Shown: positions 1-64,000 of the stretch, piece after piece | Position numbering within the stretch: the stretch's first letter is position 1 | How the letters are laid out: each line of letters starts with the position of its first letter | Origin: a bacterium | GTDB taxonomy: Bacteria > Patescibacteriota > Doudnabacteria > UBA920 > VMFF01 | NCBI GenBank assembly: GCA_021811585.1 | Contig: JAJZOG010000014.1 | Location: 2,577 to 66,576, forward strand | Reading direction: 5' to 3' | DNA: 64,000 nucleotides | Translations under genes and position numbers: made by a program | Notes under the pieces: generated by a model | Seen by the model: only the letters and a program-made list of their open reading frames with translations | Told to the model about the DNA's origin: nothing | Database searches by the model: none

Positions 1-455
1 TTGACGAAATTTCAAAAAAATATATATTGCCCGAAGAAAATACTTTTGATTTTGCCTTGATGTATGTGCCTGCGGACGGCGTTTTCCATGAAATTGCCGA
101 TGACGTGGAAATTTACGAATATGCGCGCGCAAAGCGCGTGCACTTGGTTTCCCCGTCGACTTTTTATTATTTTTTGCATGTTTTGGGAATCGGGCTCCAG
201 CGCGAGCGCATCAACGAACAGGCCGAACAAATTTTAAAAATAATTCAGGGCCTGAAAAAGGATTCGGAAAAGTTCGGTTCCAATTTGGCGGTTCTCACCA
301 AGCATGTTAATAATGCCAAGCAGACGCTCGATCTTGTGGGTTCTTCGTACGAAAGAATCCACAGCAAGATAGGGGAAATGGCAGGGTTGAAATTGGAAAA
401 TAGCGGCGAAACAGGCGCGCTTGCAGCGCCGCAAACCGAGGATTTCAAAGATTAA
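1..455 (+). CDS. rmuC: DNA recombination protein RmuC, C-terminal part (5' end outside window)
   Basis: The ORF is open to the window start. The visible C-terminal half has RmuC-family conserved blocks (FDFALMYVPADGVF...VHLVSPSTF). Confidence 0.7.
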   Translation, partial: DEISKKYILPEENTFDFALMYVPADGVFHEIADDVEIYEYARAKRVHLVSPSTFYYFLHVLGIGLQRERINEQAEQILKIIQGLKKDSEKFGSNLAVLTKHVNNAKQTLDLVGSSYERIHSKIGEMAGLKLENSGETGALAAPQTEDFKD

Positions 456-494
456 GTTTAATTCTTTTTTAATTTAACTATTAAGCAAAACATT

Positions 495-1106
495 ATGGCG
501 ATCAGAAATCCTTCACAAAGAGTGGGCGTGTTCGTGGATGTGCAGAATTTATATTATTCCGCGCGCAATATTTATAATGCCCGCGTGAATTTTAATGAAA
601 TTTTAAAGGCGGCTGTGGGCGACCGCCAGCTTTTGCGCGCCAATGCTTATGTGGTGCGCGCGGACATGCCCGAGGAGCATACTTTTTTCGAGGCGCTTGA
701 TAAAGCAGGTTTCCAGGTAAAAATGAAAGACCTGCAAACTTTTTACGGCGGCGCGCAGAAAGGCGATTGGGACGTGGGAATATCTGTTGATATCATTAAA
801 CTGGTGAGCAAGCTCGATGTTGTTGTCTTGTGCACCGGGGACGGCGATTTCGTGCCGCTTATTGAATATTTGCAAATGTCCGGCTTGCTCGTGGAGGTTG
901 CGGCATTCGGCAAAAGCACATCCAGCCGCCTCAAAGAAGCTGTGGATGATTTTATCGATTTGGACGAAAATACGAAAAAATATTTAATCCCCATAAAGGG
1001 TTTTAGGATATTTCATAGGAATGGAAATGCAAACGGGAATGGGAATGGGAATGGCGCTGCCGGCGGCGAAGGTGGCTTGCCGAAAAAAGGCTTGAAAAAA
1101 TCCTAA
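495..1106 (+). CDS. NYN-domain (LabA-like) protein with C-terminal GNGNGNG repeat
   Basis: VGVFVDVQNLYYSAR...VVVLCTGDGDFVPL matches the LabA/NYN nuclease-fold motif. The (GN)n repeat at 1015-1060 bp is low-complexity. Confidence 0.65.
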   Translation: MAIRNPSQRVGVFVDVQNLYYSARNIYNARVNFNEILKAAVGDRQLLRANAYVVRADMPEEHTFFEALDKAGFQVKMKDLQTFYGGAQKGDWDVGISVDIIKLVSKLDVVVLCTGDGDFVPLIEYLQMSGLLVEVAAFGKSTSSRLKEAVDDFIDLDENTKKYLIPIKGFRIFHRNGNANGNGNGNGAAGGEGGLPKKGLKKS

Positions 1107-1107
1107 T

Positions 1108-1563
1108 TTGATGAAAGTTGTACTGGATACCAATGTTTTTATAACCGCATTTAAGGACGAGTATTCTTATCAGAAGCGGATTATAGATGAAATTATCGGC
1201 GGACGGCTTATGGCTTATGCCAACAGGCAAACTTTGCGCGAAAACCACCTTATTTTACGGCGGATGATAAATGACGGGGCGTATTTGAAGGAACTTAACA
1301 ATCTTTTTGCCAAAATAAACGTGGTGGAAAACAGGCGGCAAATTCACGCGGTCTCGGATAAGGAAGATAATAAAATTTTGGAGTCAGCCGTGGAGGCAAG
1401 GGCCGATTTTTTGATTACAGAAGACCGCGCGCTTTTGGAGCTGAATCCGTTCCGAGCGGTTAAAATTGTGGAGCCGGGCGAGTTTTGGGTTATATATGAA
1501 GAAGAAACCGGCGAAGATCCCTGGCAAAAATGGATTAAGTTCGTAAAAGGGAGCGGTAATTAA
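1108..1563 (+). CDS. PIN-domain protein (TIGR00305-like putative VapC-type nuclease)
   Basis: The N-terminal MKVVLDTNVFI plus later acidic residues (DKEDN, ITEDRAL) fit a PIN fold. The start codon is 1 nt after the NYN stop. Confidence 0.65.
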   Translation: MMKVVLDTNVFITAFKDEYSYQKRIIDEIIGGRLMAYANRQTLRENHLILRRMINDGAYLKELNNLFAKINVVENRRQIHAVSDKEDNKILESAVEARADFLITEDRALLELNPFRAVKIVEPGEFWVIYEEETGEDPWQKWIKFVKGSGN

Positions 1564-1600
1564 TAGTTGGTAGGTGGTAGTTGGTAGTTGGTAGTTTATA
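1561..1600. repeat. Heptamer tandem repeat (TTGGTAG)n, copy 1 of a 3-locus family
   Basis: ttggtaggtggtagttggtagttggtag lies directly upstream of the helicase start/RBS. Confidence 0.8.
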
Positions 1601-1620
1601 GTGGAGGGTTAATAAGTGTT

Positions 1621-4600
1621 ATGAAAAATATTGGGAAAAAGCCACTAAAAAAATTCGTGCAAGCATCGGTGCAAGAAGTTGTGCAAGCAGCTGCGCAAGC
1701 AGCCGCGCAAGAATCCGTGCCGCCTGCCCAAGCAGCCATGCACACAACTTTGGCAAACTTGAATGATGCGCAAAAAAAGGCAGTGCTTTTTGGCAGCGGC
1801 CCTTTGCTTATTGTGGCAGGCGCGGGCACTGGCAAAACAACAGTGATAACGCGCAGGATAGCGCACCTGATTTCTTCGGGCGTAAAGTCCGATGAAATTT
1901 TGGCGCTCACTTTCACGGAAAAAGCCGCGGCTGAAATGGAAGAACGCGTGGACATACTTTTGCCTTACGGATATCACGATTTGTGGATTTCAACGTTCCA
2001 TGCCTTTTGCGAACGCATTTTAAAGCAGCACGCCTTGGATATAGGCGTTTCCAACGATTTCCAGCTTTTGGATTCTGTCCAGCAAAAAATTTTAGTGCGG
2101 AAGAATTTGGAAAAATTCGACTTGGATTATTACCGGCCCCTGGGCAATCCTTCGAAATTTATCAATGAGCTTGTGAAATATTTCGGTAAGCTTAAAGACG
2201 AAGAAATTTTTCCGGAAGAATATCTGGAATATGCGCAGAAGATCAAGTTGGATAAGGATAACGCCGAATTTGACGAGGGCGAAGCGCAAAGATTGAATGA
2301 ACTTGCAAATGCCTATCACGTTTATCAAAAATTGCTGCTCGACAACAATGCGCTGGATTTTGGCGACCTTATAAACTACGCGCTGAAGCTTTTCCGCAGG
2401 CGCAAAAAAATTCTTGAATTTTATCGCGCCAAATTCAAATATATTTTGGTAGACGAATTTCAGGACACAAATTTTGCGCAATACGAGCTGATTAAGCTGC
2501 TGGCCGCGCCGAAAAATAATCTGAATGTCGTCGGCGATGACGACCAGAGCATTTATAAATTCCGCGGAGCTTCCATTTCCAACATCATGCAGTTTAAAAA
2601 AGATTTTCCAAGCGCGGCCGAAATAACGCTTGCGGAAAATTATCGTTCCACCCAGGATATTTTGGACCTTGCCTACAAATTCATCCAGCAAAATAATCCC
2701 GAGCGCCTGGAAGCGCAGCTTGGCCTGAGCAAGAAATTAATTTCACCCCTCAAGGGAAAAGGGGAAATAGCCACGCTTTCGGCGCCAACGCTCGCGGATG
2801 AAACCGAGGCGGTTGCAAAGAAAATCGAACAAATCCATAAAGAAACAGGCGCGGATTGGAACGAGTTCGCCGTGCTCGTGCGCGCCAACGACCAGGCCGA
2901 CGCGTTTATTTCCAAATTTTCCGCCAAGGGCATCCCTTACACATTTTTCGCCAACAAAGGCCTGTACAAAAAGGCATTCATCGCCGACCTTATCGCTTAC
3001 ATGCGCCTGATTATTGATCACCATGACAGCGCGAATTTATACAAGGTTCTGTGCATGGAAATTTTTAGAATCAACCATGACGATTTGGCAACCATCCTCC
3101 ATTTTGCCCGCAAAAAAACCCTCTCGCTCTACGAGGCATTGCAGGTTTCCGAAACAATCGGGGGAATAAAAAAAGAAAGCGCGGAAACAATCCGCACTTT
3201 GCTCGGCATGCTTTCCGCGCACGCCTCCCTGGCGGCGCAAAAAAGTGCCACAGAGGTTTTTGTGAAGGCGGTCCACGATTTGCAAATAGGGAACCGGTTG
3301 AACGAAGATACTTTGGAAAATTCGCAGGATAGGAAATTGCTGGAACAATTTTACCGGCGCATGGAAAAGTTTACGGCAGAAAACGCGGATAAATCCCTGA
3401 AAGCATATCTGGATAATTTGGATTTGGAAGAAGACGCCGGGGAAGAGGGCAAAATTGATTTTGATCCGAACCAAGGACCGGAAAGCGTAAAAATTTTGAC
3501 AGTACACTCTTCCAAGGGCTTGGAATTTTCTTATGTTTTTATTGTTAATTTGGTTAAGCAGCGCTTTCCAAGCATGAATAGAAAAGACAGCATTGAAATT
3601 CCCGCGCCGTTGCTTAAGGAGGCCTTGCCCGAAGGGGACGTGCATCTCCAGGAAGAACGCCGCCTTTTTTACGTGGCCATGACTCGTGCCAAGCGCGGTT
3701 TGTATTTTACTTATGCTTTGGATTACGGCGGCGCGCGCACAAAACCGCCTTCGCAATTTTTAATCGAACTCGGGCTTGTCAAAGAGCCGCAAAAAAGCGT
3801 GGAAATTCTGCGCAAAGAGCAGAGCATCGCGAGGCATTACAATTACGATCCGCACGTTTTCATGCCCAACGCGTTTTCGTATACGCAAATTTCCGATTTC
3901 AAACGCTGCCCCATGTCTTTTAAATATAAATATCTGATACATATTCCGGTCGAGGGCAGCGCCAACCAATCTTTTGGAATTACAATTCATAAAACCTTGG
4001 AAGATTTTTTGAAGAGGTATAAGGCAGGCCTGGAAATGACCCAGCTGGAATTGTTCGGCACGGCGCGCGGCAAAAATGACGGCGCGGAGTCGGCTGCCCG
4101 CAAGCTTGCGAGTGAGGAGTTGGCTGCCCGCAAGCCCGTGAACGCGGAATCGGGCGATAAAGTGGCATCTAAAATTTCCGTTGAGGGCGAGCTGTTTAAA
4201 ATTTATGAGAAAAATTGGATTGATGAATGGTATGAAACCAAAAAGCAGAAAGAAGAATTCCGGGAGCGAGGCAAGAAAATTTTGAAGAGTTTTTATGAGG
4301 AATTTGTCCAAAATCCCGTGGCGCCGAAATACATTGAGGAGAAGTTTAATTTGAAATTGGGCGAATATTTTTTTAGCGGCAAAATCGACCGTGCCGATGC
4401 CGAGGCTCAAGGCCTGGATATTGTGGATTATAAAACCGGTGCGAAAAAAGAAGAAACCAAAGAAGGCCGCCGCCAGCTTATGATTTACCAGTGGGCGGCG
4501 CAGGAATTTTTGAAAGAAAAAGTGGTTGGCCTTAAGTATTGGTACTTGTTCGATAATGTTTTTTCCGAAAGTTTTGTGGCCAGCAGCGAAGATATTGCCG

Positions 4601-4719
4601 AGCTTAAAGCAGGGCTTTTGGAGGATATCGAGGAAATTCGCCGGGCGGTTGCGCAAAATTCTTTTAAAGCGCTGGATGCTAAAATTAAGCATGACTGCAA
4701 GTTCGAGAATTTGGAATAA
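1621..4719 (+). CDS. UvrD/PcrA-type SF1 helicase fused to a C-terminal PD-(D/E)xK (RecB/AddA-like) nuclease domain
   Basis: Walker A GAGTGKTTV, motif II YILVDEFQDTN, motif III VVGDDDQSIY. The C-terminus has YTQISDFKRCP...GKIDRADAE...IVDYKTG (PD-D/ExK). The ATG at 1621 is preceded by GGAGGG; the track's alternative start at 1588 is less likely. Confidence 0.85.
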   Translation: MKNIGKKPLKKFVQASVQEVVQAAAQAAAQESVPPAQAAMHTTLANLNDAQKKAVLFGSGPLLIVAGAGTGKTTVITRRIAHLISSGVKSDEILALTFTEKAAAEMEERVDILLPYGYHDLWISTFHAFCERILKQHALDIGVSNDFQLLDSVQQKILVRKNLEKFDLDYYRPLGNPSKFINELVKYFGKLKDEEIFPEEYLEYAQKIKLDKDNAEFDEGEAQRLNELANAYHVYQKLLLDNNALDFGDLINYALKLFRRRKKILEFYRAKFKYILVDEFQDTNFAQYELIKLLAAPKNNLNVVGDDDQSIYKFRGASISNIMQFKKDFPSAAEITLAENYRSTQDILDLAYKFIQQNNPERLEAQLGLSKKLISPLKGKGEIATLSAPTLADETEAVAKKIEQIHKETGADWNEFAVLVRANDQADAFISKFSAKGIPYTFFANKGLYKKAFIADLIAYMRLIIDHHDSANLYKVLCMEIFRINHDDLATILHFARKKTLSLYEALQVSETIGGIKKESAETIRTLLGMLSAHASLAAQKSATEVFVKAVHDLQIGNRLNEDTLENSQDRKLLEQFYRRMEKFTAENADKSLKAYLDNLDLEEDAGEEGKIDFDPNQGPESVKILTVHSSKGLEFSYVFIVNLVKQRFPSMNRKDSIEIPAPLLKEALPEGDVHLQEERRLFYVAMTRAKRGLYFTYALDYGGARTKPPSQFLIELGLVKEPQKSVEILRKEQSIARHYNYDPHVFMPNAFSYTQISDFKRCPMSFKYKYLIHIPVEGSANQSFGITIHKTLEDFLKRYKAGLEMTQLELFGTARGKNDGAESAARKLASEELAARKPVNAESGDKVASKISVEGELFKIYEKNWIDEWYETKKQKEEFRERGKKILKSFYEEFVQNPVAPKYIEEKFNLKLGEYFFSGKIDRADAEAQGLDIVDYKTGAKKEETKEGRRQLMIYQWAAQEFLKEKVVGLKYWYLFDNVFSESFVASSEDIAELKAGLLEDIEEIRRAVAQNSFKALDAKIKHDCKFENLE

Positions 4720-4730
4720 GGCGGATTTTT

Positions 4731-4739
4731 ATGGTATAA
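4731..4739 (+). promoter_or_regulatory. Extended -10 promoter element (TGgTATAAT)
   Basis: tggtataat lies 5 nt after the helicase stop and precedes a GC-rich repeat-bearing leader. Confidence 0.4.
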
Positions 4740-4923
4740 TTTTTGCAAGCCGGCGACAAGCCGGCGACAAGCCGGCGGTTTGGCTCCTCGCCATGCGCCG
4801 CACTCGCCATGAGCCGCATATGAAATGCGCCATGCATGTAAAATCCGCGTGTAGCGAGGCACCGTGCATGTGAGGGCCGTATACGCAGGTGCCGTATACG
4901 CTGCGTAGAAATGGCTACCATCA

Positions 4924-5292
4924 ATGCTTGAAAACGTAAAAAGACAATTCGTGCTCCTGCTTTTGCTCTCGGTATTATTTTTATTTTGCACGATTGTCAT
5001 CATCGCGTTTGTGGATCCGTTTGCCGCGCATTGGCCGCTTATTTCGCTCTTTTATTTTTGTTTATTCCTTTTTTGTTTCAGTTTTTCCACTTTTATTTTT
5101 TATTTTCTGCGCAACAGGTTTTCAGCAGGCCTTTACAGCAAAAAAATAGGCGCCGCAGGCCGCGAAGCGTTTTTACTTTCGGTTTTCGCAATCGTTTCGC
5201 TGGCGCTGGCTTCAAAACAAATTTTGTTTTGGTGGACGGAAATGGGGCTGGCAGTTATGCTGATCACAATTGAATTATATTTTTTGATTTAA
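4924..5292 (+). CDS. Small polytopic membrane protein (hypothetical)
   Basis: Three to four hydrophobic helices, Phe/Leu-rich. Confidence 0.5.
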   Translation: MLENVKRQFVLLLLLSVLFLFCTIVIIAFVDPFAAHWPLISLFYFCLFLFCFSFSTFIFYFLRNRFSAGLYSKKIGAAGREAFLLSVFAIVSLALASKQILFWWTEMGLAVMLITIELYFLI

Positions 5293-5339
5293 TCCTTGGC
5301 GCGGTGGCGCGCGCAAAATAAAAAGTTCAAAATAAAAAT

Positions 5340-7262
5340 ATGGATGTCAACCAATTTGCTTCGGAAAAAAATTTGAAAGACGCGAGCAGCGGCAATATCG
5401 GCGCTGGCAATGGAAATATAGGCAATGGATCACAGCCGCCATCTCCGAAAATACCGGAAGAACTTGTTTTTAAAGTGATGCCCAAAGGATTTCCATTGCC
5501 AAAAATAAATTTTAAACAACCTGCGCCCGAGCCTGTGGCCATGGCCGCGCCTCATTCAACCGCGCCGGCGCCATCATCATCATTAGCATCGTCGCCATTG
5601 CCTCCGCCGCCTCCACCACCACTGCCGCCACAATCATCAGTGCCGGCGCCACAATCATCGCCGTCACCATTATCAGCGCCACGATCCTCGTCGCTACAAT
5701 CATCACCATCACAATCATTATATGGAATACCCCAAACTTTTGCGAAAAAAGCATCGCCGGTCCCACCTTTAAAATCCTTGCCAACCTCGATGCCGCCCCC
5801 AAGGGCAGCTCCAATTTCACAGGTTCAATTTTCACATGCTTCGCAGGCAGCGCAACCGCAAACTCCGCAGCTCGGGGCCGCTGGCGCACCAGCATCAAAT
5901 AATGCAGGGCAATCTCCTAATGCAGGACAATCTCCGAGTTCACTCGGCCTGCTTCAGAACGATTTTGATGCCGGCCTGTTTCAGAGCAGAATGTCCGGCA
6001 AGAAAATTTTATTTTTTGCCGGCATAGGAATTATTGTTTTGATTCTGCTGGGCAGCGGCATTTATGCCTACACGCGGCTCTCGAAAAAATCTCCGGCTCC
6101 AATTCCCGCGTCCCAAACAGCCGGTTCCGGGGAAATTCCGGGCAGCGGAAATTCACCGGGAGCAGGGTCGTCGCCAAATTCGAGTCAGACCCCGTCCGTA
6201 CAATCTCAAATACCATCTTCTTGGCTGCAAAAATATTTCGGTGAAACTGTCTGCGCAGACCAAAATGTCTGCGGCGATAATGCAGATCCTGATCACGACG
6301 GCCTCACAAATTTGGAAGAATACAAACTCGGCACTGATCCGAACAACCCCGACAGTTCTGGGAGCGGGATTGCGGATGGCGATAAGGTTCATGTTTTTAA
6401 TTTGGATCCGCTCTCGGATCACACCGCGGGCATTTTAAAATACACCGATGCAGGCGATTTAAAATATAAATATAATTCGCGTACGCACCAGCCATTCACA
6501 GCCGAAGATTTGGCGAAAATCGCAGCGAACATAAAACAATATGGGTTGCACGAACCCACAATTATGACCTTAGGACCCGATCTTGTAAATTTTTACACCA
6601 ACGGCGGCGGTGTGGCGGCGGGCGGGAATTCGAGCCCCACAGAAGAGCTTAACCGCGATACCCAGCGCGCGGACACCATCAAACAAATTAGCTTTGCTCT
6701 TATAAAATATCAACAAAGCAACGGCTCGTATCCGGATACAAATGATTTCACGACAATGATAGCAGATATCCAACCCATTCTTTCCGCAGGCCGAGCGATA
6801 AATACAACGGATCCGCTTAACACGCCCCCTTATATTTATGGCTACCAGTCCGTAAATAGCGGCGCGGATTTTAAGCTCTCTTATTTTTCCGAAACGCAGA
6901 ATCAGGAAATTGATATTGATGCCGCGGAAGCCCTGCAGGAGTACAGCAAGGATCAGGAAGACCAGCATGATGCCCAGCGGCAAAACGATTTGCAGCAAAT
7001 TGCAAATGCTTTGGAATTGTACTCGAATGACAATGCCAACCCAGCCGATCCTTCACAAAAGGTTTTTCCTTCAGAAACAAGCTGGAAAGAGGCGATTTCA
7101 AAATATCTTTCGCCAATCCCCGTTGACCCGAAAACAGACCAAGATTACACTTACACAGTTTCCCCGGACAACACACGTTTTGCGATTCAGGCGGTTTTAG
7201 AAGACCCTCCGACAGGGGACAAAGGTTATGTTTGTTCCCAGGATGGGTGTACGTATTACTAG
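5340..7262 (+). CDS. Proline-rich membrane-anchored protein with two pseudopilin-core-like repeats (hypothetical)
   Basis: It has a PPPPPPLPP tract, a single TM (ILFFAGIGIIVLILLGSGIYAYT), DPDHDGLTNLEEYKLGTDPNNPD (calcium-binding-like), and two segments resembling the GspG/pilin core (ADTIKQISFALIKYQQSNGSYP; DLQQIANALELYSNDNANP). Confidence 0.55.
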   Translation: MDVNQFASEKNLKDASSGNIGAGNGNIGNGSQPPSPKIPEELVFKVMPKGFPLPKINFKQPAPEPVAMAAPHSTAPAPSSSLASSPLPPPPPPPLPPQSSVPAPQSSPSPLSAPRSSSLQSSPSQSLYGIPQTFAKKASPVPPLKSLPTSMPPPRAAPISQVQFSHASQAAQPQTPQLGAAGAPASNNAGQSPNAGQSPSSLGLLQNDFDAGLFQSRMSGKKILFFAGIGIIVLILLGSGIYAYTRLSKKSPAPIPASQTAGSGEIPGSGNSPGAGSSPNSSQTPSVQSQIPSSWLQKYFGETVCADQNVCGDNADPDHDGLTNLEEYKLGTDPNNPDSSGSGIADGDKVHVFNLDPLSDHTAGILKYTDAGDLKYKYNSRTHQPFTAEDLAKIAANIKQYGLHEPTIMTLGPDLVNFYTNGGGVAAGGNSSPTEELNRDTQRADTIKQISFALIKYQQSNGSYPDTNDFTTMIADIQPILSAGRAINTTDPLNTPPYIYGYQSVNSGADFKLSYFSETQNQEIDIDAAEALQEYSKDQEDQHDAQRQNDLQQIANALELYSNDNANPADPSQKVFPSETSWKEAISKYLSPIPVDPKTDQDYTYTVSPDNTRFAIQAVLEDPPTGDKGYVCSQDGCTYY

Positions 7263-7441
7263 GGTTACTGGGGTCCAACCCAAACCCCCAACCTAAACCC
7301 CTGATCCAAACCCCCAATCTAAAACCCTAACCTAAAAAATAATGCACTTTTAAAGGACTTTTTCTTAACTTCTTCTTAAATACTTAATAAAAAACCCTGG
7401 ATTAGGGTTTTAGATTGGGGTATTAGGTTGGGGGTTTGGGT
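7263..7441. repeat. Long imperfect inverted repeat built from C-rich/G-rich heptamers, with a G4 motif on the + strand
   Basis: The 5' arm 7272-7330 (ccaaaccccc aacctaaacccc...) is mirrored by the 3' arm 7384-7441 (gggtttta gattggggtattaggttgggggtttgggttgg). Confidence 0.8.
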
Positions 7442-7450
7442 TGGACCCAT

Positions 7451-7819
7451 ATGCAAAATATTATTACTGCAAAAGTTTTAGAATGGCACAAGCATCCAAA
7501 CGCAGACCGTCTGCGAATAGTCAAAGTGGATGCGGGGCCAGAGCATGGAATTATAGAGCCGGTTGTGTGCGGCGCGACGAACTTTGATGTTGGCGATATT
7601 GTGGTTTTGGCGCTGCCCGGCGCGCACATAGCGCAAAATATTCACAGCGAAACGCACGAGCCATTTATTTTAGATAAAGCCGTAATTCGCGGCATCCAAA
7701 GTCAAGGGATGCTTTGTGCTGCCTTTGAATTGGGCCTTAGTAGCGAGCCGGAGCCGATTATTTTAGTACTCCCTTCTGGAACCCTTGTGGGTAGCGAGTT
7801 TCAGCCACAAATGGTATAA
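7451..7819 (+). CDS. Standalone tRNA-binding domain protein (PheT-N-terminal/CsaA/Trbp111-like OB fold)
   Basis: AKVLEWHKHPNADRLRIVKVDAG...VVCGATN...GDIVVLALPGA...QGMLCAAFELGL matches the tRNA_bind (EMAP/Myf) motif set. ATG at 7451. Confidence 0.75.
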   Translation: MQNIITAKVLEWHKHPNADRLRIVKVDAGPEHGIIEPVVCGATNFDVGDIVVLALPGAHIAQNIHSETHEPFILDKAVIRGIQSQGMLCAAFELGLSSEPEPIILVLPSGTLVGSEFQPQMV

Positions 7820-7871
7820 TTTTAAATTGTAACCTGGCCAACATCAGCCAACACCAACTCACGGCACCCAT

Positions 7872-9009
7872 ATGAACATCACTATTACCTCGGATAAAGA
7901 AAAGCAACTCAAAGAAACCCTCCAAAGCAAAACAGATTTTCAGAGCCAGCGCATCAGGCGCTATTTAAAGATGCCCGATCTCTCGCGCACGCCCGGCAGT
8001 CCCATTTATGAGCTTGCCCAGCGCATCACCAACCTCCATGAATTTAAAAATTTCGATATCATAGAAGTGCCTGAAATCGTCCCCGCGGACATTAGTTTTG
8101 ACCTTTTCGATTTTCCGCCGGACCATCCGGTGCGCAGCCCTTCGGACACATATTATATTGATCCCCAAAATATTCTCCGCACCCACACAACAGTAATGTG
8201 GTATTACTACCTCATGAATGAGGATATAAAAAAGCGCATCGCCGCAGGCGAGGCGGTTGGTTCGCTTTGCTACGGCAAAGTTTTTCGCAAAGACGAAATT
8301 GATCGCCGGCACATGAATATTTTTCATCAAATGGACGGCTGGTATCTTTGCCGCAAAGATGAAAAAATCATCACAACAACGGATTTGCAAAACGTGCTCG
8401 CAAAAAATCGCGCAAGCGGTTTTCGGTCCCGACATAAAATACCGTTTCAACGAGGATAAATTTCCTTATACTGATCCGTCGCTTGAAATGGAAATTGATA
8501 TTGACGGCAATTGGATAGAGGTCTTGGGCAGCGGCGTTGTTAAGGGGAGCGTTTTGGAAAAATTGGGAGTGGATTCGTCCAAATACAACGGCTGGGCATT
8601 TGGCTTTGGCTTGGAGCGCCTGGCAATTGTGAGTATGGCTTTGCCGGATATCCGTTTATTATGGTCTGAGGACGAGCGTGTTAAGCGCCAGCTAAAGTTG
8701 GGAAAAAAATTCCAGGAAGTGAGCAAATTCCCGCCGATTACGCGCGACATTTCATTTGTGGTCGGCAAGGATTTTGTGCCCAATAATTATTTTGATTTGA
8801 TCCGGGAAATCGGCGGCGATCTTGTGGAAGAAGTGGAGCTTTTGGATAAATATGAAAATGCCGCGAAGTTCGGTCCGGATAAAATCAGTTATACATACCG
8901 CGTGGTTTACCGCAGCCCGGAACGCACGCTTAAGAGTGAAGAAATAGATCCGTTGCAGGACAAACTTTATAACGAAACAAAAACGCAATATCAAGCGGAA
9001 TTGAGATAG
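7872..9009 (+). CDS. pheS: Phenylalanyl-tRNA synthetase alpha-type catalytic core fused to C-terminal FDX-ACB domain; interrupted by a 1-nt frameshift in an A6 run (~8402-8407)
   Basis: Class II motifs are present: HPVRSPSDTYY, LRTHTT, FRKDEIDRRHMNIFHQMDG (frame 0), then FPYTDPSLEMEI...GWAFGFGLERLAI (frame +1). The C-terminus FPPITRDISFVVGKD... is FDX-ACB-like. Assuming A7 instead of A6 gives a continuous ...VLAKKIAQAVFGPD... Confidence 0.75.
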
Positions 9010-9146
9010 GAATTGTTCTTTTGGAATGAACTAATCCTTACTAAATTAAGATAGGGATATTTTAGTTTACTTTCGCTTGTTTTTTTGCTAAAATACAGAT
9101 AGTTATAATGTGCTTGAAAAGCCCATTTTGAGCGAAAATAGCTCTA

Positions 9147-9224
9147 TTTTTGGCAGGGGAATCACCGCTGCTTCCGGCAGGGGAATCACCTTCGATTCCA
9201 GCAGAGGGATCACCTCTGATTCCG
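9147..9224 (+). repeat. 3 x 24-nt tandem repeat in the gyrB 5' leader
   Basis: ggcaggggaatcaccgctgcttcc / ggcaggggaatcaccttcgattcc / agcagagggatcacctctgattcc. Confidence 0.8.
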
Positions 9225-9293
9225 GCCATGGTTTCGCAGATTTTTTCATTTCATTTTTTCGTCTCATTTTCACCTAATTTTTCATCCAATTTA

Positions 9294-11450
9294 ATGCCCA
9301 AATCAATCCAAAAAAATTCAAAAGGAGATAATCGGAAAAAATCAGCCGGCAATGCGCCGGCATCCAAATCCTCTTACGGCGCGGAACAAATAACTGTGCT
9401 GGAAGGCCTTGATCCTGTCCGCAAACGTCCGGGAATGTATATTGGCTCCACGGGTGAAGCGGGGTTGCATCATTTAATTTGGGAAGTTGTGGATAACTCT
9501 GTTGATGAGGCCATGGCAGGATATGCCAGTAAAATTGAAGTGATTTTGCAGAAAGATGGCGGGTGCACTGTTATTGATAACGGCCGCGGCATTCCCGTTG
9601 ACATTCACAAGCAAACCAAAAAATCCGCTCTTGAAACGGTTATGACTGTTTTGCACGCTGGCGGAAAATTCGGCGGAGAAGCGTCCGGCTACAAGGTTTC
9701 GGGCGGCTTGCACGGAGTTGGCGTTAGCGTTGTAAATGCGCTTTCCACGGACATGATTACGCAAGTGCGCCGAGACGGAAAAATTTACGAACAGCATTTC
9801 AAGATAGGAAAGCCGCAGGGCAAAGTGAAGGAAATCGGCAAAATTGCTGCAAACGACCAGTACAAAAGCGGAACGAAACAGACGTTCTATCCGGACGTTT
9901 CGATTTTTTCAGCAACCGAATTTAAATTAAAAACAGTGCTCGAGCATTTGCGCTCGCAAGCGTATTTGACGCGCGGCTTGCATTTCAAAATCACGGACGA
10001 GCGCGACTCTCTGACATATCAATATTATTTTGAGGGCGGAATAATTTCGTACATCAAGCAAATCAATCGCAAAAAAAAGGCCAAGCACGATCCTATTTAC
10101 ATAAATAAAACGGTTGATGAAATTATGGTTGAAATTGCTGTGCAGTACACGGACGATTTCGATGAAACGGTTTTGGCATACGCGAATAATGAATATAATC
10201 CCGAAGGCGGCATGCACGTGACCGGTTTTCGCACCGCGCTGACCCGTTCCATAAACAATTACGCGGCCAAGAACGGATTTGTAAAAGAAAGCGATAAGCT
10301 TACCGGCGAAGATATGCGCGAAGGCCTGACTGCGATAATTTCCGTGAAGCTGCCGAACCCGCAGTTCGAAGGCCAGACAAAAGCAAAGCTCGGCAATCCC
10401 GAAGTGCGCACTGCAGTGGAATCGGTTGTCGGCGGGGCGCTTGAAATTTATTTTGAAGAACATCCCGGCGACGCTTCCAAAATAATGGAAAAGGTAATTT
10501 TGGCGTCAAAGGCGCGCCTTGCCGCGCGCGCCGCGCGCGAATCCGTTATCCGCAAGGGCATTTTGGAAGGTTTGGCTTTGCCCGGAAAATTGGCAGATTG
10601 TTCGGAAAAGGATCCGAGCGCGTGCGAGATATATATTGTGGAAGGCGATAGCGCCGGTGGCACGGCAAAACAGGGTCGCGACAGAAAATACCAGGCAATT
10701 TTGCCGCTGCGCGGAAAAATTTTGAACGTTGAGCGCGCGCGGCTGGATCGCATGCTTGGCAGCGAGCAAATCAAGAATTTGGTTATTGCCATGGGCGCCG
10801 GAGTGGGCGAGCAGTTTGACATTGAAAAGATGCGCTACCATCGCTTGATAATCATGACTGATGCCGATGTTGACGGCGCGCACATCCGCACTTTGCTTTT
10901 GACTTTGTTTTACAGATATTTCCCCGAAGTGATTCGTCGCGGCTATTTGTACATTGCCCAGCCGCCGCTTTTCCGCGTGCAAGTTGGCAAACAATTCCAA
11001 TACGCGTTTTCGGAAAGCGAGCGCGATGAAATTTTGGAGGATTTGCTTGCGGAGCGCGAAGCCGGGAAAAAATTAAAAGAAAAAGGCAAGGGCAAAAAAG
11101 GCGAAGCAGGGCGAAGCCCGGAAGGACCGAAGTTGGATGAAACCGGCGAAGCGGATAGCACTTCCTCACCGGCAGAGCAAGTTGGCGAAGATGGCGCTCC
11201 TGCCGGAACTGCGGTCGAAGAGGGCAAAAAAGGATACAGCGTTCAGCGCTACAAAGGCCTTGGCGAGATGAATGCCGAGCAGTTGTGGGAGACAACCATG
11301 AATCCTGAAAACCGCGTGATTGTCAGGGTACAAATTGATGATGCGGAAAAGGCTTCCGAGGTTTTTGAAACATTAATGGGCGACGAGGTTGCGCCGCGCA
11401 AGCGCTTCATCCAAACGCACGCGAAATCGGTGAAAAATCTTGATGTCTAG
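9294..11450 (+). CDS. gyrB: DNA gyrase subunit B
   Basis: VLEGLDPVRKRPGMYIGST, HHLIWEVVDNSVDEA, and Toprim EGDSAGG. The ATG at 9294 gives a normal N-terminus; the track's upstream TTG start runs through the leader repeats. A low-complexity insertion (KEKGKGKKGEAG...EEGKKG) precedes the C-terminal YKGLGEM. Confidence 0.9.
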   Translation: MPKSIQKNSKGDNRKKSAGNAPASKSSYGAEQITVLEGLDPVRKRPGMYIGSTGEAGLHHLIWEVVDNSVDEAMAGYASKIEVILQKDGGCTVIDNGRGIPVDIHKQTKKSALETVMTVLHAGGKFGGEASGYKVSGGLHGVGVSVVNALSTDMITQVRRDGKIYEQHFKIGKPQGKVKEIGKIAANDQYKSGTKQTFYPDVSIFSATEFKLKTVLEHLRSQAYLTRGLHFKITDERDSLTYQYYFEGGIISYIKQINRKKKAKHDPIYINKTVDEIMVEIAVQYTDDFDETVLAYANNEYNPEGGMHVTGFRTALTRSINNYAAKNGFVKESDKLTGEDMREGLTAIISVKLPNPQFEGQTKAKLGNPEVRTAVESVVGGALEIYFEEHPGDASKIMEKVILASKARLAARAARESVIRKGILEGLALPGKLADCSEKDPSACEIYIVEGDSAGGTAKQGRDRKYQAILPLRGKILNVERARLDRMLGSEQIKNLVIAMGAGVGEQFDIEKMRYHRLIIMTDADVDGAHIRTLLLTLFYRYFPEVIRRGYLYIAQPPLFRVQVGKQFQYAFSESERDEILEDLLAEREAGKKLKEKGKGKKGEAGRSPEGPKLDETGEADSTSSPAEQVGEDGAPAGTAVEEGKKGYSVQRYKGLGEMNAEQLWETTMNPENRVIVRVQIDDAEKASEVFETLMGDEVAPRKRFIQTHAKSVKNLDV

Positions 11451-11554
11451 GCGAATCTTCTGTAAAAATTTGCAATTTGCCGCCAATGCATCCGCGAAGA
11501 TTCACAGCTTGCCTTCTTTTTTGAGCTGTGTTATAATTCCCTCGGAAATAAAAA

Positions 11555-11580
11555 AGGCCCAAAGGCCTTTTAAAAAAGCC
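11555..11580. terminator. Bidirectional rho-independent terminator (A-run, hairpin, T-run)
   Basis: aaaaaaggcccaaaggccttttaaaaaa. Confidence 0.6.
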
Positions 11581-11722
11581 CAAAAATTTTGAGATTTTTG
11601 AAATTTCGCGAATTTGAAATCCCGCGAATTGAGATTTTCAAAATCCCGATTTTCAAAATCCCGAGAATTTTGAAAAGAATTTTGAAAGTCAAACTTATTA
11701 TAAAAAATTATTAAAGACAAAC

Positions 11723-11908
11723 ATGGCAAAAATCATCCAGTTTTTTGTGGACGTTAAGAATGAACTTTTAAAAGTTGTCTGGCCTTCAAAAGGCGACACT
11801 TTAAAATATACCGCCATTGTGATTGTTTTCTCCGCTGTCATGGCCGCGATTTTGTCGGCGGCGGATTACGGTCTCCTCCAGGTTTTGGAAAAATTTATTA
11901 ACAGATAA
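11723..11908 (+). CDS. secE: Preprotein translocase subunit SecE
   Basis: 61 aa with a single TM and the SecE C-terminal pattern. Canonical position upstream of nusG. Confidence 0.8.
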   Translation: MAKIIQFFVDVKNELLKVVWPSKGDTLKYTAIVIVFSAVMAAILSAADYGLLQVLEKFINR

Positions 11909-11963
11909 ATACTGCGCCAAGCGCTTCGGCGCAAAGCCGGTGAGATTCTTCAAAAAATAAACT

Positions 11964-12509
11964 ATGCCGCGACAGCAGGTAACAGGAGAAAAACATTGGT
12001 ATGTTCTGCATACCTATTCGGGATACGAGGATAGCGTTGCTTTCAATTTGAAGCAGCGCATTGAATCCATGGGCATGCAGGATAAAATTTTTGATGTCAT
12101 CGTGCCCAAAGAAAAGAAAATTAAAATCCGCGAAGGAAAAAGGACCACGGTTGAAGAAAAAATTTTTCCCGGATATGTCTTGGTTGAGATGATTGTAACG
12201 GATGATTCATGGTATGTGGTGCGCAACACCCCTAATGTTACCGGTTTCGTGGGTTCCGGCACCGTGCCTACTCCGATTTCCGAAGATGAGATTAAGGCCT
12301 TGCAAAAGCGCATGGGCGTAGAAGAACCCAAATACAAAATTGATTTTGCAATAAACGATTTGGTGCGCATTACCGACGGCCCGTTCAAGGATTACGAAGG
12401 CAAGGTTTCCGAGATTGACGAGCAAAAAGGCAAGGTCAAGGTTTTGGTTTCTATTTTCGGAAGAGAAACCCCGGTTGAGCTCGATTTTTTACAAGTGAAA
12501 AAATCATAA
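11964..12509 (+). CDS. nusG: Transcription termination/antitermination factor NusG
   Basis: N-terminal NGN domain (WYVLHTYSGYE), KOW motif (FPGYVLVEM), C-terminal IDFAINDLVRITDGPF. Confidence 0.9.
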   Translation: MPRQQVTGEKHWYVLHTYSGYEDSVAFNLKQRIESMGMQDKIFDVIVPKEKKIKIREGKRTTVEEKIFPGYVLVEMIVTDDSWYVVRNTPNVTGFVGSGTVPTPISEDEIKALQKRMGVEEPKYKIDFAINDLVRITDGPFKDYEGKVSEIDEQKGKVKVLVSIFGRETPVELDFLQVKKS

Positions 12510-12631
12510 TTTAATTAATAGCCGAAAGGCGAAGAGAAAGGATGGTTGACGGCTCTGCAGCCGCCTCGCCGAATCGTAGGACGAGTCCCGACAAAATCCG
12601 GGCGAATGCAATTCGGTTACCATGCAAGACA

Positions 12632-13057
12632 ATGGCAAAAAAAGTAAAAACCATAATTAAGATCCAGCTTCCTGCCGGCAAAGCAACGCCTGCGCCGCCT
12701 GTCGGTACTGCGCTCGGCCCGCACGGCATTAATATCGGCGAATTTACGAAACAGTTTAATGAGAAAACCGCGCCAATGGGCGACCTGATTATTCCCGCCG
12801 AAATTACTATTTTTGAAGACCGCAGTTTCAGCTTTATTTTAAAGACACCCCCTGCTTCCATATTAATAATGAAAGCGATCGGTTTGGAAAAGGGTTCTGC
12901 AAACCCTCTTAAAAATAAAGTCGGCAAGATTACCCGGGCAAAAGTGCGCGAAATTGCCGAAAAGAAAATGCCTGATTTGAACGCAACCAGCATTGAAGCC
13001 GCGGAAAAAATCGTTGCCGGAACAGCCAGATCAATGGGCGTGGAAGTTGTGGATTAA
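12632..13057 (+). CDS. rplK: 50S ribosomal protein L11
   Basis: [35 protein letters not shown]... The ATG at 12632 is the likely start; the track's upstream extension is unlikely. Confidence 0.9.
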
Positions 13058-13160
13058 TAAGATTAAGTTTAAATAATAATTAATTGTGGGAGAGCGAAAG
13101 CTCGCAAAACCACTAAGTTTAATCCGCTTGGGTTTGTAAGAGCGGATCAAAGGACGAAAA

Positions 13161-13844
13161 ATGCCGAATATTTCAAAAAGGCAAAAAAATAATTTAACTT
13201 TGCTGGAGAAAGACAAAATCTATTTTCCGGAAGAGGCCATTGAGATGGCCAAAAAAACAGCTAACACCAAATTCAGGGCTTCCATTGAAGTGCATGTGCG
13301 CTTGGGTATTGATCCGAAGCAGAGCGATCAGGGCGTGCGCGGATCTGTCCGTTTGCCTGCGGGCACGGGAAAATCCAAAAAAATTGCCGCTTTTGTAACC
13401 GAGGCAAAAGAAAAAGAAGCCAGAGCCGCTGGCGCTGAACTTGTGGGCGGCGAGGATTTGGTGAAAAAAATAAAGGAAACCGGCAAAACAGATTTTGATA
13501 TTGCGGTCGCCGAACCCGCGATGATGAAAAATTTGGCGCAGGTTGCCAAAATTTTAGGCCAAAGGGGATTAATGCCAAACCCTAAAACAGGAACCGTTTC
13601 CGAACATGTTGGCGCCGCGATTAAGGAAATCGCAGCCGGAAAAGTGGAATTTAAAAACGACGATTCCGGGAATTTGCATCAGATAATAGGCAAAGCGGAT
13701 TTTGACACCGAAAAATTGATGCAGAATTTCCGCGCCTTTGTTGACGCGGTTAATGCCGCAAAGCCGGCATCGGTTAAAAAACAGTTTGTTTTGGGCATCA
13801 GCGTGAATGCCACAATGGGGCCCGGAATAAAAGTTAAGATTTAA
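13161..13844 (+). CDS. rplA: 50S ribosomal protein L1
   Basis: L1 family blocks (VHVRLGIDPKQSDQ, VRLPAGTGK). Follows rplK as expected. Confidence 0.9.
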   Translation: MPNISKRQKNNLTLLEKDKIYFPEEAIEMAKKTANTKFRASIEVHVRLGIDPKQSDQGVRGSVRLPAGTGKSKKIAAFVTEAKEKEARAAGAELVGGEDLVKKIKETGKTDFDIAVAEPAMMKNLAQVAKILGQRGLMPNPKTGTVSEHVGAAIKEIAAGKVEFKNDDSGNLHQIIGKADFDTEKLMQNFRAFVDAVNAAKPASVKKQFVLGISVNATMGPGIKVKI

Positions 13845-13864
13845 GGAATAATTAATTTCCGCTT

Positions 13865-14455
13865 ATGATTCTTTCCGACAAAGACATAAAAAAAGCGCTC
13901 CAAGAAGGCAGGATATCCGTGGACCCTCTTTTCCCGGATGCAATCCAGCCGGCTTCCGTGGACCTGCATCTTGGCAATGAGTTCTTAATTTTCAAAAGCA
14001 CTTCCAATGTTTGCATAGATGTAAAGGAACCGCTGGATAATTCCATGGAAAAAGTAATTATTGATAAGGACCGCCCGTTTATTTTGCATCCGGCTGAATT
14101 TGCGTTGGGATTAACTTATGAAACGGTTGGAGTGGCCGCCGATATGGTCGGGCGGCTTGAGGGCAAAAGCTCGCTTGGCAGAATCGGCTTGATTATCCAC
14201 GCGACAGCCGGCTATATTGACCCGGGCAATAAATTGAAAGTGACTTTGGAATTGCATAATATCGCAACCTTGCCGATCAAGCTTTATTACAAAATGCCCA
14301 TTGCACAAATGTCTTTCACGCCGCTTTCTTCGCCGGCGGAAACCCCGTACGGTGCGGAAAAACTGGGAAGCAAATATTACGGCGCGACAACTCCGCAGGC
14401 ATCCCAGTACTATAAAAATTTTATAAATAATAAATGGGAAGAATTCCGGGGCTGA
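13865..14455 (+). CDS. dcd: dCTP deaminase
   Basis: MILSDKDIKKAL...ISVDPLF...QPASVDLHLGNEF, typical of Dcd/dUTPase-superfamily enzymes. Confidence 0.85.
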   Translation: MILSDKDIKKALQEGRISVDPLFPDAIQPASVDLHLGNEFLIFKSTSNVCIDVKEPLDNSMEKVIIDKDRPFILHPAEFALGLTYETVGVAADMVGRLEGKSSLGRIGLIIHATAGYIDPGNKLKVTLELHNIATLPIKLYYKMPIAQMSFTPLSSPAETPYGAEKLGSKYYGATTPQASQYYKNFINNKWEEFRG

Positions 14456-14536
14456 TTTAAGCCGTGGAATTTTTTCTTTGGCGTCAAAAGCACAGCGCCA
14501 AAAACGCAGCGCCAAAAGCGCGGGGCAAAAACATCA

Positions 14537-14986
14537 ATGAAATCCGCCCAAGCAAAAATTACAAAATTATACTCCGGCGTCGAAACGCCGAAATACCACA
14601 GCGAAGAAGCCACCGGTTTTGATATTGCTTCCGCGGAGGACATTATTATAAAACCCGGCGAAACCCCGCTCATTAAAACCGGGCTTATTATTGAAGCGCC
14701 TGAAGGCCACTTTATACTTTTGGCGGCGCGCAGCAGTTTGCCCGTGAAAAAAGGGCTCATGCTTGCCAATGGCGTGGGAATTTTAGATAGGGATTTTTGC
14801 GGGCCAGACGATGAAATAAAAATTCAAGTTTATAATTTCACGAATCGCGACGTTGCGGTTTCAAAAGGCGAGCGCATTGCCCAGGGCATTTGCATCCCGG
14901 TAACCAGGGCGCAATTTCTTGAGGCGGAAAAAATAAAATCAGCTTCCCGCGGCAGCCACGGATCCACAGGGGGATACAATGCATAA
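14537..14986 (+). CDS. dut: dUTP diphosphatase (dUTPase)
   Basis: GFDIAS, ARSSL, GVGILDRDFCG, and C-terminal RGSHGSTGGY match dUTPase motifs 1-5. Confidence 0.9.
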   Translation: MKSAQAKITKLYSGVETPKYHSEEATGFDIASAEDIIIKPGETPLIKTGLIIEAPEGHFILLAARSSLPVKKGLMLANGVGILDRDFCGPDDEIKIQVYNFTNRDVAVSKGERIAQGICIPVTRAQFLEAEKIKSASRGSHGSTGGYNA

Positions 14987-15533
14987 GACGGCGGTTCTGG
15001 GCCTGGCCGGCGAATTCCTTTCCGGCAAATCCACTGCCGCGGCTTTTTACGTTCAAAAATTCGGCGCGAAAAAATTACGTTTTTCAACGGTCCTTGACGA
15101 TATTTTAGGGATTTTGGCTTTGCCCATAACGCGCGATAACGAGCAAAAGCTGGCTCTTTGCCTGCGCGAAGTTTTTGGCGAAGCCGTCATTGCGGAAACG
15201 CTTGTAAAATCCGTGGAATCATCCAAGCGCGGCGTCTTCATCGTGGACGGCTTGCGCAAATATGAAGAGATAACCGTGCTCAAGAGATTGCCGAATTTTA
15301 AGCTCATATATATAGAATCTTCTCTGCAGAAAAGGTTCGCGCGCTTGCAGGGCAGGGATGAAAAGCAGGGCGAAAAGATTTTAACTTTGGAGCAATTTGC
15401 CAAAAGCCACGAGCACGAATCGGACAAGGATGTCCCAAAGCTTAAACAGTATGCGAATTTTGTAATTGATAATGACGGTACGCAAGAAGCCTTGGAACAA
15501 AAATTGACGCAGGCATTAACAGAATCGTTATGA
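14979..15533 (+). CDS. P-loop nucleotide kinase, phage T4 Dnk-like deoxynucleoside-monophosphate kinase (paralog 1)
   Basis: P-loop GLAGEFLSGKST. C-terminal VIDNDGTQEALEQKL resembles T4 Dnk ...ITNDGSLEELFSKI. It overlaps the dut stop (ATGCATAA), suggesting translational coupling. Confidence 0.5.
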   Translation: MHKTAVLGLAGEFLSGKSTAAAFYVQKFGAKKLRFSTVLDDILGILALPITRDNEQKLALCLREVFGEAVIAETLVKSVESSKRGVFIVDGLRKYEEITVLKRLPNFKLIYIESSLQKRFARLQGRDEKQGEKILTLEQFAKSHEHESDKDVPKLKQYANFVIDNDGTQEALEQKLTQALTESL

Positions 15534-16075
15534 AAGTAATAGGAATTATCGGCCCGAAAGCTGCAGGCAAAGAAACAGTGGCAAAATATTTGCACCGCAA
15601 GCTGGGCGGTGCGGTTTACACGCATTCACAGATCTTGGACCAGGTTTTGGATGTTTTGAAAATTCCTAAAACGCGCGACAATGAAATTAAGCTGGTAAAT
15701 TTGAGAAAAATTTTCGGGCCCAGGGTTTTGCCGGATGCCTTGAATAAAAAAATCCGGGACGATGCGCCCAAATATGCCTTTGTAACCGGAATTAGGTTCA
15801 CCAGCGAATATGAAAATATCCGTTCCTTCGAAAAAAATAAAATAATTTATGTTGACGCCCCAATGGAAGCCAGGTACCAAAGGCACCTTGAACGCAAGGA
15901 GAAAGCGGACGACAGCAGCATCAGCTTTGTGAAATTTTCGGAAATGGAAAATGCGGAAACCGAGATTTATATCAGGGAACTTGGCGTCCAGGCGGATTTT
16001 CGGATCGACAACAGCGGTTTGCTTGAGGATTTATATAAAAAGATAGATAATATAATTGAAGAGATATGCCGATAA
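15530..16075 (+). CDS. P-loop nucleotide kinase, T4 Dnk-like (paralog 2)
   Basis: P-loop GIIGPKAAGKET; C-terminal RIDNSGLLEDLYKKI. Same length and architecture as paralog 1. ATGA overlap with the upstream gene. Confidence 0.5.
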   Translation: MKVIGIIGPKAAGKETVAKYLHRKLGGAVYTHSQILDQVLDVLKIPKTRDNEIKLVNLRKIFGPRVLPDALNKKIRDDAPKYAFVTGIRFTSEYENIRSFEKNKIIYVDAPMEARYQRHLERKEKADDSSISFVKFSEMENAETEIYIRELGVQADFRIDNSGLLEDLYKKIDNIIEEICR

Positions 16076-16815
16076 TAAAAAAACCGAAAAATAAAAAAGC
16101 GAAAAACAGGGGAGCGTTTATTGTCATGGACGGCACTGACGGCTCTGGGAAAAGAACGCAAACCGAACTTTTAATGCAGACCTTGCGGTTTGAGGGGTAT
16201 GATTGCGAGGCCATAAGCTTTCCGCAATACGGGCAAAAATCAGCGGGCCTTGTTGAGGAATATTTGAATGGAAAATACGGCAAAACAGGCCCGTATGTGA
16301 GTTCTATTTTTTATGCGGCAGACCGTTTTGATGCCAGCTTTAAAATCCGCAAATGGCTGGAAGACGGCAAGATCGTGATTTCCGACAGATATGTGACGGC
16401 AAATGCCGGACATCAGGGCGGAAAAATTTCAAGCCAGGCGGAGCGCATAAAATATTTCAAATGGCTTGATAATCTTGAGTACAATATTTTTCAGATCCCC
16501 AAGCCCGATTTGAACATAATTCTGCACATGCCCGCAAAAATGGCGCAAAAGCTGATTGGCTTAAAGCCGAAGGAAACCAGGACGTATATTACGGGCAAAT
16601 CAAAAAAAGATTTGCACGAGGGGGATTTAAAGCATTTAAAAAACGCGGAAAAGGTCTTTATGGAAATCGCGCAGCTTTTTCCGAATACAAAAATGGTTAC
16701 TTGCGTGGAAGAAGGCAAACTTTTAACGCCGCAGCAGATTCATAATAAAATTTGGAACCTGGTGCGCAGAATTGCGCTTGCCAGAAACGAAAAAGCCGTT
16801 GTAGTAAGCCGCTAG
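16066..16815 (+). CDS. tmk: Thymidylate kinase
   Basis: FIVMDGTDGSGKRTQ P-loop, DRY-like lid region. It overlaps the upstream kinase by 10 nt; an alternative start at Met20 is possible. Confidence 0.85.
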   Translation: MPIIKKPKNKKAKNRGAFIVMDGTDGSGKRTQTELLMQTLRFEGYDCEAISFPQYGQKSAGLVEEYLNGKYGKTGPYVSSIFYAADRFDASFKIRKWLEDGKIVISDRYVTANAGHQGGKISSQAERIKYFKWLDNLEYNIFQIPKPDLNIILHMPAKMAQKLIGLKPKETRTYITGKSKKDLHEGDLKHLKNAEKVFMEIAQLFPNTKMVTCVEEGKLLTPQQIHNKIWNLVRRIALARNEKAVVVSR

Positions 16816-16818
16816 AAC

Positions 16819-16920
16819 CCTCTATCAACTGCCAACTATTAACTACCAACTATTAACTACCAACTACTAACTACTATCTATCAACCTATTAACTACCAAC
16901 TACTATCTACCAACTACCAC
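16819..16920. repeat. Heptamer tandem repeat (CTACCAA / CTATCAA)n, copy 2 (inverse orientation)
   Basis: ...ctatcaactgccaactattaactaccaactattaactaccaactactaactactatctatcaacc... directly upstream of the thyX ATG. Confidence 0.8.
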
Positions 16921-16922
16921 CT

Positions 16923-18641
16923 ATGTTTACAGACGAAGAAAAAAATATTTTACAAAAATATGTAACCTCGGCCGAAGACAATGTTTTCGCGATCAAGGGT
17001 TTAAGTGGAATCGTCGGCGCGGTTTATGCGAGATATTCGCGCGCAAAAGGCGGTTTCCGCGAAACTTTGCTTAAGGAATTTGTCCAAGAGGGAAATATTG
17101 ATCCAAAGCACGCGGACGAATTGATTGCGCGCGTTTTAGTGGCTTACGGCGACGATAGCGTCGGCGAGCTTGAGGGGGCGCATGTTTCCTTTGAGAAGAT
17201 TTCAATTCTTTCGACAAAGGAAATTGAAGACCACCGCATCGGCGGATCGCCGATAGAGCAATCCACGCGCTATGTTTTTTACGATCAAAAAGACGACAGC
17301 GGCAGTTGGTTGTATTACAGAGGCGCGGAGCTTGCCGAAAATCCTAAATTCGGAAAGCAATACTTGCAAACCATGGATTTTATTTTCCAAACATACGCGG
17401 ATTTGGTTGAGCCCATGAGGAATTATTTTATGGCTTTAAAGCCCTTGGAATCGGCTGAATATGATATTAACGGCGACGGCGCCAAGGAAAAATGGTCGGA
17501 TCTTACAAATGAAAAAGACCAGAAAGCTTTTAAAATCACTTATAATGCGGATTTAAGAACAAAGGCCTGCGATACGCTGCGCGCGCTTTTGCCTCTTTCA
17601 ACTTTCACGAATGTCGGCATGTTTGGCAACGGCAGATTTTTTCAGACAGTAATTACGCATTTGCTGAGCCAGGACATGCCTGAATTCAAAGGCATAGGCG
17701 AAAAAGCGCTTGCGGCGCTTTCGGAAGTGATTCCGCAATATGTGCGCCGCGCGAAGAGGAACGAATATGATGCGGGCATAAGGCAGGCAATGTATGGGCT
17801 TGCAGGCGAGGTTTTCGGGGATGAAATTGGAAAGCCGCCCGCCTTGCCGCATTACGAACTTTTGGACAAAGGTGAGCGCTTTATAGTTCGTAAATTTGAT
17901 GAAATCCGCAAATCCAAGCCGCAGGCAGGCGAGGCCGATATTCTAACCGAGGCAATGCAGTATGCCGATGATTTGCGCGAGATGGCTAACATTATTTATC
18001 CTTTTTCGGGGCTTTCCATGAACGCATTGATGGATAAAATTTCGAAAATGAATGATGCGCAAAAAGAAAAAATCATCAAAACATATATTGGCGAACGAAA
18101 AACCAGGCGCGACCGTCCGGGGCGCGGATTGGAAAGCGGCTATGAATATAATTTTGATTTGGTCACGAACTGGGGCGTCTATAAGGATTTGATGCGCCAC
18201 AGAATAAATAGCCAACAGCGGCAATTATTTACGACCAAAATCGGTTTTTACATGCCAGAGGAATTGGTTAATGCCGGGCTTGAGGAAAAAGCGCTCGAAT
18301 GCGTGAGCAAAGCAGGCGCTTTGTACGATTTAATCGCTGAGCAGGATCGCGTTTTGGCGCAGTACGCTGTTTTGCACGGGCATTATGTGCGCTGGAGCAT
18401 GTCCTTTAATGATCGCGAAGCCATTCATATGCTGGAACTGCGTTCTACTCCGCAAGGCCACCCTAATTACCGCCTGGCGGCGCAAGCCATGCATAAATTA
18501 ATTGAGCAACGAAGCAAGTGGCGCGCGGAAATAATGAGTTTCGTTGACCATAATGATTATTATTGGTCGCGGGGAGATTCCGAGGCAAAGCAAAGGGTTA
18601 AAGAAAAAGAGTTGGACGAGCAATTTAAGCCCAAGCCCTAA
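16923..18641 (+). CDS. thyX: FAD-dependent thymidylate synthase ThyX, apparent tandem-duplicated (pseudo-dimeric) form
   Basis: Two ThyX signature-like motifs are present: DHRIGGSPIEQSTRY in the N-terminal half and MRHRINSQQRQ in the C-terminal half. At 572 aa it is about twice the canonical ThyX length. It sits in the dTMP pathway operon. Confidence 0.6.
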   Translation: MFTDEEKNILQKYVTSAEDNVFAIKGLSGIVGAVYARYSRAKGGFRETLLKEFVQEGNIDPKHADELIARVLVAYGDDSVGELEGAHVSFEKISILSTKEIEDHRIGGSPIEQSTRYVFYDQKDDSGSWLYYRGAELAENPKFGKQYLQTMDFIFQTYADLVEPMRNYFMALKPLESAEYDINGDGAKEKWSDLTNEKDQKAFKITYNADLRTKACDTLRALLPLSTFTNVGMFGNGRFFQTVITHLLSQDMPEFKGIGEKALAALSEVIPQYVRRAKRNEYDAGIRQAMYGLAGEVFGDEIGKPPALPHYELLDKGERFIVRKFDEIRKSKPQAGEADILTEAMQYADDLREMANIIYPFSGLSMNALMDKISKMNDAQKEKIIKTYIGERKTRRDRPGRGLESGYEYNFDLVTNWGVYKDLMRHRINSQQRQLFTTKIGFYMPEELVNAGLEEKALECVSKAGALYDLIAEQDRVLAQYAVLHGHYVRWSMSFNDREAIHMLELRSTPQGHPNYRLAAQAMHKLIEQRSKWRAEIMSFVDHNDYYWSRGDSEAKQRVKEKELDEQFKPKP

Positions 18642-18665
18642 TCTGCCCGCGGCGCGGAAATAAAA

Positions 18666-19773
18666 ATGCACGAACTGCTAAAAAAGATAAAAAATTTAAT
18701 GATAGACGTTTCCGGCCTAAAGGAGCGTCTTTGAGCTTGCTGCAAAGAAAGAAAAATTAGCGCGCCTTGAGCGCGAAATGCAGGCGCCGGATTTCTGGAG
18801 CGATCAAAACGCGGCGCGGCAAAAATCCGAGGAGCATAATAATTTAAAGTCAATCGTGGATTTTTGGGATGGGCTTCAAAAGGAAATTGAAGAGCTTTTT
18901 GAAATCGCATCCCAAGCGGAAAAAGGCGCCAAAACCGGAGCTGTGTCCGGTTCTGATTTGGATTTTTTGGAGAATGCTTACAAGGCGCTTGAAAAAAAAT
19001 ATCTGGACGCGAGAATCCAGGCGTTTTTTTCCGGAAAATACGACGACCATAGCGCAATTTTGTCAGTACACGCCGGCGCCGGTGGAAGCGATGCCCAGGA
19101 CTGGGCGGAGATGCTCCTGCGCATGTACACGCGTTTTGCGGAAAGAAAAAATTTCAAAACAGAAATACTTGAAATTTCACGCGGCGCCGAAGCGGGGATA
19201 AAGAGCGCGGTAATGGAGATCCGCGGCCCAAATGCTTACGGCTATCTGAAAAGCGAAGCAGGCGTGCACCGCCTTGTCCGGCTTTCTGAATTTAACCCTG
19301 CGCATACGCGCGAAACGTCTTTTGCTCTTGTGGAGGTTTTGCCGATTTTGCATCAAGAAGAAGAGCTCAAACTTAATCCCCAGGATTTGAAAATTGAAAC
19401 ATCCACCGCATCGGGCCATGGCGGCCAAAGCGTGAATACTACGTATTCCGCGGTTCGCATCACGCACATACCCACAGGCATAAAGGTCTCAATACAAAAC
19501 GAGCGCAGCCAGCACCAGAACCGCGAGAAAGCCATGGAAATTTTGCACGCCAAATTACTCGCGCTTGAAGAGATAAGAAAACAAAAAGAAAAACAGGAAA
19601 TTCGCGGGGAATTCCACAGCCCGGAATGGGGCAACCAGATTCGCAGTTATGTTTTGCATCCGTACAAAATGGTAAAAGATCACCGCTCGGGATTCGAGAC
19701 AAGCGATCCGGAAAACGTTTTGAACGGCAATCTCGACGATTTTATTGAAAATTATTTGGAAAACAGAATATAA
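18666..19773 (+). CDS. prfB: Peptide chain release factor 2 with programmed +1 ribosomal frameshift (join 18666..18731, 18733..19773)
   Basis: ORF1 is MHELLKKIKNLMIDVSGLKERL, ending at the in-frame UGA inside AAGGAG-CGU-CUU-UGA-G. The +1 frame continues ELAAKKEKLARLEREMQAPDFW... and contains GGQ and the RF2-type C-terminus QIRSYVLHPYKMVKDHRSG. Confidence 0.9.
18720..18737 (+). promoter_or_regulatory. RF2 autoregulatory +1 frameshift site (internal SD AAGGAG, spacer CGU, slippery CUU UGA G)
   Basis: Its geometry matches E. coli prfB (AGGGGG UAU CUU UGA C). Confidence 0.85.
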
Positions 19774-19813
19774 TCTTCCAACATCTGTCTTCTTGTGTTA
19801 TACTCAAATAGCC

Positions 19814-20506
19814 ATGATTCGATTCGAAAACGTTACGAAAATTTACGGAAACAAAAAGGCGCTGGATCGCGTGAATTTGGAGATTAACCACGGTGAATTT
19901 ATTTCTCTTGTCGGACAATCAGGAGCCGGGAAATCAACCTTGCTCAAGCTTATTTTTGGCGAGGAAAAATTGGATGGCGGCAGAATTTTGATCGATGATG
20001 TGGATATCGCAACCATTTCCGAAGGCGATATTCCTTTTTTGCGCCGCAAAATCGGAGTCGTTTTCCAGGATATGCGCCTTTTGCAGCGCAAAACCGCTTT
20101 TGAGAACGTTGCGTTTGCAATGGAAGTCGCGGGATATATGCGCGAAAAAATAGAAAAAGACGTGCCTAGGATTTTGGAAATCGTCGGCATTCTGGACCAG
20201 ATGCACAGTTTCCCGCATGAAATGTCAGGAGGGGAAAAACAGCGGGTGGCAATCGCACGCGCGCTCGCGCATAAGCCCATTCTTCTTTTGGCAGACGAGC
20301 CCACAGGCAATTTGGATGAAATTAACGGCTATGAAATTTTGGATTTGCTGCAAAAAATAAATAATCTTGGCACAACTGTTATTTTGGCGACCCATGCCCG
20401 GGATTTGGTCAATAAAATTCGCAAGCGCGTTGTGACAATGGAAAAGGGCAAAATTGTTTTGGAGCAGGAAAAAGGCCGCTATCAGCTTGTGCCGGATTCG
20501 ATTTAA
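19814..20506 (+). CDS. ftsE: Cell division ATP-binding protein FtsE
   Basis: ABC ATPase motifs GQSGAGKST, LSGGEKQRVAIARAL, LLLADEPTGNLD. ATG at 19814; upstream of ftsX. Confidence 0.85.
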   Translation: MIRFENVTKIYGNKKALDRVNLEINHGEFISLVGQSGAGKSTLLKLIFGEEKLDGGRILIDDVDIATISEGDIPFLRRKIGVVFQDMRLLQRKTAFENVAFAMEVAGYMREKIEKDVPRILEIVGILDQMHSFPHEMSGGEKQRVAIARALAHKPILLLADEPTGNLDEINGYEILDLLQKINNLGTTVILATHARDLVNKIRKRVVTMEKGKIVLEQEKGRYQLVPDSI

Positions 20507-20534
20507 ATTTTCAAGGCAATTTTTTGAAAATAAT

Positions 20535-21449
20535 ATGGAATCAATCACACTCATCAGAATAATAAAAACCAGCTGGACCAATTTTTGGAGAAATATCCTG
20601 CTTTCAACAGCAGCGACTTTGGTTATGGCCACAACGCTCACCATTCTGACAGTAACTTTCCTGATATACAGCTTAACAAACGTTACGGCGCACAGCATTC
20701 AACAGAAAGTCGATGTTAGCGCATACATGAAAAGCCAGGTTTCCGAGACCCAGATTTTGGCGGTAAAAGATGAAATTTCAAACATACCGAATGTTGAGGA
20801 AGTGCAATATATTTCAGCTGCCCAGGCACTGCAGAATTTTAAACAAAAACACGCCCAAGACCAACTTATCCAAGAATCGCTTTCAGAGCTGGATTCCAAT
20901 CCTTTGCCGGCAACTTTGGATATAAAGGCGAAAAACCTGAGTGATTATCCTGCCATTGCGCAGGCGTTAAGCGACCCGAAATATCAGCAATATATTGCCA
21001 GCGTCAATTTTGAAGATAATAGGCCTGTTATCGAAAAGCTTTCCAAGATTTTAAGGATAACCAGGGAAGCCGGGATTGCCCTTGCCATTGTTTTCGGGCT
21101 GATTGCGGTGCTTGTAATTTTTAATACCATCCGCCTGACAATTTATAATCGCAAAGAAGAAGTGGAAATTATGAAGCTGGTTGGCGCGACGAATTGGTAC
21201 ATCCGTTGGCCGTTCATAATTGAAAGCGTATTTTACGGAATTACTGCCAGCGTCATTACGCTTTTGCTCATGATTCCAGTGTTTCAGTATGCTTTGCCGA
21301 AAGTCGGCGGATACCTTGGAATTTCCGGAAGCGCGCAAAGCATTTTGCCTTTTGGAATAGGGCTCCTTTTTGTTTGGCAATTGGCAATCGCCCTGATTCT
21401 GGGGATTTTTTCGAGCTTGTTTGCCATACGAAAGTATTTGAAGGTTTAA
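20535..21449 (+). CDS. ftsX: Cell division permease FtsX
   Basis: N-terminal TM, periplasmic domain, 3 C-terminal TMs, MKLVGAT motif. Follows ftsE. Confidence 0.8.
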   Translation: MESITLIRIIKTSWTNFWRNILLSTAATLVMATTLTILTVTFLIYSLTNVTAHSIQQKVDVSAYMKSQVSETQILAVKDEISNIPNVEEVQYISAAQALQNFKQKHAQDQLIQESLSELDSNPLPATLDIKAKNLSDYPAIAQALSDPKYQQYIASVNFEDNRPVIEKLSKILRITREAGIALAIVFGLIAVLVIFNTIRLTIYNRKEEVEIMKLVGATNWYIRWPFIIESVFYGITASVITLLLMIPVFQYALPKVGGYLGISGSAQSILPFGIGLLFVWQLAIALILGIFSSLFAIRKYLKV

Positions 21450-21498
21450 GCCGCGCGGAATTTGCAAAAAAGTGGGCGCTTGGTATATAATAGAAAAG

Positions 21499-21525
21499 AG
21501 CCAACCTCTCGTTTCGGGAGGTTTT
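21499..21525 (+). terminator. Rho-independent terminator after ftsX
   Basis: ccaacctctcgtttcgggaggtttt hairpin plus T-tract. Confidence 0.6.
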
Positions 21526-21527
21526 AT

Positions 21528-21640
21528 GTTTAGTGATTGATAGTTAGTAGTTAATAGTTGATAGTTGATAGTTAATAGTTAGTAGAACTACCAACTACCA
21601 ACTACCAACTACCAACTACCAACTACCATTTACCGCCTAC
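21528..21640. repeat. Heptamer repeat locus 3: (TAGTTGA/TAGTTAA)n arm followed by (AACTACC)6 arm, forming an imperfect inverted repeat
   Basis: tagttaatagttgatagttgatagttaatagttagtag ... aactaccaactaccaactaccaactaccaactacca. The arms are complementary with G-U wobbles only when read on the minus strand. Directly upstream of rplI. Confidence 0.8.
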
Positions 21641-21648
21641 CAATTTAC

Positions 21649-22095
21649 ATGCGAATTATTTTTCTAAAAGATTGTCCCGGTCAGGGCAGAAAAGGCGAGG
21701 TCAAAGATATTAGCGACGGTTATGCTAAAAATTTTTTGATACCAAAAGGATTTGCAGTGCTCGCCACTCCTTCACTTGTTAGCAAACTGGAAAACGAAAA
21801 ACGCGCACAAGCGGAAAAAGAACGCAGAATTTTGGAAGAGCACGCGAAATTAAAGGATGAATTGGATAGGCGGACATTCACAATTGCCGTGAAAACAGGG
21901 GATAAGGATCAGATTTACGGTTCTGTCCACGAAAAAGACGTCTCAGCGGCAATAAAAGGGAAAACCGGTTATGAATTTGAAAAAAATCAGATTGTTCTTC
22001 CCGGGCACATAAAAGAACTCGGTGAATATACAATAGAAATCCGTCTCGCGGGGAATATTATTGCGCGCCCCAAAATAAAATTAATAAAAATTTAA
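21649..22095 (+). CDS. rplI: 50S ribosomal protein L9
   Basis: MRIIFLKDCPGQGRKGEVKDISDGYAKNFLIPKGFA is the L9 N-domain signature. Confidence 0.9.
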   Translation: MRIIFLKDCPGQGRKGEVKDISDGYAKNFLIPKGFAVLATPSLVSKLENEKRAQAEKERRILEEHAKLKDELDRRTFTIAVKTGDKDQIYGSVHEKDVSAAIKGKTGYEFEKNQIVLPGHIKELGEYTIEIRLAGNIIARPKIKLIKI

Positions 22096-22112
22096 TTATT
22101 TTCAGGAATTCA

Positions 22113-23852
22113 ATGGCAAAGAAAAAGTCAAAAAAAAAGGAACCAAGGCCACAGAAAGCAACAAAATTTATTTTTATTTCCGGAGGCGTGATTTCGGGAA
22201 TAGGCAAGGGGATTACATCTGCCTCCATTTCCGCGATTTTAAAATCAAAGGGTTTTACGGTTGCGCCTGTTAAAATTGATATGTATTTGAATCAAGATGC
22301 AGGAACCATACGCCCGCAGGAGCACGGCGAGGTTTTTGTTACGGACGATGGCATTGAAACCGATCAGGATCTCGGCCATTATGAGCGTTTTACCGGTGAA
22401 AATTTAAGCCGCGCCAATTACATCACCACCGGCCAAATTTACGCCGAGGTTTTGCGCAAAGAACGCGCTTTCGAATATGACGGAGAAGATGTTGAAGCCA
22501 TTCCCCACGTAACCAATGAAATCCTCAGGCGCATAACGCTGGCAGGCAGAAAAGCGGATATTGCCATTGTGGAACTTGGCGGCACTGTTGGCGAATACCA
22601 GAATGCGATTTTTTTTGAGGCCAGCAGAATTCTAAAATTGCGGCATCCCGGAGATGTTTTGCATGTGCACGTTGCTTATTTGCCCATACCGTCGTACCTT
22701 GGCGAAATGAAATCAAAGCCGGTTCAGCAATCAGTGCGCATGCTCAATTCCATGGGCATTGAGCCGGATATTATTGTCGGACGTTCGGAAATTCCCATGG
22801 ACGACAAACGCAAGGAAAGAGTCGCGTTATTTTGCAACGTGGATAAAAAAGCCGTGCTTTCCAATCCCGATGTGCGCAGCATTTATGAAGTGCCTGTAAT
22901 TTTAAATCAGCAGAGTGCCGGGGAAATTATTTTGGAAAAATTGGGCTTGGAAAAGCGCAATAAAGATATGCACGAATGGAAAATCTTACTGCGCCAAATA
23001 AGCAATCCCAAACATGAAATCAAAATCGCGGTGGTTGGAAAATATTTCGGCACCGGAAATTTTGAGCTTGCCGATTCTTATGTCTCGGTTATTGAGGCGA
23101 TTAAGCATGCCGGCTGGGCATGTAAAGCAAATATAAAATTGTCTTGGGTGGACAGCTTGAAAGTAGAGGAGTCGGGCGCGAAAAAAGTTTTGAGCGGATA
23201 TGAGGGGATTATTGTGCCCGGCGGTTTTGGCAGCCGCGGCACCGAAGGCATGATAGCGGCAATCCGCTACGCGCGCGAAAATAACATTCCATATCTCGGG
23301 CTTTGCTATGGCATGCAAATGGCGGCCATAGAATTTGCCCGCAATGTTTTGAAAATGCGCGGCGCCAATACCACTGAAATTGATTTGAAGGCCAAATTCC
23401 CGATTGTCCACATTATGCCTGACCAGGAGAAAAAACTTCTCAGCCGCGATTATGGCGCTTCCATGCGCTTGGGCGCCTGGCAATGCGTTTTGAAAAAGGG
23501 GAGTTTGGCGGAAAAACTATACGGCACGAGGCGCATTTCGGAAAGGCACAGGCACCGCTATGAATTTAATAATAAATTTCGCGCTGTTTTTGAAAAAGCC
23601 GGGTTGGTGTTTTCAGGCGCTTCTCCTGACGGCAAATTGGCGGAGGTTTTGGAATTGCCGTCTCATCCGTTTTTCATGGGTTCGCAATTTCACCCCGAAT
23701 TTAAATCCCGCCCGTTTGCCCCGCATCCGCTGTTCAAAGGTTTTATAGGAGCGATCTTAAAATTGCGCAAGGAAAAAGAAAAACAAATGCAAACACAAGA
23801 GCAAAAAGCGGCTGAGGCGGAAACGATAAAGGTGGCAGCCCCGGCCAAATAA
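22113..23852 (+). CDS. pyrG: CTP synthase
   Basis: KFIFISGGVISGIGKGITSASI plus the C-terminal glutamine amidotransferase domain (GLCYGMQ, HRYEFN). Confidence 0.9.
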   Translation: MAKKKSKKKEPRPQKATKFIFISGGVISGIGKGITSASISAILKSKGFTVAPVKIDMYLNQDAGTIRPQEHGEVFVTDDGIETDQDLGHYERFTGENLSRANYITTGQIYAEVLRKERAFEYDGEDVEAIPHVTNEILRRITLAGRKADIAIVELGGTVGEYQNAIFFEASRILKLRHPGDVLHVHVAYLPIPSYLGEMKSKPVQQSVRMLNSMGIEPDIIVGRSEIPMDDKRKERVALFCNVDKKAVLSNPDVRSIYEVPVILNQQSAGEIILEKLGLEKRNKDMHEWKILLRQISNPKHEIKIAVVGKYFGTGNFELADSYVSVIEAIKHAGWACKANIKLSWVDSLKVEESGAKKVLSGYEGIIVPGGFGSRGTEGMIAAIRYARENNIPYLGLCYGMQMAAIEFARNVLKMRGANTTEIDLKAKFPIVHIMPDQEKKLLSRDYGASMRLGAWQCVLKKGSLAEKLYGTRRISERHRHRYEFNNKFRAVFEKAGLVFSGASPDGKLAEVLELPSHPFFMGSQFHPEFKSRPFAPHPLFKGFIGAILKLRKEKEKQMQTQEQKAAEAETIKVAAPAK

Positions 23853-23868
23853 ATTCATAGGAAAATTA

Positions 23869-23903
23869 AAGACCTTCCGATACTATTGGAAGGTCTTTTT
23901 TGA
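23869..23903. terminator. Bidirectional rho-independent terminator between convergent pyrG and the small minus-strand ORF
   Basis: aaagaccttccgatactattggaaggtctttttt. Confidence 0.7.
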
Positions 23904-23908
23904 TTTAG

Positions 23909-24052
23909 TTATTTTTGCACGTATCCGATATATTTAATATTGCTCTGTTGGCATTCCCTGTCATCAACATGGCAGAGTTTGCCGTCTTGCGTTTCCGCGG
24001 CCCTCCGATCATAGATTGGCTGCCCGCAGGTGTCGCATATTGGCTGTTGCAT
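23909..24052 (-). CDS. Small (47 aa) Cys-containing protein missing from the ORF track: MQQPICDTCGQPIYDRRAAETQDGKLCHVDDRECQQSNIKYIGYVQK
   Basis: ATG is preceded by AGGAGG (spacer 4 nt). A near-consensus sigma70 promoter (TTGCCA-16-TATAAT) lies ~25 nt upstream of the SD. It ends at the shared terminator. Four Cys (CxxC...Cx6C) suggest a metal-binding ribbon. Confidence 0.45.
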   Translation of the reverse strand: MQQPICDTCGQPIYDRRAAETQDGKLCHVDDRECQQSNIKYIGYVQK

Positions 24053-24078
24053 GCAACCTCCTTTTGTTTTGAATTGGA

Positions 24079-24106
24079 ATTATATCATTAAATAAAAATT
24101 TGGCAA
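24079..24106 (-). promoter_or_regulatory. Sigma70-type promoter (-35 TTGCCA, 16-nt spacer, -10 TATAAT) for the small minus-strand ORF
   Basis: Minus-strand reading: ttgccaaatttttatttaatgatataat. Confidence 0.5.
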
Positions 24107-24146
24107 AAAAACCCGCCCATTTCTGAGCGGTTTTTTATTGCGAGTT

Positions 24147-24425
24147 TTATTTTTCCAAGACGTTCACGATTCGCGTTTTGCGCAAATTTCCGTTGAAACG
24201 CCGGATTTTTTTTGTGCTGAATTTTACAAAACCGTTTGCGGTTGCGTAAAGGGTGCTGTCTGACCCTGCGCGCACGTTTACTCCCGGCCTGAATTTACTT
24301 CCGTGCTGGCGCACTATGATATTTCCTGTCTGCACTTTCTGTCCGCCGAAAAGTTTTACTCCAAGACGTTTGGAAACGCTGTCACGACCCAGCGAAGTCG
24401 ATCCGCCTGCTTTCTTATGTGCCAT
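24147..24425 (-). CDS. rpmA: 50S ribosomal protein L27
   Basis: [16 protein letters not shown]...GNIIVRQHG is the L27 signature. Confidence 0.9.
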
Positions 24426-24441
24426 AAGTGGTAATTAATGA

Positions 24442-25704
24442 TTAATTTTTTATTACGAATATTTCCCTTGCGACAATTTGATCTTTGCGATCATAAATTA
24501 TTGAATGCCTTTCGGTTTCTTTTATGAATGGCGCAATTTTGCGCACTGCTGTTGGGAAAAGATCTTCAATAGTGTAGCCCAAATTCGATATGAAGTCAAT
24601 CTGCGGAAACAAAATATATTCTCTAAAATTTTTCTTGTATGCCGGCATGGAAAATACGATTTTTGACCCTTTTTCAAGGATTTTCTTGAATTCCTCAAGT
24701 GCTTTGGCCCACATATGGCTTATTTGCTCAAAATTTGCGTTTATTTCGCTGATTTTAGGCAGTTCAGCGTACAATGGCCCCAAATACCCCTCGCTTACAA
24801 TAGAATCAATTTTTTTGCCTTTAAATGGCTCGGAAACTGCCTCAGCAGAGCTAAGTTCCAGGGCATATTTTCCGGGCGCGATTTTGTACCTATTTCTAAA
24901 CCATTCCAAATTCGCCTCAGCGCCCCTTATTGCTGTTTTGCTTATATCAGAACCCAGCGCTTTATAGCCAAGAAGAATCGCTTCTTGAAGAATGGTGCCT
25001 GCGCCGCAAAAAGGATCTAAAATGGTTTTGCCTTTGGGAAGTTCCGCAAGGTTAACCATTATTTGTGCAACTTTCGGCGGCAGCATGCCTTGCTTTTCGT
25101 CCCGCATCGGACGCTGATAATCACGCCTGCCATAGTCCTCAAAATCCTGGACGCAAAGTGTTTTGCCGACATATACGTGAATAGGGGAGGCAATGGCGCA
25201 AATAGATGCGCCTTTCTGTAAAATTTGGTTCTTGGTTATTGCAACCGAAGAAAGCGCCAGGGAATTAAATTCCGGAAAAACCGCGCGCAAACTGATCCCT
25301 TGGTTTTGCAGGCCTTTTTTTATGAACATGCCCAGGCGCCTGGGCTCCCCAAATGCCTGGATTTTTTTATCCAGAAGAAAAACGCTTATGCCAAACTGTT
25401 TTTTGCCGGAATAATCCTTGAAATAATCTTTTTTTAATTTGCTGGGAGTAAAATAGTTTTGAAGGGCAAAATTAATAGAGTCCTTTTCGCGCTTTTTTAT
25501 AACATCAATAATTTTGACAATTTGAATTGTGCCGCCAAGCTCTTTTTGCAGTTTTTCAAAATCAAGCGGCTGTTCGGTTTCGATTATTACCGCTTCTTCA
25601 GATGCCTCCAGGATTTTAGAGGGGACGTTACCGCGCTTCAAAACCGCAACTATTTCAGCCAGCGACAGCGTGTAAACCCTCCCTAAAATTAATGCGTAAA
25701 TCAT
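24442..25704 (-). CDS. Putative THUMP-domain RNA (guanine-N2/adenine-N6) methyltransferase (Trm11/TrmN/RlmL-like)
   Basis: The SAM-MTase motif I ILDPFCGAGTIL is characteristic of the THUMP-linked N2G MTases. Confidence 0.6.
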   Translation of the reverse strand: MIYALILGRVYTLSLAEIVAVLKRGNVPSKILEASEEAVIIETEQPLDFEKLQKELGGTIQIVKIIDVIKKREKDSINFALQNYFTPSKLKKDYFKDYSGKKQFGISVFLLDKKIQAFGEPRRLGMFIKKGLQNQGISLRAVFPEFNSLALSSVAITKNQILQKGASICAIASPIHVYVGKTLCVQDFEDYGRRDYQRPMRDEKQGMLPPKVAQIMVNLAELPKGKTILDPFCGAGTILQEAILLGYKALGSDISKTAIRGAEANLEWFRNRYKIAPGKYALELSSAEAVSEPFKGKKIDSIVSEGYLGPLYAELPKISEINANFEQISHMWAKALEEFKKILEKGSKIVFSMPAYKKNFREYILFPQIDFISNLGYTIEDLFPTAVRKIAPFIKETERHSIIYDRKDQIVAREIFVIKN

Positions 25705-25738
25705 CCTATTAGTTTTTAACCATTAACTATAAAAAAAT

Positions 25739-26149
25739 ATGGGTTTCAATGAGAAATTTGTTCAAAATAAAAACAAGATAATTGCTGGCTTACTAATGGT
25801 GGCAATATTTTGCTTCGGCTTGTTTATCGGGCTTGCACAATCGCGCGCAACACAAAATAATTCTACTACTTCCCAGGCGCCTAAGCAACACTTGGCGGCT
25901 CCTGGTTTGGAAAAGGGGATTGCCGGGGTTTGTGCGGTAAAAGGAAAATTTCGCAAGCGCGGTGGCAAAAAAATTTATTATGTGCAGGCAGACAGTCCTT
26001 TTAAGCGTTTAAAGGGTGCTACCTGTTTTAAGGATGAGCAAAGCGCGAGGGCTGCCGGATATGAAAAATACCAGCGCGGAAGCAGACCTTCGAATGCGGA
26101 TAATACAAGTACTGATAATACAAGCAATGGGGGCGGCGCGGGCATTTAA
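25739..26149 (+). CDS. Membrane-anchored small protein with a 'sunset'-like C-terminal domain (hypothetical)
   Basis: N-terminal TM; GKKIYYVQADSPFKRLKGATCFKDEQSARAAGYEK resembles the IYH.PG..Y..I....C.F.S...A.AAGYR pattern. Confidence 0.45.
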   Translation: MGFNEKFVQNKNKIIAGLLMVAIFCFGLFIGLAQSRATQNNSTTSQAPKQHLAAPGLEKGIAGVCAVKGKFRKRGGKKIYYVQADSPFKRLKGATCFKDEQSARAAGYEKYQRGSRPSNADNTSTDNTSNGGGAGI

Positions 26150-26196
26150 AATCCTAACCGAGCAACGAATCAGCAAAAATATGGTAAAATTATGAT

Positions 26197-27438
26197 ATGT
26201 TTGAGACAAAGAAAATAAGAAAAACCGTTTATTTGGATTATGCGGCAACCACCTACGTTGATCCGAAAGTCGTTTCGGCCATGCAGCCGTATTTTTCCAA
26301 GGAATTTGGAAACCCATCCAGCTTATATGCCCTTGGCAGGAATGGGAAGCAAGCTGTTGGCGATTCCAGAGAAAAAATCGCGCGCATTTTGAATTGCCGG
26401 CCCGGTGAAATTATTTTTACCGCCGGCGGTACGGAATCCGTGAACATGGCGATTTTTGGCGCTGTAAATTATTCTTATCGGCAAAAGGGAGCGGCGCCGC
26501 ACATAATTACAAATAAAGCGGAACATCATGCGGTGTTGAGAAGTTTTGAGGAATTGGAGCGCCGCGGCGTTTCTTGCACTTATCTGGACGTGGATGGCGA
26601 GGGGTTTGTTGCTCCTGAAAAAATCATCGCTGCGATCCGCCCGGAAACAGTATTAGTGAGTGTAATGTATGCAAACAACGAGATCGGTACAATACAGCTG
26701 ATTGCGGAAATATCAAAACAGATCCAAAAAACAAACAAAGAGCGCGAGATTCGGGGGATGCCGCGAATTTTATTTCATAGCGACGCTTGCCAGGCGGCAG
26801 GATGTTTGGATCTTAATGTTCAAAAATTAGGCGTGGATTTTCTCAGTTTAAATGCCAGTAAAATTTACGGGCCCAAACAAATGGGGTTGCTTTATAAAAA
26901 ATCCGGAGCCAGTGTTGCACCTTTAATTTTTGGCGGGGGACAGGAAAGCGGTTTGCGTTCGGGAACTGAAAATGTTGCGGGTATCGTGGGTTTTGCCAGG
27001 GCTTTGGAGATTGCGGCTGAAATGAAAATTAAGGCAAATAAGCGGGAAAGGAATTTGCGCAATTATTTTATTGAGAAAGCATTAAATACCGTTGATGGGC
27101 TTGCGCTAAATGGCCCTGATATTAAAATCGACAGTGAAACCTCTCAGCGTCGTTTGCCGAACAATATAAATTTGTCTGTGGATGGCGTTGAGGGAGAAGC
27201 TTTGATGCTTTATTTGGACGCTTTTAATGTTTCGGTTTCAACCGGTTCGGCTTGTAGTACAGCGGAAGCTGATCCCTCGCACGTGCTTATGGCAATTGGA
27301 AAAACCAGGGAGCAGGCAGCTTCAAGTATTAGGATTACTTTAGGCAGAAAGACAAGCAAAAGGGATTTGAATTATGTGCTCAAAGTGATTCCGGAATTGG
27401 TTCAGGTTTTACGGCAAACTTCAAAAGCACTAAGCTAA
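26197..27438 (+). CDS. iscS: Cysteine desulfurase (NifS/IscS family, class V aminotransferase)
   Basis: YLDYAATT, TAGGTESVN, PLP-Lys region SLNASKIYGPK, active-site Cys in SVSTGSACS. Confidence 0.85.
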   Translation: MFETKKIRKTVYLDYAATTYVDPKVVSAMQPYFSKEFGNPSSLYALGRNGKQAVGDSREKIARILNCRPGEIIFTAGGTESVNMAIFGAVNYSYRQKGAAPHIITNKAEHHAVLRSFEELERRGVSCTYLDVDGEGFVAPEKIIAAIRPETVLVSVMYANNEIGTIQLIAEISKQIQKTNKEREIRGMPRILFHSDACQAAGCLDLNVQKLGVDFLSLNASKIYGPKQMGLLYKKSGASVAPLIFGGGQESGLRSGTENVAGIVGFARALEIAAEMKIKANKRERNLRNYFIEKALNTVDGLALNGPDIKIDSETSQRRLPNNINLSVDGVEGEALMLYLDAFNVSVSTGSACSTAEADPSHVLMAIGKTREQAASSIRITLGRKTSKRDLNYVLKVIPELVQVLRQTSKALS

Positions 27439-27528
27439 TCTATTCGTATCATAAAATAAAATCTGAATCACAAAAACTGAAAGTGCCAAAAAGTGCTAAA
27501 ATGAATTTGGAGGGAGAAAAATAGAATT

Positions 27529-28875
27529 ATGAAAAAGAAATTTTATATTTGGGCGAGTATTTTTGCGGGCATAGTGGTTATTGCGGCGATTTTATTAATT
27601 ATTGCGGCAAGGCACCAAAACATGCAAAGTGGGGGCAATGGTTTTTTATCAGCGCCCAAAATAGCGAAATTGCAGCCAAACGCCTTTGGAAAACTTAATG
27701 CCAGCACAACGGAACAGGGCAATGGGCAGGGTGCATTGGCAGCGGCAGCAGGTACGCCGGTTTCAAGCACAAACGCACAAAACGAAAGTGTCGCAGCTGC
27801 TGCCGGAACCGCGGGTGCGGGAATTGCCCAGAGATTAATTCCGTACCGTCCATATGAATATGTTTATGCGGGAGGGGAGTTGCCGAAAATTCCGAAGCAG
27901 ATGAATGTTTATGAGAGGAATCTATTGGCAAACAATAACAATACGGGAGAAGGGATGATTGGGGTTTTAAATAATTTGGGTTTTGGCCTTGCGGATTTAA
28001 CAAGTTTCAAAAACGCGGGAATCAATTCATTTACAATAACCCAAGATCAGCCATACGGATACGCTATAACCGTAAGTGTTCCGGACCAGAGCGTAAGCGT
28101 AAATATAAATTGGCAGGAATGGCCGCATCCGTCTCCGATACTGGGAGCAAATCCATTGGCAAGCAACAGCAGGGCATCTATTCCCAATGACGATAAAATT
28201 CTCGCGGATGCAAACGCATTTTTAAAAGAGCATAATATTAACGTTAACTTGTACGGCTCTCCCGAGGTTTTAAAAAATTCTTGGCCGCCAATTATGTCTC
28301 CTCAGGGCAGCGCATCTCAGGAGAACAGCGCGTCTCAGGGTAAATCCGCGGGTGCGCCAGGCATGCCATATTATCGGCCGCAGTCAGCTGAAGTTGTTTA
28401 TCCGTTGAAGATTGACGGAGGTGAAGTCTACATGCAGGGTGGAAATAAAACCGGCTTGACGGTCAGCTATGATTTTGCTTCCGGGAAAGTGAGTGGCGTC
28501 CAGGGATTGGATTCTCAAAATTATAAGGGTTCGCTTTATGGTCTTGAGACTGATGCCCAAAAAATTATTGCTCAGGCCTTGGGCAGTAACGGGACACCAA
28601 ACAAAAATGTCCAATCGCTAAAAATTGATTTGGGCACGCCATTCTTGACGTACGAACAGATGTGGAATTACACAAATTACCAAAATAATGAAATTTTTGT
28701 GCCAAGCTTGGTTTTCCCGGTGCAAAACGCGCCGCAGGGATATTATGGGCCCAAGTTTGTGCTGGTGGCATTGCCAGAAGATATTTTTAAAAACTCCGGC
28801 ATTAATAAAGTAATTGAACCAATGGCGCCGGGTTTTTCTCCGGCGGCGCAAGGTGCTGCATCGCCAAACAATTAG
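27529..28875 (+). CDS. Secreted/anchored hypothetical protein (N-terminal TM, 448 aa)
   Basis: Signal-anchor MKKKFYIWASIFAGIVVIAAILLIIAA; no recognizable catalytic motifs. Confidence 0.5.
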   Translation: MKKKFYIWASIFAGIVVIAAILLIIAARHQNMQSGGNGFLSAPKIAKLQPNAFGKLNASTTEQGNGQGALAAAAGTPVSSTNAQNESVAAAAGTAGAGIAQRLIPYRPYEYVYAGGELPKIPKQMNVYERNLLANNNNTGEGMIGVLNNLGFGLADLTSFKNAGINSFTITQDQPYGYAITVSVPDQSVSVNINWQEWPHPSPILGANPLASNSRASIPNDDKILADANAFLKEHNINVNLYGSPEVLKNSWPPIMSPQGSASQENSASQGKSAGAPGMPYYRPQSAEVVYPLKIDGGEVYMQGGNKTGLTVSYDFASGKVSGVQGLDSQNYKGSLYGLETDAQKIIAQALGSNGTPNKNVQSLKIDLGTPFLTYEQMWNYTNYQNNEIFVPSLVFPVQNAPQGYYGPKFVLVALPEDIFKNSGINKVIEPMAPGFSPAAQGAASPNN

Positions 28876-29022
28876 GGCGGGAGATGCTTAGGGGACGATA
28901 GAAAATAAAATATTCTTCGCGTCTTCTAATGTATCTTATGCGACACGTACATTGGTTGCATTTATTATCATCAAAGTTCGCGGGGGTCAAAGCTTTACAG
29001 GGTCAAAAGGAAAACGGCAATG

Positions 29023-30069
29023 CTAGCCGTTTTCATTTGATGCTGTCCATTGCGCGTGTATATGATAATCCGGGCGGCCCACGCAGGTATTTATATCTTT
29101 TTGGGCTTTAGGGCCGTTTAAATCAGTTAAATCAAGAACTAAAAATTGATGTTGGGAAACGCCCGGTAAATTACATTCAACCGCTGCTAGTAATAAGCCG
29201 TTGTTTTGGAGTTTTTGGAGAATTGCCGGTATTTGGTCCTTGCTTGATGGTACGAAATCAACGGCCTCACCGGCATAATGCGGATCATTTTGAGAAGCGT
29301 GGTGGCCGCTTGTGATAGAAGTTACGGATACTCTTAGATTATTGTTTGCTACTTCAATAAGCCCCTTAATCAAATTATCATCAATTGATGTTGTTCCTGC
29401 ATCGCATATTTTGCCCGGGCCGTCATATTGCGCGTCTTGGCCGGCTGCGATTGCCGACAAATTTAGCAGCGGCCCGTTTGGCGGGCAATCCGTGCCAGGC
29501 GCTAAAAGTATTTTACCCTCGCTTGCCAACTTTAAAAGCGCTTTTGCATTATCTTGGGTGCCCGCATCAGGAGCATTTGCCGCGACTTGCGGCGTTGTCG
29601 GTATAGTGCAATTATTGGCATCGCAATTTATGGGCGCAAGAGGTTCTACATTTATATTCGTGAGGTTGGGGTCAATGGTATTTAGGAATATATAAGATCC
29701 AAAAAGAATTACCAGCCCGAAAATCGTTGATCTTATGAATTCCTTGCCTTTTTCTTGTTTGCCGCTCATGTACATGTAACCGGCAAGCACAAACATCAGC
29801 ACTGCCACAAAACTGCCAATGCTGATTGCGAATATATAAACATTATTTAAGCACCTGGCAAAATTATATTGGGAAGTGTTACTGCTGTTGTCAGGAGTGC
29901 AAATCATGTCAAAGGTGTTTGAGGAGCTCGAATTCGGGCCTGATGGCGATGATCCCGAGGCAAAAGCCCGCGGTGTCAGGGATGTTATGAGGAAAGCTGA
30001 ATAAAATAAGGTAATGATTGCAAAGAGCAAAAGAGCTAATTTTTTTTCTGAATTTTTTATTTTTTTCAT
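29023..30069 (-). CDS. Membrane protein with C-terminal LAS/M15-like zinc-peptidase motif (putative peptidoglycan peptidase)
   Basis: Two TMs; SGHHASQNDPHYAGEAVDF resembles the H-x6-D ... H-x2-G-x-A-x-D zinc site of VanX/M15 peptidases. Adjacent to the M23 peptidase gene. Confidence 0.4.
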   Translation of the reverse strand: MKKIKNSEKKLALLLFAIITLFYSAFLITSLTPRAFASGSSPSGPNSSSSNTFDMICTPDNSSNTSQYNFARCLNNVYIFAISIGSFVAVLMFVLAGYMYMSGKQEKGKEFIRSTIFGLVILFGSYIFLNTIDPNLTNINVEPLAPINCDANNCTIPTTPQVAANAPDAGTQDNAKALLKLASEGKILLAPGTDCPPNGPLLNLSAIAAGQDAQYDGPGKICDAGTTSIDDNLIKGLIEVANNNLRVSVTSITSGHHASQNDPHYAGEAVDFVPSSKDQIPAILQKLQNNGLLLAAVECNLPGVSQHQFLVLDLTDLNGPKAQKDINTCVGRPDYHIHAQWTASNENG

Positions 30070-30124
30070 TTTATTAATAATAGTTTAGCAAATTTTTGGG
30101 AAAATCGGCAATAAACACATGAAA

Positions 30125-31468
30125 TTATGAATTTAAGAAATCCAGAGGATTATAGGAGTGGCCATATGGCACTTGGTATGGACCGTATTTGTTTTGGTAT
30201 TTTCCGGGCGCAATTCCAAAGCTCGAGGCGTCAAAAACGCTAAAATGCAAATGAAATCCCCGCTCAGGCCCGTAAAGAATGCGCGTCGTGTTCCCGGTGT
30301 TGCCTTCAAATCCAATTAAGTCCCCTTGTTTTACATTTTGTCCCGGCGTCACAATAAACGACATTAAATGTCCATATAAAGTAATAATCTGGCTGTTTTC
30401 TATTGCAATATTATGTTTGATTGCCACCCAATTTCCATAAGCCGCCTGCCCTGTTCCTGTCGCCTGCACCACCCCATCGGCAGCAGCATAAATTGGGCAT
30501 CCGGGCGGGCCGGCAATATCAACTCCATTATGAAAATCATAACCCAAAGCAGTGAACCCGGTGTTGCCGTATCCTTGGGTTATTATTCCTTGAAGCGGCC
30601 AAGCCAAAATGCCGCGTATGGGCGCAATGTTGCCGCCTTTTGCCATTGCTTGCTGGTTTAAATCCCCTATTTCTTGTGCGATTTCATTTTCTTCTGCTTG
30701 CGCGTTATTTAAAAGAACTTTGAATTTGTATTCCTGGCCTTTTGTGTCTGCAAGCAAGGCAACCTTTTGGGCTTTCTGGTCGCTTAAGCTCTGGTTGGCT
30801 CCTGTTAGCTGGGTTTTTAATTCGTTTAATTTTGCCAGCCGTTCGTGTAAATTTTGGTTATCGCTTTCCAGGTCAGCTTGCAATTTTTTTACGCCTATGA
30901 GAATATTATAAACTTTATTTTGAAGCGAGTGCGTGTATTGGATTTGATTGAGAAAATCCGAAAAATTGGAGGTGCCTAATTCCAGTTGAACTTGGGAGAG
31001 ATTGTCGTCTTTGTCGAGATTCACCAGCAAGTCCGCAAGCGTTTGTTTTTCCTGGGCAGCTTGCGCGGTTTTATCCGCGATTTGCTTTTGCACCGCTGCT
31101 ATTTGCAGGGCGTCATTATTTATATTTGTTTGGGTTGCCTGGAGCTGCAGTTCTGTTTCCTGCATTTCCAAATCATAAAGATTTATTTCGTTGCGCAAAT
31201 CCGCCTGCTGCTGCAATTTCTGAACCACTTGGTTTTGCAATTGGCCGATTTGTTGGTTTAATTGGCTGATCTGTGCCAGTTGTGATTGGCTGGGTTTTTT
31301 ATCTTGCGCCTGGGGTGCAATTCCCGGAAGATTTGAGCTCGCATGTAAAAAATGCCGCGGCACAACCAGGGCCGCGGTGATTCCTAAAATACAGAGAAAT
31401 AAGCTCCCTATCAAAATAAAAGAGGCGGCAGTAGAAATTTTTATTTTATTTTTGTTTCCAAACCGCAT
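30125..31468 (-). CDS. Coiled-coil M23 peptidase (EnvC/NlpD-like murein endopeptidase)
   Basis: N-terminal TM and a long Q/L-rich coiled coil. The C-terminal LytM domain has GYDFHNGVDIAG...GHLMS...GQNVKQGDLIGFEGNTG and HLHFSV. Confidence 0.8.
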   Translation of the reverse strand: MRFGNKNKIKISTAASFILIGSLFLCILGITAALVVPRHFLHASSNLPGIAPQAQDKKPSQSQLAQISQLNQQIGQLQNQVVQKLQQQADLRNEINLYDLEMQETELQLQATQTNINNDALQIAAVQKQIADKTAQAAQEKQTLADLLVNLDKDDNLSQVQLELGTSNFSDFLNQIQYTHSLQNKVYNILIGVKKLQADLESDNQNLHERLAKLNELKTQLTGANQSLSDQKAQKVALLADTKGQEYKFKVLLNNAQAEENEIAQEIGDLNQQAMAKGGNIAPIRGILAWPLQGIITQGYGNTGFTALGYDFHNGVDIAGPPGCPIYAAADGVVQATGTGQAAYGNWVAIKHNIAIENSQIITLYGHLMSFIVTPGQNVKQGDLIGFEGNTGNTTRILYGPERGFHLHFSVFDASSFGIAPGKYQNKYGPYQVPYGHSYNPLDFLNS

Positions 31469-31509
31469 ATTTTAAATCATTATACCATAAAATATGCGGA
31501 ATAAGAAAT

Positions 31510-33033
31510 TTATTCCAAAAATTTAATGGCCGCGCGCAATCTTGCGATAATTTCCTGCTTTCCGTAAACGCGGCACAATGCCGAAGCAATTTCAAAAGGC
31601 CCGGGAGATGCCTCAAGCCCGGATAATGCGGTTCTTAGCGGCCAAAGCACCGGGCCGTTTTCCAGGTTGTTTTCAGAGATAAATTGTTTAATTTTTGCTT
31701 CCAGGGTTTGTGCGGAGGCGAATTCTTTTTCATCCAAGTTTTCGAGAAATTCACAAACTGCCTGTAAATTTTTTTTAGTTTGCTCGAGGTTTGATTTTTT
31801 CCATATTAAAATTTGCGGGTTGTATTGCGGCCGGCTGAAAAAGTATTTTACCCTCTCCCCTATCTCCGAGAGTTTTTTGAGCCGTTCCTGTTCCAGTTTC
31901 ACTATGGATTCAATCGCTTCCTGGCTCAGCGCGTTTCCGTTTGCCGCCTTATAGCCGTTTTTATCCTTGGCAACCAAGCCGGCTTTTTCCAGGTATGGAA
32001 TAGTTTTTCGAGTGAGTTCGGGCAGGTCCATTTTTCTTATATACATGCCGTTCAGCCAATCGAGCTTTTCGACATCAAAGACAGCTCCCGCGCGGTTCAC
32101 TTTTTCAAAACTGAACTGCGCGGAAAGCTCGTCTATGGAAAAAAGCTCCTGGTCTGTTTTCGGGTTCCAGCCCAGCAAGGCCACAAAGTTTATGAGCGCT
32201 TCTTTTAAATATCCTTTTTTGAGATAATCTTCTACGGCAACATCTCCTTGGCGCTTGGAAAGCTTTGACCTGTCTTTGTTTAATATTAGCGGCAGGTGTG
32301 CGAATTTGGGAGGATCCCAGTTAAAGACCTTGTAAAGCAGCAAATGTTTGGGCGTGGACGGTATCCATTCTTCTCCGCGGATCACATGCGTAATTTGCAT
32401 AAGATGGTCGTCCACGACAACGCTGAGGTGGTAAGTCGGGAACCCGTCGGATTTCATAAGCACCTGGTCGTCCAAAGTTTTCGTATCAATTACAATTTCC
32501 TTATAAACCAAATCCTTCACAATCACTTGCGAATTTTCCGGTATTGCCTGGCGGATCACATAAGGCAAACCTTGTTTTAGGTTTGATTGCACTTGGGTTT
32601 GAGAAAGATAGCGGCATTTCTTGTCGTATTGGGGCGCAATTTTCATGGCTTCTTGCTGTTTGCGCAAATCCGCAAGGCGCCTCTCGTCGCAAAAGCAATA
32701 ATAAGCATGCCCTGTTTTAATAAGTTCTTGAGCGTACTCTTTGTAAATTTCCCTGCGTTTGGATTGCTGGTACGGGCCGAATTCTCCCTTATCAATAAGC
32801 CGTCCGTTTTGCACATCCACGCCTTCATTGTAATCCAGCCCCATGTCGTGCATGAGAAAAATTATTTTTTCGATGGCCCCTTCTATAAATCTTGCCTGGT
32901 CCGTATCTTCTATTCTTAAAACAAAGTCGCCTTTGTTTTGCCTGGAAAAGAGATAGCAGAAAAGCGCGGTTCTAAGTGAACCGATGTGCATGTATCCTGT
33001 TGGGCTTGGCGCAAAACGCGTTTTAACTTTCAT
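31510..33033 (-). CDS. gltX: Glutamyl-tRNA synthetase
   Basis: HIGS motif (PSPTGYMHIGSLRTALF), KMSKS-like KLSKRQG, RIEDTDQAR. Confidence 0.9.
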   Translation of the reverse strand: MKVKTRFAPSPTGYMHIGSLRTALFCYLFSRQNKGDFVLRIEDTDQARFIEGAIEKIIFLMHDMGLDYNEGVDVQNGRLIDKGEFGPYQQSKRREIYKEYAQELIKTGHAYYCFCDERRLADLRKQQEAMKIAPQYDKKCRYLSQTQVQSNLKQGLPYVIRQAIPENSQVIVKDLVYKEIVIDTKTLDDQVLMKSDGFPTYHLSVVVDDHLMQITHVIRGEEWIPSTPKHLLLYKVFNWDPPKFAHLPLILNKDRSKLSKRQGDVAVEDYLKKGYLKEALINFVALLGWNPKTDQELFSIDELSAQFSFEKVNRAGAVFDVEKLDWLNGMYIRKMDLPELTRKTIPYLEKAGLVAKDKNGYKAANGNALSQEAIESIVKLEQERLKKLSEIGERVKYFFSRPQYNPQILIWKKSNLEQTKKNLQAVCEFLENLDEKEFASAQTLEAKIKQFISENNLENGPVLWPLRTALSGLEASPGPFEIASALCRVYGKQEIIARLRAAIKFLE

Positions 33034-34325
33034 TTTTTCAATTCCTTGAATTTTTCCATTGCCAATTTAAACATTGGCAGGCGGGCTTTGTAAATTTTAT
33101 TTTCTATTTCTTCCGTAGTAAACCATTTGTAGTCGCTAAATTCCCTTTGGTCCAATTTTATGTCTTTGTCTTCGCCGGTAAATTTCAGGAAAAAAATTGT
33201 CTGCCGCTGGCCCCGGGTTTTCGTATATCTGCTGAAGAATTTTTCCCTGGCGAGATTCCAGTTATATTCGTAGGCCTTTTCCATTTTTCCGATTATTTCA
33301 AATTTATCCGTTCCCAGCCCTTCTTTCATTTCGCGCAGGACCGCTTTTTCCGGCATCTCCCCTCTCTCAATTCCGCCCTGCGGAATTTGCCAATGTTCTG
33401 TGCCGGGGAAATCCATGTTTTGCTTTTCCACCGATCTGTGCGCGAGCAGAATTTTATTTTCTCGGTTAATTATAACACTTGCGGCGTTTTCCCGGAATGG
33501 CATGTTGGCAAATACTTTGTAACGCAGTGCGCCGTTCAGAAAACCCAAGGTGGCGTGGAATATTCTTGTTGCCCTTTTCGGCTGGGTTAAAAGCCGGTAA
33601 AGCCATTCAAAGCCGGCTGAGCGGATAAATTTCGGTGCAAACCTCTTCTTGCCCGCGACATAATCAAAAGTTCCCCCAAGGCCAATCGCCACAGTGGCGG
33701 CGAACTTATTTTTGTTCTCGTAAATCCATCGCTCCTGCTTTTCAGGGCCATAAGCAACCATAAGGATATCGCATTTCGCGTTATTTATTTTTTCTATTAC
33801 AGAGAGGTCCGAAGGTCCGCGGTTTGAATATCCGGCTATTTTGATTTTTGGAAATTTTTTACGGAGTTTTTCGGCAACCGCTTCGGGAGTATCCCCGAAA
33901 CCTCCGAGCAGGAATATGCTATATCCGTTTTCACTTGCCAGCGCCGCAAGGTCCCAGAAAAAATCCGAGCCCGAGATTTTTTCAGGCACAATAATTTTTA
34001 TTAATTTTTTATTAAATATTGCCGCAAATCCTGTGCGGAAAATCTGCCAAAATGCCTGTATTATTTTGAGATAATAATTTTTTAATGTCAGCGGCATATA
34101 AAGATAATAAGATAGCCACAAGACAGATATGCCGTCAGGCAAGGCATAATCCGCGCTATTTAATATTTCTTTAAATTCCTGGTCAAAATAGGTTTTATGG
34201 AAAAACTCGGAATATGGCGTAACAATAAAGGTTTTTTCGCGCTTTTCCAGCCGTTTTTTTATCTCGGCAAGAATTTGAGCCCTGGTCTCGGTATTTATTT
34301 TTAGGCCCAAAAGATCGGTTTTCAT
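33030..34325 (-). CDS. Fusion of WecG/TagA/CpsF-family glycosyltransferase (N-terminal) and NUDIX hydrolase (C-terminal)
   Basis: The N-terminal 260 aa match the GT26 (WecB/TagA) pattern (VAYGPEKQERWI). The C-terminus has the Nudix box GGIERGEMPEKAVLREMKEGLG. 4-nt overlap with gltX. Confidence 0.65.
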   Translation of the reverse strand: MKTDLLGLKINTETRAQILAEIKKRLEKREKTFIVTPYSEFFHKTYFDQEFKEILNSADYALPDGISVLWLSYYLYMPLTLKNYYLKIIQAFWQIFRTGFAAIFNKKLIKIIVPEKISGSDFFWDLAALASENGYSIFLLGGFGDTPEAVAEKLRKKFPKIKIAGYSNRGPSDLSVIEKINNAKCDILMVAYGPEKQERWIYENKNKFAATVAIGLGGTFDYVAGKKRFAPKFIRSAGFEWLYRLLTQPKRATRIFHATLGFLNGALRYKVFANMPFRENAASVIINRENKILLAHRSVEKQNMDFPGTEHWQIPQGGIERGEMPEKAVLREMKEGLGTDKFEIIGKMEKAYEYNWNLAREKFFSRYTKTRGQRQTIFFLKFTGEDKDIKLDQREFSDYKWFTTEEIENKIYKARLPMFKLAMEKFKELKK

Positions 34326-34381
34326 GGCTGAATTTTAACATTTTTAATGGAAATAAACCATTTTTCGGGGTATAATGAGTT

Positions 34382-34675
34382 ATGCAGATAAGCGAAGAAT
34401 TTAAAAATAGATTTAATAAAAAGGGAAAGTCGCGATATTTGCACTCTGCAAATCACGTGCTCGCGGATGAACTTAGCCGTAAATTCAATGAAACCAAGCG
34501 TTTCGGGTTTTATTTGAGGATGGCGGAAAAATACGATCACAATTTGTTGCGCAGAATTGCCGGCGAGGTTTTGGAAACAAATGCAAAAAAACCTGGCGCA
34601 TTGTTTGCTTACTTGGCAAAGGCAGAAGGATTGAGATTAAAAAATGATTCTAAAAATAGCCACATATCCCAATAA
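34382..34675 (+). CDS. Small helical hypothetical protein (97 aa), possibly leaderless
   Basis: TATAAT lies 7 nt upstream of the ATG; 32-nt overlap with def; no known motifs. Confidence 0.3.
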   Translation: MQISEEFKNRFNKKGKSRYLHSANHVLADELSRKFNETKRFGFYLRMAEKYDHNLLRRIAGEVLETNAKKPGALFAYLAKAEGLRLKNDSKNSHISQ

Positions 34676-35126
34676 AATTTTAGAAACTCCATGCGAAGAG
34701 GTTGGGTTTCCCGTTCCGGATGCGGTTAGGCAGCTTATTAAAAATATGCTTGAAACCGTGCGCGATGCCAACGGCATTGGTTTGGCGGCTCCGCAAGTTA
34801 ATAAAAATTTAAGGATTATTGTCGTAAATTTGGAATACGCGGGAATCCCCGCTTTCGCGCTTATTAATCCCAAGGTGGCTTGGTCTTCTAAAAAAACAAC
34901 TGAAATGGAAGAGGGATGCCTTTCCATACCCGGTGTTTTCGGCATGGTTGAACGTCCGGAAAAAATCACTTTTAGCGGACAGGATATCAATGGCAAAATT
35001 ATTACAGCGCGATGCGGAGGCATTCTCTCTAAAGTTGTCCAGCACGAGATTGACCACACCAACGGCATCCTTATTTTGGAAAAAATAAAAAAATACACCC
35101 AAGGTAAGGAGCTGCTTAAGAAATGA
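34644..35126 (+). CDS. def: Peptide deformylase
   Basis: GIGLAAPQV, EGCLSIPG, QHEIDHTNG metal-binding motifs. Confidence 0.9.
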   Translation: MILKIATYPNKILETPCEEVGFPVPDAVRQLIKNMLETVRDANGIGLAAPQVNKNLRIIVVNLEYAGIPAFALINPKVAWSSKKTTEMEEGCLSIPGVFGMVERPEKITFSGQDINGKIITARCGGILSKVVQHEIDHTNGILILEKIKKYTQGKELLKK

Positions 35127-35659
35127 AATTTGCACGCGACATTTTGTTAATCAGCATTGAAGCAACCGGGCCGAACCCGGAAAAGGATTTCCCTCTCCAA
35201 ATCGGAGCCGTCCTTTTGGACAAGGACAATCTTTTGGAAAAGGCGTATTTCAACAGCTATATCCGTTTTCCGTTTTCGCAGGCAACCAATTTTCATATTG
35301 TGCAAACCTTGGGCATTTCAAAGGAACAATGGATTAATTCGCCGAATGTAAAAACGGTTTTGGCTGATTTTATCAGCAAGTTTCCATATAATGTCACTAT
35401 TGCCACGCACAACACCATTAATGTGAATTTTCTTCAGCGGGCCTTTAAGCTTGCTGATATGCCTTATGAATACGATTACCATATTATGGAAATTTGGACT
35501 TTGGGGTATTTTTATCTTTCGAAATTGAACAGCAGGAAAATTCCGACAGCCGAAACCCTCGGGCAATATTTCAACATTCGGCGTGAAAAAGAGCACGATG
35601 CGTTCGCAAATTGCCGTTTCATGGAGGAAATTTTTAAACAGCTTGTAAAGGCAATTTAG
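35123..35659 (+). CDS. DEDD-family 3'-5' exonuclease (DnaQ/oligoribonuclease-like)
   Basis: Exo I ILLISIEATG (D-x-E), Exo II HNTINVNF, Exo III EHDAFANC (H-x4-D). 4-nt overlap with def. Confidence 0.7.
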   Translation: MKFARDILLISIEATGPNPEKDFPLQIGAVLLDKDNLLEKAYFNSYIRFPFSQATNFHIVQTLGISKEQWINSPNVKTVLADFISKFPYNVTIATHNTINVNFLQRAFKLADMPYEYDYHIMEIWTLGYFYLSKLNSRKIPTAETLGQYFNIRREKEHDAFANCRFMEEIFKQLVKAI

Positions 35660-36628
35660 ATGCTATTCAAAAAAATTAAAAAAAAGGCAAGAATAATTTT
35701 CTTCGGCACCTCAGATTTTTCCGCGCGCATTTTGGAGAGTATCGCGGCAGAACACGAAGTCGCTGAGGTTATCACCCAGCCGGACAAGCCGGTTGGCAGG
35801 GATCACGAGCTTACCGCAAGCCACGTTGCCGCTGTTGCGGGAAAATTGGGCTTGGAAACCAGGAAGCCGGAAAAGCTCAAGGACAACCAAAAATTTGATG
35901 CGCACTTGCGCAGTTTGCAGCCGGATTTGTTCATAGTTGCAGCATACGGAAAAATAATCCCCGCAGAATTTTTGAAAATACCGCGCCTGGGATCTCTAAA
36001 CGTGCATCCTTCGCTCCTGCCAAAATACCGGGGGCCATCCCCAATCCAAGCCGCGCTTGTAAATCGCGAGAGGCGCACGGGCGTTACCATTATTTTAATG
36101 GATGAAAAGATGGATCACGGCCCTATTGTCTGCCAAAAATCGGCGTTTATTAAGACCTATGAATTTTACCGCACCCTGGAACAACGGCTTTGTGAGATTT
36201 CCAAAAAATTGCTTTTAAAAGCCATCAATCAGGCAATTAAAGGAAAGATGCGGCCAAAGCCGCAAAACGAAAACAAAGCCACTTATTGCCGCCTGCTCAG
36301 TCGCGAAGACGGCAAGATTGATTGGTCAATGGAAGTCGAAGATATTTTCAGCCGCTTTCGCGCTTATTTGGGCTGGCCGGAGATTTGGACAATTTTCGAA
36401 GGCAAGCGCCTAATAATAAAAAGCTGCGAACCGTTTTATGATATTTTTGATAAAGAAGACGGCCGGCATCCCGGCCTGGTTGTCGAACGCAATGAAAAAA
36501 TTTGCATTGCCTGCGGAAAATACAAGCTGGAAATTTTTGAGATTCAATTGGAAGGCAAGAGCACTGTCACGGTCCGCAGTTTCTTAAACGGTCATAAAGA
36601 TTTTTTGGGAGCTGTCCTGCCCAGCTGA
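35660..36628 (+). CDS. fmt: Methionyl-tRNA formyltransferase
   Basis: IIFFGTSDFS, SLNVHPSLLPKYRGPSPIQ (formyltransferase SLLP motif), C-terminal Fmt domain. Confidence 0.9.
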   Translation: MLFKKIKKKARIIFFGTSDFSARILESIAAEHEVAEVITQPDKPVGRDHELTASHVAAVAGKLGLETRKPEKLKDNQKFDAHLRSLQPDLFIVAAYGKIIPAEFLKIPRLGSLNVHPSLLPKYRGPSPIQAALVNRERRTGVTIILMDEKMDHGPIVCQKSAFIKTYEFYRTLEQRLCEISKKLLLKAINQAIKGKMRPKPQNENKATYCRLLSREDGKIDWSMEVEDIFSRFRAYLGWPEIWTIFEGKRLIIKSCEPFYDIFDKEDGRHPGLVVERNEKICIACGKYKLEIFEIQLEGKSTVTVRSFLNGHKDFLGAVLPS

Positions 36629-36650
36629 TTGCGCTGTTTTCGCTGCCGAT

Positions 36651-38054
36651 TTAATTGGAATTCATGGCCGCAATTTCGGAATCATACTGGTGTTTTATAT
36701 TCATGACATTGTCGCCGTAAAAGGCGTAGCGCAGGTCAACGTGGCCCGCGAAATAATCCATTGCCGCCGCCCATTCGGAATTTTCATTTCCGGCAACAGC
36801 CCCGTCTGATTTCAATAACAGCGCCGCGGCCACGAAGGAATCCTTCAGGTCCCAGGGATTGGCGGGGTTATCCCCTGTTATCGCGCTTACATCAGCGCGG
36901 TGCGCCATCCATGTCGAAGGGATAAACTGCGCCGGTCCCATTGCTCCGCCCCAGCCGATTTGCCTGCCCCAGCGGTACATTGGGCATGAAACCGGAGTTG
37001 TGTTTGTGTCCATCCCGAGTTCCTGCGTAATTTGCACAAAAGGTTTTTGGTCGCGATACGGATTCATGATAACTTTCCAGCTTTTTGAAGGCGGGTCGCC
37101 CGCGCGGTTGCATGTTCCAACATTTCGGCCGAGGTTTGATTCCTGAGTCAAAATGGCGAGCAAAAAGGACGGCTCGATTCCCGTCAGGCCCGAGACCTGT
37201 TTTGCCATATCAACGGCTTGCCCGAAAGTTAATTGCTGGCTTGTCCCGGTTAACTGGTAAATTTGGTTGCGTATTTGCGCTGCTTGCGCCTGCGTGTTTG
37301 AGATCATCGCCTCGTAATTTGCTTCCCTGCCTTTGGTTTTGCCCAGGATATAATTTTGCTGTGAAATATTATCCGAGAGGGAAGAATTTTGCAGTGCTTC
37401 TATTGCCAGAAGATTATTTTGGTCGTTTTGCTGTTGTTGAAGTTCGGATTGTTGCGTTACCAAGTTTTGTTTCAGCGAATTAGTTTGCGTCACAAGGCCG
37501 TCCAGCTCGGAGCTAAGCTGGTTTAAATTATCCTGGTCATTCAAATATCCAGCAAGGCCTCCGCTGGACAAAAGAGATTCGACAATTGGCTTGGAATCCT
37601 TTTCATAAATGGTTGCCAGTATGCCGGACATATCTGTTTGCAGGCGCAAAATTTTATTGTCATCCGTCTGTATTTGCGCGCTGACCACGGACATTTGGCT
37701 TTGCAAATCATCCAGTAATATCGTTGTACTTTGAATTTGAAGCTGGAGTTTGTCGCGCTGGTAGTTAAGTTCCTCAACCTTTGCATTTAAAGTTTGTTTT
37801 TGCGCTTCTGTTTGCGCCAGCTGCTGGTTATACCCGGAGATTTGGTTTTCCAATTGCTGAAGTTGTTGTTCCAGAGCCGCTTTTTGCTGTTCAATGGATG
37901 TCTGTCCGGAGGTATTGGAGGATACATCAGCCCAAACCCGATGCATGTTGGCGGGATAAATAGCAGCTAAAATTATTACGCCAAGCGCTAAAATTTTGAC
38001 TGATTTTTTCATTTTTCTGTTGGCGTCCGCTGTATTATTTAAGGAGAGAATCAA
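36651..38054 (-). CDS. Coiled-coil lytic transglycosylase-like protein (SLT/MltB-type C-terminal domain)
   Basis: Signal peptide, Q-rich coiled coil, then ILTQESNLGRNVG...GAMGPAQFIPSTW matching the lytic transglycosylase catalytic E-S and GxMQFxP blocks. Confidence 0.7.
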   Translation of the reverse strand: MILSLNNTADANRKMKKSVKILALGVIILAAIYPANMHRVWADVSSNTSGQTSIEQQKAALEQQLQQLENQISGYNQQLAQTEAQKQTLNAKVEELNYQRDKLQLQIQSTTILLDDLQSQMSVVSAQIQTDDNKILRLQTDMSGILATIYEKDSKPIVESLLSSGGLAGYLNDQDNLNQLSSELDGLVTQTNSLKQNLVTQQSELQQQQNDQNNLLAIEALQNSSLSDNISQQNYILGKTKGREANYEAMISNTQAQAAQIRNQIYQLTGTSQQLTFGQAVDMAKQVSGLTGIEPSFLLAILTQESNLGRNVGTCNRAGDPPSKSWKVIMNPYRDQKPFVQITQELGMDTNTTPVSCPMYRWGRQIGWGGAMGPAQFIPSTWMAHRADVSAITGDNPANPWDLKDSFVAAALLLKSDGAVAGNENSEWAAAMDYFAGHVDLRYAFYGDNVMNIKHQYDSEIAAMNSN

Positions 38055-38697
38055 TTTGGGATTTTAAATTTTGGTATGAAATTACTCCCGGCTCTTTTTT
38101 GCCGTTCAAGAAAAAGGTCGGTGTTTCGTCAACTCCAAGGCCGAGCCCGTCATCTTCGTCTTTTTCAAGCACTGATTGGTATTTTTCGCTCTCCACATCC
38201 GACTTAAATTTATTAACGTCCAGCCCGAGAGTTTGTGCATATCCGGTGAAATCCGGCAAAGGGTCGGATGCTTCTGCCCAAGTGTTTTGAGTTTGGTAAA
38301 GCATGTCGTGCATTTGCCAAAATTTGCCCTGGGCCGCCGCGGCTTCTGCCGCCTCCGCGGATTCCAAAGCATTCGGATGGATGGTATAAAGCGGGAAATT
38401 CCTGAAAACAAAATTAAAATTTGGATTGTTTTTGTAATCGTTTAAAATTTGTTTTAATATCGGGTATGCCTCGCCGCATGCCGGGCATTGGTAATCCCCG
38501 AATTCAACAAGCTGGACTTTGGCGCTCGGGCTTCCTGTCATGTGGGCGTCTTTGGGAATAAGCACAGGGTTTGCCGCCGGGGTTGGCTTAAACGACGAGG
38601 AGGTTTGCTGCACCGAATGGTCGTTTGCCGCCAAAAATATTCCGGCACCCACTATTGCTGCCGCGATAATTATCATTATAAGGACTTCTTTTTTCAT
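38035..38697 (-). CDS. DsbA/BdbD-like thiol:disulfide oxidoreductase (membrane-anchored thioredoxin fold)
   Basis: The active site sits in EFGDYQCPACGEAY (CPAC). N-terminal TM. Confidence 0.8.
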   Translation of the reverse strand: MKKEVLIMIIIAAAIVGAGIFLAANDHSVQQTSSSFKPTPAANPVLIPKDAHMTGSPSAKVQLVEFGDYQCPACGEAYPILKQILNDYKNNPNFNFVFRNFPLYTIHPNALESAEAAEAAAAQGKFWQMHDMLYQTQNTWAEASDPLPDFTGYAQTLGLDVNKFKSDVESEKYQSVLEKDEDDGLGLGVDETPTFFLNGKKEPGVISYQNLKSQIDSLLK

Positions 38698-39125
38698 AAG
38701 TTGTTGCCTTCGCGCGCGGTATTTTTATACCAGAGCATTAATATTGTAATTGAAATGAAAGCCAGTAGCGAAAGAAAAGGAATATTTATGAAGCCAAAAA
38801 AATTAAAATATTTGGCCGTGCAAGAAACGCCGAAAGTGCAAGGGGCAAGCTTTTCGGGAATAACGTTTATGTTTAAGAGGAAATGGTAAAGCGCCACCAG
38901 CGCGCCAATAACGGACAACGGCAAGACATATACCCAGACAGCCGTGTCTTTTTTGAGGATGCCGACAGCCAGGATAGCTACAAGCGGGTACATCAAAATT
39001 CTTTGGTACCAGCACAAAATGCAGGGTGCAAACCCTAGGACATTGCTGAAGAATAAACTTCCCAGCATGGCAACAAGGGCTATTGACCAGGCAATATAGA
39101 GAATTGTTTGCTTGGGAATTTTCAT
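38694..39125 (-). CDS. DsbB/BdbC-like disulfide bond formation protein B
   Basis: Four TMs; FAPCILCWYQRILMYP matches the BdbC CxxC motif. 4-nt overlap with dsbA-like. Confidence 0.75.
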   Translation of the reverse strand: MKIPKQTILYIAWSIALVAMLGSLFFSNVLGFAPCILCWYQRILMYPLVAILAVGILKKDTAVWVYVLPLSVIGALVALYHFLLNINVIPEKLAPCTFGVSCTAKYFNFFGFINIPFLSLLAFISITILMLWYKNTAREGNNL

Positions 39126-39160
39126 TGATTAAAGTCCGATAAGTGCTTGGTCAGAAAAAA

Positions 39161-39709
39161 TCAGGAGTTGAAAGCATTGCCCGGCTTCCATGGCGTGCCC
39201 AGGTACGGCAAAACATACTTATCAAGCCCATACCATCCGGCTATCCTCCAGGCGAGAATCAAAAATAATTGCAGAACCAAGAGCAATGGATTTGTGCTCA
39301 CTGTCCCGGCAAAAAGATAATTTAAATTCATGAATGCGCCGAAGAACGCGGCAATCCCGGCGAAAAGCCCCACTATTAAAGCAATGCCAACCAGGAGTTC
39401 GCCGTACGTTATCACGTAGGAGAACGCCGCTGCGTGGGGAATTACAAAATGCGAGAGGAATGCGCCGTACCATCCCGCGACATCGGCGTGCGCACCGGCT
39501 GTTTTTGACAATGCCCCGGAGGCAAAACCTTTTATTGCCAGGCCGGCTTGTGAGCCAACCCAAACAGGGCTTTTTAATTTTTCCCAGGCAGCGCTAAGCC
39601 ACTGCCAGCCCACATATATCCTGATAATCAGCCAAAGCCATGCAATTTTTGTATCCGCGAAAAGAAAGCGGCTTAGCTTTGGCTCGGGTATTTGTATTTC
39701 CTGCGACAT
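39161..39709 (-). CDS. DoxX-family membrane protein
   Basis: IRIYVGWQWLSAAWEKL and a four-TM topology typical of DoxX/TQO small subunit. Confidence 0.6.
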   Translation of the reverse strand: MSQEIQIPEPKLSRFLFADTKIAWLWLIIRIYVGWQWLSAAWEKLKSPVWVGSQAGLAIKGFASGALSKTAGAHADVAGWYGAFLSHFVIPHAAAFSYVITYGELLVGIALIVGLFAGIAAFFGAFMNLNYLFAGTVSTNPLLLVLQLFLILAWRIAGWYGLDKYVLPYLGTPWKPGNAFNS

Positions 39710-39806
39710 ATTTTTGTTTTAATGATTTATTAATTTTTAGTGCTTTGTCATTTTGGAACGAAAATATTATAACATGCCCGCAATTTTAATGCGATGTTCA
39801 AAATTT

Positions 39807-40433
39807 TTACGCAATGTTTAAAAGCTGTACCGGCTCGTCAATGATAAAATCCGGCTTGTTTTGCATTAGCGCGCCGCGAGAATTCAGCCCCCAAGTGACG
39901 CAGGCAATGGCCATATTTTCTTTTCTGGCAGCTTCTATGTCGCGAATTTCATCCGCAACAAAGAGTGTTTGCGCGGCATCAAGGCCGTTTTCTTTTAATA
40001 ATTTGTGTAATGTTTTTGATTTTCCGAAGACGCCGCTGCCGCAGAATATGCCGTCAAAAAAACGTCCCAGGTTTTTTTGTGAGATAAATGTTTCGACGTT
40101 CTCTTTTGAATTTGAACTCGCTAAAAAAATTTTTAAACCCTTATTTTTCAATTCGCTTAAGGTTTCCGGAATTCCCGGGAAAATTTTTAAATCCATCAGT
40201 TGCTTACGCAAGCCGTTCCTGATTTCCAAAGCCACTTTGGGGATTTGGTAAAATTTTACGCCCAATTTTTTGATTGCGCTTCTTGGCGCCATGCTTCTCA
40301 GCGCGAGCTGATTTTCGCGCGTAATCATGTTAAACCCTTTTTTTTCGGCAATGCCGTTATAGATATGCGCGCCGGCTTCTATGGTATTTGCAAGCGTACC
40401 GTCAAAATCAAAAATGACAGCAAGGTATTTCAT
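39807..40433 (-). CDS. HAD-IA family hydrolase (phosphatase)
   Basis: Motif I VIFDFDGTLANT; motif III/IV ...LFVADEIRDIEAA. Confidence 0.75.
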   Translation of the reverse strand: MKYLAVIFDFDGTLANTIEAGAHIYNGIAEKKGFNMITRENQLALRSMAPRSAIKKLGVKFYQIPKVALEIRNGLRKQLMDLKIFPGIPETLSELKNKGLKIFLASSNSKENVETFISQKNLGRFFDGIFCGSGVFGKSKTLHKLLKENGLDAAQTLFVADEIRDIEAARKENMAIACVTWGLNSRGALMQNKPDFIIDEPVQLLNIA

Positions 40434-41194
40434 CTTTTTTTCTCCGCAACAGCCCGGCGCACGTCAATAAAATCTTTTGTGAACGGCTTGTTCAGTAAAA
40501 GCATGCTTAAATAATTTAAAGCATAACGCATTGCCATCGTGAGCCTGCCTTCCTGCTGTATCCGGCGGGCAGAGGCGTAAATGGGCATTTTTAAAGTGAA
40601 GCGCACGTCGCCCACTTTAGAAAGGCGCCTGGCTAAATCAGTGTCTTCGCCGTAAAAAGCAATATCCCGGTTAAACCCGCCTATTTTTTCGAGCGCGCTG
40701 CGCCGCACCACGCAATTTCCGCCTTGCAGAAGGGATCCGAATTTGAAAAATCTGCTGAGATGATACGAAAGCATCCCCATTTTGTAAAAAAACTTTATGC
40801 CCAAATTCGTTATCCGGCCGAGTTCGTAAAAAATTTGGGGTCCCGAAAGCCCTGCCAGATTTTTGTTCCTGAATTCCTTGAGCACAAATTCTATCCAGTT
40901 TTCGGTTAGAATGGTGTCCGCATCAATATTGGCAATCAGTTCTCCGTTGGAATTTTCAAATCCTGCTTGCCTGGCAAAGGTCAAACTTTTTCGGTTTTCG
41001 CGCACAACTTTAACGCCCTTGAAATTTTGTGCCACTTGCGCAGTGCCATCTGTGCTGGCATTGTCAACGACTATAATTTCAAAATCCTTGCCTTGCTTTA
41101 GTCCCGCTTTTGCGGCCATTTTAAATACCGAAGCCAGGCATTTTGGCAGATAAAGTTTTTCGTTATAGGCAGGTATTATGAAGCTTATTTTCAT
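40430..41194 (-). CDS. Family 2 glycosyltransferase
   Basis: IIPAYNE, VVDNASTDGT, DAD (NIDADT) motifs. Confidence 0.8.
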   Translation of the reverse strand: MKISFIIPAYNEKLYLPKCLASVFKMAAKAGLKQGKDFEIIVVDNASTDGTAQVAQNFKGVKVVRENRKSLTFARQAGFENSNGELIANIDADTILTENWIEFVLKEFRNKNLAGLSGPQIFYELGRITNLGIKFFYKMGMLSYHLSRFFKFGSLLQGGNCVVRRSALEKIGGFNRDIAFYGEDTDLARRLSKVGDVRFTLKMPIYASARRIQQEGRLTMAMRYALNYLSMLLLNKPFTKDFIDVRRAVAEKKR

Positions 41195-41672
41195 GCAGCG
41201 GTGTTTTCAGTTAATGTCTTGACTAAATATTTTGATATTTTTGCGGAGTCATCCGCGAAAACGAAGCTTGCGGCAACTTTTTCTCCTTGGAGCACCTTTG
41301 GCAGCCAAAATTTATCATCCGGCCACATTTCCGCGAAAGGCAGTTTTGTTTTTTCAAACCATTGCGGCCTCATTTCTTCGCTCTCAGCCGGCTCCCCTGC
41401 CCAGGCGTTTACTAAAAAAACATGGACACGTTGCCCCACGCAGGGTTGGATTCGTTGCTGAGGTCCAAGTATCCCATATCGCGCAGGTCCCTGCCATTGA
41501 CATTCACGCCAATCTCTTCGAAAATTTCGCGCACCGCCGCATCTTCGACACTTTCTCCTTCCTGGACTTTTCCTCCGCAACCGTTCCACCGTCCTGCCCC
41601 AAACCCTCTTTTTTTCATTGCCAGTAAAATTTTATCCTTTTGCACAAGGAAACAAAGCGTTGTTGTTTTCAT
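41191..41672 (-). CDS. NUDIX hydrolase (MutT-like), interrupted by a 1-nt frameshift in a T7/A7 homopolymer (~41413-41420)
   Basis: N-terminal frame: GGKVQEGESVEDAAVREIFEEIGV (Nudix box). C-terminal frame: VHVFLVNAWAGEP...WFEKTKLPFAEMWPDDKFWLPKVLQG. Assuming T8 instead of T7 restores a continuous ...SMFFLVNAWAGEP... Confidence 0.65.
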
Positions 41673-41683
41673 GGGCCTGTTTT

Positions 41684-42205
41684 TTATTTAACAGTTTCTT
41701 TTTGGTACGCTTTGCGCGTGGCTTCCAGTTCTTGCATTGCTCTCTCTTTTCCGGAGAAACCTTTTACTTCAACCTTTTGATTTTGCAAAATTTTATAAGT
41801 TTCGAAGAAATTTTGGATTTCCTTCAAGACATGCCCCGGCAAGTCCTCCAGGGATTGCACGTCTGCGAAGCGCGGATCTTCCGTTGGCACGGCAATAATT
41901 TTATTGTCAATTTCTCCTTTATCAACCATTTCCATAAAGCCGATCGCGCGCCCCGTGGCAACTGTGCCGGGCACAAGCGGGTTTGTGGAGAAAAGCAAAA
42001 CATCCGCGTGATCGCCGTCAAGCGCGCGGGTTTCCGGAATAAAACCGTAATTTGCGGGATAGCTGTAGGAGCTGAAAAGCACGCGGTCCAATTTTATAAC
42101 ATCCAGCTTTTCGTCATATTCATATTTGTCCTGGCTGCCTTTGGCAATTTCTATAACAACGTTAAAACAATCTGTTTCTCCAAAAGGAAGTGTTTTTATG
42201 CTCAT
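41684..42205 (-). CDS. ppa: Inorganic pyrophosphatase (family I)
   Basis: NVVIEIAKGSQDKYEYD, DGDHADVLL, GEIDNKIIAVP. Confidence 0.9.
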   Translation of the reverse strand: MSIKTLPFGETDCFNVVIEIAKGSQDKYEYDEKLDVIKLDRVLFSSYSYPANYGFIPETRALDGDHADVLLFSTNPLVPGTVATGRAIGFMEMVDKGEIDNKIIAVPTEDPRFADVQSLEDLPGHVLKEIQNFFETYKILQNQKVEVKGFSGKERAMQELEATRKAYQKETVK

Positions 42206-42232
42206 TTTATGGGCCTTTTATAAATAACCGGT

Positions 42233-42712
42233 TTAATAATTCTTAAACCCATTATACCACAAATATTCATGCCAAGTAAGCGCAACAACTATCGCGTCCA
42301 GCGCCGTTAAAAGCAGAAGCCCAAAAGAATGAGTATGCGAATATTTATACATTTGGTAAATTCCGAAGCCGGTGAAAACCGCAATGGCAGCCGGGTATGC
42401 CCAGATCCTGTTCCAATAGAGGTTGATAACCAGGAAAATTTTTATGATGCCGTGCGAAAGCAGAAAAATTCCGGCAAAAATGAGCGCGCCATGCGAGATG
42501 TGCGCCGCCTGGCCCAAAAAATAATTCGCAATTTTGTCGCGCGGATCCGTGGATAATTCGTGTTGTGTGAGGGCGCGAATGCCGGTGTTGATTGTTGAGG
42601 GCTGAATGAAAAAAGCCAATGCCCCGCCGATAATTTCCAGCAAGCCGTCCAGCCCCTTAAAAAAAATTCCTATCTCAAAAAGCAGGTGCCAATATTTTTC
42701 GGGAATTTTCAT
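42233..42712 (-). CDS. DUF2127-like integral membrane protein (hypothetical)
   Basis: Four predicted TMs; GLDGLLEIIGGALAFF pattern. Confidence 0.5.
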   Translation of the reverse strand: MKIPEKYWHLLFEIGIFFKGLDGLLEIIGGALAFFIQPSTINTGIRALTQHELSTDPRDKIANYFLGQAAHISHGALIFAGIFLLSHGIIKIFLVINLYWNRIWAYPAAIAVFTGFGIYQMYKYSHTHSFGLLLLTALDAIVVALTWHEYLWYNGFKNY

Positions 42713-42747
42713 TTGAAATCCTCGATGATGCCCAAGGTTATTTTTTA

Positions 42748-43305
42748 TTATTCGATTTTGTTAAAAGTATAAAGTTTAAGGTCATGGATCGGAATTTTAT
42801 ATCGCTCCAGGAGGATTTTTCCCGGAGAATCAAATACGTCTTTTGCGTAATCCAAACCCAGCATGGCTGCCACGTTTTTTATTTCATTTTCAGAATCGCC
42901 TTCCAGCTCCACGTATGTCGGCACTTGCGGCCAAGTATCTATATCTGCCGCAACGCCCTTAAGAATAAACGTGTGCCTTTTCTTTTCTTGGTTGCGCAAG
43001 ATACTAAAACCGACGCGTTTCATAAATTCTCTGCCCTTTTCAAAATCATCAATCTTCAGCTCCACCTCTTCCGTACCGTCAATTGTATGCTTTCGCCGGT
43101 TTTTGTAAATCAGCAATATGACATTTTTCGTTTTGCGGATTTTCATGAAATTATTGCCGGCAGGATCATTCGGCCTGCGCCCTATTATTTCCGTAAAAAT
43201 ATCTTCGCCCAAATCTTCCGCTCCAAGGTCGCGCAAGCGCTTTTTTAAATCATCTTCGTTAATTTCCAAAAACCTGGCTTCTATTTCAATAAAATTCTTT
43301 GGCAT
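42748..43305 (-). CDS. CYTH-domain protein (triphosphate tunnel metalloenzyme, class IV adenylyl cyclase/triphosphatase-like)
   Basis: N-terminal IEIEARFL (ExExK signature) and further acidic-strand pattern. Confidence 0.65.
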   Translation of the reverse strand: MPKNFIEIEARFLEINEDDLKKRLRDLGAEDLGEDIFTEIIGRRPNDPAGNNFMKIRKTKNVILLIYKNRRKHTIDGTEEVELKIDDFEKGREFMKRVGFSILRNQEKKRHTFILKGVAADIDTWPQVPTYVELEGDSENEIKNVAAMLGLDYAKDVFDSPGKILLERYKIPIHDLKLYTFNKIE

Positions 43306-43405
43306 CTATTTTTTATTACATAAAGCTTTTATAGCATAAAACAAACCGGCGCCAAGGGCAACCTTATTAAGGTTCCCTTGCGCCGGTGAAATAGAATTGC
43401 GATGG

Positions 43406-44035
43406 TTATCGTGCTGCCGCCACTTTTGTTGTTGTCGCGGCGGCTTTAGCAGTCGCGAAAGCGAGAGCATTTTGGATTCGAATTGCCCTCTCAATTCGTT
43501 CCAGTGTATGCTGCGGCGAGGTCGCGAATTGCAACAGATCCCTGGTCCGGTAATCCATTAATCCCTGTCGAACCATGTCCATCATCAAAATTTTGATGGG
43601 ATTGAAAAATCCTGCTGTATTTAGCGCACATAGTGGTTTGGGCTTTGCATGCAGCCCAAGCTGGCACCATGCGGCGAATTCGAACATCTCGTCCAAGGTG
43701 CCAAAACCACCTGGCAAAGCAATGGCCGCATCAGCGGCCTCATACATTCGCTGTTTGCGTGTGTGGATGTCATCCACAACCTCGATCGGGATTTCGGAAT
43801 TAAAATTTCTCCCGACCAATTCGACGATTTTTTTAGGAATTATCGCTTTAATTTCCCCGCCGCGTTCTTTTGCGGCGTTGGAAACAGCCCCCATCAATCC
43901 CAAAGACCCCCCTCCATATACAAGGAGGATTTTTTCTTCCGCGAGGAGATATCCCAGCTCTTTCGCGTGTTGCATAAATTCCGGGTCATGCCCGGCCTTT
44001 GAGCCGGAAAACACGACAACTGATTTTGTCAGCAT
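43406..44035 (-). CDS. LOG-family nucleotide 5'-monophosphate N-glycosidase (TIGR00730)
   Basis: VVVFSGSKAG, VYGGGSLGLMGAV, PGGFGTLDEMFE. Confidence 0.8.
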   Translation of the reverse strand: MLTKSVVVFSGSKAGHDPEFMQHAKELGYLLAEEKILLVYGGGSLGLMGAVSNAAKERGGEIKAIIPKKIVELVGRNFNSEIPIEVVDDIHTRKQRMYEAADAAIALPGGFGTLDEMFEFAAWCQLGLHAKPKPLCALNTAGFFNPIKILMMDMVRQGLMDYRTRDLLQFATSPQHTLERIERAIRIQNALAFATAKAAATTTKVAAAR

Positions 44036-44077
44036 TCTTTCCCCCTTTGTTTTGAAAGATTTATTATCTTATACTTT

Positions 44078-45196
44078 TTAGATGTTTTTGTCCACCATTT
44101 GCATATTTGCCTGCTCTGCGCCGAAGCCAAGAATTTTTTGATAAATTTTTTCATAACCGTCTGCCATTTTTTGAGCGTTAAAATTTCCGAGCGCATACCT
44201 CCGGCAATAAGCGCGGTCTATTGTGCCGAGATTGTCGAATGCCATAAGCATTTCGTCCAAATCTTGAACAACAAAACCGGTTTTTCCGTTTTGAATTATT
44301 TCCGGGGCAGAACCCCTGTTAAATGCCAAAACAGGGCAGCCGCATGCCATGGCTTCGACAAGCGTCAGTCCGAATGGTTCGCGCCAGGTGGCAGGATGCA
44401 AAAGAGCGGCTGCCTTGCTCATTAGCCGGTTGCGGGTTTGTTCATTAACTTCGCCTATCCAGCGGATTTGGCGCGAAAGCCACGGCTCCACGTATTCGTG
44501 GAAATACGGCTTGTCAATCGCATCCAGTTTGGCGGCAATAATCAGAGGCATGTCCAAAATTTGCGCCGCTTCAATGGCAATATGCACACCTTTTTCAATG
44601 GAAATCCTGCCCACGAATAAAAGATATCCGTCGTGAGTTTCCGAAAAAGGGTAGATCTCCATATTCAGCCCGTTATAAACAGTGCCTATGTAATTAAGGT
44701 TTGGGGCTGTTTGGCTTTGCGATTTAGAAATAGTAATAAGATACGGTTTGCGCAGGGTGCTGAAAATTTGCCTGGCTTCGGGCGTGAGCGGGCCGTGCAG
44801 GGTCATAACAACCGGCGTTTGCGATAAGTTTGCGGTTGCGACGCTTAGATAGGCATTGTGGTCGTGGATAATATCAAAATCCTTTTGCATTTGGTAAGCG
44901 TTGCCAATGTTCAGAAGCGTCCAGATATTGGAACCGTAAATATCTCGGACCCGGGCTTCGCGTATGCTTTTAGGGTAAATTGATTTCAGGAGCGCTGAGG
45001 TTTTAGAGTCCCCGCTTGCAAAGAGCGTAACATCGTGCCCGCGCCGCATAAGTTCTTCTGTCAAAGCGTGTACAACGCGCTCTGTACCGCCGTATCTTTT
45101 TGGCGGGACACGCTCAATTATGGGTGCTATTTGCGCGATTCTCATGCCGAAAACATATAAAAAAAAATGCTTTTCGGCAATTTGCATTTTGTTCAA
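44078..45196 (-). CDS. Family 4 (GT-B) glycosyltransferase
   Basis: N-terminal GGTERVV pattern; C-terminal EPFGLTLVEAMACGCPV (E-x7-E). Confidence 0.8.
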   Translation of the reverse strand: MNKMQIAEKHFFLYVFGMRIAQIAPIIERVPPKRYGGTERVVHALTEELMRRGHDVTLFASGDSKTSALLKSIYPKSIREARVRDIYGSNIWTLLNIGNAYQMQKDFDIIHDHNAYLSVATANLSQTPVVMTLHGPLTPEARQIFSTLRKPYLITISKSQSQTAPNLNYIGTVYNGLNMEIYPFSETHDGYLLFVGRISIEKGVHIAIEAAQILDMPLIIAAKLDAIDKPYFHEYVEPWLSRQIRWIGEVNEQTRNRLMSKAAALLHPATWREPFGLTLVEAMACGCPVLAFNRGSAPEIIQNGKTGFVVQDLDEMLMAFDNLGTIDRAYCRRYALGNFNAQKMADGYEKIYQKILGFGAEQANMQMVDKNI

Positions 45197-45226
45197 AAAC
45201 GGTTTTGCGGTGCGCGGAACGATTTT

Positions 45227-45649
45227 TTATAGTTGGGCTGAAAATTCCATCTGTAATTTTCCGAGCGCCTCTTTGGCGAATTTATCCATGTCCGGCATAG
45301 CCAAAAGCTCGTCCATTGAAAACCATTTGAAATTTTTATGCTCTTCGTCGATTTGCGGGTCCCCTTCTGTTTGGCCAAGATATGTAAGGCGCACCACGTG
45401 CTTATCCGGTTTCATAATATCTTGCGCGCAAATTAACCTCGGCTCGCTTTTTAATACTAGCTTTGTCTCTTCGAAAATTTCTCGTTCCAGGTTTGCCATC
45501 AGCGGCGTTTCGGGATTAATTCTTCCGCCGACAATGTCCCATTTTTCGGTTTTTGAAATCTCTGGGTATTTTTCCAAATTTCTTTCCAAAAGCAAAAATT
45601 TGCCCTCGTGATTTTTCAGAAAAATTTTAACCCCGACCTGCAGCAGCAT
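45227..45649 (-). CDS. NUDIX hydrolase
   Basis: Nudix box GGRINPETPLMANLEREIFEETKL. Confidence 0.75.
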   Translation of the reverse strand: MLLQVGVKIFLKNHEGKFLLLERNLEKYPEISKTEKWDIVGGRINPETPLMANLEREIFEETKLVLKSEPRLICAQDIMKPDKHVVRLTYLGQTEGDPQIDEEHKNFKWFSMDELLAMPDMDKFAKEALGKLQMEFSAQL

Positions 45650-46030
45650 TTAATTTCCTTCCAATCTTTTTTCCGCCATTTTTATATATTGCCTGGGATC
45701 GCCGGAATACTTTTGCAGCAAATCCGGGAAAGCGCCAAGCGCCAAAGTTTGTTCTTTTTCGCGGAAATCCGGATATTTATCCAAAAGTGTATAATATTTT
45801 GACAAGGCATTGACATACTCATTAACGAGATTATACCTTTCCTCGGTGCGAGGCGCTCTTTCCAAAAACCCGGGGTCAATAACAGTGGCTAAATTCCTTG
45901 TGATATGGCTGATGCTTGTTTGCGACGGGGCGCGGGATAAAACCTTTTTCTTGGCTGTTTCGGCGCGGGCTATCAATTCTCGCCATTGCTCCGGCGATAT
46001 TTCCTGAATAATGGATTCCGCTGGTTTCAT
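45650..46030 (-). CDS. Hypothetical helical protein (126 aa)
   Basis: Reasonable ORF, co-directional and contiguous with its neighbours; no motif recognized. Confidence 0.4.
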   Translation of the reverse strand: MKPAESIIQEISPEQWRELIARAETAKKKVLSRAPSQTSISHITRNLATVIDPGFLERAPRTEERYNLVNEYVNALSKYYTLLDKYPDFREKEQTLALGAFPDLLQKYSGDPRQYIKMAEKRLEGN

Positions 46031-46034
46031 AAAA

Positions 46035-46403
46035 TTATTTTAATTGGTCGTACTTTGTTGCAACCCCGAATGCTTTTTCAACAGGATATTTGGCTGCGTT
46101 TTTCTTGATTTTTTCTTTGATGGCAGCGGCAACATCAATGCCCGTCGAATTGGCAAAAACCAAGCTGAACATGACGACGTCCGCCAATTCTTCCTCTATT
46201 TTTTTGCGCGATTCCGGATTATCCAGCGCGCTTTGGGATTTTTCAGGGTTCATCCAAAGGAAATTCTCCAAGAGTTCCCCCGCTTCAATGCTGATGGCTT
46301 CGGAAACATCTTTTGGCGTATGGAATTGCTTCCAGTTTCTCTCATCCCTAAATTTGAGAAGCATATTTTTAATTTCCTGGATCGTGGTTTTATCGTCGTT
46401 CAT
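46035..46403 (-). CDS. MazG-type nucleoside triphosphate pyrophosphohydrolase (all-alpha NTP-PPase)
   Basis: EAGELLENFLW and EELADVVMF metal-binding helices. Confidence 0.75.
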   Translation of the reverse strand: MNDDKTTIQEIKNMLLKFRDERNWKQFHTPKDVSEAISIEAGELLENFLWMNPEKSQSALDNPESRKKIEEELADVVMFSLVFANSTGIDVAAAIKEKIKKNAAKYPVEKAFGVATKYDQLK

Positions 46404-46415
46404 AAATTTATTTAT

Positions 46416-46685
46416 TTATTCTTCTGAGGAATCTTCAGGGACATCGCCCTGGCTCCAATATTCTTTTAAATATTTTTTTATCCAGTCGTTAATAAGCGCC
46501 TCCCGCTTCGCGGTGTCTGCCTCGGCTTTTATTGGTTCGAGCTCGCGCACCACCTCATCATAGCCGTAATTAACGCCTACAAAATCTACAAATTTCTGAT
46601 TATACCAGCTGCTCCCGAGAATTTCCCTTATTTGTTGATGATAAGTTTCAAGTTCTGCCTCCGGATTTCTGATTTCAAATACCAT
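46416..46685 (-). CDS. Hypothetical small acidic protein (89 aa)
   Basis: ORF with good context; no motif recognized. Confidence 0.35.
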   Translation of the reverse strand: MVFEIRNPEAELETYHQQIREILGSSWYNQKFVDFVGVNYGYDEVVRELEPIKAEADTAKREALINDWIKKYLKEYWSQGDVPEDSSEE

Positions 46686-46874
46686 AAAATTTAAGTTATT
46701 TAATGCTATATAAGGATTATATCAAAAAATTGCCTGTAGTGCATGATATTGCCAATATTCAACTTTTTTTATTGTTTTAGTTAACAGGTGTCACCCTGGC
46801 GTTATGGTGGTGGCGCAGCATGGTATTAATCCCCGCCTATATAAAAAATTCCCAATTTGGTCTATACTTAGCTA

Positions 46875-48134
46875 ATGAATACAGAAAATACATTTAATGG
46901 CTTGGGTATTGCGCCCAAGATCATGGACATTCTCCAAGACCACGGTTTCCGGTTTCCAACTCCCATCCAACAGCAATCAATACCAGCGGGCTTATCGGGG
47001 AAGGATGTCATCGGCATTGCTCAAACAGGCACTGGAAAAACCTTGGCATTCGGCATCCCCATGCTTCAGCGCTTGGTGATAACCAAATCAAAGGGATTAA
47101 TCCTTGTTCCCACCAGAGAATTGGCAATGCAGGTAAACGAGGCCTTAAAGCAGCTTGGCAAATCCCTGGGCTTAAAAACCGCTGTGATAATAGGCGGAGC
47201 ATCCATGGGCCGCCAGCTTTTGGCGTTAAGGCAAAATCCCCACATAATTATTGCCACTCCCGGCCGGCTTATTGATATTTTACAGGAAAAAAAAGTTGAT
47301 ATTTCACAAGTTGGAGTTTTGGTTTTGGATGAAGCTGACCGCATGTTGGACATGGGTTTTGCGCCGCAGCTGAAAAAAATTATTTTCTTTCTTCCAAAAA
47401 AGCGCCAAACAATGCTGTTCTCCGCGACCATGGATGATGAAATAACAAAAATAGCTGGCGCATTCCTGGAGCTGCCGGTGCGCATAGAGGTTGCGCCATC
47501 AGGCACAACCGCAGCGCAAGTGACTCAGGAAATTGTGATGGTGAGAAAAGAAGATAAGATGGATCTGCTGAGGCAAACCCTTCGCCAGTATAATGGCAGC
47601 ACTTTAATTTTTTCAAGAACAAAGCATGGGGCAAAAAAAATTGCACATGTGTTGAAAGCAGAAGGATTAGCCAGCGCGGAAATCCATTCAAACCGCTCGC
47701 TTAATCAGCGCCTGGAAGCGCTGCAGGGTTTTAAAATCGGAAAATACAGAATTTTGGTGGCAACGGATATTGCAGCGCGCGGCATTGATGTTACCAATAT
47801 TGAGCTGGTAATTAATTATGATTTGCCGGAGCAGGCCTCGGATTATGTCCATCGCATTGGCAGAACGGCGCGCGCCGGGAAAAGCGGCCATGCGATTTCA
47901 TTCGCTACTTATGACCAGCAATCAGATATCCGCGCCATTGAGCGGCTCATAAAAAAGGCATTGCCCATAAAACATTCGGAACAGTCCAAGGTAATGCCCA
48001 GAATGCCTCGGATGAATGCGGCGCCGAGCCGGACAATAAAAAAATTCGGCGGTTCCGCAAGGCGGGGCCATAGAAAATTTAGATACGGCGAGCATCAGCG
48101 GAGGAAAAATTTTCCCCAAGACCGCGCTTTTTAG
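46875..48134 (+). CDS. DEAD-box ATP-dependent RNA helicase
   Basis: Q-motif (GFRFPTPIQQQ), AQTGTGKT, PTRELA, VLDEADRMLDMGF, SAT, HRIGRTARAGKSG. Confidence 0.9.
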   Translation: MNTENTFNGLGIAPKIMDILQDHGFRFPTPIQQQSIPAGLSGKDVIGIAQTGTGKTLAFGIPMLQRLVITKSKGLILVPTRELAMQVNEALKQLGKSLGLKTAVIIGGASMGRQLLALRQNPHIIIATPGRLIDILQEKKVDISQVGVLVLDEADRMLDMGFAPQLKKIIFFLPKKRQTMLFSATMDDEITKIAGAFLELPVRIEVAPSGTTAAQVTQEIVMVRKEDKMDLLRQTLRQYNGSTLIFSRTKHGAKKIAHVLKAEGLASAEIHSNRSLNQRLEALQGFKIGKYRILVATDIAARGIDVTNIELVINYDLPEQASDYVHRIGRTARAGKSGHAISFATYDQQSDIRAIERLIKKALPIKHSEQSKVMPRMPRMNAAPSRTIKKFGGSARRGHRKFRYGEHQRRKNFPQDRAF

Positions 48135-48165
48135 AAACCTGTCGGCCGTCTTTTAATGGCGCATG

Positions 48166-48558
48166 TCAGACATTCTGTTGCAAGAAAGATACCAATTCAT
48201 CTAAAGGCCTTTTTGTATCATCCCAGAAGTGAGTTTTAATGCCCACTGAGCGCGCGCTCTGTACCGCCTCTGGATCATGTTCGAAATATACCAAATTTTC
48301 CGGATGAAGATTAAAATGCTCGAGCATCTTCCTGTAATACTCGGGATTACTCTTTTCAGGATTATGCTTGAGAGTAAAAACTTCATAAGGCATTTTATCT
48401 AATCCAAAATCCCTAAACTGTTCATCGTTTGCTCCGGTTAAAATTATTTTCCTGTTAGGGAATTTATCAAGTATCTCCTGCATTTCTTTAAATATCGTAA
48501 ACCCATGCTCGGATTTTATTACAAAGGTGTGAGCCGCATCCACTAAAATAGTTTTCAT
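48166..48558 (-). CDS. HAD-like hydrolase (short form, hypothetical)
   Basis: MKTILVDAAHTF...LTGANDEQ...FEHDPEAVQSARSVGIKTHFW resembles the HAD C-terminal motifs. Confidence 0.45.
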   Translation of the reverse strand: MKTILVDAAHTFVIKSEHGFTIFKEMQEILDKFPNRKIILTGANDEQFRDFGLDKMPYEVFTLKHNPEKSNPEYYRKMLEHFNLHPENLVYFEHDPEAVQSARSVGIKTHFWDDTKRPLDELVSFLQQNV

Positions 48559-48849
48559 ATATTAATATCGAAATTCATTTAACTCTGGCTCTTTTTAGTT
48601 AGCCTATATTATATTAACGACTTGCCGCAGCAATACTTAAATTCTTTTATGCTTCTTTCGCGACATATTACGCATTTATATATAAACGACTTTTCCCTGA
48701 AAAATTTTAAATACCTTTGGAAAGTCTTTTCTGTTCTTACATTTTTTATGATTCTAATCCTCATATTTATAAAACTAGTTGATCGGCTATTTTTTTCCTT
48801 GTTTCCAGATCCGTTAACTAGAGTTCGACGGTGTCAGAAACCTGTGATT

Positions 48850-48924
48850 TGGCTGGGATGGTAGGATTCGAACCTACGAATGACGGATTCAGAGTCCGTT
48901 GCCTTACCACTTGGCTACATCCCA
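48850..48924 (-). tRNA. tRNA-Gln (anticodon CUG), CCA encoded
   Basis: A 75-nt cloverleaf: UGGGAUG-UA-GCC-AAGUGGUAA-GGC-A-ACGGA-CUCUGAA-UCCGU-CAUUC-GUAGG-UUCGAAU-CCUAC-CAUCCCA-G-CCA. The U1:A72 pair and G73 match the tRNA-Gln identity set. It is near-identical in architecture to E. coli tRNA-Gln. Confidence 0.9.
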
Positions 48925-49528
48925 ATAAATTTATTTTTTGAGTGGCTCGCCTTTATCTGTGGCGGCCTTTCTTTTTGCCGGCCGCATCCGGTTTTTCTGC
49001 TGCGGTTTTTCTGCTGCGGTTTTTGTATGAAGTGCACATATTCCGTGCAAACTTTTGCTTAACCTACCTAATTTCTAATTGATTTTAACAAAAAACCGGA
49101 GTTTTTACAAATGCGAATTGGACTTTTGACTTATTGCACAAAGCCGCGCGGCAGTTAATATATGGCTGATAATCGCATTTTAAAACTCTTTTGCGGGTGA
49201 ATTTTAAAACTCTTCGCAGAGAGTTTTAATTTTGCACAAGCCAAGAGTTTTAACTTTTCACCAGCAGAGAGTTTTAATTTTGCCTCTGCTATTTTTTCAA
49301 CAAATTATAGAAACTTTCAATATGGCTGTCAGTGCCGCAATAAAAAATATGCGACGTAAGGTTTACGCAATATTGCGGATTTTTATGAATGAAATTATAC
49401 TTCGGCAAAAACCAAAATAAAAAACCAAGAACCCCAAGAATAATTATATAAAAGATGTATTTTATGAGACGGAACATTTTGACTTATTATTTTAGTTTTT
49501 CGTTTTACTTATGCCGGGAGCCGCTATT

Positions 49529-49771
49529 TTATTTGCGACCCCCGGTTCTGCGCGCTTTGGTGCGATGCATGAAATATACCGCAATCCCGACGCCAACAGG
49601 CGCAATAATTATGCCGCCCGGTGCAAAGAAAAAAACAATCGCAATTGCGGCCACAATCATTTTTATGCGCAGGTTTCCGTTTTTCCATGCCACGCGCCCG
49701 AAACGGCGTGTTTTTTTAACCTCTCTCCCCGCTCTTGCGCCGGCTGTTTTTGCCAACGTAATTGGACCCAT
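49529..49771 (-). CDS. Small basic membrane protein (80 aa, hypothetical)
   Basis: ATG preceded by AGGAGGTGG. The C-terminal helical hairpin IVAAIAIVFFFAPGGIIIAPVGVGIAVYF. It lies downstream of mnmA in a region with few other genes. Confidence 0.35.
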   Translation of the reverse strand: MGPITLAKTAGARAGREVKKTRRFGRVAWKNGNLRIKMIVAAIAIVFFFAPGGIIIAPVGVGIAVYFMHRTKARRTGGRK

Positions 49772-49804
49772 AACCACCTCCTGCCATTTTCTCAGTCGCC
49801 TAAA

Positions 49805-50881
49805 TTATACTATAACGCCGCCGCCCAAACAAATTTTCCCCTTGTACATAACCAAGCTTTGGCCTGCCGCAACCGCACGCTGAGGAGAAAAAAAACGTAC
49901 GTGATATTTGCCCTCTTGACCGCTTTCGCGCAATTCCAAACCTATTGGCTGTTGCTGGTGCCTGAACCGTCCGCGGCATTTTAAGGGCGATGTGCCCGGG
50001 CGCGAAATCCAATTTACGGCGCTAATTTCAATTTCGTTTTTAAGCAATTCGCTATGTTCCGGATTTTTGCTGACCACTAATGTGTTTGTTTGCAATTCTT
50101 TGCGTACCACGTAATATGGCCCGGATCCGCCGACGCCAATCCCCTGCCTTTGTCCCAAAGTGTAATACGCGGCGCCCTGGTGTTCGCCGATTTTGTCGCC
50201 CGAAGTAATTTCGACTATCGGCCCTTTTTTTGGCGCGATTTTCTGCTGCAGGAATTTATCCAATTCTACTTTTCCTACAAAGCACAAGCCCATGCTTTCT
50301 TTGCGTCCGGCATTTGGCAGCCCGAATTTGCGCGCCATTGCGCGCACCTCGGATTTTAAATATCCGCCTATTGGGAACAAAATATGCTTGAGCTGCTCCG
50401 GCTGTAAATTATAAATAAAATATGTTTGATCTTTGAATTCATCTTTTGCCCGCAAAAGGCATCTGTTTTTTATCCGTGCATAATGGCCGGTTGCCAGAAA
50501 ATCGAAGCCCATTTGCATGGCGCGCTCGTACAAGAGTTTGAATTTTATTTCTTTGTTGCACATGACGTCCGGGTTGGGCGTGCGGCCGGCGGCATATTCG
50601 TTGAAGAAATATTCCATAACTTTTTGCGAATATTCTTTTTCAAAATCAAAGGTGTGCAGCGGAATGCGCAAATGCGCGGCAACTTGCAAAGCACTGCGTC
50701 TGTCCTCGAGCCATGGGCATTCGTTGGAAATCAGGCCTTGGTTTGAGGTCCAGTTTTTCATAAAAACAGCTTCAACTTTATACCCTTTTTTCAAGAGCAA
50801 AGCAGCGCTCACGGCGGAATCAACGCCGCCGGAAAGCGCCACAAGGACTTTTTGCTTATTCTGCAAATAATTTTTCAACAT
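49805..50881 (-). CDS. mnmA: tRNA-specific 2-thiouridylase MnmA
   Basis: PP-loop VALSGGVDSAV, catalytic Cys region, C-terminal MnmA domain. Confidence 0.9.
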   Translation of the reverse strand: MLKNYLQNKQKVLVALSGGVDSAVSAALLLKKGYKVEAVFMKNWTSNQGLISNECPWLEDRRSALQVAAHLRIPLHTFDFEKEYSQKVMEYFFNEYAAGRTPNPDVMCNKEIKFKLLYERAMQMGFDFLATGHYARIKNRCLLRAKDEFKDQTYFIYNLQPEQLKHILFPIGGYLKSEVRAMARKFGLPNAGRKESMGLCFVGKVELDKFLQQKIAPKKGPIVEITSGDKIGEHQGAAYYTLGQRQGIGVGGSGPYYVVRKELQTNTLVVSKNPEHSELLKNEIEISAVNWISRPGTSPLKCRGRFRHQQQPIGLELRESGQEGKYHVRFFSPQRAVAAGQSLVMYKGKICLGGGVIV

Positions 50882-51857
50882 TCTTGTTTAGGAAATCCTC
50901 AAAACTTATTCTTGGGTTTGCGTTTTTTTCCCGGCCAAACCCCTGATATAAATTGTAAATCCGTTCGCGCAGCAAATCTTTTTCATATAAATTGAAATAT
51001 TCTTTCAGCCGCGTTTTAAATTCGCGAAGCGTTTTTACGTTCATGTCGGTGAGCCGTTTTTTGGTATCCGGTTCTTGGCTTAATATTTTCGAAAATTGCG
51101 TTTCATCCATGGAGGCCGTCGCGCGTTCCATATCTTCAAAAGTGGGCAATTTCTTATGGTCGGCAAAAAAATCATTATAGGTTCTGATCAGTTCTTCATT
51201 TAAAATTGAGTATCCGGAATTGCCGTATAAGCTTTTTAATTTGATGCCCGCCAGCTCGAGTATTTTTTCTTCGGATATTTTTCCGCGCAGTTTTTCTGTC
51301 AGCGGATTTATAATGGCATGGAGAAATTCATGCCTGGAATTCTCAAAATTTCCTGTGCGGGCGACAATAATTCCTGTACTGCTGACGTAAAAAGACATTC
51401 CGCCGTGATTTTGCGCCAGGATTGTGTCGCCGGGCATTATTTCGATTTGAGAAGGTATGGTTTTTGGATCAGGGCCGAAAAATGAAATTGTCTCGGCGAT
51501 TTTTTCGCGCAATTGCGGAAGGTGTTCTGCCCACCACGAGATTTTCGAAAGAGGCGGTTCGTGCGTTCCTGCTTTTTGCCATCCCGCGTAGCTGTTTTGG
51601 ATTCGTTCAAAAATTTCCCCGGCATTTTTAACATGCGGTTTTTCGCGTTTTATCAGCGAAAAAATTTGCTCTTTCCATTCGGGGTGGCCCAATAAAAGCG
51701 CAAGATTAAAAATTGCTTCTTCATCCCCGACTTCGGCATAAGCCGGCAATTGTCCTGTTATAAACGCCAAAGAATTTTCCCAGCCCGCCTGTAGTTCCGG
51801 GATCTGAACTGCTTCGGATTCTTGCGCGGTTTTTTCACGATTTATTTCCCCGCGCAT
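50856..51857 (-). CDS. Hypothetical protein with HExxH motif (putative metallohydrolase), 333 aa
   Basis: SRHEFLHAIINP contains HEFLH. Translationally coupled: 1-nt gap to the upstream ATPase gene, overlap with mnmA. Confidence 0.45.
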   Translation of the reverse strand: MRGEINREKTAQESEAVQIPELQAGWENSLAFITGQLPAYAEVGDEEAIFNLALLLGHPEWKEQIFSLIKREKPHVKNAGEIFERIQNSYAGWQKAGTHEPPLSKISWWAEHLPQLREKIAETISFFGPDPKTIPSQIEIMPGDTILAQNHGGMSFYVSSTGIIVARTGNFENSRHEFLHAIINPLTEKLRGKISEEKILELAGIKLKSLYGNSGYSILNEELIRTYNDFFADHKKLPTFEDMERATASMDETQFSKILSQEPDTKKRLTDMNVKTLREFKTRLKEYFNLYEKDLLRERIYNLYQGFGREKNANPRISFEDFLNKNVEKLFAE

Positions 51858-51858
51858 A

Positions 51859-53820
51859 TTATTCCGAAGTTATTTTGTGCGATTCCCCGGGTTTTAAAAT
51901 TTTTTTATGTTGCTGGCCGTGATTATTCCTGTCCTGAGCGCTGTTTCCCGTGCTCAAACTTTTTGCCAGGGTATTTGCCAAACCGGCGGCCAGGTTTTGT
52001 GATTTTTGCCGGTTCATTTTAGCAGCTGTTTCCCAAATGGCATTATCTTTTTTTGCCATTGGCCTGGCGGGGTGGTTCGCAAAATGGTTTCCAGAATGGT
52101 TATTTGAATGCATGTTCCTGGTTTGGCCGGTATTATTTTTGCCGTAGGAATTGTGCGGCTGGGGGCTGCGCGCATTATGTGTTTGGAAATTATTCGGCCG
52201 GGGATTGTATTGGGAATTATATTGCCGGGATGCATGCGGTTCGATGTTTTCGTATTTTGTTTTTTGCGCTTCCTTTGGTTCCCGGCCAGGTTCCTTTGTT
52301 TCCTTGTCTGCTTCTGTATTTGTTTTTTTGCCTGCTGTATTCGTTTCCCAGTCTGGTGCTGCGTTCGATTGTTGTGCCGCCATATTTTGCGCCGCACTGC
52401 TGGAGACCGTTTTTTCCATTTCAGCCGGCGCTTGTGGCGCAACCGCTGTTTCCACTTCTTCTTCGCCCTCCTGGCGCGCGCCGCTGGCAATTACAGCGGC
52501 TTGTTCGTGATATTCCTGCCCCATCCAGCGCAATATTTTATCTTCAACTTCAGCAACGGGATTTGCATATCTTTCCCGTGAGATGCGAATTACTTTGTCC
52601 GTATTGGCTATTTTTCTGTGGGTTTCCGGCGCCAAGGTTGTGGCCGTAAAAGGGTCGGAAGCCACGCCGTTAATCATTAATTTTAGAATGATGTGATGTT
52701 TGGGCAGATTCACCAGATCGTTTTCCGTAAATTGCGGCGCAAATTCTTTTTCTAAAAATTCCGAATCAGCCGCGCCCACGCGAAAAGTGACGATTGTCCC
52801 GACGTTGCCGAAAACCGCGTCGCGCACTTTTGTGCTTCTGCCGTCGCTGCCTGTGAGCTGGCCGATATATTGATGCCCGATTGTGAGGTTCAGGCGGTAT
52901 TTGCGCGCCTCGGAAAGTATTGTGGCAAATGATTCCGTGGCAAAATTTTGGAATTCGTCGACGTACAAAAAGAAATCGTGGCGTTCCTGCTCGCTGATAT
53001 CGACGCGCGAAAGCGCGGCCAGCTGGAGCTTGGTGATAAGCATGGCGCCGAGCAAATCGGAATTGTCCTCGCCGATGCGCCCTTTGGCAAGATTCATTAA
53101 GATTATTTTTTTGTTGTCCATGAGCGAACGCAAATCAATGGTGCTTTTCGGCTGGCCGACAATGTTGCGTATAATTCCAGATGAAAGGAATTGCCCGACT
53201 TTATTTTGGATTGGCGCAATGGATTCCATGCGGTATTTTTCGTTCCAATTCGCGAATTCATCCACCCAGAAGGATTTGACCATCGGGTCTTTGATATTGT
53301 CGACAATCCGTTTGCGGTATTTTTTGTCTATCAGCATTCGGGAAATTCCGAGCAGGGTGTTGCCGGGAGAATCCAAAAGCGCGAGTATGGCGTTATTTAA
53401 GATATATTCCATGCGCGCGGACCATAAATTAGCCCAAATTTTTGTGAACACGCCCATAAGCCCCGAAGCAACCAGATGCTTGTAATTCGGGTCAACCGCT
53501 TCCAAAATATTAAAAGCAATCGGAAATTCCCTGTCAGCGGGATTGAAATAAACCACGTCGTTCACGCGGCTTGAAGGCACGTAATCCAAAATTTTCTCAA
53601 CTGAATCCCCGTGCGGATCCACAAACGCCAAGCCGTTGCCGTTCGCTATGTCTTGGATAATCATGTTTTCCATGAGCGTTGTTTTGCCCATGCCGGTTTT
53701 TCCGATGATATACATGTGCCGGCGCCGGTCTTCGCGCTTTATGCCAAACGGCACTTCCTTGTGGCGGAAGTTTGTCTTGGCGAAAATTGTGATGTCGTTG
53801 TTATCCTGTTCTGCGTCCAT
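51859..53820 (-). CDS. TraD/TrwB/VirD4-type coupling-protein-like P-loop ATPase lacking N-terminal TM segments, with long disordered Q/N/K-rich C-terminal tail
   Basis: Walker A IIGKTGMGKTT; LAFVDPHGDS, YFNPADRE and FNILEA blocks, in spacing, match F-TraD/TrwB. Walker B-like FFLYVDEFQNF. Residues ~430-653 are low complexity. Confidence 0.6.
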   Translation of the reverse strand: MDAEQDNNDITIFAKTNFRHKEVPFGIKREDRRRHMYIIGKTGMGKTTLMENMIIQDIANGNGLAFVDPHGDSVEKILDYVPSSRVNDVVYFNPADREFPIAFNILEAVDPNYKHLVASGLMGVFTKIWANLWSARMEYILNNAILALLDSPGNTLLGISRMLIDKKYRKRIVDNIKDPMVKSFWVDEFANWNEKYRMESIAPIQNKVGQFLSSGIIRNIVGQPKSTIDLRSLMDNKKIILMNLAKGRIGEDNSDLLGAMLITKLQLAALSRVDISEQERHDFFLYVDEFQNFATESFATILSEARKYRLNLTIGHQYIGQLTGSDGRSTKVRDAVFGNVGTIVTFRVGAADSEFLEKEFAPQFTENDLVNLPKHHIILKLMINGVASDPFTATTLAPETHRKIANTDKVIRISRERYANPVAEVEDKILRWMGQEYHEQAAVIASGARQEGEEEVETAVAPQAPAEMEKTVSSSAAQNMAAQQSNAAPDWETNTAGKKTNTEADKETKEPGREPKEAQKTKYENIEPHASRQYNSQYNPRPNNFQTHNARSPQPHNSYGKNNTGQTRNMHSNNHSGNHFANHPARPMAKKDNAIWETAAKMNRQKSQNLAAGLANTLAKSLSTGNSAQDRNNHGQQHKKILKPGESHKITSE

Positions 53821-53867
53821 AATTTAAGTATACCCCCAAATTGAATTTTGCGCTTGCGGAATTTAGT

Positions 53868-55142
53868 TTAGCCGGCAACAGGCAAATTTGCAGGTGGCTG
53901 GCCTTTTTTGACTTCAATTCTTTCAACAGGCGGAGTTGTCGTTGTTGCCAGAGGAAAATGAAAAAGCGTTGTAAGTTCTTCGGCATTTAGGACCACGGGA
54001 TCAGCGCCAATCCACATGTCGCGGTTCGCAAAGCCTTCTATAAAGCGTTCTTTTCTTTTGGCAATTACCCAATCAACAAACGGCTGTTCCAGGGTTTGGA
54101 AAACCTTATATGAATAACCTGTCCAAATTTTCATGTTGGGCTTGAGATTGTTCGTTGTGATGCCTGAAAATTGGCGGAACGCGCCGACAATTCCCGTTTT
54201 TTTAGTGTTGTCCATTTTATCTTTCGGCGCAATATATAAACTGCGGATTTTGGTTCCCCAGCCAACCTTGGACATTTTTGTTTCAACAGCAAGCAGCGTG
54301 CGTTTTTCGCCTTCCGTGAGCTTTTGCACTGCCGCAATTCTTTCTTCCTCTTTTTTTACCGACGTTTTGCCTGTAAAAAAATTTATAAACTTTCCAAAAG
54401 CGCCGATTTTTTCCTCGGGCTTTACCCCTTTGAATGCATTCACCGTTTCTTGCGCGTGCGGCTGCCAGGCGGAATCTTTCATTGGCAGTATGTCAATTTG
54501 CACTGCCATAAGTTCGTGCGGTTCGGCTTTTGAAAGCGCTTCCAGGAGCCCTGCCAGAGGATCTAGAATTTTGTTTTCCGAAATCGGATGCTCGAAGTCC
54601 TTATAGGTTTTAATTGGGTAGGCATAATCTCTAAGCATACCCCATTCAGTGCCCCATAAATCCCAAGAGCTTTTTTCAGGGTCCCATTTTTTGAGATGTT
54701 CCATGTAATCATGCACCTCTGTAATTTCAGCGCTCGGAAATTGCGCGTAAAAAGCGCTTTCAACGAGATTTACGTATTTGTCCGGAACGCGCATGATGTA
54801 TGATATTTTTCCGCCTAAGCTCACGATTTCCAGTGAAAACCAAAGCTGCAGTTGCCCTTCCAGGTATTTGCCGGCCCAGGTAATTGTGCTTTCGAGCGCA
54901 TGCAGCTGCGCGAAAATCTGCTCGACAGCAAGCAAGCTCTGGAGATTTTCTTTTTCCACCTTGATGTGCAGAAATTTCCAAGTTATGCCCTTAAGGTAGC
55001 GCCCATTAATGGCCATCATATAAATTTGAAATGCCAGCCAGAGCGCCAGCAGCCCGAAAATCACCCAGCCGCCGTGCACAAAGACAAACCACGCTTCAGA
55101 AAACGTGGCTAGCGAAGCGTTTATTGTGGAAGACCAAATCAT
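53868..55142 (-). CDS. Membrane protein (2 N-terminal TMs + ~350-aa soluble domain), partner of the TraD-like ATPase (hypothetical)
   Basis: The N-terminal TMs are FVFVHGGWVIFGLLALWLAF...; same strand and operon. Confidence 0.5.
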   Translation of the reverse strand: MIWSSTINASLATFSEAWFVFVHGGWVIFGLLALWLAFQIYMMAINGRYLKGITWKFLHIKVEKENLQSLLAVEQIFAQLHALESTITWAGKYLEGQLQLWFSLEIVSLGGKISYIMRVPDKYVNLVESAFYAQFPSAEITEVHDYMEHLKKWDPEKSSWDLWGTEWGMLRDYAYPIKTYKDFEHPISENKILDPLAGLLEALSKAEPHELMAVQIDILPMKDSAWQPHAQETVNAFKGVKPEEKIGAFGKFINFFTGKTSVKKEEERIAAVQKLTEGEKRTLLAVETKMSKVGWGTKIRSLYIAPKDKMDNTKKTGIVGAFRQFSGITTNNLKPNMKIWTGYSYKVFQTLEQPFVDWVIAKRKERFIEGFANRDMWIGADPVVLNAEELTTLFHFPLATTTTPPVERIEVKKGQPPANLPVAG

Positions 55143-55145
55143 GTG

Positions 55146-56270
55146 TTACTTTCCCGCCAAAGCGTATTTGTTTTTGTTTACTTTGGTGAACAATTTTCTA
55201 TTCGAAAGCGCGGCCAGCACGGTGTTTCTCTTTACCAGCCGTTTTTTAAGCACGGCATCTATAATCTGGTCGCGGTTAAGAGGCTCTTTTGCCGTTTTGA
55301 GGATCTCTGCAATAACATCAGCGACAATGCCTTTTTGATAGCCCCATTCAGTGAGGGCGTAAATTCCCCTGCCAACCAGGACAAAACGCGGGTCTTTTAT
55401 GAGTTCATTATGGACTGTTTCTTTGTGCGCCACTCGCTTATCAAAGCCGTATTTATTTATAAGCTCCGTGATGGCGGAATAATGTTCCGGCTTTTTGTGG
55501 TGCTTCATGACAACATAGGCCTTATCGCCAACATCGCGTGGCTTAATTTCCTGCCAATTTGCCAGGCCGTATTCCTCGAACGGATTTTTCTCTATTTCCC
55601 TACTGAGGTTTAAATAAGTGCGCAGGACTTTTTCATTTACCTGCATTTCATTATCGCGATAAATATCCGTCTGCTTCAGTTTCTCTATAAGCTCCAATTC
55701 ATGCACCGGCTTTCCTTCTTTTTTCAAAATGCCCTTCGCAGTTTCTATAATATTTTTGAAAAATTCGTGGTTGTAATTTACGGAAGCCCAGGCATTGTGC
55801 ATGAACTCGTTTTCTTTCACTTCCAAAAGCTCTTCCGCAATATTAAGCAGGAAGAGGATGGAGCGCCGCTCTTCTTCGGTTGCTTCGGAGCTGAGCATTT
55901 TTATAAGCTCCATTTCTTTTATAATTTTTCCGCAATCCGAAATTATGCTCACCAATATTTTAATGGCTTCGGCAAGCTCGTGGTCAGCCAATTGCGCGCG
56001 CAAAAATTTAAGCGATTCTTTTTCTATTTGGCGGACGCGTTCGCGCGTTAGCCCGTGCTCCTTGCCTATTGCTTCCAATGTTTTTGCCGTAAAACCAAGC
56101 AATCCGAAACGTTTTGCGAGGATCATTTTATCCCGTTCTTTGAGTAAATCCAGTATTTTGCCGGCAGCCAGTGTTGGTTCGAAATTTTGCAATGAAACGC
56201 TGTGTTGCGCATTTATGATCTTATCCAGGATGCCCGGAATTTGCTTATTGTTTCCGTCAGTTTTTTCCAT
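55146..56270 (-). CDS. Sigma-70 region-4-type HTH protein with C-terminal winged-helix-like domain (putative DNA-binding/regulatory protein)
   Basis: DKMILAKRFGLLGFTAKTLEAIGKEHGLTRERVRQIEKESLKFLR matches sigma-70 region 4.2. There are no regions 2/3, so it is not a complete sigma factor. Confidence 0.5.
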   Translation of the reverse strand: MEKTDGNNKQIPGILDKIINAQHSVSLQNFEPTLAAGKILDLLKERDKMILAKRFGLLGFTAKTLEAIGKEHGLTRERVRQIEKESLKFLRAQLADHELAEAIKILVSIISDCGKIIKEMELIKMLSSEATEEERRSILFLLNIAEELLEVKENEFMHNAWASVNYNHEFFKNIIETAKGILKKEGKPVHELELIEKLKQTDIYRDNEMQVNEKVLRTYLNLSREIEKNPFEEYGLANWQEIKPRDVGDKAYVVMKHHKKPEHYSAITELINKYGFDKRVAHKETVHNELIKDPRFVLVGRGIYALTEWGYQKGIVADVIAEILKTAKEPLNRDQIIDAVLKKRLVKRNTVLAALSNRKLFTKVNKNKYALAGK

Positions 56271-56394
56271 ATCGGTATAGTATCATAAATGATTATGGAT
56301 GTCAAATCTGTACAATACAACATGTGTTCCAGAGCAATAAACTGTTAAAATTTTAATAAAATAATGCTTGAAAATTTCTTAATTCAGGTTTTCT

Positions 56395-56431
56395 AAAAAA
56401 ATTAAGCCACCTAATTTTTTTAGGCGGCTTA
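56395..56431 (-). terminator. Rho-independent terminator downstream of secF
   Basis: Minus-strand reading: taagccgcctaaaaaaattaggtggctta followed by a T-run. Confidence 0.6.
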
Positions 56432-56453
56432 ATAATTTTATTACATTGTGCGG

Positions 56454-57362
56454 CTATGCCCTGGTTTTTGCCGTCTTTGCACTGGACCATCTTTGCCAGA
56501 GCACTAAAATCGGACTGGCTATGAAAATTGAAGAATACGTGCCTGCGATTATGCCGATGAACAGCGCCAGCACAAAATATTTTATTGTAGCGCCTCCGAA
56601 CAGCAGCAGCGCAAGCAAAACAAATAGAACGGTTAATGAAGTGTTCAAGGATCTCACCACGGTCTGGTTGATGCTGTGGTTAACAATAAATTCAATTGGC
56701 TGGCCTGCCTCAACTTTTAGATTTTCACGGATTCTGTCGAAAACAACAATGGTATCGTGAACCGAAAATCCGAGAACAGTGAGCAAAGCCGTAACAAACA
56801 AGCTGTCCACCTCAACTCCCAGAAAATGCCCGAGAATCGAAAAAATTCCGGCAACAACGAACAAATCGTGCAAAAGCGCGACAATCGCAGACCACCCGAA
56901 TTTCCAGGAAGTAATGGGTTTGGTTACTTTGCGAAAAGCGTAAGCAATGTAAAAAACAATTCCAAAGGCCACTAGTATAAGTTCATAAACTGCCTTGGAT
57001 TTTAATTCCTGGCCGATCGAGGGCCCGATTGATGTGTAGGAAATTTCGTTAAAATCTCCTACTGCCTTTTTCAAATCCGTATCTATTTTATCGTGCTCGG
57101 TTTTGTCGATGGGCTTGGTTTCAATAATTACTTCGTTTGTGCCCGCTTGCTGGACTTTGAAGCCGCCGATGTTTTCGGAACTTAAAACGGTTTGGATTTT
57201 TGCATAATCCGGCGCGTGCGAAAACTGCAGTTGGGCTTCAGTGCCACCTGTAAAATCAATACCCAACTTGAGGCCGAAAACAGAAAGTGAAATAATTCCG
57301 GCGAGGAGAATTATGCCCGAGACAGCGAACCAAAATTTATAATGTTTGATGATGTTTAACAT
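56454..57362 (-). CDS. secF: Protein-export membrane protein SecF
   Basis: LGIDFTGGTEAQLQF and 6 TMs. The ATG at 57362 is preferred; the track's GTG at 57407 would overlap secD. Confidence 0.85.
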   Translation of the reverse strand: MLNIIKHYKFWFAVSGIILLAGIISLSVFGLKLGIDFTGGTEAQLQFSHAPDYAKIQTVLSSENIGGFKVQQAGTNEVIIETKPIDKTEHDKIDTDLKKAVGDFNEISYTSIGPSIGQELKSKAVYELILVAFGIVFYIAYAFRKVTKPITSWKFGWSAIVALLHDLFVVAGIFSILGHFLGVEVDSLFVTALLTVLGFSVHDTIVVFDRIRENLKVEAGQPIEFIVNHSINQTVVRSLNTSLTVLFVLLALLLFGGATIKYFVLALFIGIIAGTYSSIFIASPILVLWQRWSSAKTAKTRA

Positions 57363-57366
57363 AAAT

Positions 57367-58866
57367 TTAGGAAATTTTTTCTTCTGTTCCTTGCGCAATA
57401 TCCGCACTCTTTTTTTTCTTCGAAGCGCCGAAAAGCCACGGATGCGTTAAAATGTTATGGCCCACAAACATGTGCAAGAAGGTTTCGGTTACAGTAATTG
57501 CCGTGAACAGAGAAATAATAATGCCGATTGCCAAAGTCACTGCAAAGCTTTTGATTTCAGGAGTTCCGAAAATGTAAAGTATCAAAGTTGTGATTAAGCT
57601 TGAAGCATTGGAATCGCGGATTGAAGGCCAGGCGCGCTTAAAGCCGTCGTCCAGTGCCAATTGCACGTCTTTGCCCAGGCGAAGCTCCTCTTTGGTGCGT
57701 TCAAAAATCAAAATATTGGCATCAACAGCCATGCCTATGGAAAGAATGAAGCCCGCAATGCCTGCCAAGGTTAGCGTAACAGGGTTCAGCCCCCCGGCAA
57801 ACATTAGGATAAAATATGCGAGAATTGCGAGAAGCCCGAAAATCCAGCTTGTGGTTAAGGCAAGTATGAAGAAAATACCAACTAAAATTACCGCTGTAAT
57901 GGAAATTCCGATTTTAAACACAGCGAAAGCCACGAGCCCGTAAATTACAAGCGCCAAAGCAGCAAGCAGGCCCGGAAACCTGTAATACGCAATCATAAAA
58001 ATTATAATCAAAATAAGGCCTATGATTCCCGCTATAATGCTTTTTTGTATTGAACTTTGCCCGAGCGTTGCGCCGATGGTCTGCTGGGAAACAAGATGGA
58101 TGGGCACTGGAAGCGCGCCGGAATTAAGGCGGGTTGCAAGCTGTTTTGCCTGATCCACAGTGAAATTGCCTGTAATTACAGCTTGCCCGTTGGTAATTGG
58201 AACCTGGACCGTTGGGGTTGAAAGCGGACTGCCGTCAAGAAAAATTGCCACCGGCTTGCCGACGTTCTGGGTGGTAATCTGCGAGAAAAGCTTTGTTCCT
58301 TCTGAATTAAATTGCAATAAAATTTCCGGCTGGCCTGTCTGGGGATCAAACTGCACGCTGGCGCTGCTTAAATCTTTGCCTGTGAGATCAGTCGGCAGCC
58401 ATTGCGAATTTAAGCTGATGTTCGCCTGCCCGCTGCTATTTACTGTTGCCGAAGGATTTGGATTTTGCGTGCGAAATTCTAAAAACGGCGTTTGCCCGAT
58501 AACTTGAATGGCCTGGTTCACATCCGTAATACCAGGGAGTTCAACTACAATTTGATTTGTGCCGCTGGTTTCCACAAGCGGTTCCTGTACGCCAAAATTA
58601 AAAATCCGGCGCTCAATAACAGAGCGCGCAGAATCCATCGCTGCGCCTCGTTTTGAAGGAGCGATGTTTGAAAGGTCGCCTTGATATGTCAGGCGGCTGC
58701 CGCCCTTAAGATCCAGGCCCAAGCGGGTTTGAAATTGCTTGGTGTAATTAATGCGGATATTATGCAGATCGATTTTGCTGCCGCTTGGTAAATCAATATA
58801 AAGTGCAAAAGCGGCAAGCAATAGTATAAAAATAAAGGTCAGGTAGAGCCGTAATTTTTTTTTCAT
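57367..58866 (-). CDS. secD: Protein-export membrane protein SecD
   Basis: LGLDLKGGSRLTYQ, a large periplasmic domain, C-terminal 5-TM bundle. Confidence 0.9.
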   Translation of the reverse strand: MKKKLRLYLTFIFILLLAAFALYIDLPSGSKIDLHNIRINYTKQFQTRLGLDLKGGSRLTYQGDLSNIAPSKRGAAMDSARSVIERRIFNFGVQEPLVETSGTNQIVVELPGITDVNQAIQVIGQTPFLEFRTQNPNPSATVNSSGQANISLNSQWLPTDLTGKDLSSASVQFDPQTGQPEILLQFNSEGTKLFSQITTQNVGKPVAIFLDGSPLSTPTVQVPITNGQAVITGNFTVDQAKQLATRLNSGALPVPIHLVSQQTIGATLGQSSIQKSIIAGIIGLILIIIFMIAYYRFPGLLAALALVIYGLVAFAVFKIGISITAVILVGIFFILALTTSWIFGLLAILAYFILMFAGGLNPVTLTLAGIAGFILSIGMAVDANILIFERTKEELRLGKDVQLALDDGFKRAWPSIRDSNASSLITTLILYIFGTPEIKSFAVTLAIGIIISLFTAITVTETFLHMFVGHNILTHPWLFGASKKKKSADIAQGTEEKIS

Positions 58867-58962
58867 GAAAACCGATAATTAGGTTAAATGTTTGAAATGT
58901 TCTTTTAAAGACGGTTTTTAGAACTGCTTTAATTTTAAAGGGTTTTCGCAAAACAGGCAAGT

Positions 58963-59259
58963 TTAATGTTCGTGCGCATGGCTGTGCCCGTGGTCGCTGT
59001 CTTTGCCTTCTGCCTTATTTTTTTCCTCAATTTTTTGTATTTCCTCGTTAATTTTTTTGGAATATTCTTTCATTTTTGCGCTGTCTCCGGTTAGCGCTTC
59101 AGCCAATTTTTTTGGATCAATGCCTAAAATAATTCCCAATGCCAGGACATGAGAGGAAACGGAATAAACCCTGTAATCAATGTCCTGGACATGCATGGCA
59201 AGATCATAGAGCATTTGTTCATTTTTGCTTGGCATTTTTTTCTTGAAATCATTGGGCAT
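58963..59259 (-). CDS. Hypothetical small protein with His-rich C-terminus (DSDHGHSHAHEH)
   Basis: ORF between secA and secD on the same strand; possible metal-binding tail. Confidence 0.4.
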   Translation of the reverse strand: MPNDFKKKMPSKNEQMLYDLAMHVQDIDYRVYSVSSHVLALGIILGIDPKKLAEALTGDSAKMKEYSKKINEEIQKIEEKNKAEGKDSDHGHSHAHEH

Positions 59260-59312
59260 GGTGTTTCCTTTGCTTGATTAAATTTAATATTGACCTACAC
59301 TGGCGGTCTTTC

Positions 59313-62042
59313 TTATGCATTTTTTCCGTGGCATTTTTTGAATTTTTTTCCGGAACCGCATGGGCACGGCTCGTTGCGGCCAATGCCTTGGAAACGTGGA
59401 TCGTTTGTGGATCCATTTTGGGAAACAGGCGCAGCTGTCCCGCCTGCAATTTGCGTGGCATTTTGAGCGGCCTGCTGAATGGGTGTTGCTTGCTGGAAAA
59501 TAATCCCCGCCTTATATATTGTCCGTGCAATATTGCTCTCTATTTGTGCCACAGCGCTTTTGAAAAGCGTGAATCCTTCGCGTTTGTATTCTACAAGCGG
59601 GTCGCGCTGGCCATAACCCCGAAGCGCCACGCTGTCGCGCAGGTGATCCATGGTATCAAGGTGTTCCATCCAGATAGTGTCCAAACTTTGCAAACAAACC
59701 ATTTTTTCCAATTGCCGCATTATGCTTGGCGCGCCTGCCGGCGTTTGCGCCTCGATTTGTTTTTCTTTTTCTGCATATCTTTTTTTTGCGATTTCTTTGG
59801 CATAATCGATTATGGCAAGTTCGCTATCGCCTGCTTGCGCCTCCAAGCGCACGATTTCCGCGGCTTCATCGGTGCTTACCGGAAAAATCGCGTTCAAGTT
59901 TTCCACGAGTTTTGAAATTTCTTTTTGATCTGATCCATTCCCCTCTTCGGTCAGGAAATAGCCCTTCACCGCATTTTCAATTTCATCATCAACCAGCCCT
60001 AAAATTTCTTCTTTCAAATTTGCATCCGGCTCAAGCCAGCGCCTGCGCCTGCCGTAAATTACTTCACGCTGCCTGTTCATGACATCGTCGTATTCCAAAA
60101 CATGCTTGCGGGTGTCGAAGTTTATTCCTTCTATCTTTTTTTGCGCTTGTTCAATGGATTTGGAAACAATTTTGTGTTCAATCGGCTGGTCCTCGGGGAT
60201 GCCAAGCCGTTCCATAAGCGTTTTCAGGCGGTCGCCGCCGAAGAGGCGCATAAGATCATCTTCCACTGAAACGTAGAATTGCGAAGATCCCGGGTCGCCC
60301 TGGCGCCCGCTTCTTCCGCGCAGCTGGTTGTCTATGCGGCGCGATTCGTGCCGCTCTGTACCCAGAATGTGCAAACCGCCCGCCACGCGCACTGTTTCGG
60401 CTTCATCAGGATCAACGGGATTGCCTCCAAGCAAAATATCCACGCCTCTGCCGGCAATGTTTGTCGCCACTGTTATTGCTCCGGGACGGCCTGCCTGGGA
60501 AATAATATGCGCTTCGCGCTCGTGGTTTTTTGCGTTTAAAAGTTCAAACGTCAGGCCTGCGCGCTTCAAATGTTCTGCCAACAGCTCGTTTTTTTGGATT
60601 GAAACCGTGCCGATTAAAATCGGCTGCCCTTTTTTGTGCCGCTCCGCGACATCGCGGACAATTGCTTCAAATTTGCCTTTTTCGCTTTTATAAATAAGAT
60701 CAGGCCTGTCTTCGCGTACCATAGGCCTGTTCGTGGGTATGACCACGACATCAAGCCCGTAAATGCTGTAAAATTCTTCTTTTTCTGTTTCCGCTGTTCC
60801 TGTCATGCCCGCAAGCTTTTCATACATCCTGAAAAGGTTTTGGAAAGTGATGGTTGCCAGGGTCTTGCTTTCTTGCTGGATTTTGACGTTTTCTTTTGCT
60901 TCAATTGCCTGATGGAGGCCGTCGGAATATCTCCTGCCGAACATTAGGCGGCCCGTGAATTCATCCACAATTATTATTTCGCCGTCGCGAAGGACATAGT
61001 CGCGGTCTTTTTTGAAAAGCTCTTTGGCGCGGAGCGCTTGCTCCAAATGGTGCACGGTTGCAATCCCGGCTTGTTCATAGATGTTTTCAACTCCCAGGGC
61101 TTTTTCCAGCTTGGAAATTCCTTCCTCATTCAAAGAAACTGCCTTGTGTTTTTCATCCACTTCATAATCCTGTTCCGGGGAAAGGGTCTCCACAAGTTTG
61201 GCGAAATGGTAATATTTTTCAGTTGGATCTGTATCGGGTGCGGAAATAATAAGGGGCGTGCGCGCTTCGTCTATCAAAATGCTGTCCACTTCATCCACAA
61301 TGGCAAAATGCAGGCCTCGTTGGGACATCTGCATAAGATCCGAAACCATGTTATCGCGCAGGTAATCAAAACCAAATTCGTTGTTCGTGCCGTAAGTGAT
61401 GTCAGCCGCATACGCTTCCCCGCGCGAGACGGGCCGCATATGCTTAACATCCAAAATAAAACCTTGCGTCCCTTCTGCCCCTTCGGCAATAAGGCCGGAT
61501 TGGTCTTGTTCCGGTTGGAATTCGGGATCATACATATAAGATTTTTCATGCTGTATGGAGGCAACAGAAAGCCCGAGGGCGTGATAAATCGGGCCCATCA
61601 GCGAAGTTTGCCAGCGAGCCAGGTAATCGTTTACCGTGACAAGGTGCGTACCTCTGCCGGTGAGGGCGTTTAACGCCAGCGCCAAGGTCGCTGTCAGGGT
61701 TTTGCCTTCGCCGGTTTTCATTTCTGCAATTTGCCCGCGGTGTAAAACAAAGCCGCCCACAAGCTGGACGTCAAAATGCCGCTGGCCAATGGCGCGCCTG
61801 GCGGCTTCCCGGACCGCCGCAAAAACGTCGTAGATTATGCTGTCCAGGATTTTTTGCTGTTCTTCAATTTCAAGGCCGCGCAATTCCTCTTTCCATTTAG
61901 CTGCTTTTGCTTTTAATTCCTCATCCGAGAGCGCCTTATAAGCCGATTCAAGATCATTAACTTTTTTAATCTCGTCGCTGAATTTGGAAAGTATCTTATC
62001 GCTTTTTTGCTTGGAGCCGAATATGTTTAAAAAAAATGCCAT
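59313..62042 (-). CDS. secA: Preprotein translocase ATPase SecA
   Basis: DEAD-motor motifs, preprotein cross-linking domain, and a C-terminal zinc finger CPCGSGKKFKKCHG. Confidence 0.95.
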   Translation of the reverse strand: MAFFLNIFGSKQKSDKILSKFSDEIKKVNDLESAYKALSDEELKAKAAKWKEELRGLEIEEQQKILDSIIYDVFAAVREAARRAIGQRHFDVQLVGGFVLHRGQIAEMKTGEGKTLTATLALALNALTGRGTHLVTVNDYLARWQTSLMGPIYHALGLSVASIQHEKSYMYDPEFQPEQDQSGLIAEGAEGTQGFILDVKHMRPVSRGEAYAADITYGTNNEFGFDYLRDNMVSDLMQMSQRGLHFAIVDEVDSILIDEARTPLIISAPDTDPTEKYYHFAKLVETLSPEQDYEVDEKHKAVSLNEEGISKLEKALGVENIYEQAGIATVHHLEQALRAKELFKKDRDYVLRDGEIIIVDEFTGRLMFGRRYSDGLHQAIEAKENVKIQQESKTLATITFQNLFRMYEKLAGMTGTAETEKEEFYSIYGLDVVVIPTNRPMVREDRPDLIYKSEKGKFEAIVRDVAERHKKGQPILIGTVSIQKNELLAEHLKRAGLTFELLNAKNHEREAHIISQAGRPGAITVATNIAGRGVDILLGGNPVDPDEAETVRVAGGLHILGTERHESRRIDNQLRGRSGRQGDPGSSQFYVSVEDDLMRLFGGDRLKTLMERLGIPEDQPIEHKIVSKSIEQAQKKIEGINFDTRKHVLEYDDVMNRQREVIYGRRRRWLEPDANLKEEILGLVDDEIENAVKGYFLTEEGNGSDQKEISKLVENLNAIFPVSTDEAAEIVRLEAQAGDSELAIIDYAKEIAKKRYAEKEKQIEAQTPAGAPSIMRQLEKMVCLQSLDTIWMEHLDTMDHLRDSVALRGYGQRDPLVEYKREGFTLFKSAVAQIESNIARTIYKAGIIFQQATPIQQAAQNATQIAGGTAAPVSQNGSTNDPRFQGIGRNEPCPCGSGKKFKKCHGKNA

Positions 62043-62245
62043 ATTAAAGATTAATTGCCGGTGAATATTAATTGCTGTAAATTATGAGCTGCCGGTTGCA
62101 TTTAATTATACTTTTTTTGCGCGTTAATTTCAAGGTTCAGGGATTAAGTATGTCTTAACTCGACACAAGCAAATTTTGGTCTTGAAACTTGTGCCTTGTT
62201 TTTCAAGCTAATTACGGTAATACCTTGCGCGCATGCGCCGCGAAA

Positions 62246-62578
62246 TTAGCGCCCTTTTCGTTGTGAACCGAGCTTTTTGCGCAACGCAATCCGCTTATCC
62301 TTGTGCTTTAGAAGCTGTTCTTTGATTTTGGGGATGCACAAATCAATGGCTTCAAGAAAATCGCTTCCGCGAGCTTCCGCGAACATTTCCGATTTGGGAT
62401 TAATTGTAATTTCTACGTGGCATTTTGCTCCTGATTTATCTTTTCCGTAATCCATTTCGACGTGAACCGAGTTTTCCTCGCGCAAATATTTCATTAGCGG
62501 AGCAAGTTTTTTGTTGAGATAATCTGAAGTTGATGGGTTTGGTTCCGATTCCGCAAACTTGATGTTTATTGAGGGCAT
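62246..62578 (-). CDS. hpf: Ribosome hibernation promoting factor / RaiA (YfiA) family
   Basis: 110 aa with the beta-alpha-beta-beta-beta-alpha pattern (INIKFAESEPNPSTSDYLNKKL...VHVEMDYGK...CHVEITI...DLCIPKIKEQLLKHKDKR). Canonical position upstream of secA. Confidence 0.75.
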   Translation of the reverse strand: MPSINIKFAESEPNPSTSDYLNKKLAPLMKYLREENSVHVEMDYGKDKSGAKCHVEITINPKSEMFAEARGSDFLEAIDLCIPKIKEQLLKHKDKRIALRKKLGSQRKGR

Positions 62579-62606
62579 GTTTTGTTAAATTAATTTTATC
62601 TAAATC

Positions 62607-63548
62607 TTATCCTAACAGTTCTTTAATTTTGGAAACATATTCTTGGGCGGCGCGCCTGCCTTCCAAATACATTGTTTTAAAATTTCCGGAATCGATTTTG
62701 CCGTATTTTTTTACTCCGGGATCAAGCAGCAAATCGCAATCCCACTGTTCGGGCTTTTTCTTCTCCAAAATTGCGTAATCCATGGCTTTGCTTAGAACCG
62801 TTGCCATTCGCGGCGCCTTAATTTCATTAATGCTGTAGCCGCCGTCTCTTTCCCTTACCATGCCCGCTTTAATCTTGCCTGCAATGGAATTTATTTTTTT
62901 GAAAGGCCGCGCCACGAAATTATATCCTCTTTTAACGCTCAATAAATAGGGATTTATCACAGCGCGCGAAGCAGCAAGATCTATCCCCATAACAGTGTCG
63001 TGTCCGAACCTTCTTGCAGCCGCCACTGGCACGATGCTAAAAATTCCGCCGTCAACCAATATCCTGTCGCCCCAGACAACGGGTTCAAAAATTCCCGGAA
63101 CCGAGCAAGATGCTTTGATTGCGCGGAAAATATTTCCCATGGAAAGCTCGACGCTTTCACCGCGGATAATATCGGAAGCCACCAAAGTTACGGGTATGTT
63201 CAGGTCTTCAAAATTTTCAACTCCCAGCATTTGTTCAAAAAGATCTTTTGTTTTATCAAAATTAAACAGTCCCCCTTTAAAACTCGGTTCCAAAAAATTG
63301 TAGATTTCCCGGGATGTAAGAGAAAAATAAAGTTTTTTCAGGTTCTGAAGCTTTTCTGCTGCAAAAGCGCAGGCAACGAAAGACGCGCTGCTGCAAGCCG
63401 CAATGGAATCTATTCTGATTCCGTTTTCCTGCAGGACTTCAAGAATCCCTATGTATGTGATCGCGCGGCCCGCGCATCCCGAAAGAGCCAAAGAAAAAGT
63501 TTTTTTCTGCTTGAATCTTTTTTTCCGCTCAGCGCTCAGGGTTTGCAT
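62607..63548 (-). CDS. Patatin-like phospholipase with non-canonical nucleophile elbow
   Basis: The oxyanion region ALSGCAGRAITYIG and catalytic-Asp DGG (ILVDGGIFS) are present. AACSSASF replaces the usual G-x-S-x-G. The start at Met29 of the track ORF is preferred. Confidence 0.6.
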   Translation of the reverse strand: MQTLSAERKKRFKQKKTFSLALSGCAGRAITYIGILEVLQENGIRIDSIAACSSASFVACAFAAEKLQNLKKLYFSLTSREIYNFLEPSFKGGLFNFDKTKDLFEQMLGVENFEDLNIPVTLVASDIIRGESVELSMGNIFRAIKASCSVPGIFEPVVWGDRILVDGGIFSIVPVAAARRFGHDTVMGIDLAASRAVINPYLLSVKRGYNFVARPFKKINSIAGKIKAGMVRERDGGYSINEIKAPRMATVLSKAMDYAILEKKKPEQWDCDLLLDPGVKKYGKIDSGNFKTMYLEGRRAAQEYVSKIKELLG

Positions 63549-64000
63549 AATTTGTATATTTCCGCGGCGATTCTTTCCGCCGCATTTTCGGGCATTATTT
63601 TTCCGATGTTCTCCGAAAGTTCCCGCTGCCATTGTCCATCATATAGTAATTTTTTAATAATTGAAAGCAGCTTCTCGCCATCAAGGCCCTTTTGTCCTAA
63701 AACAATGGCGGCGCCCGCTTGTTCCAGGGCCTGCGCATTTTTTTCCTGGTGGCTGTCGGGCATGGGAATGATTATGGCTGGTTTTCGCACGGCCGCCAGT
63801 TCCGATATTGTTCCCATTCCCGCCCTGCATATGACGATATTCGATACGGCATATGCTTCTTGTATGTTTTCCACAATTCCAAATTGCCTGTAGTGCGGGT
63901 TTTGGAAATTTAGGCCTTTGTTTTTCCCCGTGGATTGTATGATTTCCGCAAATGTTATTAATTGCGGCAAGGCCTGTAAAATTACGGAGTTAAGGGCTGC
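63536..64000 (-). CDS. murG: MurG (UDP-GlcNAc:lipid I GlcNAc transferase), C-terminal part; 5' end beyond window
   Basis: IVICRAGMGTISELAAVRKPAIIIPMPDSHQEKNAQALEQAGAA is the MurG C-domain signature. The ORF is open to the window edge. Confidence 0.8.
   Translation of the reverse strand, partial: AALNSVILQALPQLITFAEIIQSTGKNKGLNFQNPHYRQFGIVENIQEAYAVSNIVICRAGMGTISELAAVRKPAIIIPMPDSHQEKNAQALEQAGAAIVLGQKGLDGEKLLSIIKKLLYDGQWQRELSENIGKIMPENAAERIAAEIYKLCKP

Follow-up and report, generated by a model that had tools for sequence, protein, structure and literature searches.

Bacteria have been known to carry heptamer repeats since 1990, and how one heptamer colonizes many loci, and what such repeats do, have been standing questions ever since. 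The STRR sequences of cyanobacteria, whose named units are CCCCAGT, TTGGTCA, and CAACAGT, were reportedly described by Mazel in 1990 and by Vioque in 1997. According to the accounts of Mrazek 2007 given in PMC4679880 and PMC4692102, heptamers are the commonest long simple-sequence repeats (SSRs) in many bacteria, and polymerase slippage is blamed for them. TAACTGA repeats are found in marine Beggiatoaceae, Cyanobacteria, and Bacteroidetes (MacGregor 2015, PMC4679880), and GGGAATC and GGGGA(T/C)T repeats are found in Xanthomonas and Nostoc (Rehm 2015, PMC4692102).

Here we describe heptamer arrays in a member of the Doudnabacteria, within a stretch of 64,000 nucleotides (contig JAJZOG010000014.1 of assembly GCA_021811585.1) referred to below as the window. 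The arrays belong to the heptanucleotide long SSR or STRR-type class, whose units measure 5 to 11 nt. Our literature search found no report of either heptamers or other SSRs from members of the Patescibacteria or the candidate phyla radiation, and a literature search with the unit sequences returned SARS-CoV-2 primer matches only.

Results

A preliminary description of the window had placed one heptamer family at three loci, immediately upstream of a helicase-nuclease gene, thyX, and rplI. The family has the consensus CTAYYAA, with TTRRTAG as its complement, and forms arrays at positions 1560 to 1601, 16822 to 16920, and 21537 to 21643 (loci 1 to 3). A two-unit probe with at most two mismatches gave 21 matches in the window, compared to 0.18 expected from shuffled sequences, and no shuffle reached 21. 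Thus, the three loci are present where they had been placed, far above chance. Tandem Repeats Finder (TRF) reported period 7 throughout, with 4.7, 14.4, 6.6, and 8.3 copies for the four arrays, which occupy three loci within 20 kb; super-periods of 14 and 21 nt were present in the arrays as well. Outside the arrays, exact TTGGTAG occurs once in the window and exact CTACCAA not at all. Positions 1, 2, 3, and 6 of CTAYYAA are constant in 34 to 35 of the 35 units, and positions 4 and 5 hold C and T at a ratio of about 2:1.

Every array is intergenic, with a stop codon on one side and a start codon on the other, and none lies inside an open reading frame (ORF). That the repeats adjoin genes was borne out at all three loci, but these differ in orientation relative to the downstream gene. 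Pfam assigned the flanking genes to a PIN domain, a UvrD/PD-(D/E)XK helicase-nuclease, thymidylate kinase, ThyX, FtsX, L9, and CTP synthase. Of the four TTRRTAG variants, three consist of a T and two stop codons in tandem (T+TAA+TAG, T+TGA+TAG, and T+TAG+TAG), and the TTRRTAG strand carries stop codons in all three frames; the CTAYYAA strand is almost free of G and largely devoid of stops and starts. Runs of G in TTRRTAG units reach GG at most, compared to the three or more per unit of the G-quadruplex criterion. When the flanks of the three loci and an inverted repeat at 7263 to 7447 were compared with one another, only matches of 9 to 14 nt with chance-level E-values were found. Lacking common flanks, the arrays are neither a MITE nor a REP with conserved ends. 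Rfam at gathering thresholds detected tRNA-Gln only in the whole window. No further arrays were found in the same genome within 9.5 kb upstream and 8 kb downstream of the window (~17.5 kb); in all, ~81 kb of this genome was covered, and three loci were found therein.

The window matches contig DAHXLS010000002.1 (195.5 kb) of the NCBI metagenome-assembled genome GCA_027365855.1 except for a single base, an additional A at 8402. All three assemblies (ENA, Logan, and NCBI) agree exactly on loci 1 and 2 and two of them on locus 3, and the other assemblies with identical proteins all represent the same genome and carry identical arrays. Our own ORF calls for the PIN gene and for an ORF of 341 amino acids matched no database record, owing to differing start codons. 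The arrays are thus not an artifact of one assembler; because the assemblies compared are of the same genome and probably of one sample, their agreement in copy number is weak evidence. Contigs of the Logan and ENA assemblies stop at 21541, in locus 3, and at 7298, 7317, and 7427, inside the inverted repeat at 7263 to 7447. Contig ends at repeats are expected of short-read assemblers and are uninformative on variation. The inverted repeat at 7263 to 7447 is a second long, repeat-built hairpin, with a predicted folding energy of −86 kcal/mol. Homologues of ThyX and of the helicase are labeled Candidatus Doudnabacteria or Patescibacteria.

Array locus 1 (1560 to 1601, plus strand) consists of six TTRRTAG units, in the order TTAATAG, TTGGTAG, GTGGTAG, TTGGTAG, TTGGTAG, and TTTATAG. 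The PIN-domain gene (1111 to 1563, plus strand) ends at the first stop within the array: unit 1 overlaps its TAA at 1561 to 1563, and the array begins inside a tandem TAA-TAG stop. A segment at 1604 to 1623 on the plus strand holds a Shine-Dalgarno-like GGAGGG (1604 to 1609) and the likely helicase-nuclease start, ATG 1621, so that, unlike at loci 2 and 3, such a motif stands between the array and the start codon. Relatives' helicase N termini begin near the position equivalent to ATG 1621. In the public annotation the helicase-nuclease starts at TTG 1588, within the array, which illustrates a hazard for start calling. The spacer between the PIN and helicase genes measures 22 nt in relative L174 and 68 nt in relative L175, and the array is absent from both. 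The likenesses of TTGGTAG to a tRNA D-loop and of GGTGG to a Chi site were set aside as coincidence, as other unit variants bear no resemblance to either.

In array locus 2 (16822 to 16920, plus strand), CTAYYAA is repeated 14 times in degenerate form, with a single additional C at 16885; TRF gave the locus a period of 7, 14.4 copies, and 72% matches. It fills the spacer between tmk and thyX, starting 6 nt past the tmk stop and ending 2 nt before the thyX ATG at 16923; no Shine-Dalgarno motif was found before this ATG. The sense strand of the array is ~100 nt long, with ~30% C and almost no G. Directly downstream lies thyX (16923 to 18641, plus strand), which encodes 572 amino acids with two Thy1 stretches and whose N terminus, MFTDEEK, is common to relatives. 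In relatives L122, L128, L132, L165, L167/168, L171, and L172, with 56 to 80% ThyX identity, the tmk-thyX spacer is 1 to 30 nt long and free of repeats.

Array locus 3 lies between ftsX and rplI and is an inverted pair. Its left arm (21537 to 21585, plus strand) has seven TTRRTAG units of the TTGATAG, TTAGTAG, and TTAATAG variants, followed by AA and by the complementary right arm (21588 to 21643, plus strand), in which five of the eight CTACCAA-type units are perfect. The pair ends 5 nt before ATG 21649 of rplI (ribosomal protein L9; 21649 to 22095, plus strand), which follows directly downstream, and no Shine-Dalgarno motif was found between the right arm and this ATG. Upstream, a conserved rplI leader (21462 to 21530, plus strand) comprises a promoter-like TTGCAA-18-TATAAT site, AGAAAAGAGCC, a 9-bp hairpin at 21503 to 21523, and a T-run. 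The ftsX-rplI spacer of relatives likewise has a promoter-like TTGCAx-N16–18-TATAAT site and then (A/G)GAAAAGAGCC, a hairpin, and a T-run; between the T-run and the ATG lies an array-free segment of ~20 to 30 nt, which in two lineages has a Shine-Dalgarno-like sequence. The window keeps the rplI promoter and hairpin, while the 107-bp array pair stands in place of the relatives' short segment. A promoter scan inside the array gave one weak candidate, a 9-of-12 match, the conserved promoter being upstream of the array.

On the plus strand, RNA from locus 3 was predicted to form an imperfect hairpin (−50 kcal/mol, z −7.3), and on the minus strand a perfect 43-bp hairpin that includes G-U pairs (−70 kcal/mol, z −10.6). 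The minus-strand hairpin is perfect because every difference between the arms yields a G-U pair on that strand. We drew no conclusion about an antisense RNA from this asymmetry, as G-to-A changes confined to the left arm, taken as the older one, would give the same pattern. With relaxed Rfam thresholds, locus 3 matched nothing but generic models of microRNA-precursor hairpins, well short of the cut-offs, and these matches were rejected as meaningless.

Scans for promoters and terminators detected no promoter-like or terminator-like site in or beside loci 1 and 2. Given the close spacing of the surrounding genes on one strand and this lack of expression signals, loci 1 and 2 are probably transcribed spacers inside operons. 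The placement of the repeats in promoter or 5′ untranslated region (UTR) positions, as first described, therefore applies to locus 3, which is a 5′ UTR, and not to loci 1 and 2, which are probably operon-internal spacers and have no promoter-like site. RNA from locus 1 folded at −3.9 kcal/mol and that from locus 2 at −2.5 kcal/mol over 125 nt, neither of which beats shuffled sequences. Furthermore, Shine-Dalgarno motifs precede 12 of the 60 ORFs in the window, compared to a background of 9.5%; their scarcity suggests that initiation without a Shine-Dalgarno motif is normal for this organism.

All three orthologous spacers are free of arrays in relatives at 70 to 80% protein identity, and no TTRRTAG arrays at all were found in the closest relatives (L171, L172, L174, L175, and L167/168). 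The absence of arrays from these spacers shows that the Doudnabacteria lineage of the window gained its three arrays recently. Of 56 tandem arrays with at least three copies in 381 kb of related Patescibacteria loci, 39 have period 7. Their units are genome specific (e.g., TAACGTG, AAAACTC, AATTCAA, and TCCTAAT) and occur at several loci per genome, in both orientations and sometimes as inverted pairs. Moreover, 24 of these 39 period-7 arrays are intergenic, compared to ~11% intergenic DNA (P = 5e-14). In four genomes, some of the heptamer arrays, with units that differ between genomes, stand at homologous variable sites within a glycosyltransferase gene and are translated in frame. Together, the in-frame and intergenic arrays suggest that mutation is generally biased toward 7-nt repeats and that tolerance filters the outcome. 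Slipped-strand mispairing, for which the preliminary description had named such repeats as classic substrates, is plausible as their origin, with period 7 dominating the tandem repeats of related genomes and super-periods of 14 and 21 nt occurring.

A further, GTDB-wide scan for three TTRRTAG units in a row, with each species represented by a single genome, returned at least 120 loci. Among the matches listed were Cyanobacteria, Bacteroidota, Patescibacteria, Planctomycetota, Ignavibacteria, Clostridia, and other groups. Lineage specificity had also been suggested for the repeats; this agrees with the lack of arrays in all three orthologous spacers of relatives but not with the presence of the TTRRTAG unit itself in many phyla. 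Among the matches listed, and under crude symmetric ORF rules whose distance cut-offs were picked after the data were seen, the ATG of an ORF of at least 100 amino acids lay within 15 nt downstream of 9/123 arrays in the CTAYYAA reading and 0/112 in the TTRRTAG reading (P = 0.004), and within 40 nt downstream of 24/123 and 5/112, respectively (P = 5e-4); on the other hand, the stop of a long ORF lay within 18 nt upstream of 32/123 arrays in the TTRRTAG reading and 3/112 in the CTAYYAA reading (P = 2e-7). Thus, as a statistical rule in a locus set of at least 120 chosen by the repeat pattern itself, the orientation that persists depends on position relative to the neighboring genes. Many of the adjacent starts among the matches listed are plainly real N termini, including those of ArgC-like ORFs and of atpG-like ORFs in two cyanobacteria; CTAYYAA arrays stand 13 to 14 nt upstream of the latter. 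In 4 of the 7 Patescibacteria examples among the matches listed, an array in the CTAYYAA reading ends ~10 nt or less from an ATG. The window fits the rule: TTRRTAG units come just after a stop codon at locus 1 (and, as assigned here, in the left arm of locus 3), and CTAYYAA units abut start codons at locus 2 and in the right arm of locus 3.

Discussion

We favor, with moderate confidence, the reading that slippage gave rise to these STRR-like heptanucleotide arrays, that tolerance on the part of the flanking genes filtered them, and that CUAYYAA would act as a leader without a Shine-Dalgarno motif. Replication slippage would have produced the arrays in increments of 7, 14, or 21 nt; as the relatives show, they were gained recently in this Doudnabacteria lineage; they would now lie in transcribed spacers of housekeeping operons; and, as a statistical rule, they persist only in orientations that neighboring genes tolerate. 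At thyX and rplI, the CUAYYAA tract is a putative unfolded leader for initiation without a Shine-Dalgarno motif; the arrays apparently took the place of a short coupling spacer in the former case and of a segment bearing a Shine-Dalgarno sequence in the latter. In the locus 3 mRNA, however, the CUACCAA arm is expected from prediction to pair with the left arm and hence would provide no free leader there. Slippage by itself fails to account for one unit at three loci without scattered single copies. Moreover, the near-constant CTA and A6 could reflect selection on the unit, for example as a binding site, or the amplification of a few variant units.

The strongest of the alternatives is a post-transcriptional regulon in which the units are mRNA or DNA sites for a sequence-specific protein that coregulates the helicase-nuclease gene, thyX, and rplI. 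The protein might be, for instance, ribosomal protein S1 or one of the cold-shock or CsrA type; the scheme as a whole we consider unlikely. A sequence-specific regulon has been proposed for the TAACTGA repeats of Beggiatoaceae (PMC4679880), and in the window as in that system arrays adjoin starts without Shine-Dalgarno motifs. One unit recurs at three loci near start codons, only its YY positions vary against a nearly invariant CTA and A6, and both the orientation rule across phyla and the arrays before the atpG-like ORFs of two cyanobacteria (both among the matches listed) are in line with such a protein. However, the absence of arrays from all three loci in relatives would make any regulon very young, and the opposite orientations of the loci mean that one RNA-level site cannot serve all of them. 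Furthermore, the units are wholly different among related genomes, and our analysis identified no candidate binding protein.

Ranking next, and likewise improbable in our judgment, is the view that the arrays are a recurrent, orientation-dependent, selected intergenic cassette in phyla that make sparing use of Shine-Dalgarno motifs, spread by a dedicated mechanism and not by passive slippage. The phyla concerned would be Patescibacteria, Bacteroidota, and Cyanobacteria, and heptamer arrays in general may perhaps be included. In one orientation, such a cassette may halt ribosomes in all three frames just past a gene; in the other, it may offer a G-free landing pad by which ribosomes, or else an RNA-binding protein, are recruited to a start codon lacking a Shine-Dalgarno motif.

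The preliminary description had offered a REP-like element as an alternative. As REP-type structural elements of RNA or DNA, the arrays would stabilize or process mRNA in the form of hairpins, terminate transcription, or extrude as cruciforms, with locus 3 as the complete element and loci 1 and 2 as half-elements. Locus 3 folds strongly on both strands (−50 kcal/mol, z −7.3; −70 kcal/mol, z −10.6), the window holds the second repeat-built hairpin at 7263 to 7447 (−86 kcal/mol), other assemblies break at these sites, and inverted heptamer pairs are found in Xanthomonas and Nostoc as well as in relatives. On the other hand, loci 1 and 2 are essentially unfolded and do no better than shuffles, so that a hairpin exists at locus 3 only; there are no common flanks and no palindromic unit, the stronger hairpin of locus 3 is on the strand without genes, and the Rfam matches are generic and below threshold. 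We therefore think a REP-type element rather improbable, and we place it third among the alternatives.

Phase variation, the role put forward first for these repeats, would make them contingency loci in which slippage alters promoter or leader geometry and so toggles the downstream genes. A unit of 7 nt is not divisible by 3, the arrays precede genes, five units in the right arm of locus 3 are perfect, and tandem repeats in 5′ UTRs are said to tune expression in Moraxella in work cited in PMC4679880. Nonetheless, the arrays lie neither within ORFs nor between well-matched −35 and −10 boxes, the sole promoter candidate inside an array being the weak 9-of-12 match at locus 3, and the genes they adjoin (the helicase-nuclease gene, thyX, and rplI) are housekeeping genes. 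Most units are degenerate and hence poor substrates for slippage: TRF gave locus 2 only 72% matches, three variants make up the left arm of locus 3, and only the right arm of that locus has five perfect units. Copy number is also equal in three assemblies, which, as these probably derive from one sample, weighs little. Altogether, the features of the arrays speak against phase variation, which we regard as very improbable.

We give just as little credence to the arrays being Rho-loading, rut-like attenuators, in which the C-rich, G-poor CUAYYAA tract before thyX and rplI would recruit Rho when untranslated. The rut sites of E. coli Rho are C-rich, G-poor, and unstructured in composition, and locus 2, with ~100 unfolded nt of ~30% C and nearly no G, resembles them. 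However, no rho gene was found in the ~81 kb of this genome examined, premature termination ahead of thyX would be costly, and many such arrays occur in Cyanobacteria (among the matches listed), which are not known to possess Rho. Finally, an assembly or chimera artifact is hardly credible, for although repeats of this kind break short-read assemblies, and contigs do end at 21541, 7298, 7317, and 7427, three assemblies give loci 1 and 2 in identical form, two do so for locus 3, and the flanking genes are intact and ordered as in relatives.

The present case extends what is known of heptamer repeats in several respects. It adds as a host a small-genome Patescibacterium, a group for which we found no published report of such repeats; it adds before-and-after comparisons in which arrays replaced the coupling spacer and the Shine-Dalgarno-bearing leader of essential genes; and it adds a cross-phylum orientation rule that is directly testable with reporters. 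If the G-free strand supports initiation, the arrays would help explain translation in phyla that rarely use Shine-Dalgarno motifs. If it does not, they would mark a 7-nt slippage bias and serve as a warning about assembly breaks and start-codon calling.

Among known systems, the contingency loci of Neisseria, Haemophilus, and Moraxella resemble the arrays in having short tandem repeats near the 5′ ends of genes that are made by slippage. Yet contingency loci mostly have units of 1 to 5 nt, perfect tracts, sites in ORFs or promoter spacers, and surface or virulence genes as targets, none of which is true here. A parallel for the leader may be found in the G-poor, CA-rich, unstructured translational enhancers, such as the omega leader of tobacco mosaic virus (TMV) and, in E. 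coli, multimers of CA. Like these, locus 2 is a G-poor, unfolded leader rich in C, A, and U directly before an AUG without a Shine-Dalgarno motif; an enhancer role of CUAYYAA would be hypothetical, and the tract at locus 3 is predicted to be paired.

In Xanthomonas and Nostoc, the GGGAATC and GGGGA(T/C)T repeats (Rehm 2015, PMC4692102) are likewise intergenic heptamers, some in inverted pairs, and, similar to the arrays here, they vary in length and sequence between close relatives. Their units contain runs of G and are capable of forming G-quadruplexes, whereas TTRRTAG has GG at most. The TAACTGA repeats (MacGregor 2015, PMC4679880) are carried by phyla that overlap those of TTRRTAG. In both cases, heptamers end a few nucleotides before starts without Shine-Dalgarno motifs, those of ribosomal protein genes included, one strand is rich in stop codons, and direct repeats have no predicted RNA structure. 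The distances at locus 2 (2 nt) and locus 3 (5 nt) are of the TAACTGA type; locus 1 has GGAGGG. However, the stop-rich strand is the sense strand before starts in the TAACTGA system, a place taken here by the stop-free CTAYYAA. Moreover, that system counts 169 sets in a genome compared to three loci here, and the arrays described here are longer and more degenerate and consist of another unit.

The widest agreement is with the long SSR and STRR sequences, which share with our arrays tandem 7-nt units, the dispersal of one unit over several loci per genome, and a mainly intergenic, lineage-specific, and sometimes intragenic occurrence. The 5- to 11-nt SSRs have been described mostly from large genomes, whereas the host here is a Patescibacterium with a small genome, in which only three loci occur in ~81 kb. 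TTRRTAG/CTAYYAA matches no named STRR1 to STRR3 unit and is thus STRR-like in kind only; TTRRTAG arrays are nevertheless found in Cyanobacteria as well, among the matches listed.

Conserved leader upstream of rplI

A leader upstream of rplI is retained in at least four Doudnabacteria lineages, lying at 21462-21530 in the window, 8585-8664 in L172, approximately 6085-6172 in L122, and approximately 14553-14644 in L124, the last three being loci from relatives. In each, TTGCAx-N16–18-TATAAT is followed by (A/G)GAAAAGAGCC, a hairpin, and a T-run. The sequence of the hairpin differs between lineages, and a search of Rfam returned no match for the leader. Because a terminator-like hairpin directly follows the promoter, the leader may act as an attenuator or a 5′ stabilizer.

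Other noncoding repeats

A long inverted repeat at 7263-7447 consists of units of about 13 nt, with five copies of CCAACCYAAACCC and their complement flanking an AT-rich loop. The predicted fold of its RNA has an energy of −86.3 kcal/mol (z score, −8.7), and its 3′ end lies 6 nt upstream of the ATG (7451) of a gene encoding a tRNA-binding domain. The repeat is absent from the orthologous spacer of two relatives (L174 and L175), and contig breaks of the ENA and Logan assemblies fall within it. In addition, AAGAGTTTTAA(T/C)TTT recurs at 49170-49290 in both direct and inverted orientation, within a 590-bp noncoding region adjoining tRNA-Gln (48850-48924). TRF reports these copies as a 24-nt period (2.8 copies), and they resemble binding sites arrayed as in an operator or iterons. 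At 48989-49024, a 14-nt unit is perfectly repeated, with 2.6 copies.

Coding sequences of the helicase-nuclease, PheS, and ThyX

In the public annotation, the helicase-nuclease starts at TTG 1588, within the last TTGGTAG unit, giving a product of 1,043 amino acids. The alternative ATG at 1621 is preceded by GGAGGG and agrees better with the N termini of relatives; thus, the heptamer repeat misleads start codon calling. Near the N terminus, 5.4 in-frame copies of a 12-nt tandem repeat, CGTGCAAGCAGC (1656-1720), encode a low-complexity Q/A-rich stretch. The helicase has 1,032 amino acids in the window versus 987 and 999 in its closest homologues, which are about 35 to 45 residues shorter overall. 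In the window, a homopolymer at 8402 contains one more A than in two other assemblies of the same genome, L169 (NCBI record) and L166 (Logan contig), and pheS is consequently split into ORFs that overlap (7872-8459 and 8359-9009); the other assemblies call one PheS protein of 378 amino acids. With its two Thy1-domain stretches, ThyX (16923-18641; 572 amino acids) has the appearance of a duplication or fusion product. Proteins equally long are widespread in Doudnabacteria and other Patescibacteria (1,847 homologues, E ≤ 1e−50).

Heptamer arrays in other genomes

Heptamer arrays are translated in frame in a glycosyltransferase gene (L150, 7188-8333, minus strand) with homologues in L155, L160, and L148, three units (21 nt) being read as seven codons; TGTAACG, for example, yields ...LHVTRYTLHT... 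and AACTTGT yields ...LQVTSYKLQV.... These arrays occupy identical variable sites in four related genomes, with different units. In two cyanobacteria (L030 and L072), CTACTAA and CTACCAA arrays precede atpG-like ORFs that are orthologous (MPNLKSIRDRIQSVK and MANLKLIRDRIQSVK) by 13 to 14 nt, which suggests that an array has been retained at one site across genera.

Follow-up and report, generated by a model that had tools for sequence, protein, structure and literature searches.

A 178-nt palindrome of 13-nt tandem units at a gene junction upstream of pheS in a Patescibacteria genome

Introduction

Why should a gene junction that is closed to a few nucleotides in some related genomes be occupied, in one genome, by a long palindrome with a C-rich and a G-rich arm? 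The question is raised by an intergenic gap of 188 nt (7263-7450) in a Patescibacteria MAG of the Doudnabacteria lineage, which lies in a stretch of 64,000 nucleotides that was analysed as a whole and is referred to here as the window. The palindrome occupies almost the whole of this gap. A first-pass annotation, made from the sequence alone, had described it as an array of heptamers containing a textbook G-quadruplex (G4) motif and telomere-like units, and had put forward a terminator or attenuator, a MITE-like remnant and a G4 regulatory element as candidate roles. The best reading that we can offer is a lineage-specific minisatellite palindrome with little or no conserved function.

The genes on either side had been named correctly in that annotation: a Pro-rich open reading frame lies upstream and a tRNA_bind (PF01588) gene downstream, followed by pheS and then gyrB (Table 1). 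A Pfam search with the upstream 640-aa Pro-rich protein returned no match; its C-terminus (...GCTYY*) aligns with that of the protein in the closest relative (...GCQYY*). The tRNA_bind protein lacks the N-terminal extension of 12-35 aa that is present in more distant relatives, and an extension of its reading frame into the G-rich arm was considered and rejected, as an in-frame TAG lies at 7424-7426. Among the homologues of the tRNA_bind protein, some carry the label Candidatus Doudnabacteria or Patescibacteria group. The base of the predicted stem is 8 nt past the stop codon of the upstream gene and 2-3 nt ahead of the downstream ATG.

Architecture of the palindrome

An inverted-repeat search placed the palindrome at 7271-7448, a span of 178 nt, which bears out the first-pass estimate of about 180 nt for an imperfect palindrome at this site and is the longest inverted repeat of the 64-kb window. 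The best register pairs 7271-7319 with 7400-7448 (49 nt, 86% complementary), and shifted registers extend the left arm to 7337. Depending on the register, the arms are 71-80 nt apart; those quoted in the first-pass annotation, where the distance was put at about 55 nt, are actually separated by 71 nt. The outer 26 nt of both arms are 100% complementary and carry the terminus GGGTCCAACCCAAACCCCCAACCTAA; the element begins with GGGTCC and ends with GGACCC. Aligned arm to arm, the two halves match at 26/26 positions, are then interrupted by a 13-nt indel, and match again at 20/20.

The repeat unit of both arms is 13 nt long, CCAAYCYAAACCC. TRF reported a period of 13, and not the 7 nt that heptamers would give, for a left array (7275-7336, 4.8 copies) as well as a right array (7400-7444, about 3 copies), and the arms are tandem arrays in the sense of at least three head-to-tail copies of one unit. 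The sequence CCAAACCCCCAA is found in three exact copies inside the element; if up to one mismatch is allowed, there are four matches in the whole window against 0.71 expected. The telomere-like CCCTAAA units noted previously were not recovered: the exact motif is absent from 7263-7450, and the eight occurrences in the window are all elsewhere, against 11 expected. The resemblance of the palindrome to telomere repeats is superficial.

One arm is longer than the other by exactly one 13-nt unit. When the right-arm units are read as reverse complements, R1 equals L1 (13/13), R2 resembles L2 (11/13) and R3 equals L4 (13/13), which leaves L3 as the unit without a counterpart in the right arm. Units inside the left arm are 78% alike on average, and cross-arm partners 85-100%.

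Table 1. Positions of the palindrome, its parts and the neighbouring genes, in window coordinates.
Feature	Position	Strand	Description
Upstream gene	5340..7262	+	Pro-rich membrane protein, 640 aa
TAG stop of Pro-rich gene	7260..7262	+	8 nt before stem base
Left C-rich arm	7271-7337		GGGT plus five 13-nt units; 67 nt, of which 29 C and 4 G
Unit L1, left arm	starts 7275		CCAACCCAAACCC
Mirror extended-loop G4 motif	7279-7327	-	C-tracts on plus strand
Unit L2, left arm	starts 7288		CCAACCTAAACCC
10-mer	7296..7305	+	AACCCCTGAT; also in L063 intergenic region; mostly within unit L3
Unit L3, left arm	starts 7301		CTGATCCAAACCC
Unit L4, left arm	starts 7314		CCAATCTAAAACC
Unit L5, left arm	starts 7327		degenerate
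AT-rich spacer	7338-7399		62 nt, 76% A+T
Mini-ORF	7342-7353		in spacer; 3 codons, M-H-F-stop
Small inner hairpin	7391-7411		AAAACCCT-GGATT-AGGGTTTT; spacer/right-arm boundary; too weak for terminator scan
Right G-rich arm	7400-7448		inverted copy of L1, L2 and L4
Extended-loop G4 motif	7405-7440	+	G3-N9-G4-N9-G5-N3-G3
Downstream tRNA_bind gene	7451..7819	+	PF01588; 122 aa, ATG at 7451; first of tRNA_bind-pheS pair

Orthologous junctions and origin of the element

The gene order helicase, small membrane protein, Pro-rich protein, tRNA_bind, pheS and gyrB is kept in every relative retrieved, and the repeat is absent from the orthologous junction in each of them. The gap between the Pro-rich and tRNA_bind genes is 2 nt in L065 and 9 nt in L067; it is 53 nt as called in L202, where an in-frame ATG lies 7 nt past the stop, 80 nt and AT-rich in L203, and 83 nt in L063/L064, the closest relative with 82% aa identity. 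A lack of conservation in relatives had been named in the first-pass annotation as a finding that would count against its proposals, and this is what the orthologous junctions retrieved present. As far as these sequences go, the element is not a conserved cis-regulator of the tRNA_bind-pheS operon.

Some of the ancestral spacer can apparently still be recognised. The sequence TAGGRTTAC right after the stop is common to this genome and its closest relative, and the 10-mer AACCCCTGAT is offset from the stop codon by 33 nt here and by 32 nt in that relative. Among 5000 shuffles, 82 had any 10-mer match and two had a match at that offset, numbers that have to be read with the homology having been spotted post hoc. 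The presence of this 10-mer inside an arm, at the ancestral offset, favours growth in place over insertion of foreign sequence.

A sequence of events that would lead to the present structure starts from an ancestral spacer of roughly 80 nt, in which replication slippage may have multiplied the 13-nt C-rich unit on the spot. The array would then have been copied in inverted orientation across the AT-rich core, probably by the intramolecular template switching known from quasipalindromes, and afterwards exactly one unit would have been gained or lost in one arm. Because cross-arm partners are more alike than units within an arm, the inverted duplication is probably younger than the tandem amplification, with the qualification that near-perfect arms are equally expected from a recently transposed MITE or from a hairpin under selection. 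The difference of exactly one unit between the arms suggests that slippage is still acting. Quasipalindrome template-switch mutagenesis, known from the work of Ripley and of Lovett, acts on imperfect inverted repeats that lie close together and makes them long and near-perfect. It fits arms that are more alike than units of the same arm; it is a mutational mechanism rather than an element family, and one that we infer here and did not observe. We give a probability of roughly 0.55 to the reading that the element is a by-product of slippage and template switching, without conserved function, which acts as an intercistronic hairpin.

Folding and transcription of the junction

The hairpin-forming palindrome is real, and its folding lies far beyond chance. 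As RNA, the + strand folds with -86.3 kcal/mol (z -7.9) and the - strand with -93.8 kcal/mol (z -8.7), and as DNA the element folds with -53.4 kcal/mol (z -10.2); in all three cases, none of 200 dinucleotide shuffles (0/200) folded as well. In the predicted structure, 7271-7296 pairs with 7423-7448 as a 26-bp helix, and a 21-bp helix follows beyond a bulge of 15 nt, which corresponds to the extra repeat unit.

Both arms are most likely transcribed together in one polycistronic mRNA, since neither a promoter nor a terminator was detected inside the element and the same junction measures 2-9 nt in L065 and L067. A scan for sigma-70-like promoters inside the element found none, although promoters of Patescibacteria may escape the sigma-70 consensus; by eye, the spacer holds no TAnnnT hexamer better than 3/6, and clear TGnTATAAT-type -10 boxes are present in other intergenic regions of this genome. 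No terminator-like site was found on either strand between 7100 and 7600. Past the stem, the + strand reads ACCCATATG and the - strand CCAGTAACC, with no U-tract in either, and together with the negative scan this leaves the role as terminator or attenuator that had been considered for the element without positive support. A pheM-like leader-peptide attenuator based on the mini-ORF at 7342-7353 was also set aside, since the mini-ORF has a single Phe codon and is accompanied by neither a ribosome-binding site nor a terminator.

In such an mRNA, the predicted shape of the element is an interrupted hairpin with 47 bp in all (26 bp + 21 bp). Judging from the modelled fold, its effect should be that of a REP- or Correia-type intercistronic stem-loop, which might shield the upstream cistron at its 3' end and could modulate or occlude initiation at the downstream one. 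RNase III could act on a predicted helix of this length, and the hairpin could loop out the insert.

It is a different proposition that the intercistronic hairpin has been selected, either because it stabilises the 3' end of the upstream mRNA, because it offers an RNase III site that uncouples the two cistrons, or because it loops out the 178-nt insert, keeping stop and start adjacent and preserving an ancestral translational coupling. The arms are near-perfect despite diverged tandem units, the base of the stem adjoins both stop and start codons, and the junctions of 2-9 nt in L065 and L067 are compatible with translational coupling. RNase III requires a minimum helix length, and a helix of -86 kcal/mol with 26 + 21 bp is of sufficient length. 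We nevertheless find selection for the hairpin rather unlikely: it is conserved in no relative, and other inflated junctions of this genome are not palindromic, among them the 107-nt array before thyX, which contains only one G. As the element is known from one genome alone, there is neither covariation, which would support a selected helix, nor copy-number polymorphism to compare.

Copy number and transposon-like features

A length of 178 bp, perfect 26-nt termini around an AT-rich core, an intergenic site and empty orthologous sites in the relatives are also what a MITE-like non-autonomous transposon, or its remnant, would show if it had inserted between the two genes with terminal inverted repeats (TIRs) of at least 26 bp. 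We consider such an insertion improbable. A blastn-short search for a second copy in the rest of the window and in the loci of the relatives returned no significant match, only chance ones of 10-16 nt, and no further copy was found in 9.5 kb of contig sequence that precedes the window. Plasmids and phages, searched by blastn with the element as query, returned nothing, JGI metagenomes queried with the 25-nt arm terminus gave 0 matches, and a scan of viral contigs gave nine single matches, which is at chance level. In species-representative genomes other than the source genome, the 17-mer CCAAACCCCCAAYCTAA had at least 60 single matches in unrelated taxa, with no multiple match among those listed; this number is at or below chance expectation and carries little weight. 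The element is single-copy within all data searched, in which the source genome is covered by about 74 kb (the 64-kb window and the upstream contig), and copies elsewhere in that genome are possible. Uniqueness of the element was the second of three findings that had been named beforehand as speaking against it, and within these data no other copy of the arms exists.

The structure of the site points in the same direction. The flanks, GGTTACTG on the left and ATATGCAA on the right (...TTACTG / ATATGC), do not form a target-site duplication, and a transposase gene was not found nearby. The arms are arrays of tandem units, with exactly one unit more in one than in the other, and the 10-mer that is positionally homologous to the spacer of the relative sits inside the left arm, not in a flank. 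The MITE-like remnant of the first-pass annotation thus gains no positive support. The element does share a size of 100-200 bp, TIRs of about 26 bp, an AT-rich core, an intergenic position, probable co-transcription with its neighbours and a long hairpin with MITEs such as Correia/NEMIS of Neisseria, ERIC/IRU and RUP, and Correia elements are cut by RNase III. It is unlike them in having neither a multi-copy family nor a target-site duplication, in its internally tandem arms and in a left arm that is partly ancestral.

No family of Rfam 15 matches the element at gathering thresholds. At E<=10, the matches are nearly all to plant or animal miRNA-precursor models, with a few other small-RNA families, and score 13-40 bits against thresholds of 45-195; these sub-threshold matches reflect a generic long hairpin.

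Tandem arrays at other junctions

About 24 TRF arrays scoring at least 45 are present in the 64 kb analysed here, the majority within the first 22 kb, compared with three arrays in 58.7 kb for three syntenic relatives together. The intergenic arrays lie mostly at junctions that are tight in the relatives, with gaps of 59-283 nt here against 2-11 nt there, and the repeat unit changes from one array to the next. Examples are the junctions between the PIN and helicase genes (59 nt, TAGTTGG heptamers; 4 nt in relatives), between the dCTP deaminase gene and the next gene (81 nt, 14-mer; 11 nt in relatives) and between tmk and thyX (107 nt, 14 heptamers up to the ATG; 10 nt in relatives). To these are added the Pro-rich/tRNA_bind junction itself (188 nt, 13-mer palindrome; 2-83 nt in relatives), the pheS/gyrB junction (283 nt with 24-, 13- and 12-mers, for which the relatives are not directly comparable) and the ftsX/rplI junction (199 nt, heptamer palindrome). 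The heptamer palindrome at 21537-21643 has a polarity opposite to that of the 13-mer palindrome. Arrays in coding regions have periods that are all multiples of 3 (6, 9, 12, 18, 21 and 30). Since coding periods keep to multiples of 3 and intergenic arrays to junctions that are otherwise tight, the pattern is one of a general slippage tendency filtered by selection, and the 13-mer palindrome is one case among others.

It could also be supposed that operon junctions were recently invaded throughout the genome by short tandem arrays, including STRR/TAACTGA-like YAACTAY heptamers, and that the 13-mer palindrome is one product of this invasion, co-opted as a hairpin/G4 switch for tRNA_bind-pheS. 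Such an invasion would imply either an unrecognised, sequence-specific way of generating or spreading repeats, or a function in initiation without a Shine-Dalgarno sequence. We think it quite unlikely.

The element itself matters very little; the more useful part of the observation is the genome-wide repeat inflation, by which tandem repeats have widened about a dozen gene junctions of a streamlined Patescibacteria genome, including those before essential genes such as pheS, gyrB, secE, thyX and rplI. If this proves to be general, it would amount to a natural experiment on how far tight operon junctions tolerate insertions, and on whether self-folding buffers such insertions. It would also raise the question of whether the unexplained heptamer arrays of cyanobacteria and Beggiatoaceae extend to the Candidate Phyla Radiation.

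Quadruplex propensity of the arms

A canonical G4 was defined by four tracts of at least three G with loops of 1-7 nt, and a relaxed one by loops of up to 12 nt and a G4Hunter value of at least 1.2. A regular-expression search of both strands with a maximum loop of 7 found no canonical motif in the element or in the whole window. With loops of up to 9 nt, the window has only two G4 motifs, which are the two arms of the palindrome; their G4Hunter means are +1.27 (right arm) and -1.34 (left arm), they are the longest above-threshold stretches of the window, and both arms are G4-prone in the relaxed, extended sense. The relaxed G4 propensity predicted for the arms is real. The first-pass description of four G-tracts (7405-7440) and of their loops, 9, 9 and 3 nt, was accurate; loops of 9 nt exceed the limit of 7 nt, and the motif is not the textbook one that it was taken for. 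What stands of the earlier structural reading is the pair of mirrored C-rich and G-rich arms, able to form a hairpin, and their extended-loop G4 propensity; its canonical status does not.

In a quadruplex-aware fold (ViennaRNA with gquad), the hairpin remains the minimum-energy structure, with -85.9 and -93.2 kcal/mol for the two strands, and no G4 was used even when the right arm was folded alone. A G4 is thus not the preferred fold of the palindrome, as would be expected of a G4 regulatory element. From these models, a G4 or an i-motif would be a minor alternative conformer at most, and the resemblance of the palindrome to a G4 element is superficial.

These results bear on the possibility that the G-rich arm near the ATG folds into a G4, in RNA or in non-template DNA, and tunes tRNA_bind-pheS, with the competing hairpin making up a switch. 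Each arm does have at least four tracts of G3-5, with G4Hunter magnitudes of 1.27 and 1.34, and heptamer G-tract repeats of Xanthomonas and Nostoc form G4s in vitro (Rehm et al., 2015; PMC4692102). A regulator of this kind is very unlikely all the same, as its 9-nt loops fail the canonical motif, the quadruplex model never picks a G4, the complementary arm lies some 70-80 nt away on the same strand, and the element is neither conserved nor recurrent. The G4 regulatory element of the first-pass annotation likewise gains no positive support.

The C-rich arms could further be thought to act in termination, as a bidirectional Rho-dependent terminator or insulator in which a C-rich arm of roughly 50-65 nt provides a rut-like site and termination occurs in the AT-rich core. 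The C-rich arm comes first on both strands, and the left arm, with its 29 C and 4 G, starts 8 nt past the stop codon. We hold this to be highly improbable: a search for Rho, MutS/L and RNase III among the 28 annotated proteins of the window found none, the downstream genes including the essential pheS would need a promoter in the spacer, where none was detected, and in this genome's heptamer palindrome the polarity is reversed. That the palindrome is a fold-back artefact of the assembly or the library can almost certainly be dismissed: the ENA/MGnify assembly (ERZ27237454) breaks inside the palindrome, with contigs that end at 7411 and start at 7316 in window positions, but GCA_027365855.1 (contig DAHXLS010000002.1) and ERZ27237454 are identical base for base over each arm, and a unique 62-nt spacer between arms that differ by a 13-nt unit and two substitutions is unlike a fold-back chimera.

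Relation to described repeats

The element is an intergenic SSR-derived palindrome, and as such of an already known kind. Measured against the definitions of described element types, it is a tandem array with terminal inverted repeats (and relaxed G4 motifs) and nothing beyond that; it is not a canonical G4, an intrinsic terminator, a REP, a multi-copy MITE, a telomere-like repeat or a member of an Rfam family. By analogy, the closest described class is that of the intergenic G-tract SSRs (Rehm et al., 2015), followed by REP/BIME and long-TIR MITEs as functional analogues.

The G-tract SSRs of Xanthomonas and Nostoc are heptamers, GGGAATC or GGGGA(C/T)T, of the cyanobacterial STRR1 type, which lie between co-directional ORFs and whose inverted copies have been noted as competing stem-loops (Rehm et al., 2015; PMC4692102). 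The present element resembles them in its short tandem units with one G-tract each, in its non-coding position between co-directional ORFs at no more than 50 bp from stop and start, and in inverted copies that may form stem-loops in competition with G4s; neither has an established function (PMC4692102). It differs from them in its unit (13 nt against 7) and G4 loops (9 nt against 3-4), in being confined to one locus where the SSRs number hundreds genome-wide, and in its host, a Patescibacteria MAG.

REP/BIME elements of Enterobacteria and Pseudomonas are comparable as imperfect palindromes that lie between co-directional operon genes, near the upstream stop. REPs are 20-40 nt long, occur in tens to hundreds of copies, bear GTAG or CGTC as a tag, and go together with RAYT transposases; REP/BIME hairpins protect mRNA 3' ends. 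By analogy, a stable intercistronic hairpin transcript that protects the 3' end of the mRNA would be expected of the present element as well. Unlike REP/BIME, it is 178 nt long and single-copy, with no tag or RAYT in evidence.

The neighbouring heptamer arrays of the window have the unit YAACTAY. For these, the best match among described repeats is offered by TAACTGA heptamer direct repeats, which are known from Beggiatoaceae, Thiocystis violascens, Cyanobacteria and Bacteroidetes and are located immediately 5' of start codons without a Shine-Dalgarno sequence, among them those of ribosomal-protein genes (MacGregor, 2015; PMC4679880). Like them, the YAACTAY arrays reach within a few nucleotides of Shine-Dalgarno-less starts, and an inverted arrangement is occasional (PMC4679880). 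The palindrome itself is different in its unit of 13 nt, and Patescibacteria are not among the hosts reported for TAACTGA repeats (PMC4679880). YAACTAY heptamers are also found in metagenome contigs of 33-72% GC, often as palindromes in which the G-rich arm comes first.

Heptamer arrays at gene junctions

Three gene junctions of the window hold arrays of a single heptamer family, YAACTAY (equivalent to CCAACTA), and these are listed with the other features in the table below. The sequence between tmk and thyX has a single G in 107 nucleotides, and the palindromic array ahead of rplI ends 5 nucleotides upstream of the ATG. A Shine-Dalgarno sequence is absent at thyX and rplI, two of the three genes that lie behind these arrays; the helicase gene carries GGAGGG approximately 12 nucleotides 5′ of its ATG. 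The arrays are similar to the TAACTGA repeats (PMC4679880) and to the STRRs of cyanobacteria, and no report of either type of repeat in Patescibacteria was found in the literature searched.

Positions of repeat arrays and reading frames
Feature	Position	Description
Heptamer array	1564-1602	4.7 copies, ahead of helicase gene
Heptamer array	16822-16923	14 copies, filling the tmk-thyX gap as far as the ATG
Heptamer palindrome	21537-21643	~7 TAGTTRA units, then 8 AACTACC units; ahead of rplI
Intergenic tandem arrays	4746-4818; 9152-9292; 11583-11687; 14481-14532; 48989-49283	
Mini-ORF	7342-7353	Three codons, ATG CAC TTT TAA (Met-His-Phe-stop); palindrome loop, upstream of pheS-type genes
pheS, window version	7872..8459 and 8359..9009	Two frames
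AACTACC arrays, examples among metagenome loci L081-L160	L088 120-235; L125 2485-2560; L124 1-125	

Folding of the rplI palindrome (21520-21660) gave a much stronger structure for the minus-strand (antisense) RNA, at -61.7 kcal/mol (z -11.9), than for the sense RNA, at -38.5 kcal/mol (z -5.9). The antisense fold contains 43 uninterrupted pairs, of which many are G-U. All differences between the two arms are A-C mismatches in the sense strand and U-G pairs in the antisense strand.

Three consecutive copies of AACTACC are present in at least 120 JGI metagenome contigs, which range from 33 to 72% GC. Among the matches listed, 63 have adequate flanks; an inverted TAGT-rich heptamer array lies within 120 nucleotides on the 5′ side of the AACTACC array in seven of these and on the 3′ side in none, the background rate for such a neighbouring array being 2%. 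Therefore, heptamer palindromes with the G-rich arm first recur across taxa. One of the metagenome loci, L124, combines GGGGGTAGA, AACTACC and AATCCCC arrays.

Tandem arrays in general are about ten times denser in the window (~24 in 64 kb) than in the relatives with the same gene order, L065, L067 and L203 (3 in 58.7 kb), and are concentrated in its first 22 kb (1-22000). The intergenic arrays have units of 7-24 nucleotides that differ in sequence from locus to locus, and every array within a coding region is in frame, in multiples of three.

The tRNA_bind and pheS genes

Among the sequences aligned, the tRNA_bind proteins of all the more distant relatives carry an N-terminal extension of 12-35 amino acids (M..W/F.KKLF...), which is missing from the proteins of the window (ATG at 7451) and of its closest relative. 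Since the junction is very short in most relatives that carry the extension, its loss largely coincides with the emergence of a substantial spacer between the Pro-rich and tRNA_bind genes; L203, however, has both the extension and an 80-nucleotide gap.

Within the tRNA_bind coding sequence, the 12-mer GTTTTAGAATGG (7475-7486) encodes a KVLEW motif that is largely conserved among relatives. It differs at one position from the right-arm unit GTTTTAGATTGG (7407-7418) of the 178-nucleotide palindrome, and the left-arm unit L4 (7314-7325) is its complement. This 12-mer could be either the seed of the 13-nucleotide repeat or a chance match (rough p ~0.03). The mini-ORF in the palindrome loop is probably a chance occurrence and not a pheM-like leader, because it is without a ribosome-binding site and has only one Phe codon.

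Downstream, pheS (7872-9009) is split into two frames in the window because of a sixth A in the run at 8402-8407; the public record GCA_027365855.1 has five and encodes an intact PheS of 378 amino acids. The two sequences are otherwise identical over the 11.1 kb compared.

Strand composition and secretion-like genes

Cumulative GC skew climbs, peaks at around 36-40 kb and declines thereafter, and gene orientation changes from mostly plus to mostly minus across ~24-40 kb. Together, these switches (~24000-40000) are compatible with a replication terminus inside the window; alternatively, gene orientation itself may drive the skew. The window also contains type IV secretion-like genes at 29023-30069 and 51859-53820, both on the minus strand, with matches to a VirB2/TrbC-type pilin (weak) and a TrwB/VirD4-like coupling ATPase.

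Follow-up and report, generated by a model that had tools for sequence, protein, structure and literature searches.

We consider it likely that the locus described here encodes a mitochondrial-type single-chain phenylalanyl-tRNA synthetase (PheRS) of 378 aa, composed of a PheS core and a C-terminal FDX-ACB domain (hereafter PheS-FDX), next to a PheT-B2-type OB protein that would act as a probable tRNA-binding helper. The canonical α2β2 PheRS has most likely been replaced by the PheS-FDX enzyme in this lineage. In the window (the whole 64,000-base stretch of DNA that was analysed) the gene is interrupted by a frameshift, which is most likely an error or a rare variant. PheS-FDX represents a genuine bacterial form of the monomeric PheRS type known so far, and its family is already labelled phenylalanyl-tRNA synthetase in databases. 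The features of the locus are listed in Table 1.

Table 1. Positions of the features of the PheS-FDX locus in the window.
Feature	Position	Strand	Description
PheT-B2-type tRNA-binding OB-fold protein, stand-alone	7451..7819	+	122 aa + stop; Pfam tRNA_bind
PheS-FDX, 5′ part, frame 0	7872..8406	+	Residues 1-178: short helical N-terminus, class II motifs 1 and 2
A6 homopolymer	8402..8407	+	One A more than the public A5; moves the gene into the +1 frame
PheS-FDX, 3′ part, +1 frame	8407..9009	+	Residues 179-378 + stop: amino-acid pocket, motif 3, FDX-ACB
FDX-ACB anticodon-binding domain	~8722-9006	+	Residues 284-378
gyrB	9294..11450	+	Downstream neighbour, 718-aa GyrB in the public record; synteny anchor

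The window copy of PheS-FDX consists of two overlapping ORFs. The ORF at 7872-8459 (frame 0) matched positions 17-148 of the Pfam profile tRNA-synt_2d, and the ORF at 8359-9009 (+1 frame) matched positions 143-245 of the same profile together with the full length of FDX-ACB (80 bits). After removal of the extra A, the repaired protein was 100% identical to a public 378-aa protein (P0001), with which residues 1-178 translated from the window were identical without repair. In this single chain, the PheS core (tRNA-synt_2d, residues 43-273, E 8.5e-53) is followed directly by FDX-ACB (PF03147, E 1.9e-22), which is the class IIc core plus FDX-ACB arrangement of PheRS-M; in the window, the extra A interrupts this chain. 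The earlier note had proposed a PheS core fused to an FDX-ACB domain. Both domains are present in that order, and the C-terminal assignment was borne out by the FDX-ACB profile, but the fusion does not form one ORF in the window, the A6 run having been overlooked. The motif FPPITRDISFVVGKD was also found in the PheS-FDX gene.

We then compared the active site across 55 orthologues. The results showed that RTHT, FRKDEID..H..FHQ, FPYTDPS and GWAFGFGLERL, which comprise the class II motifs and the pocket, were invariant; FPYTDPS forms the pocket and GWAFGFGLERL forms motif 3, both in the 3′ part of the gene. The motif 2 and motif 3 residues, as well as His105, Arg139, Gln153 and Ala242, were also invariant. 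Compared with bacterial and mitochondrial PheRS, two pocket positions were changed: the Glu of FHQxEG is exchanged for Asp155 and the second Phe of FPF for Tyr199. Archaeal PheRS alpha and its eukaryotic cytosolic counterpart carry Tyr at the latter site.

Among solved structures, the top sequence match of PheS-FDX was human mitochondrial PheRS (3CMQ, 5MGU; E 1.4e-56, 195 bits), whereas no bacterial PheS alpha exceeded 130 bits; E. coli PheS itself shared 29% identity (128 bits). The AF2 model of the repaired protein (pLDDT 90.7, pTM 0.85) was searched with Foldseek and matched closed mtPheRS (5MGH, 3CMQ) over both domains (E 2e-32, TMq 0.75-0.77), while open, tRNA-bound mtPheRS (3TUP) reached a TMq of 0.58. 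Bacterial alpha chains superposed on the model covered only the catalytic core. With human mtPheRS as the best match in both sequence and fold, the FARS2-like architecture suggested from the sequence by the earlier note is supported.

Profile searches placed PheS-FDX near the boundary of the mitochondrial family, with every curated NCBIfam cutoff lying above its score. It obtained 230.5 bits against TIGR00469 (pheS_mito), below the cutoff of 258.35, whereas a family representative 62% identical to it (P0241) obtained 264.3 bits and passed. Against TIGR00468 (canonical alpha) it obtained 158.2 bits (cutoff 237.45) and additionally carries FDX-ACB, so it is not assigned to the canonical alpha subunits. 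Its FDX-ACB domain (B8) obtained 78.6 bits against TIGR00472 (cutoff 402.65) and does not make it a PheT. A group of ~345-aa pheS_mito proteins (P0256) was considered as a further prokaryotic monomeric PheRS and rejected; its only named close match was Tupanvirus, so these proteins seem to be of a giant-virus or eukaryote-like type rather than prokaryotic. An editing domain fused to the longer representatives (577-872 aa) was likewise rejected, as B3_4 was found in none of them; AlaRS was the fusion partner in one and YebC in another.

PheS-FDX was present in at least 212 GTDB species and is one of thousands of sequences that form a large and strongly conserved family in "Parcubacteria"/Paceibacteria, rather than being the one-off domain-shuffled PheRS that had been envisaged. 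The nearest named relatives were Yanofsky-, Lipton- and Giovannonibacteria, all Patescibacteria, and the earlier description of the bacterium as free-living proved unfounded. Patescibacteria are ultra-small bacteria that are generally regarded as episymbionts. The gyrB gene adjoined PheS-FDX in 60 of 80 species loci, and in 48 it followed PheS-FDX on the same strand. At the same loci, the median identity was 68% for PheS-FDX versus 59% for GyrB, and in 42 of 60 PheS-FDX was better conserved than GyrB. Canonical pheS (~240 aa) and pheT (~640-650 aa) filled the gyrB-linked slot in two MAG contigs of Patescibacteria, one belonging to a Kaiserbacteria bin (PMC9868632). For this comparison we used genes 14-34 of one contig in Table S2 of that study, where the length column was off by one after the tRNA rows and was corrected; the column was scrambled elsewhere. 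The presence of canonical pheST in the slot that PheS-FDX occupies in other genomes suggests replacement.

Neither a gene with a B3_4 or B5 domain nor a second tRNA-synt_2d gene was found among the called genes of the window and ~8 kb beyond it (~72 kb of one contig). A tblastn search with E. coli PheT matched nothing apart from the B2 gene and the segment encoding FDX-ACB, with residues ~150-600 giving no match, in agreement with the earlier statement that these are the only PheT-derived pieces here. Similarly, no B3/4, B5 or B6/7 segments and no second PheS were detected in 80 related loci from 80 species (±6 kb flanks). On the evidence of these ~72 kb of one contig and 80 loci, PheS-FDX may be the only PheRS of its genome. 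In other Paceibacteria, canonical PheS and PheT were found in Minisyncoccus archaeiphilus (transcriptome table) and in the MAG contigs, one of them from a Kaiserbacteria bin. The supplementary tables of the Minisyncoccus description paper and of the Parcubacteria streamlining paper held no relevant entries.

The broken reading frame and the borderline profile scores each admit another reading of PheS-FDX. If the frameshift were real, the gene would be a pseudogene or recoding-dependent in the sampled organism, as the two overlapping ORFs in different frames could indicate; we regard this as highly improbable. A5 and an intact 378-aa ORF were present in two independent public assemblies (NCBI GCA_027365855.1, contig DAHXLS010000002.1; ENA ERZ27237454, k141_107112), and base-by-base comparison revealed the extra A as the sole difference between the 64,000-base window and both records. 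No second lesion was found in the gene, and PheS-FDX aligned as a single unbroken stretch at all 80 of 80 orthologous loci. Recoding would moreover require a +1 shift, whereas the A-rich heptamer, judged by its sequence, would favour −1. Programmed frameshifting was rejected on the basis of the required +1 shift, the run of only six A, the uninterrupted orthologues and the A5 of the public assemblies. A six-A run is also short for transcriptional slippage. A sequence error or a rare variant, not biology, is the most likely source of the extra A. The other reading takes PheS-FDX as a paralogue with a different ligase function, similar to the "PheS-related mystery ligase SrmL" (NF051887), and assumes a housekeeping α2β2 PheRS encoded elsewhere in the genome. 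NF051887 did give the highest NCBIfam score of PheS-FDX (245.7 bits, profile positions 31-345 of 349), and this model extends across core and C-terminal domain alike; canonical pheS/pheT in other Paceibacteria and the substitutions to Asp155 and Tyr199 would also fit. No publication on SrmL was found in the searchable literature. However, the score falls short of the curated cutoff of 300, which none of 20 neighbouring family representatives reached, while P0241 passes pheS_mito. Conservation above that of GyrB, the retained intact FDX-ACB and the linked or fused PheT-type B2 domain also argue against a paralogue, as do the shared gyrB-linked slot, the lack of a second PheS gene at any of the 80 loci and the single-copy state of K01889 in 17 of 18 Patescibacteria MAGs (PMC9868632). 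We judge the paralogue reading to be quite unlikely and retain that of a single-chain PheRS.

A further question concerns the gene upstream. The protein was confirmed as a stand-alone tRNA_bind gene product, as the earlier note had stated (PF01588, E 3.2e-15). Its top NCBIfam model was TIGR00472 (pheT_bact), matched at positions 45-150, the B2 domain, with 93.8 bits (below the cutoff of 402.65). The YtpR model NF045760 scored 74.4 bits (below the cutoff of 100) over profile positions 82-185 only, and the protein is shorter than the two-part YtpR architecture of ~185-200 aa. The closest folds to its AF2 model (pLDDT 95.8) were the B2 domains of bacterial PheT chains and YtpR (TMq 0.74-0.79), and Trbp111/EMAP-type domains fitted more poorly (~0.55-0.60). 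It might nevertheless be a general tRNA chaperone of the YtpR/Trbp111 kind, unrelated to PheRS and a neighbour by chance, which would accord with the YtpR match, with the absence of a B2 gene within 6 kb of PheS-FDX in ~70% of related loci and with the B2 fusions to TyrRS and LysRS reported in other CPR bacteria (PMC5370408). We find this rather unlikely, since 22 of 74 species loci have a B2 orthologue immediately upstream of PheS-FDX, at 17-215 nt and on the same strand, since at least four proteins (P0103, P0104, P0114 and P0117; 504-520 aa) are in-frame fusions of such an orthologue with PheS-FDX, and since the nearest sequence and fold matches of the upstream protein were PheT B2 domains. 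The conserved adjacency and the in-frame fusions support a link between the two proteins, and the B2-type protein is probably a tRNA-binding helper. Its absence near PheS-FDX in most related loci indicates that it is a non-obligate partner.

To place PheS-FDX among known systems, we compared it with the PheRS forms described so far, namely the bacterial (αβ)2, the archaeal/eukaryotic (αβ)2 and the monomer of mitochondria (PMC3275996). In AARS Online and related papers, PheRS-M is treated as mitochondrial-like only. The searchable literature on bacterial or CPR PheRS of the monomeric, mitochondrial or single-chain type, on the pheT of Patescibacteria and on FDX-ACB yielded no description of the PheS-FDX family. 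Like human FARS2/PheRS-M (3CMQ, 3TUP; TIGR00469), PheS-FDX is one chain with a class IIc core followed by a B8-type FDX-ACB, and it has neither B1-B7 nor an editing domain. Unlike the human enzyme, it belongs to a bacterium and not an organelle, is ~30-40 aa shorter, and lacks both the transit peptide and an insertion of ~30 aa that divides the alignment into two stretches. It further differs in the Asp-for-Glu and Tyr-for-Phe pocket changes, in scoring below the TIGR00469 cutoff, and in being accompanied by a PheT-B2 OB domain, which is fused to it in some species. We know of no PheT-B2 OB partner for mtPheRS. With the canonical bacterial (αβ)2 enzyme (TIGR00468 plus TIGR00472), the locus shares the alpha-type core, an FDX-ACB corresponding to PheT B8 and a helper corresponding to PheT B2. 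In contrast to that enzyme, it lacks the alpha N-terminal coiled coil, B1, B3/B4 (editing), B5 and B6/B7, carries B8 on the catalytic chain and encodes B2 as a separate gene. An OB-fold tRNA-binding module beside or fused to an aminoacyl-tRNA synthetase is also seen in YtpR, Trbp111/YgjH, CsaA and Arc1p/EMAP II; compared with the Trbp111/EMAP subtype, the module here is of the PheT-B2/YtpR subtype and is paired with a monomeric-type PheRS. The giant-virus monomeric PheRS (Tupanvirus, for example) likewise combines a PheS core with FDX-ACB, but the virus form is ~345 aa long, passes TIGR00469, shares 34-40% identity with PheS-FDX and lies on a eukaryote-like branch, and no B2 partner was seen for it.

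By analogy with human mtPheRS, PheS-FDX would function as a monomeric PheRS in which the class IIc core activates Phe and then moves it onto tRNAPhe. The FDX-ACB domain would read the GAA anticodon once the hinge opens from the closed form, which the AF2 model resembles. Because the B3/B4 editing domain is lacking, the active site would be the sole safeguard of fidelity. Non-specific tRNA affinity may be supplied by the B2 protein, in trans or, where fused, in cis.

A broader possibility is that throughout the class (Paceibacteria and related "Parcubacteria") a single-chain PheRS that does not edit has taken over translation from the near-universal α2β2 form, and that among cellular enzymes this branch stands nearest to the monomeric PheRS of mitochondria and giant viruses, whether as their source or as a recipient by transfer. 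Such a reading is compatible with the evidence, in that the family borders TIGR00469, the best structural match is human mtPheRS and the slot holds canonical pheST in a relative, but we hold it to be improbable. Proteins of 122-150 aa that contain only B2 carry the JGI label "phenylalanyl-tRNA synthetase beta chain", so name-based surveys could mask the loss of true PheT. Both pheS and pheT are standard phylogenomic marker genes (GTDB bac120), and genome-completeness and marker-gene analyses of Patescibacteria could therefore be affected. If a large bacterial clade has PheS-FDX as its sole PheRS, an organelle-type enzyme would exist in free-standing cellular form, and cells outside organelles could evidently dispense with the beta subunit and the editing site it carries. 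PheS-FDX would then also make hinge motion and tRNA recognition of the FARS2 type tractable in a bacterial model, and would bear on the origin of mitochondrial PheRS.

Upstream of gyrB, two genes were found on a common strand: a tRNA_bind gene (the B2 gene, after the PheT domain B2) and the gene for a PheS catalytic core joined to an FDX-ACB domain (PheS-FDX). In the window, PheS-FDX was split into two reading frames. Deletion of one A from the A6 run at the break yielded a 378-aa protein with Pfam matches to tRNA-synt_2d (residues 43-273, E 8.5e-53) and FDX-ACB (residues 284-378, E 1.9e-22). The repaired protein was 100% identical to the intact public protein P0001, encoded on contig DAHXLS010000002.1 (195,535 bp) of GCA_027365855.1 and on ENA ERZ27237454 k141_107112, and over bases 1-64,000 the extra A was the sole difference between the window and these public records, which carry A5. 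In addition, the orthologues at all 80 loci from other species were unbroken in alignment. Recoding was considered and rejected, because the frame of the window copy was recoverable only via a +1 shift and a six-A run is short for transcriptional slippage. Together, these results suggest that the frameshift is a sequence error or a rare variant, most likely an artefact. The domains of the PheS and FDX-ACB fusion described in an earlier note were thus confirmed by Pfam, as was the separate tRNA_bind gene, while the single intact ORF it assumed was absent from the window, the A6 frameshift having been overlooked.

Features of the PheS-FDX region and other features of the window
Feature	Position	Strand	Description
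B2 gene	7451-7819	+	122 aa, Pfam tRNA_bind E 3.2e-15
PheS-FDX gene	7872-9009	+	two reading frames in window
PheS-FDX 5' ORF	7872-8459	+	195 aa; PheS class II core, first half
PheS-FDX 3' ORF	8359-9009	+ (+1 frame)	216 aa; core second half and full FDX-ACB
Frame break in PheS-FDX	8402-8407	+	A6 run
Pro/Ser/Ala/Gln-rich ORF	5340-7262		640 aa
Inverted repeat, C-rich arm	7271-7319		begins right after upstream ORF stop
Inverted repeat, G-rich arm	7400-7448		ends 2 nt 5' of tRNA_bind ATG
Tandem repeat	9152-9226		24-nt unit, 3.1 copies
Long TTG-start ORF	9150-11450		spurious
Type IV secretion-like gene	29023-30069	-	
Type IV secretion-like gene	51859-53820	-	
Type IV secretion-like gene	53868-55142	-	

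To identify PheS-FDX, we compared it with solved structures and curated profiles. The nearest solved structures by sequence were human mitochondrial PheRS (FARS2; 5MGU and 3CMQ, E 1.4e-56, 195 bits), compared to 130 bits for the top bacterial PheS alpha chain, and PheT chains aligned solely via their C-terminal B8 (FDX-ACB) domain. A confident AlphaFold2 model built from 55 orthologues (pLDDT 90.7, pTM 0.85) matched closed human mitochondrial PheRS over both domains in Foldseek (TMq 0.75-0.77, E ~2e-32), with a weaker match to the open tRNA-bound 3TUP (TMq 0.58) and a match to bacterial alpha chains over the catalytic core only (TMq ~0.54). These results support the FARS2-like architecture proposed earlier. 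No curated NCBIfam cutoff was reached by PheS-FDX, which scored 245.7 bits against SrmL, the 'PheS-related mystery ligase' (cutoff 300), 230.5 bits against pheS_mito (cutoff 258.35) and 158 bits against pheS (cutoff 237). P0241, a 62%-identical family representative, exceeded the pheS_mito cutoff (264.3 bits), and none of the 20 neighbouring representatives tested reached that of SrmL. The class II motifs and pocket residues were invariant in the family; Asp155 (FHQMDG) and Tyr199 (FPYTDPS) stand where E. coli and human mitochondrial PheRS have Glu and a second Phe, respectively. Mitochondrial PheRS is of the same kind, a monomeric PheS-core plus B8 synthetase, which is also present in giant viruses, e.g. 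Tupanvirus. The bacterial proteins are already named phenylalanyl-tRNA synthetase in databases; in the literature searched, whose coverage was incomplete, we found neither a monomeric-type PheRS from bacteria nor an accompanying B2 protein described.

The B2 protein matched best the bacterial PheT profile TIGR00472 at positions 45-150, the B2 segment (93.8 bits), followed by YtpR. Its model (pLDDT 95.8) was closest to PheT B2 of E. coli, M. tuberculosis, P. aeruginosa and T. thermophilus and to YtpR-type proteins (TMq 0.74-0.79, 32-37% identity), with a poorer fit to Trbp111, EMAP II and MetRS-C (~0.55-0.60). Orthologues were mostly 134-150 aa, with an N-terminal extension bearing a conserved FKKLF-like motif that the window protein lacks. 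Directly 5' of the gene lies an imperfect 49-nt inverted repeat (86% complementary, AT-rich 80-nt spacer), which may serve as a terminator or form a leader structure, or may have been inserted as an element; the 19-mer GGTTGGGGGTTTGGGTTGG is confined within the window to its two arms.

Close relatives of PheS-FDX numbered in the thousands (63-87% identity, ~378-381 aa), with named hosts among Yanofsky-, Lipton-, Giovannoni-, Doudna-, Sungii-, Azam-, Wolfe-, Zambryski-, Nomura-, Vogel- and Wildermuthbacteria and 'Paceibacterota', and scanning one genome from each GTDB species for a sequence pattern confirmed PheS-FDX in at least 212 species. Among 74 loci with sufficient upstream sequence, 22 carried the B2 gene upstream on the same strand at a gap of 17-215 nt, and at least four proteins (504-520 aa) were in-frame fusions with B2 N-terminal. 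From this fusion and adjacency, B2 appears functionally tied to the enzyme, yet clearly not obligatory. gyrB adjoined PheS-FDX at 60 of 80 loci (downstream on the same strand at 48). At the shared loci, median identity was 68% for PheS-FDX compared to 59% for GyrB, and PheS-FDX was the more conserved at 42 of 60, a level of constraint compatible with an essential housekeeping enzyme. In two distant relatives, a unit of PheS-core and FDX-ACB appears joined to another protein, namely the catalytic domain of AlaRS in P0297 (872 aa) and TACO1/YebC in P0372 (669 aa). The fusions may be real or may reflect faulty eukaryotic gene models.

In the proposed mechanism, Phe would be activated to Phe-AMP and transferred to tRNAPhe by the catalytic core. 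Binding of the GAA anticodon by FDX-ACB would require a change from the closed form seen in the model to an open one, by analogy with human mitochondrial PheRS (3CMQ versus 3TUP). With no B3/B4 editing domain, cis-editing of Tyr-tRNAPhe would not be expected. The B2 protein would strengthen tRNA binding, acting in trans or, when fused, in cis, in a manner comparable to other tRNA_bind helpers and to the B2 domains fused to TyrRS and LysRS in CPR bacteria (PMC5370408).

Several other features were observed in the window. In the intergenic region that separates PheS-FDX from gyrB, the tandem repeat (GGCAGGGGAATCACCTCTGATTCC), each unit with inverted hexamers GGAATC-N6-GATTCC, may be an operator array, and it gives rise to the spurious TTG-start ORF. 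The 640-aa ORF, extremely Pro/Ser/Ala/Gln-rich in its N-terminal half, had no Pfam match on record and is called publicly as 407 aa only (8168-9391 of the public-assembly locus L001); its low-complexity part is overlapped by a 128-aa call on the opposite strand. The dispersed type IV secretion-like genes (labels TrbC/T4SS_pilin, DUF87/TrwB ATPase and DUF8128) fit the T4SS described in Patescibacteria.

We also searched for pheT. Pfam labels of called genes in the window and ~8 kb beyond revealed no B3_4, B5 or second tRNA-synt_2d gene, and tblastn of E. coli PheT against the window and 82 PheS-FDX-family loci (~0.9 Mb) matched only B2 genes (residues 41-151) and FDX-ACB segments (residues ~605-794). 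Canonical PheRS is present in the wider group around the hosts. Minisyncoccus archaeiphilus has adjoining pheT (2046 nt) and pheS (1062 nt), its PheT listed with B3/4, CLM, B5 and FDX-ACB but not B2 and matching Nealsonbacteria PheT best (PMC10936435 supplement). Two related Patescibacteria MAG contigs, k117_2272329 and k117_6616565 (one from a Kaiserbacteria bin), carry canonical pheS and pheT, with a PheS that is unusually short (~240 aa) and lacks the N-terminal coiled coil, and a PheT of ~640-650 aa, lengths read after correcting an off-by-one row shift following tRNA entries in a column inconsistent elsewhere (PMC9868632 Table S2). On k117_2272329, pheS-pheT lies directly upstream of gyrB (PMC9868632). 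Beside gyrB, one lineage thus has canonical pheS-pheT at the position taken in the window's lineage by B2 plus PheS-FDX, which argues indirectly for replacement rather than co-existence.

Among 18 MAGs, the 'alpha chain' KO was single-copy in 17 and the beta-chain call K01890 was absent from three; one of these (100% complete) had a TIGR00472 beta-subunit match instead, and another, also 100% complete, had no beta annotation (PMC9868632). JGI/IMG names B2-only proteins of 134-150 aa (P0127, P0130, P0134 and others) 'phenylalanyl-tRNA synthetase beta chain'. Annotation can thus mask true PheT loss, and presence-absence tables built on such names may report a beta subunit where only B2 exists. 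We consider it probable that PheS-FDX is the sole PheRS here, and the finding would be of greater interest if that held and the enzyme were sister to mitochondrial PheRS.
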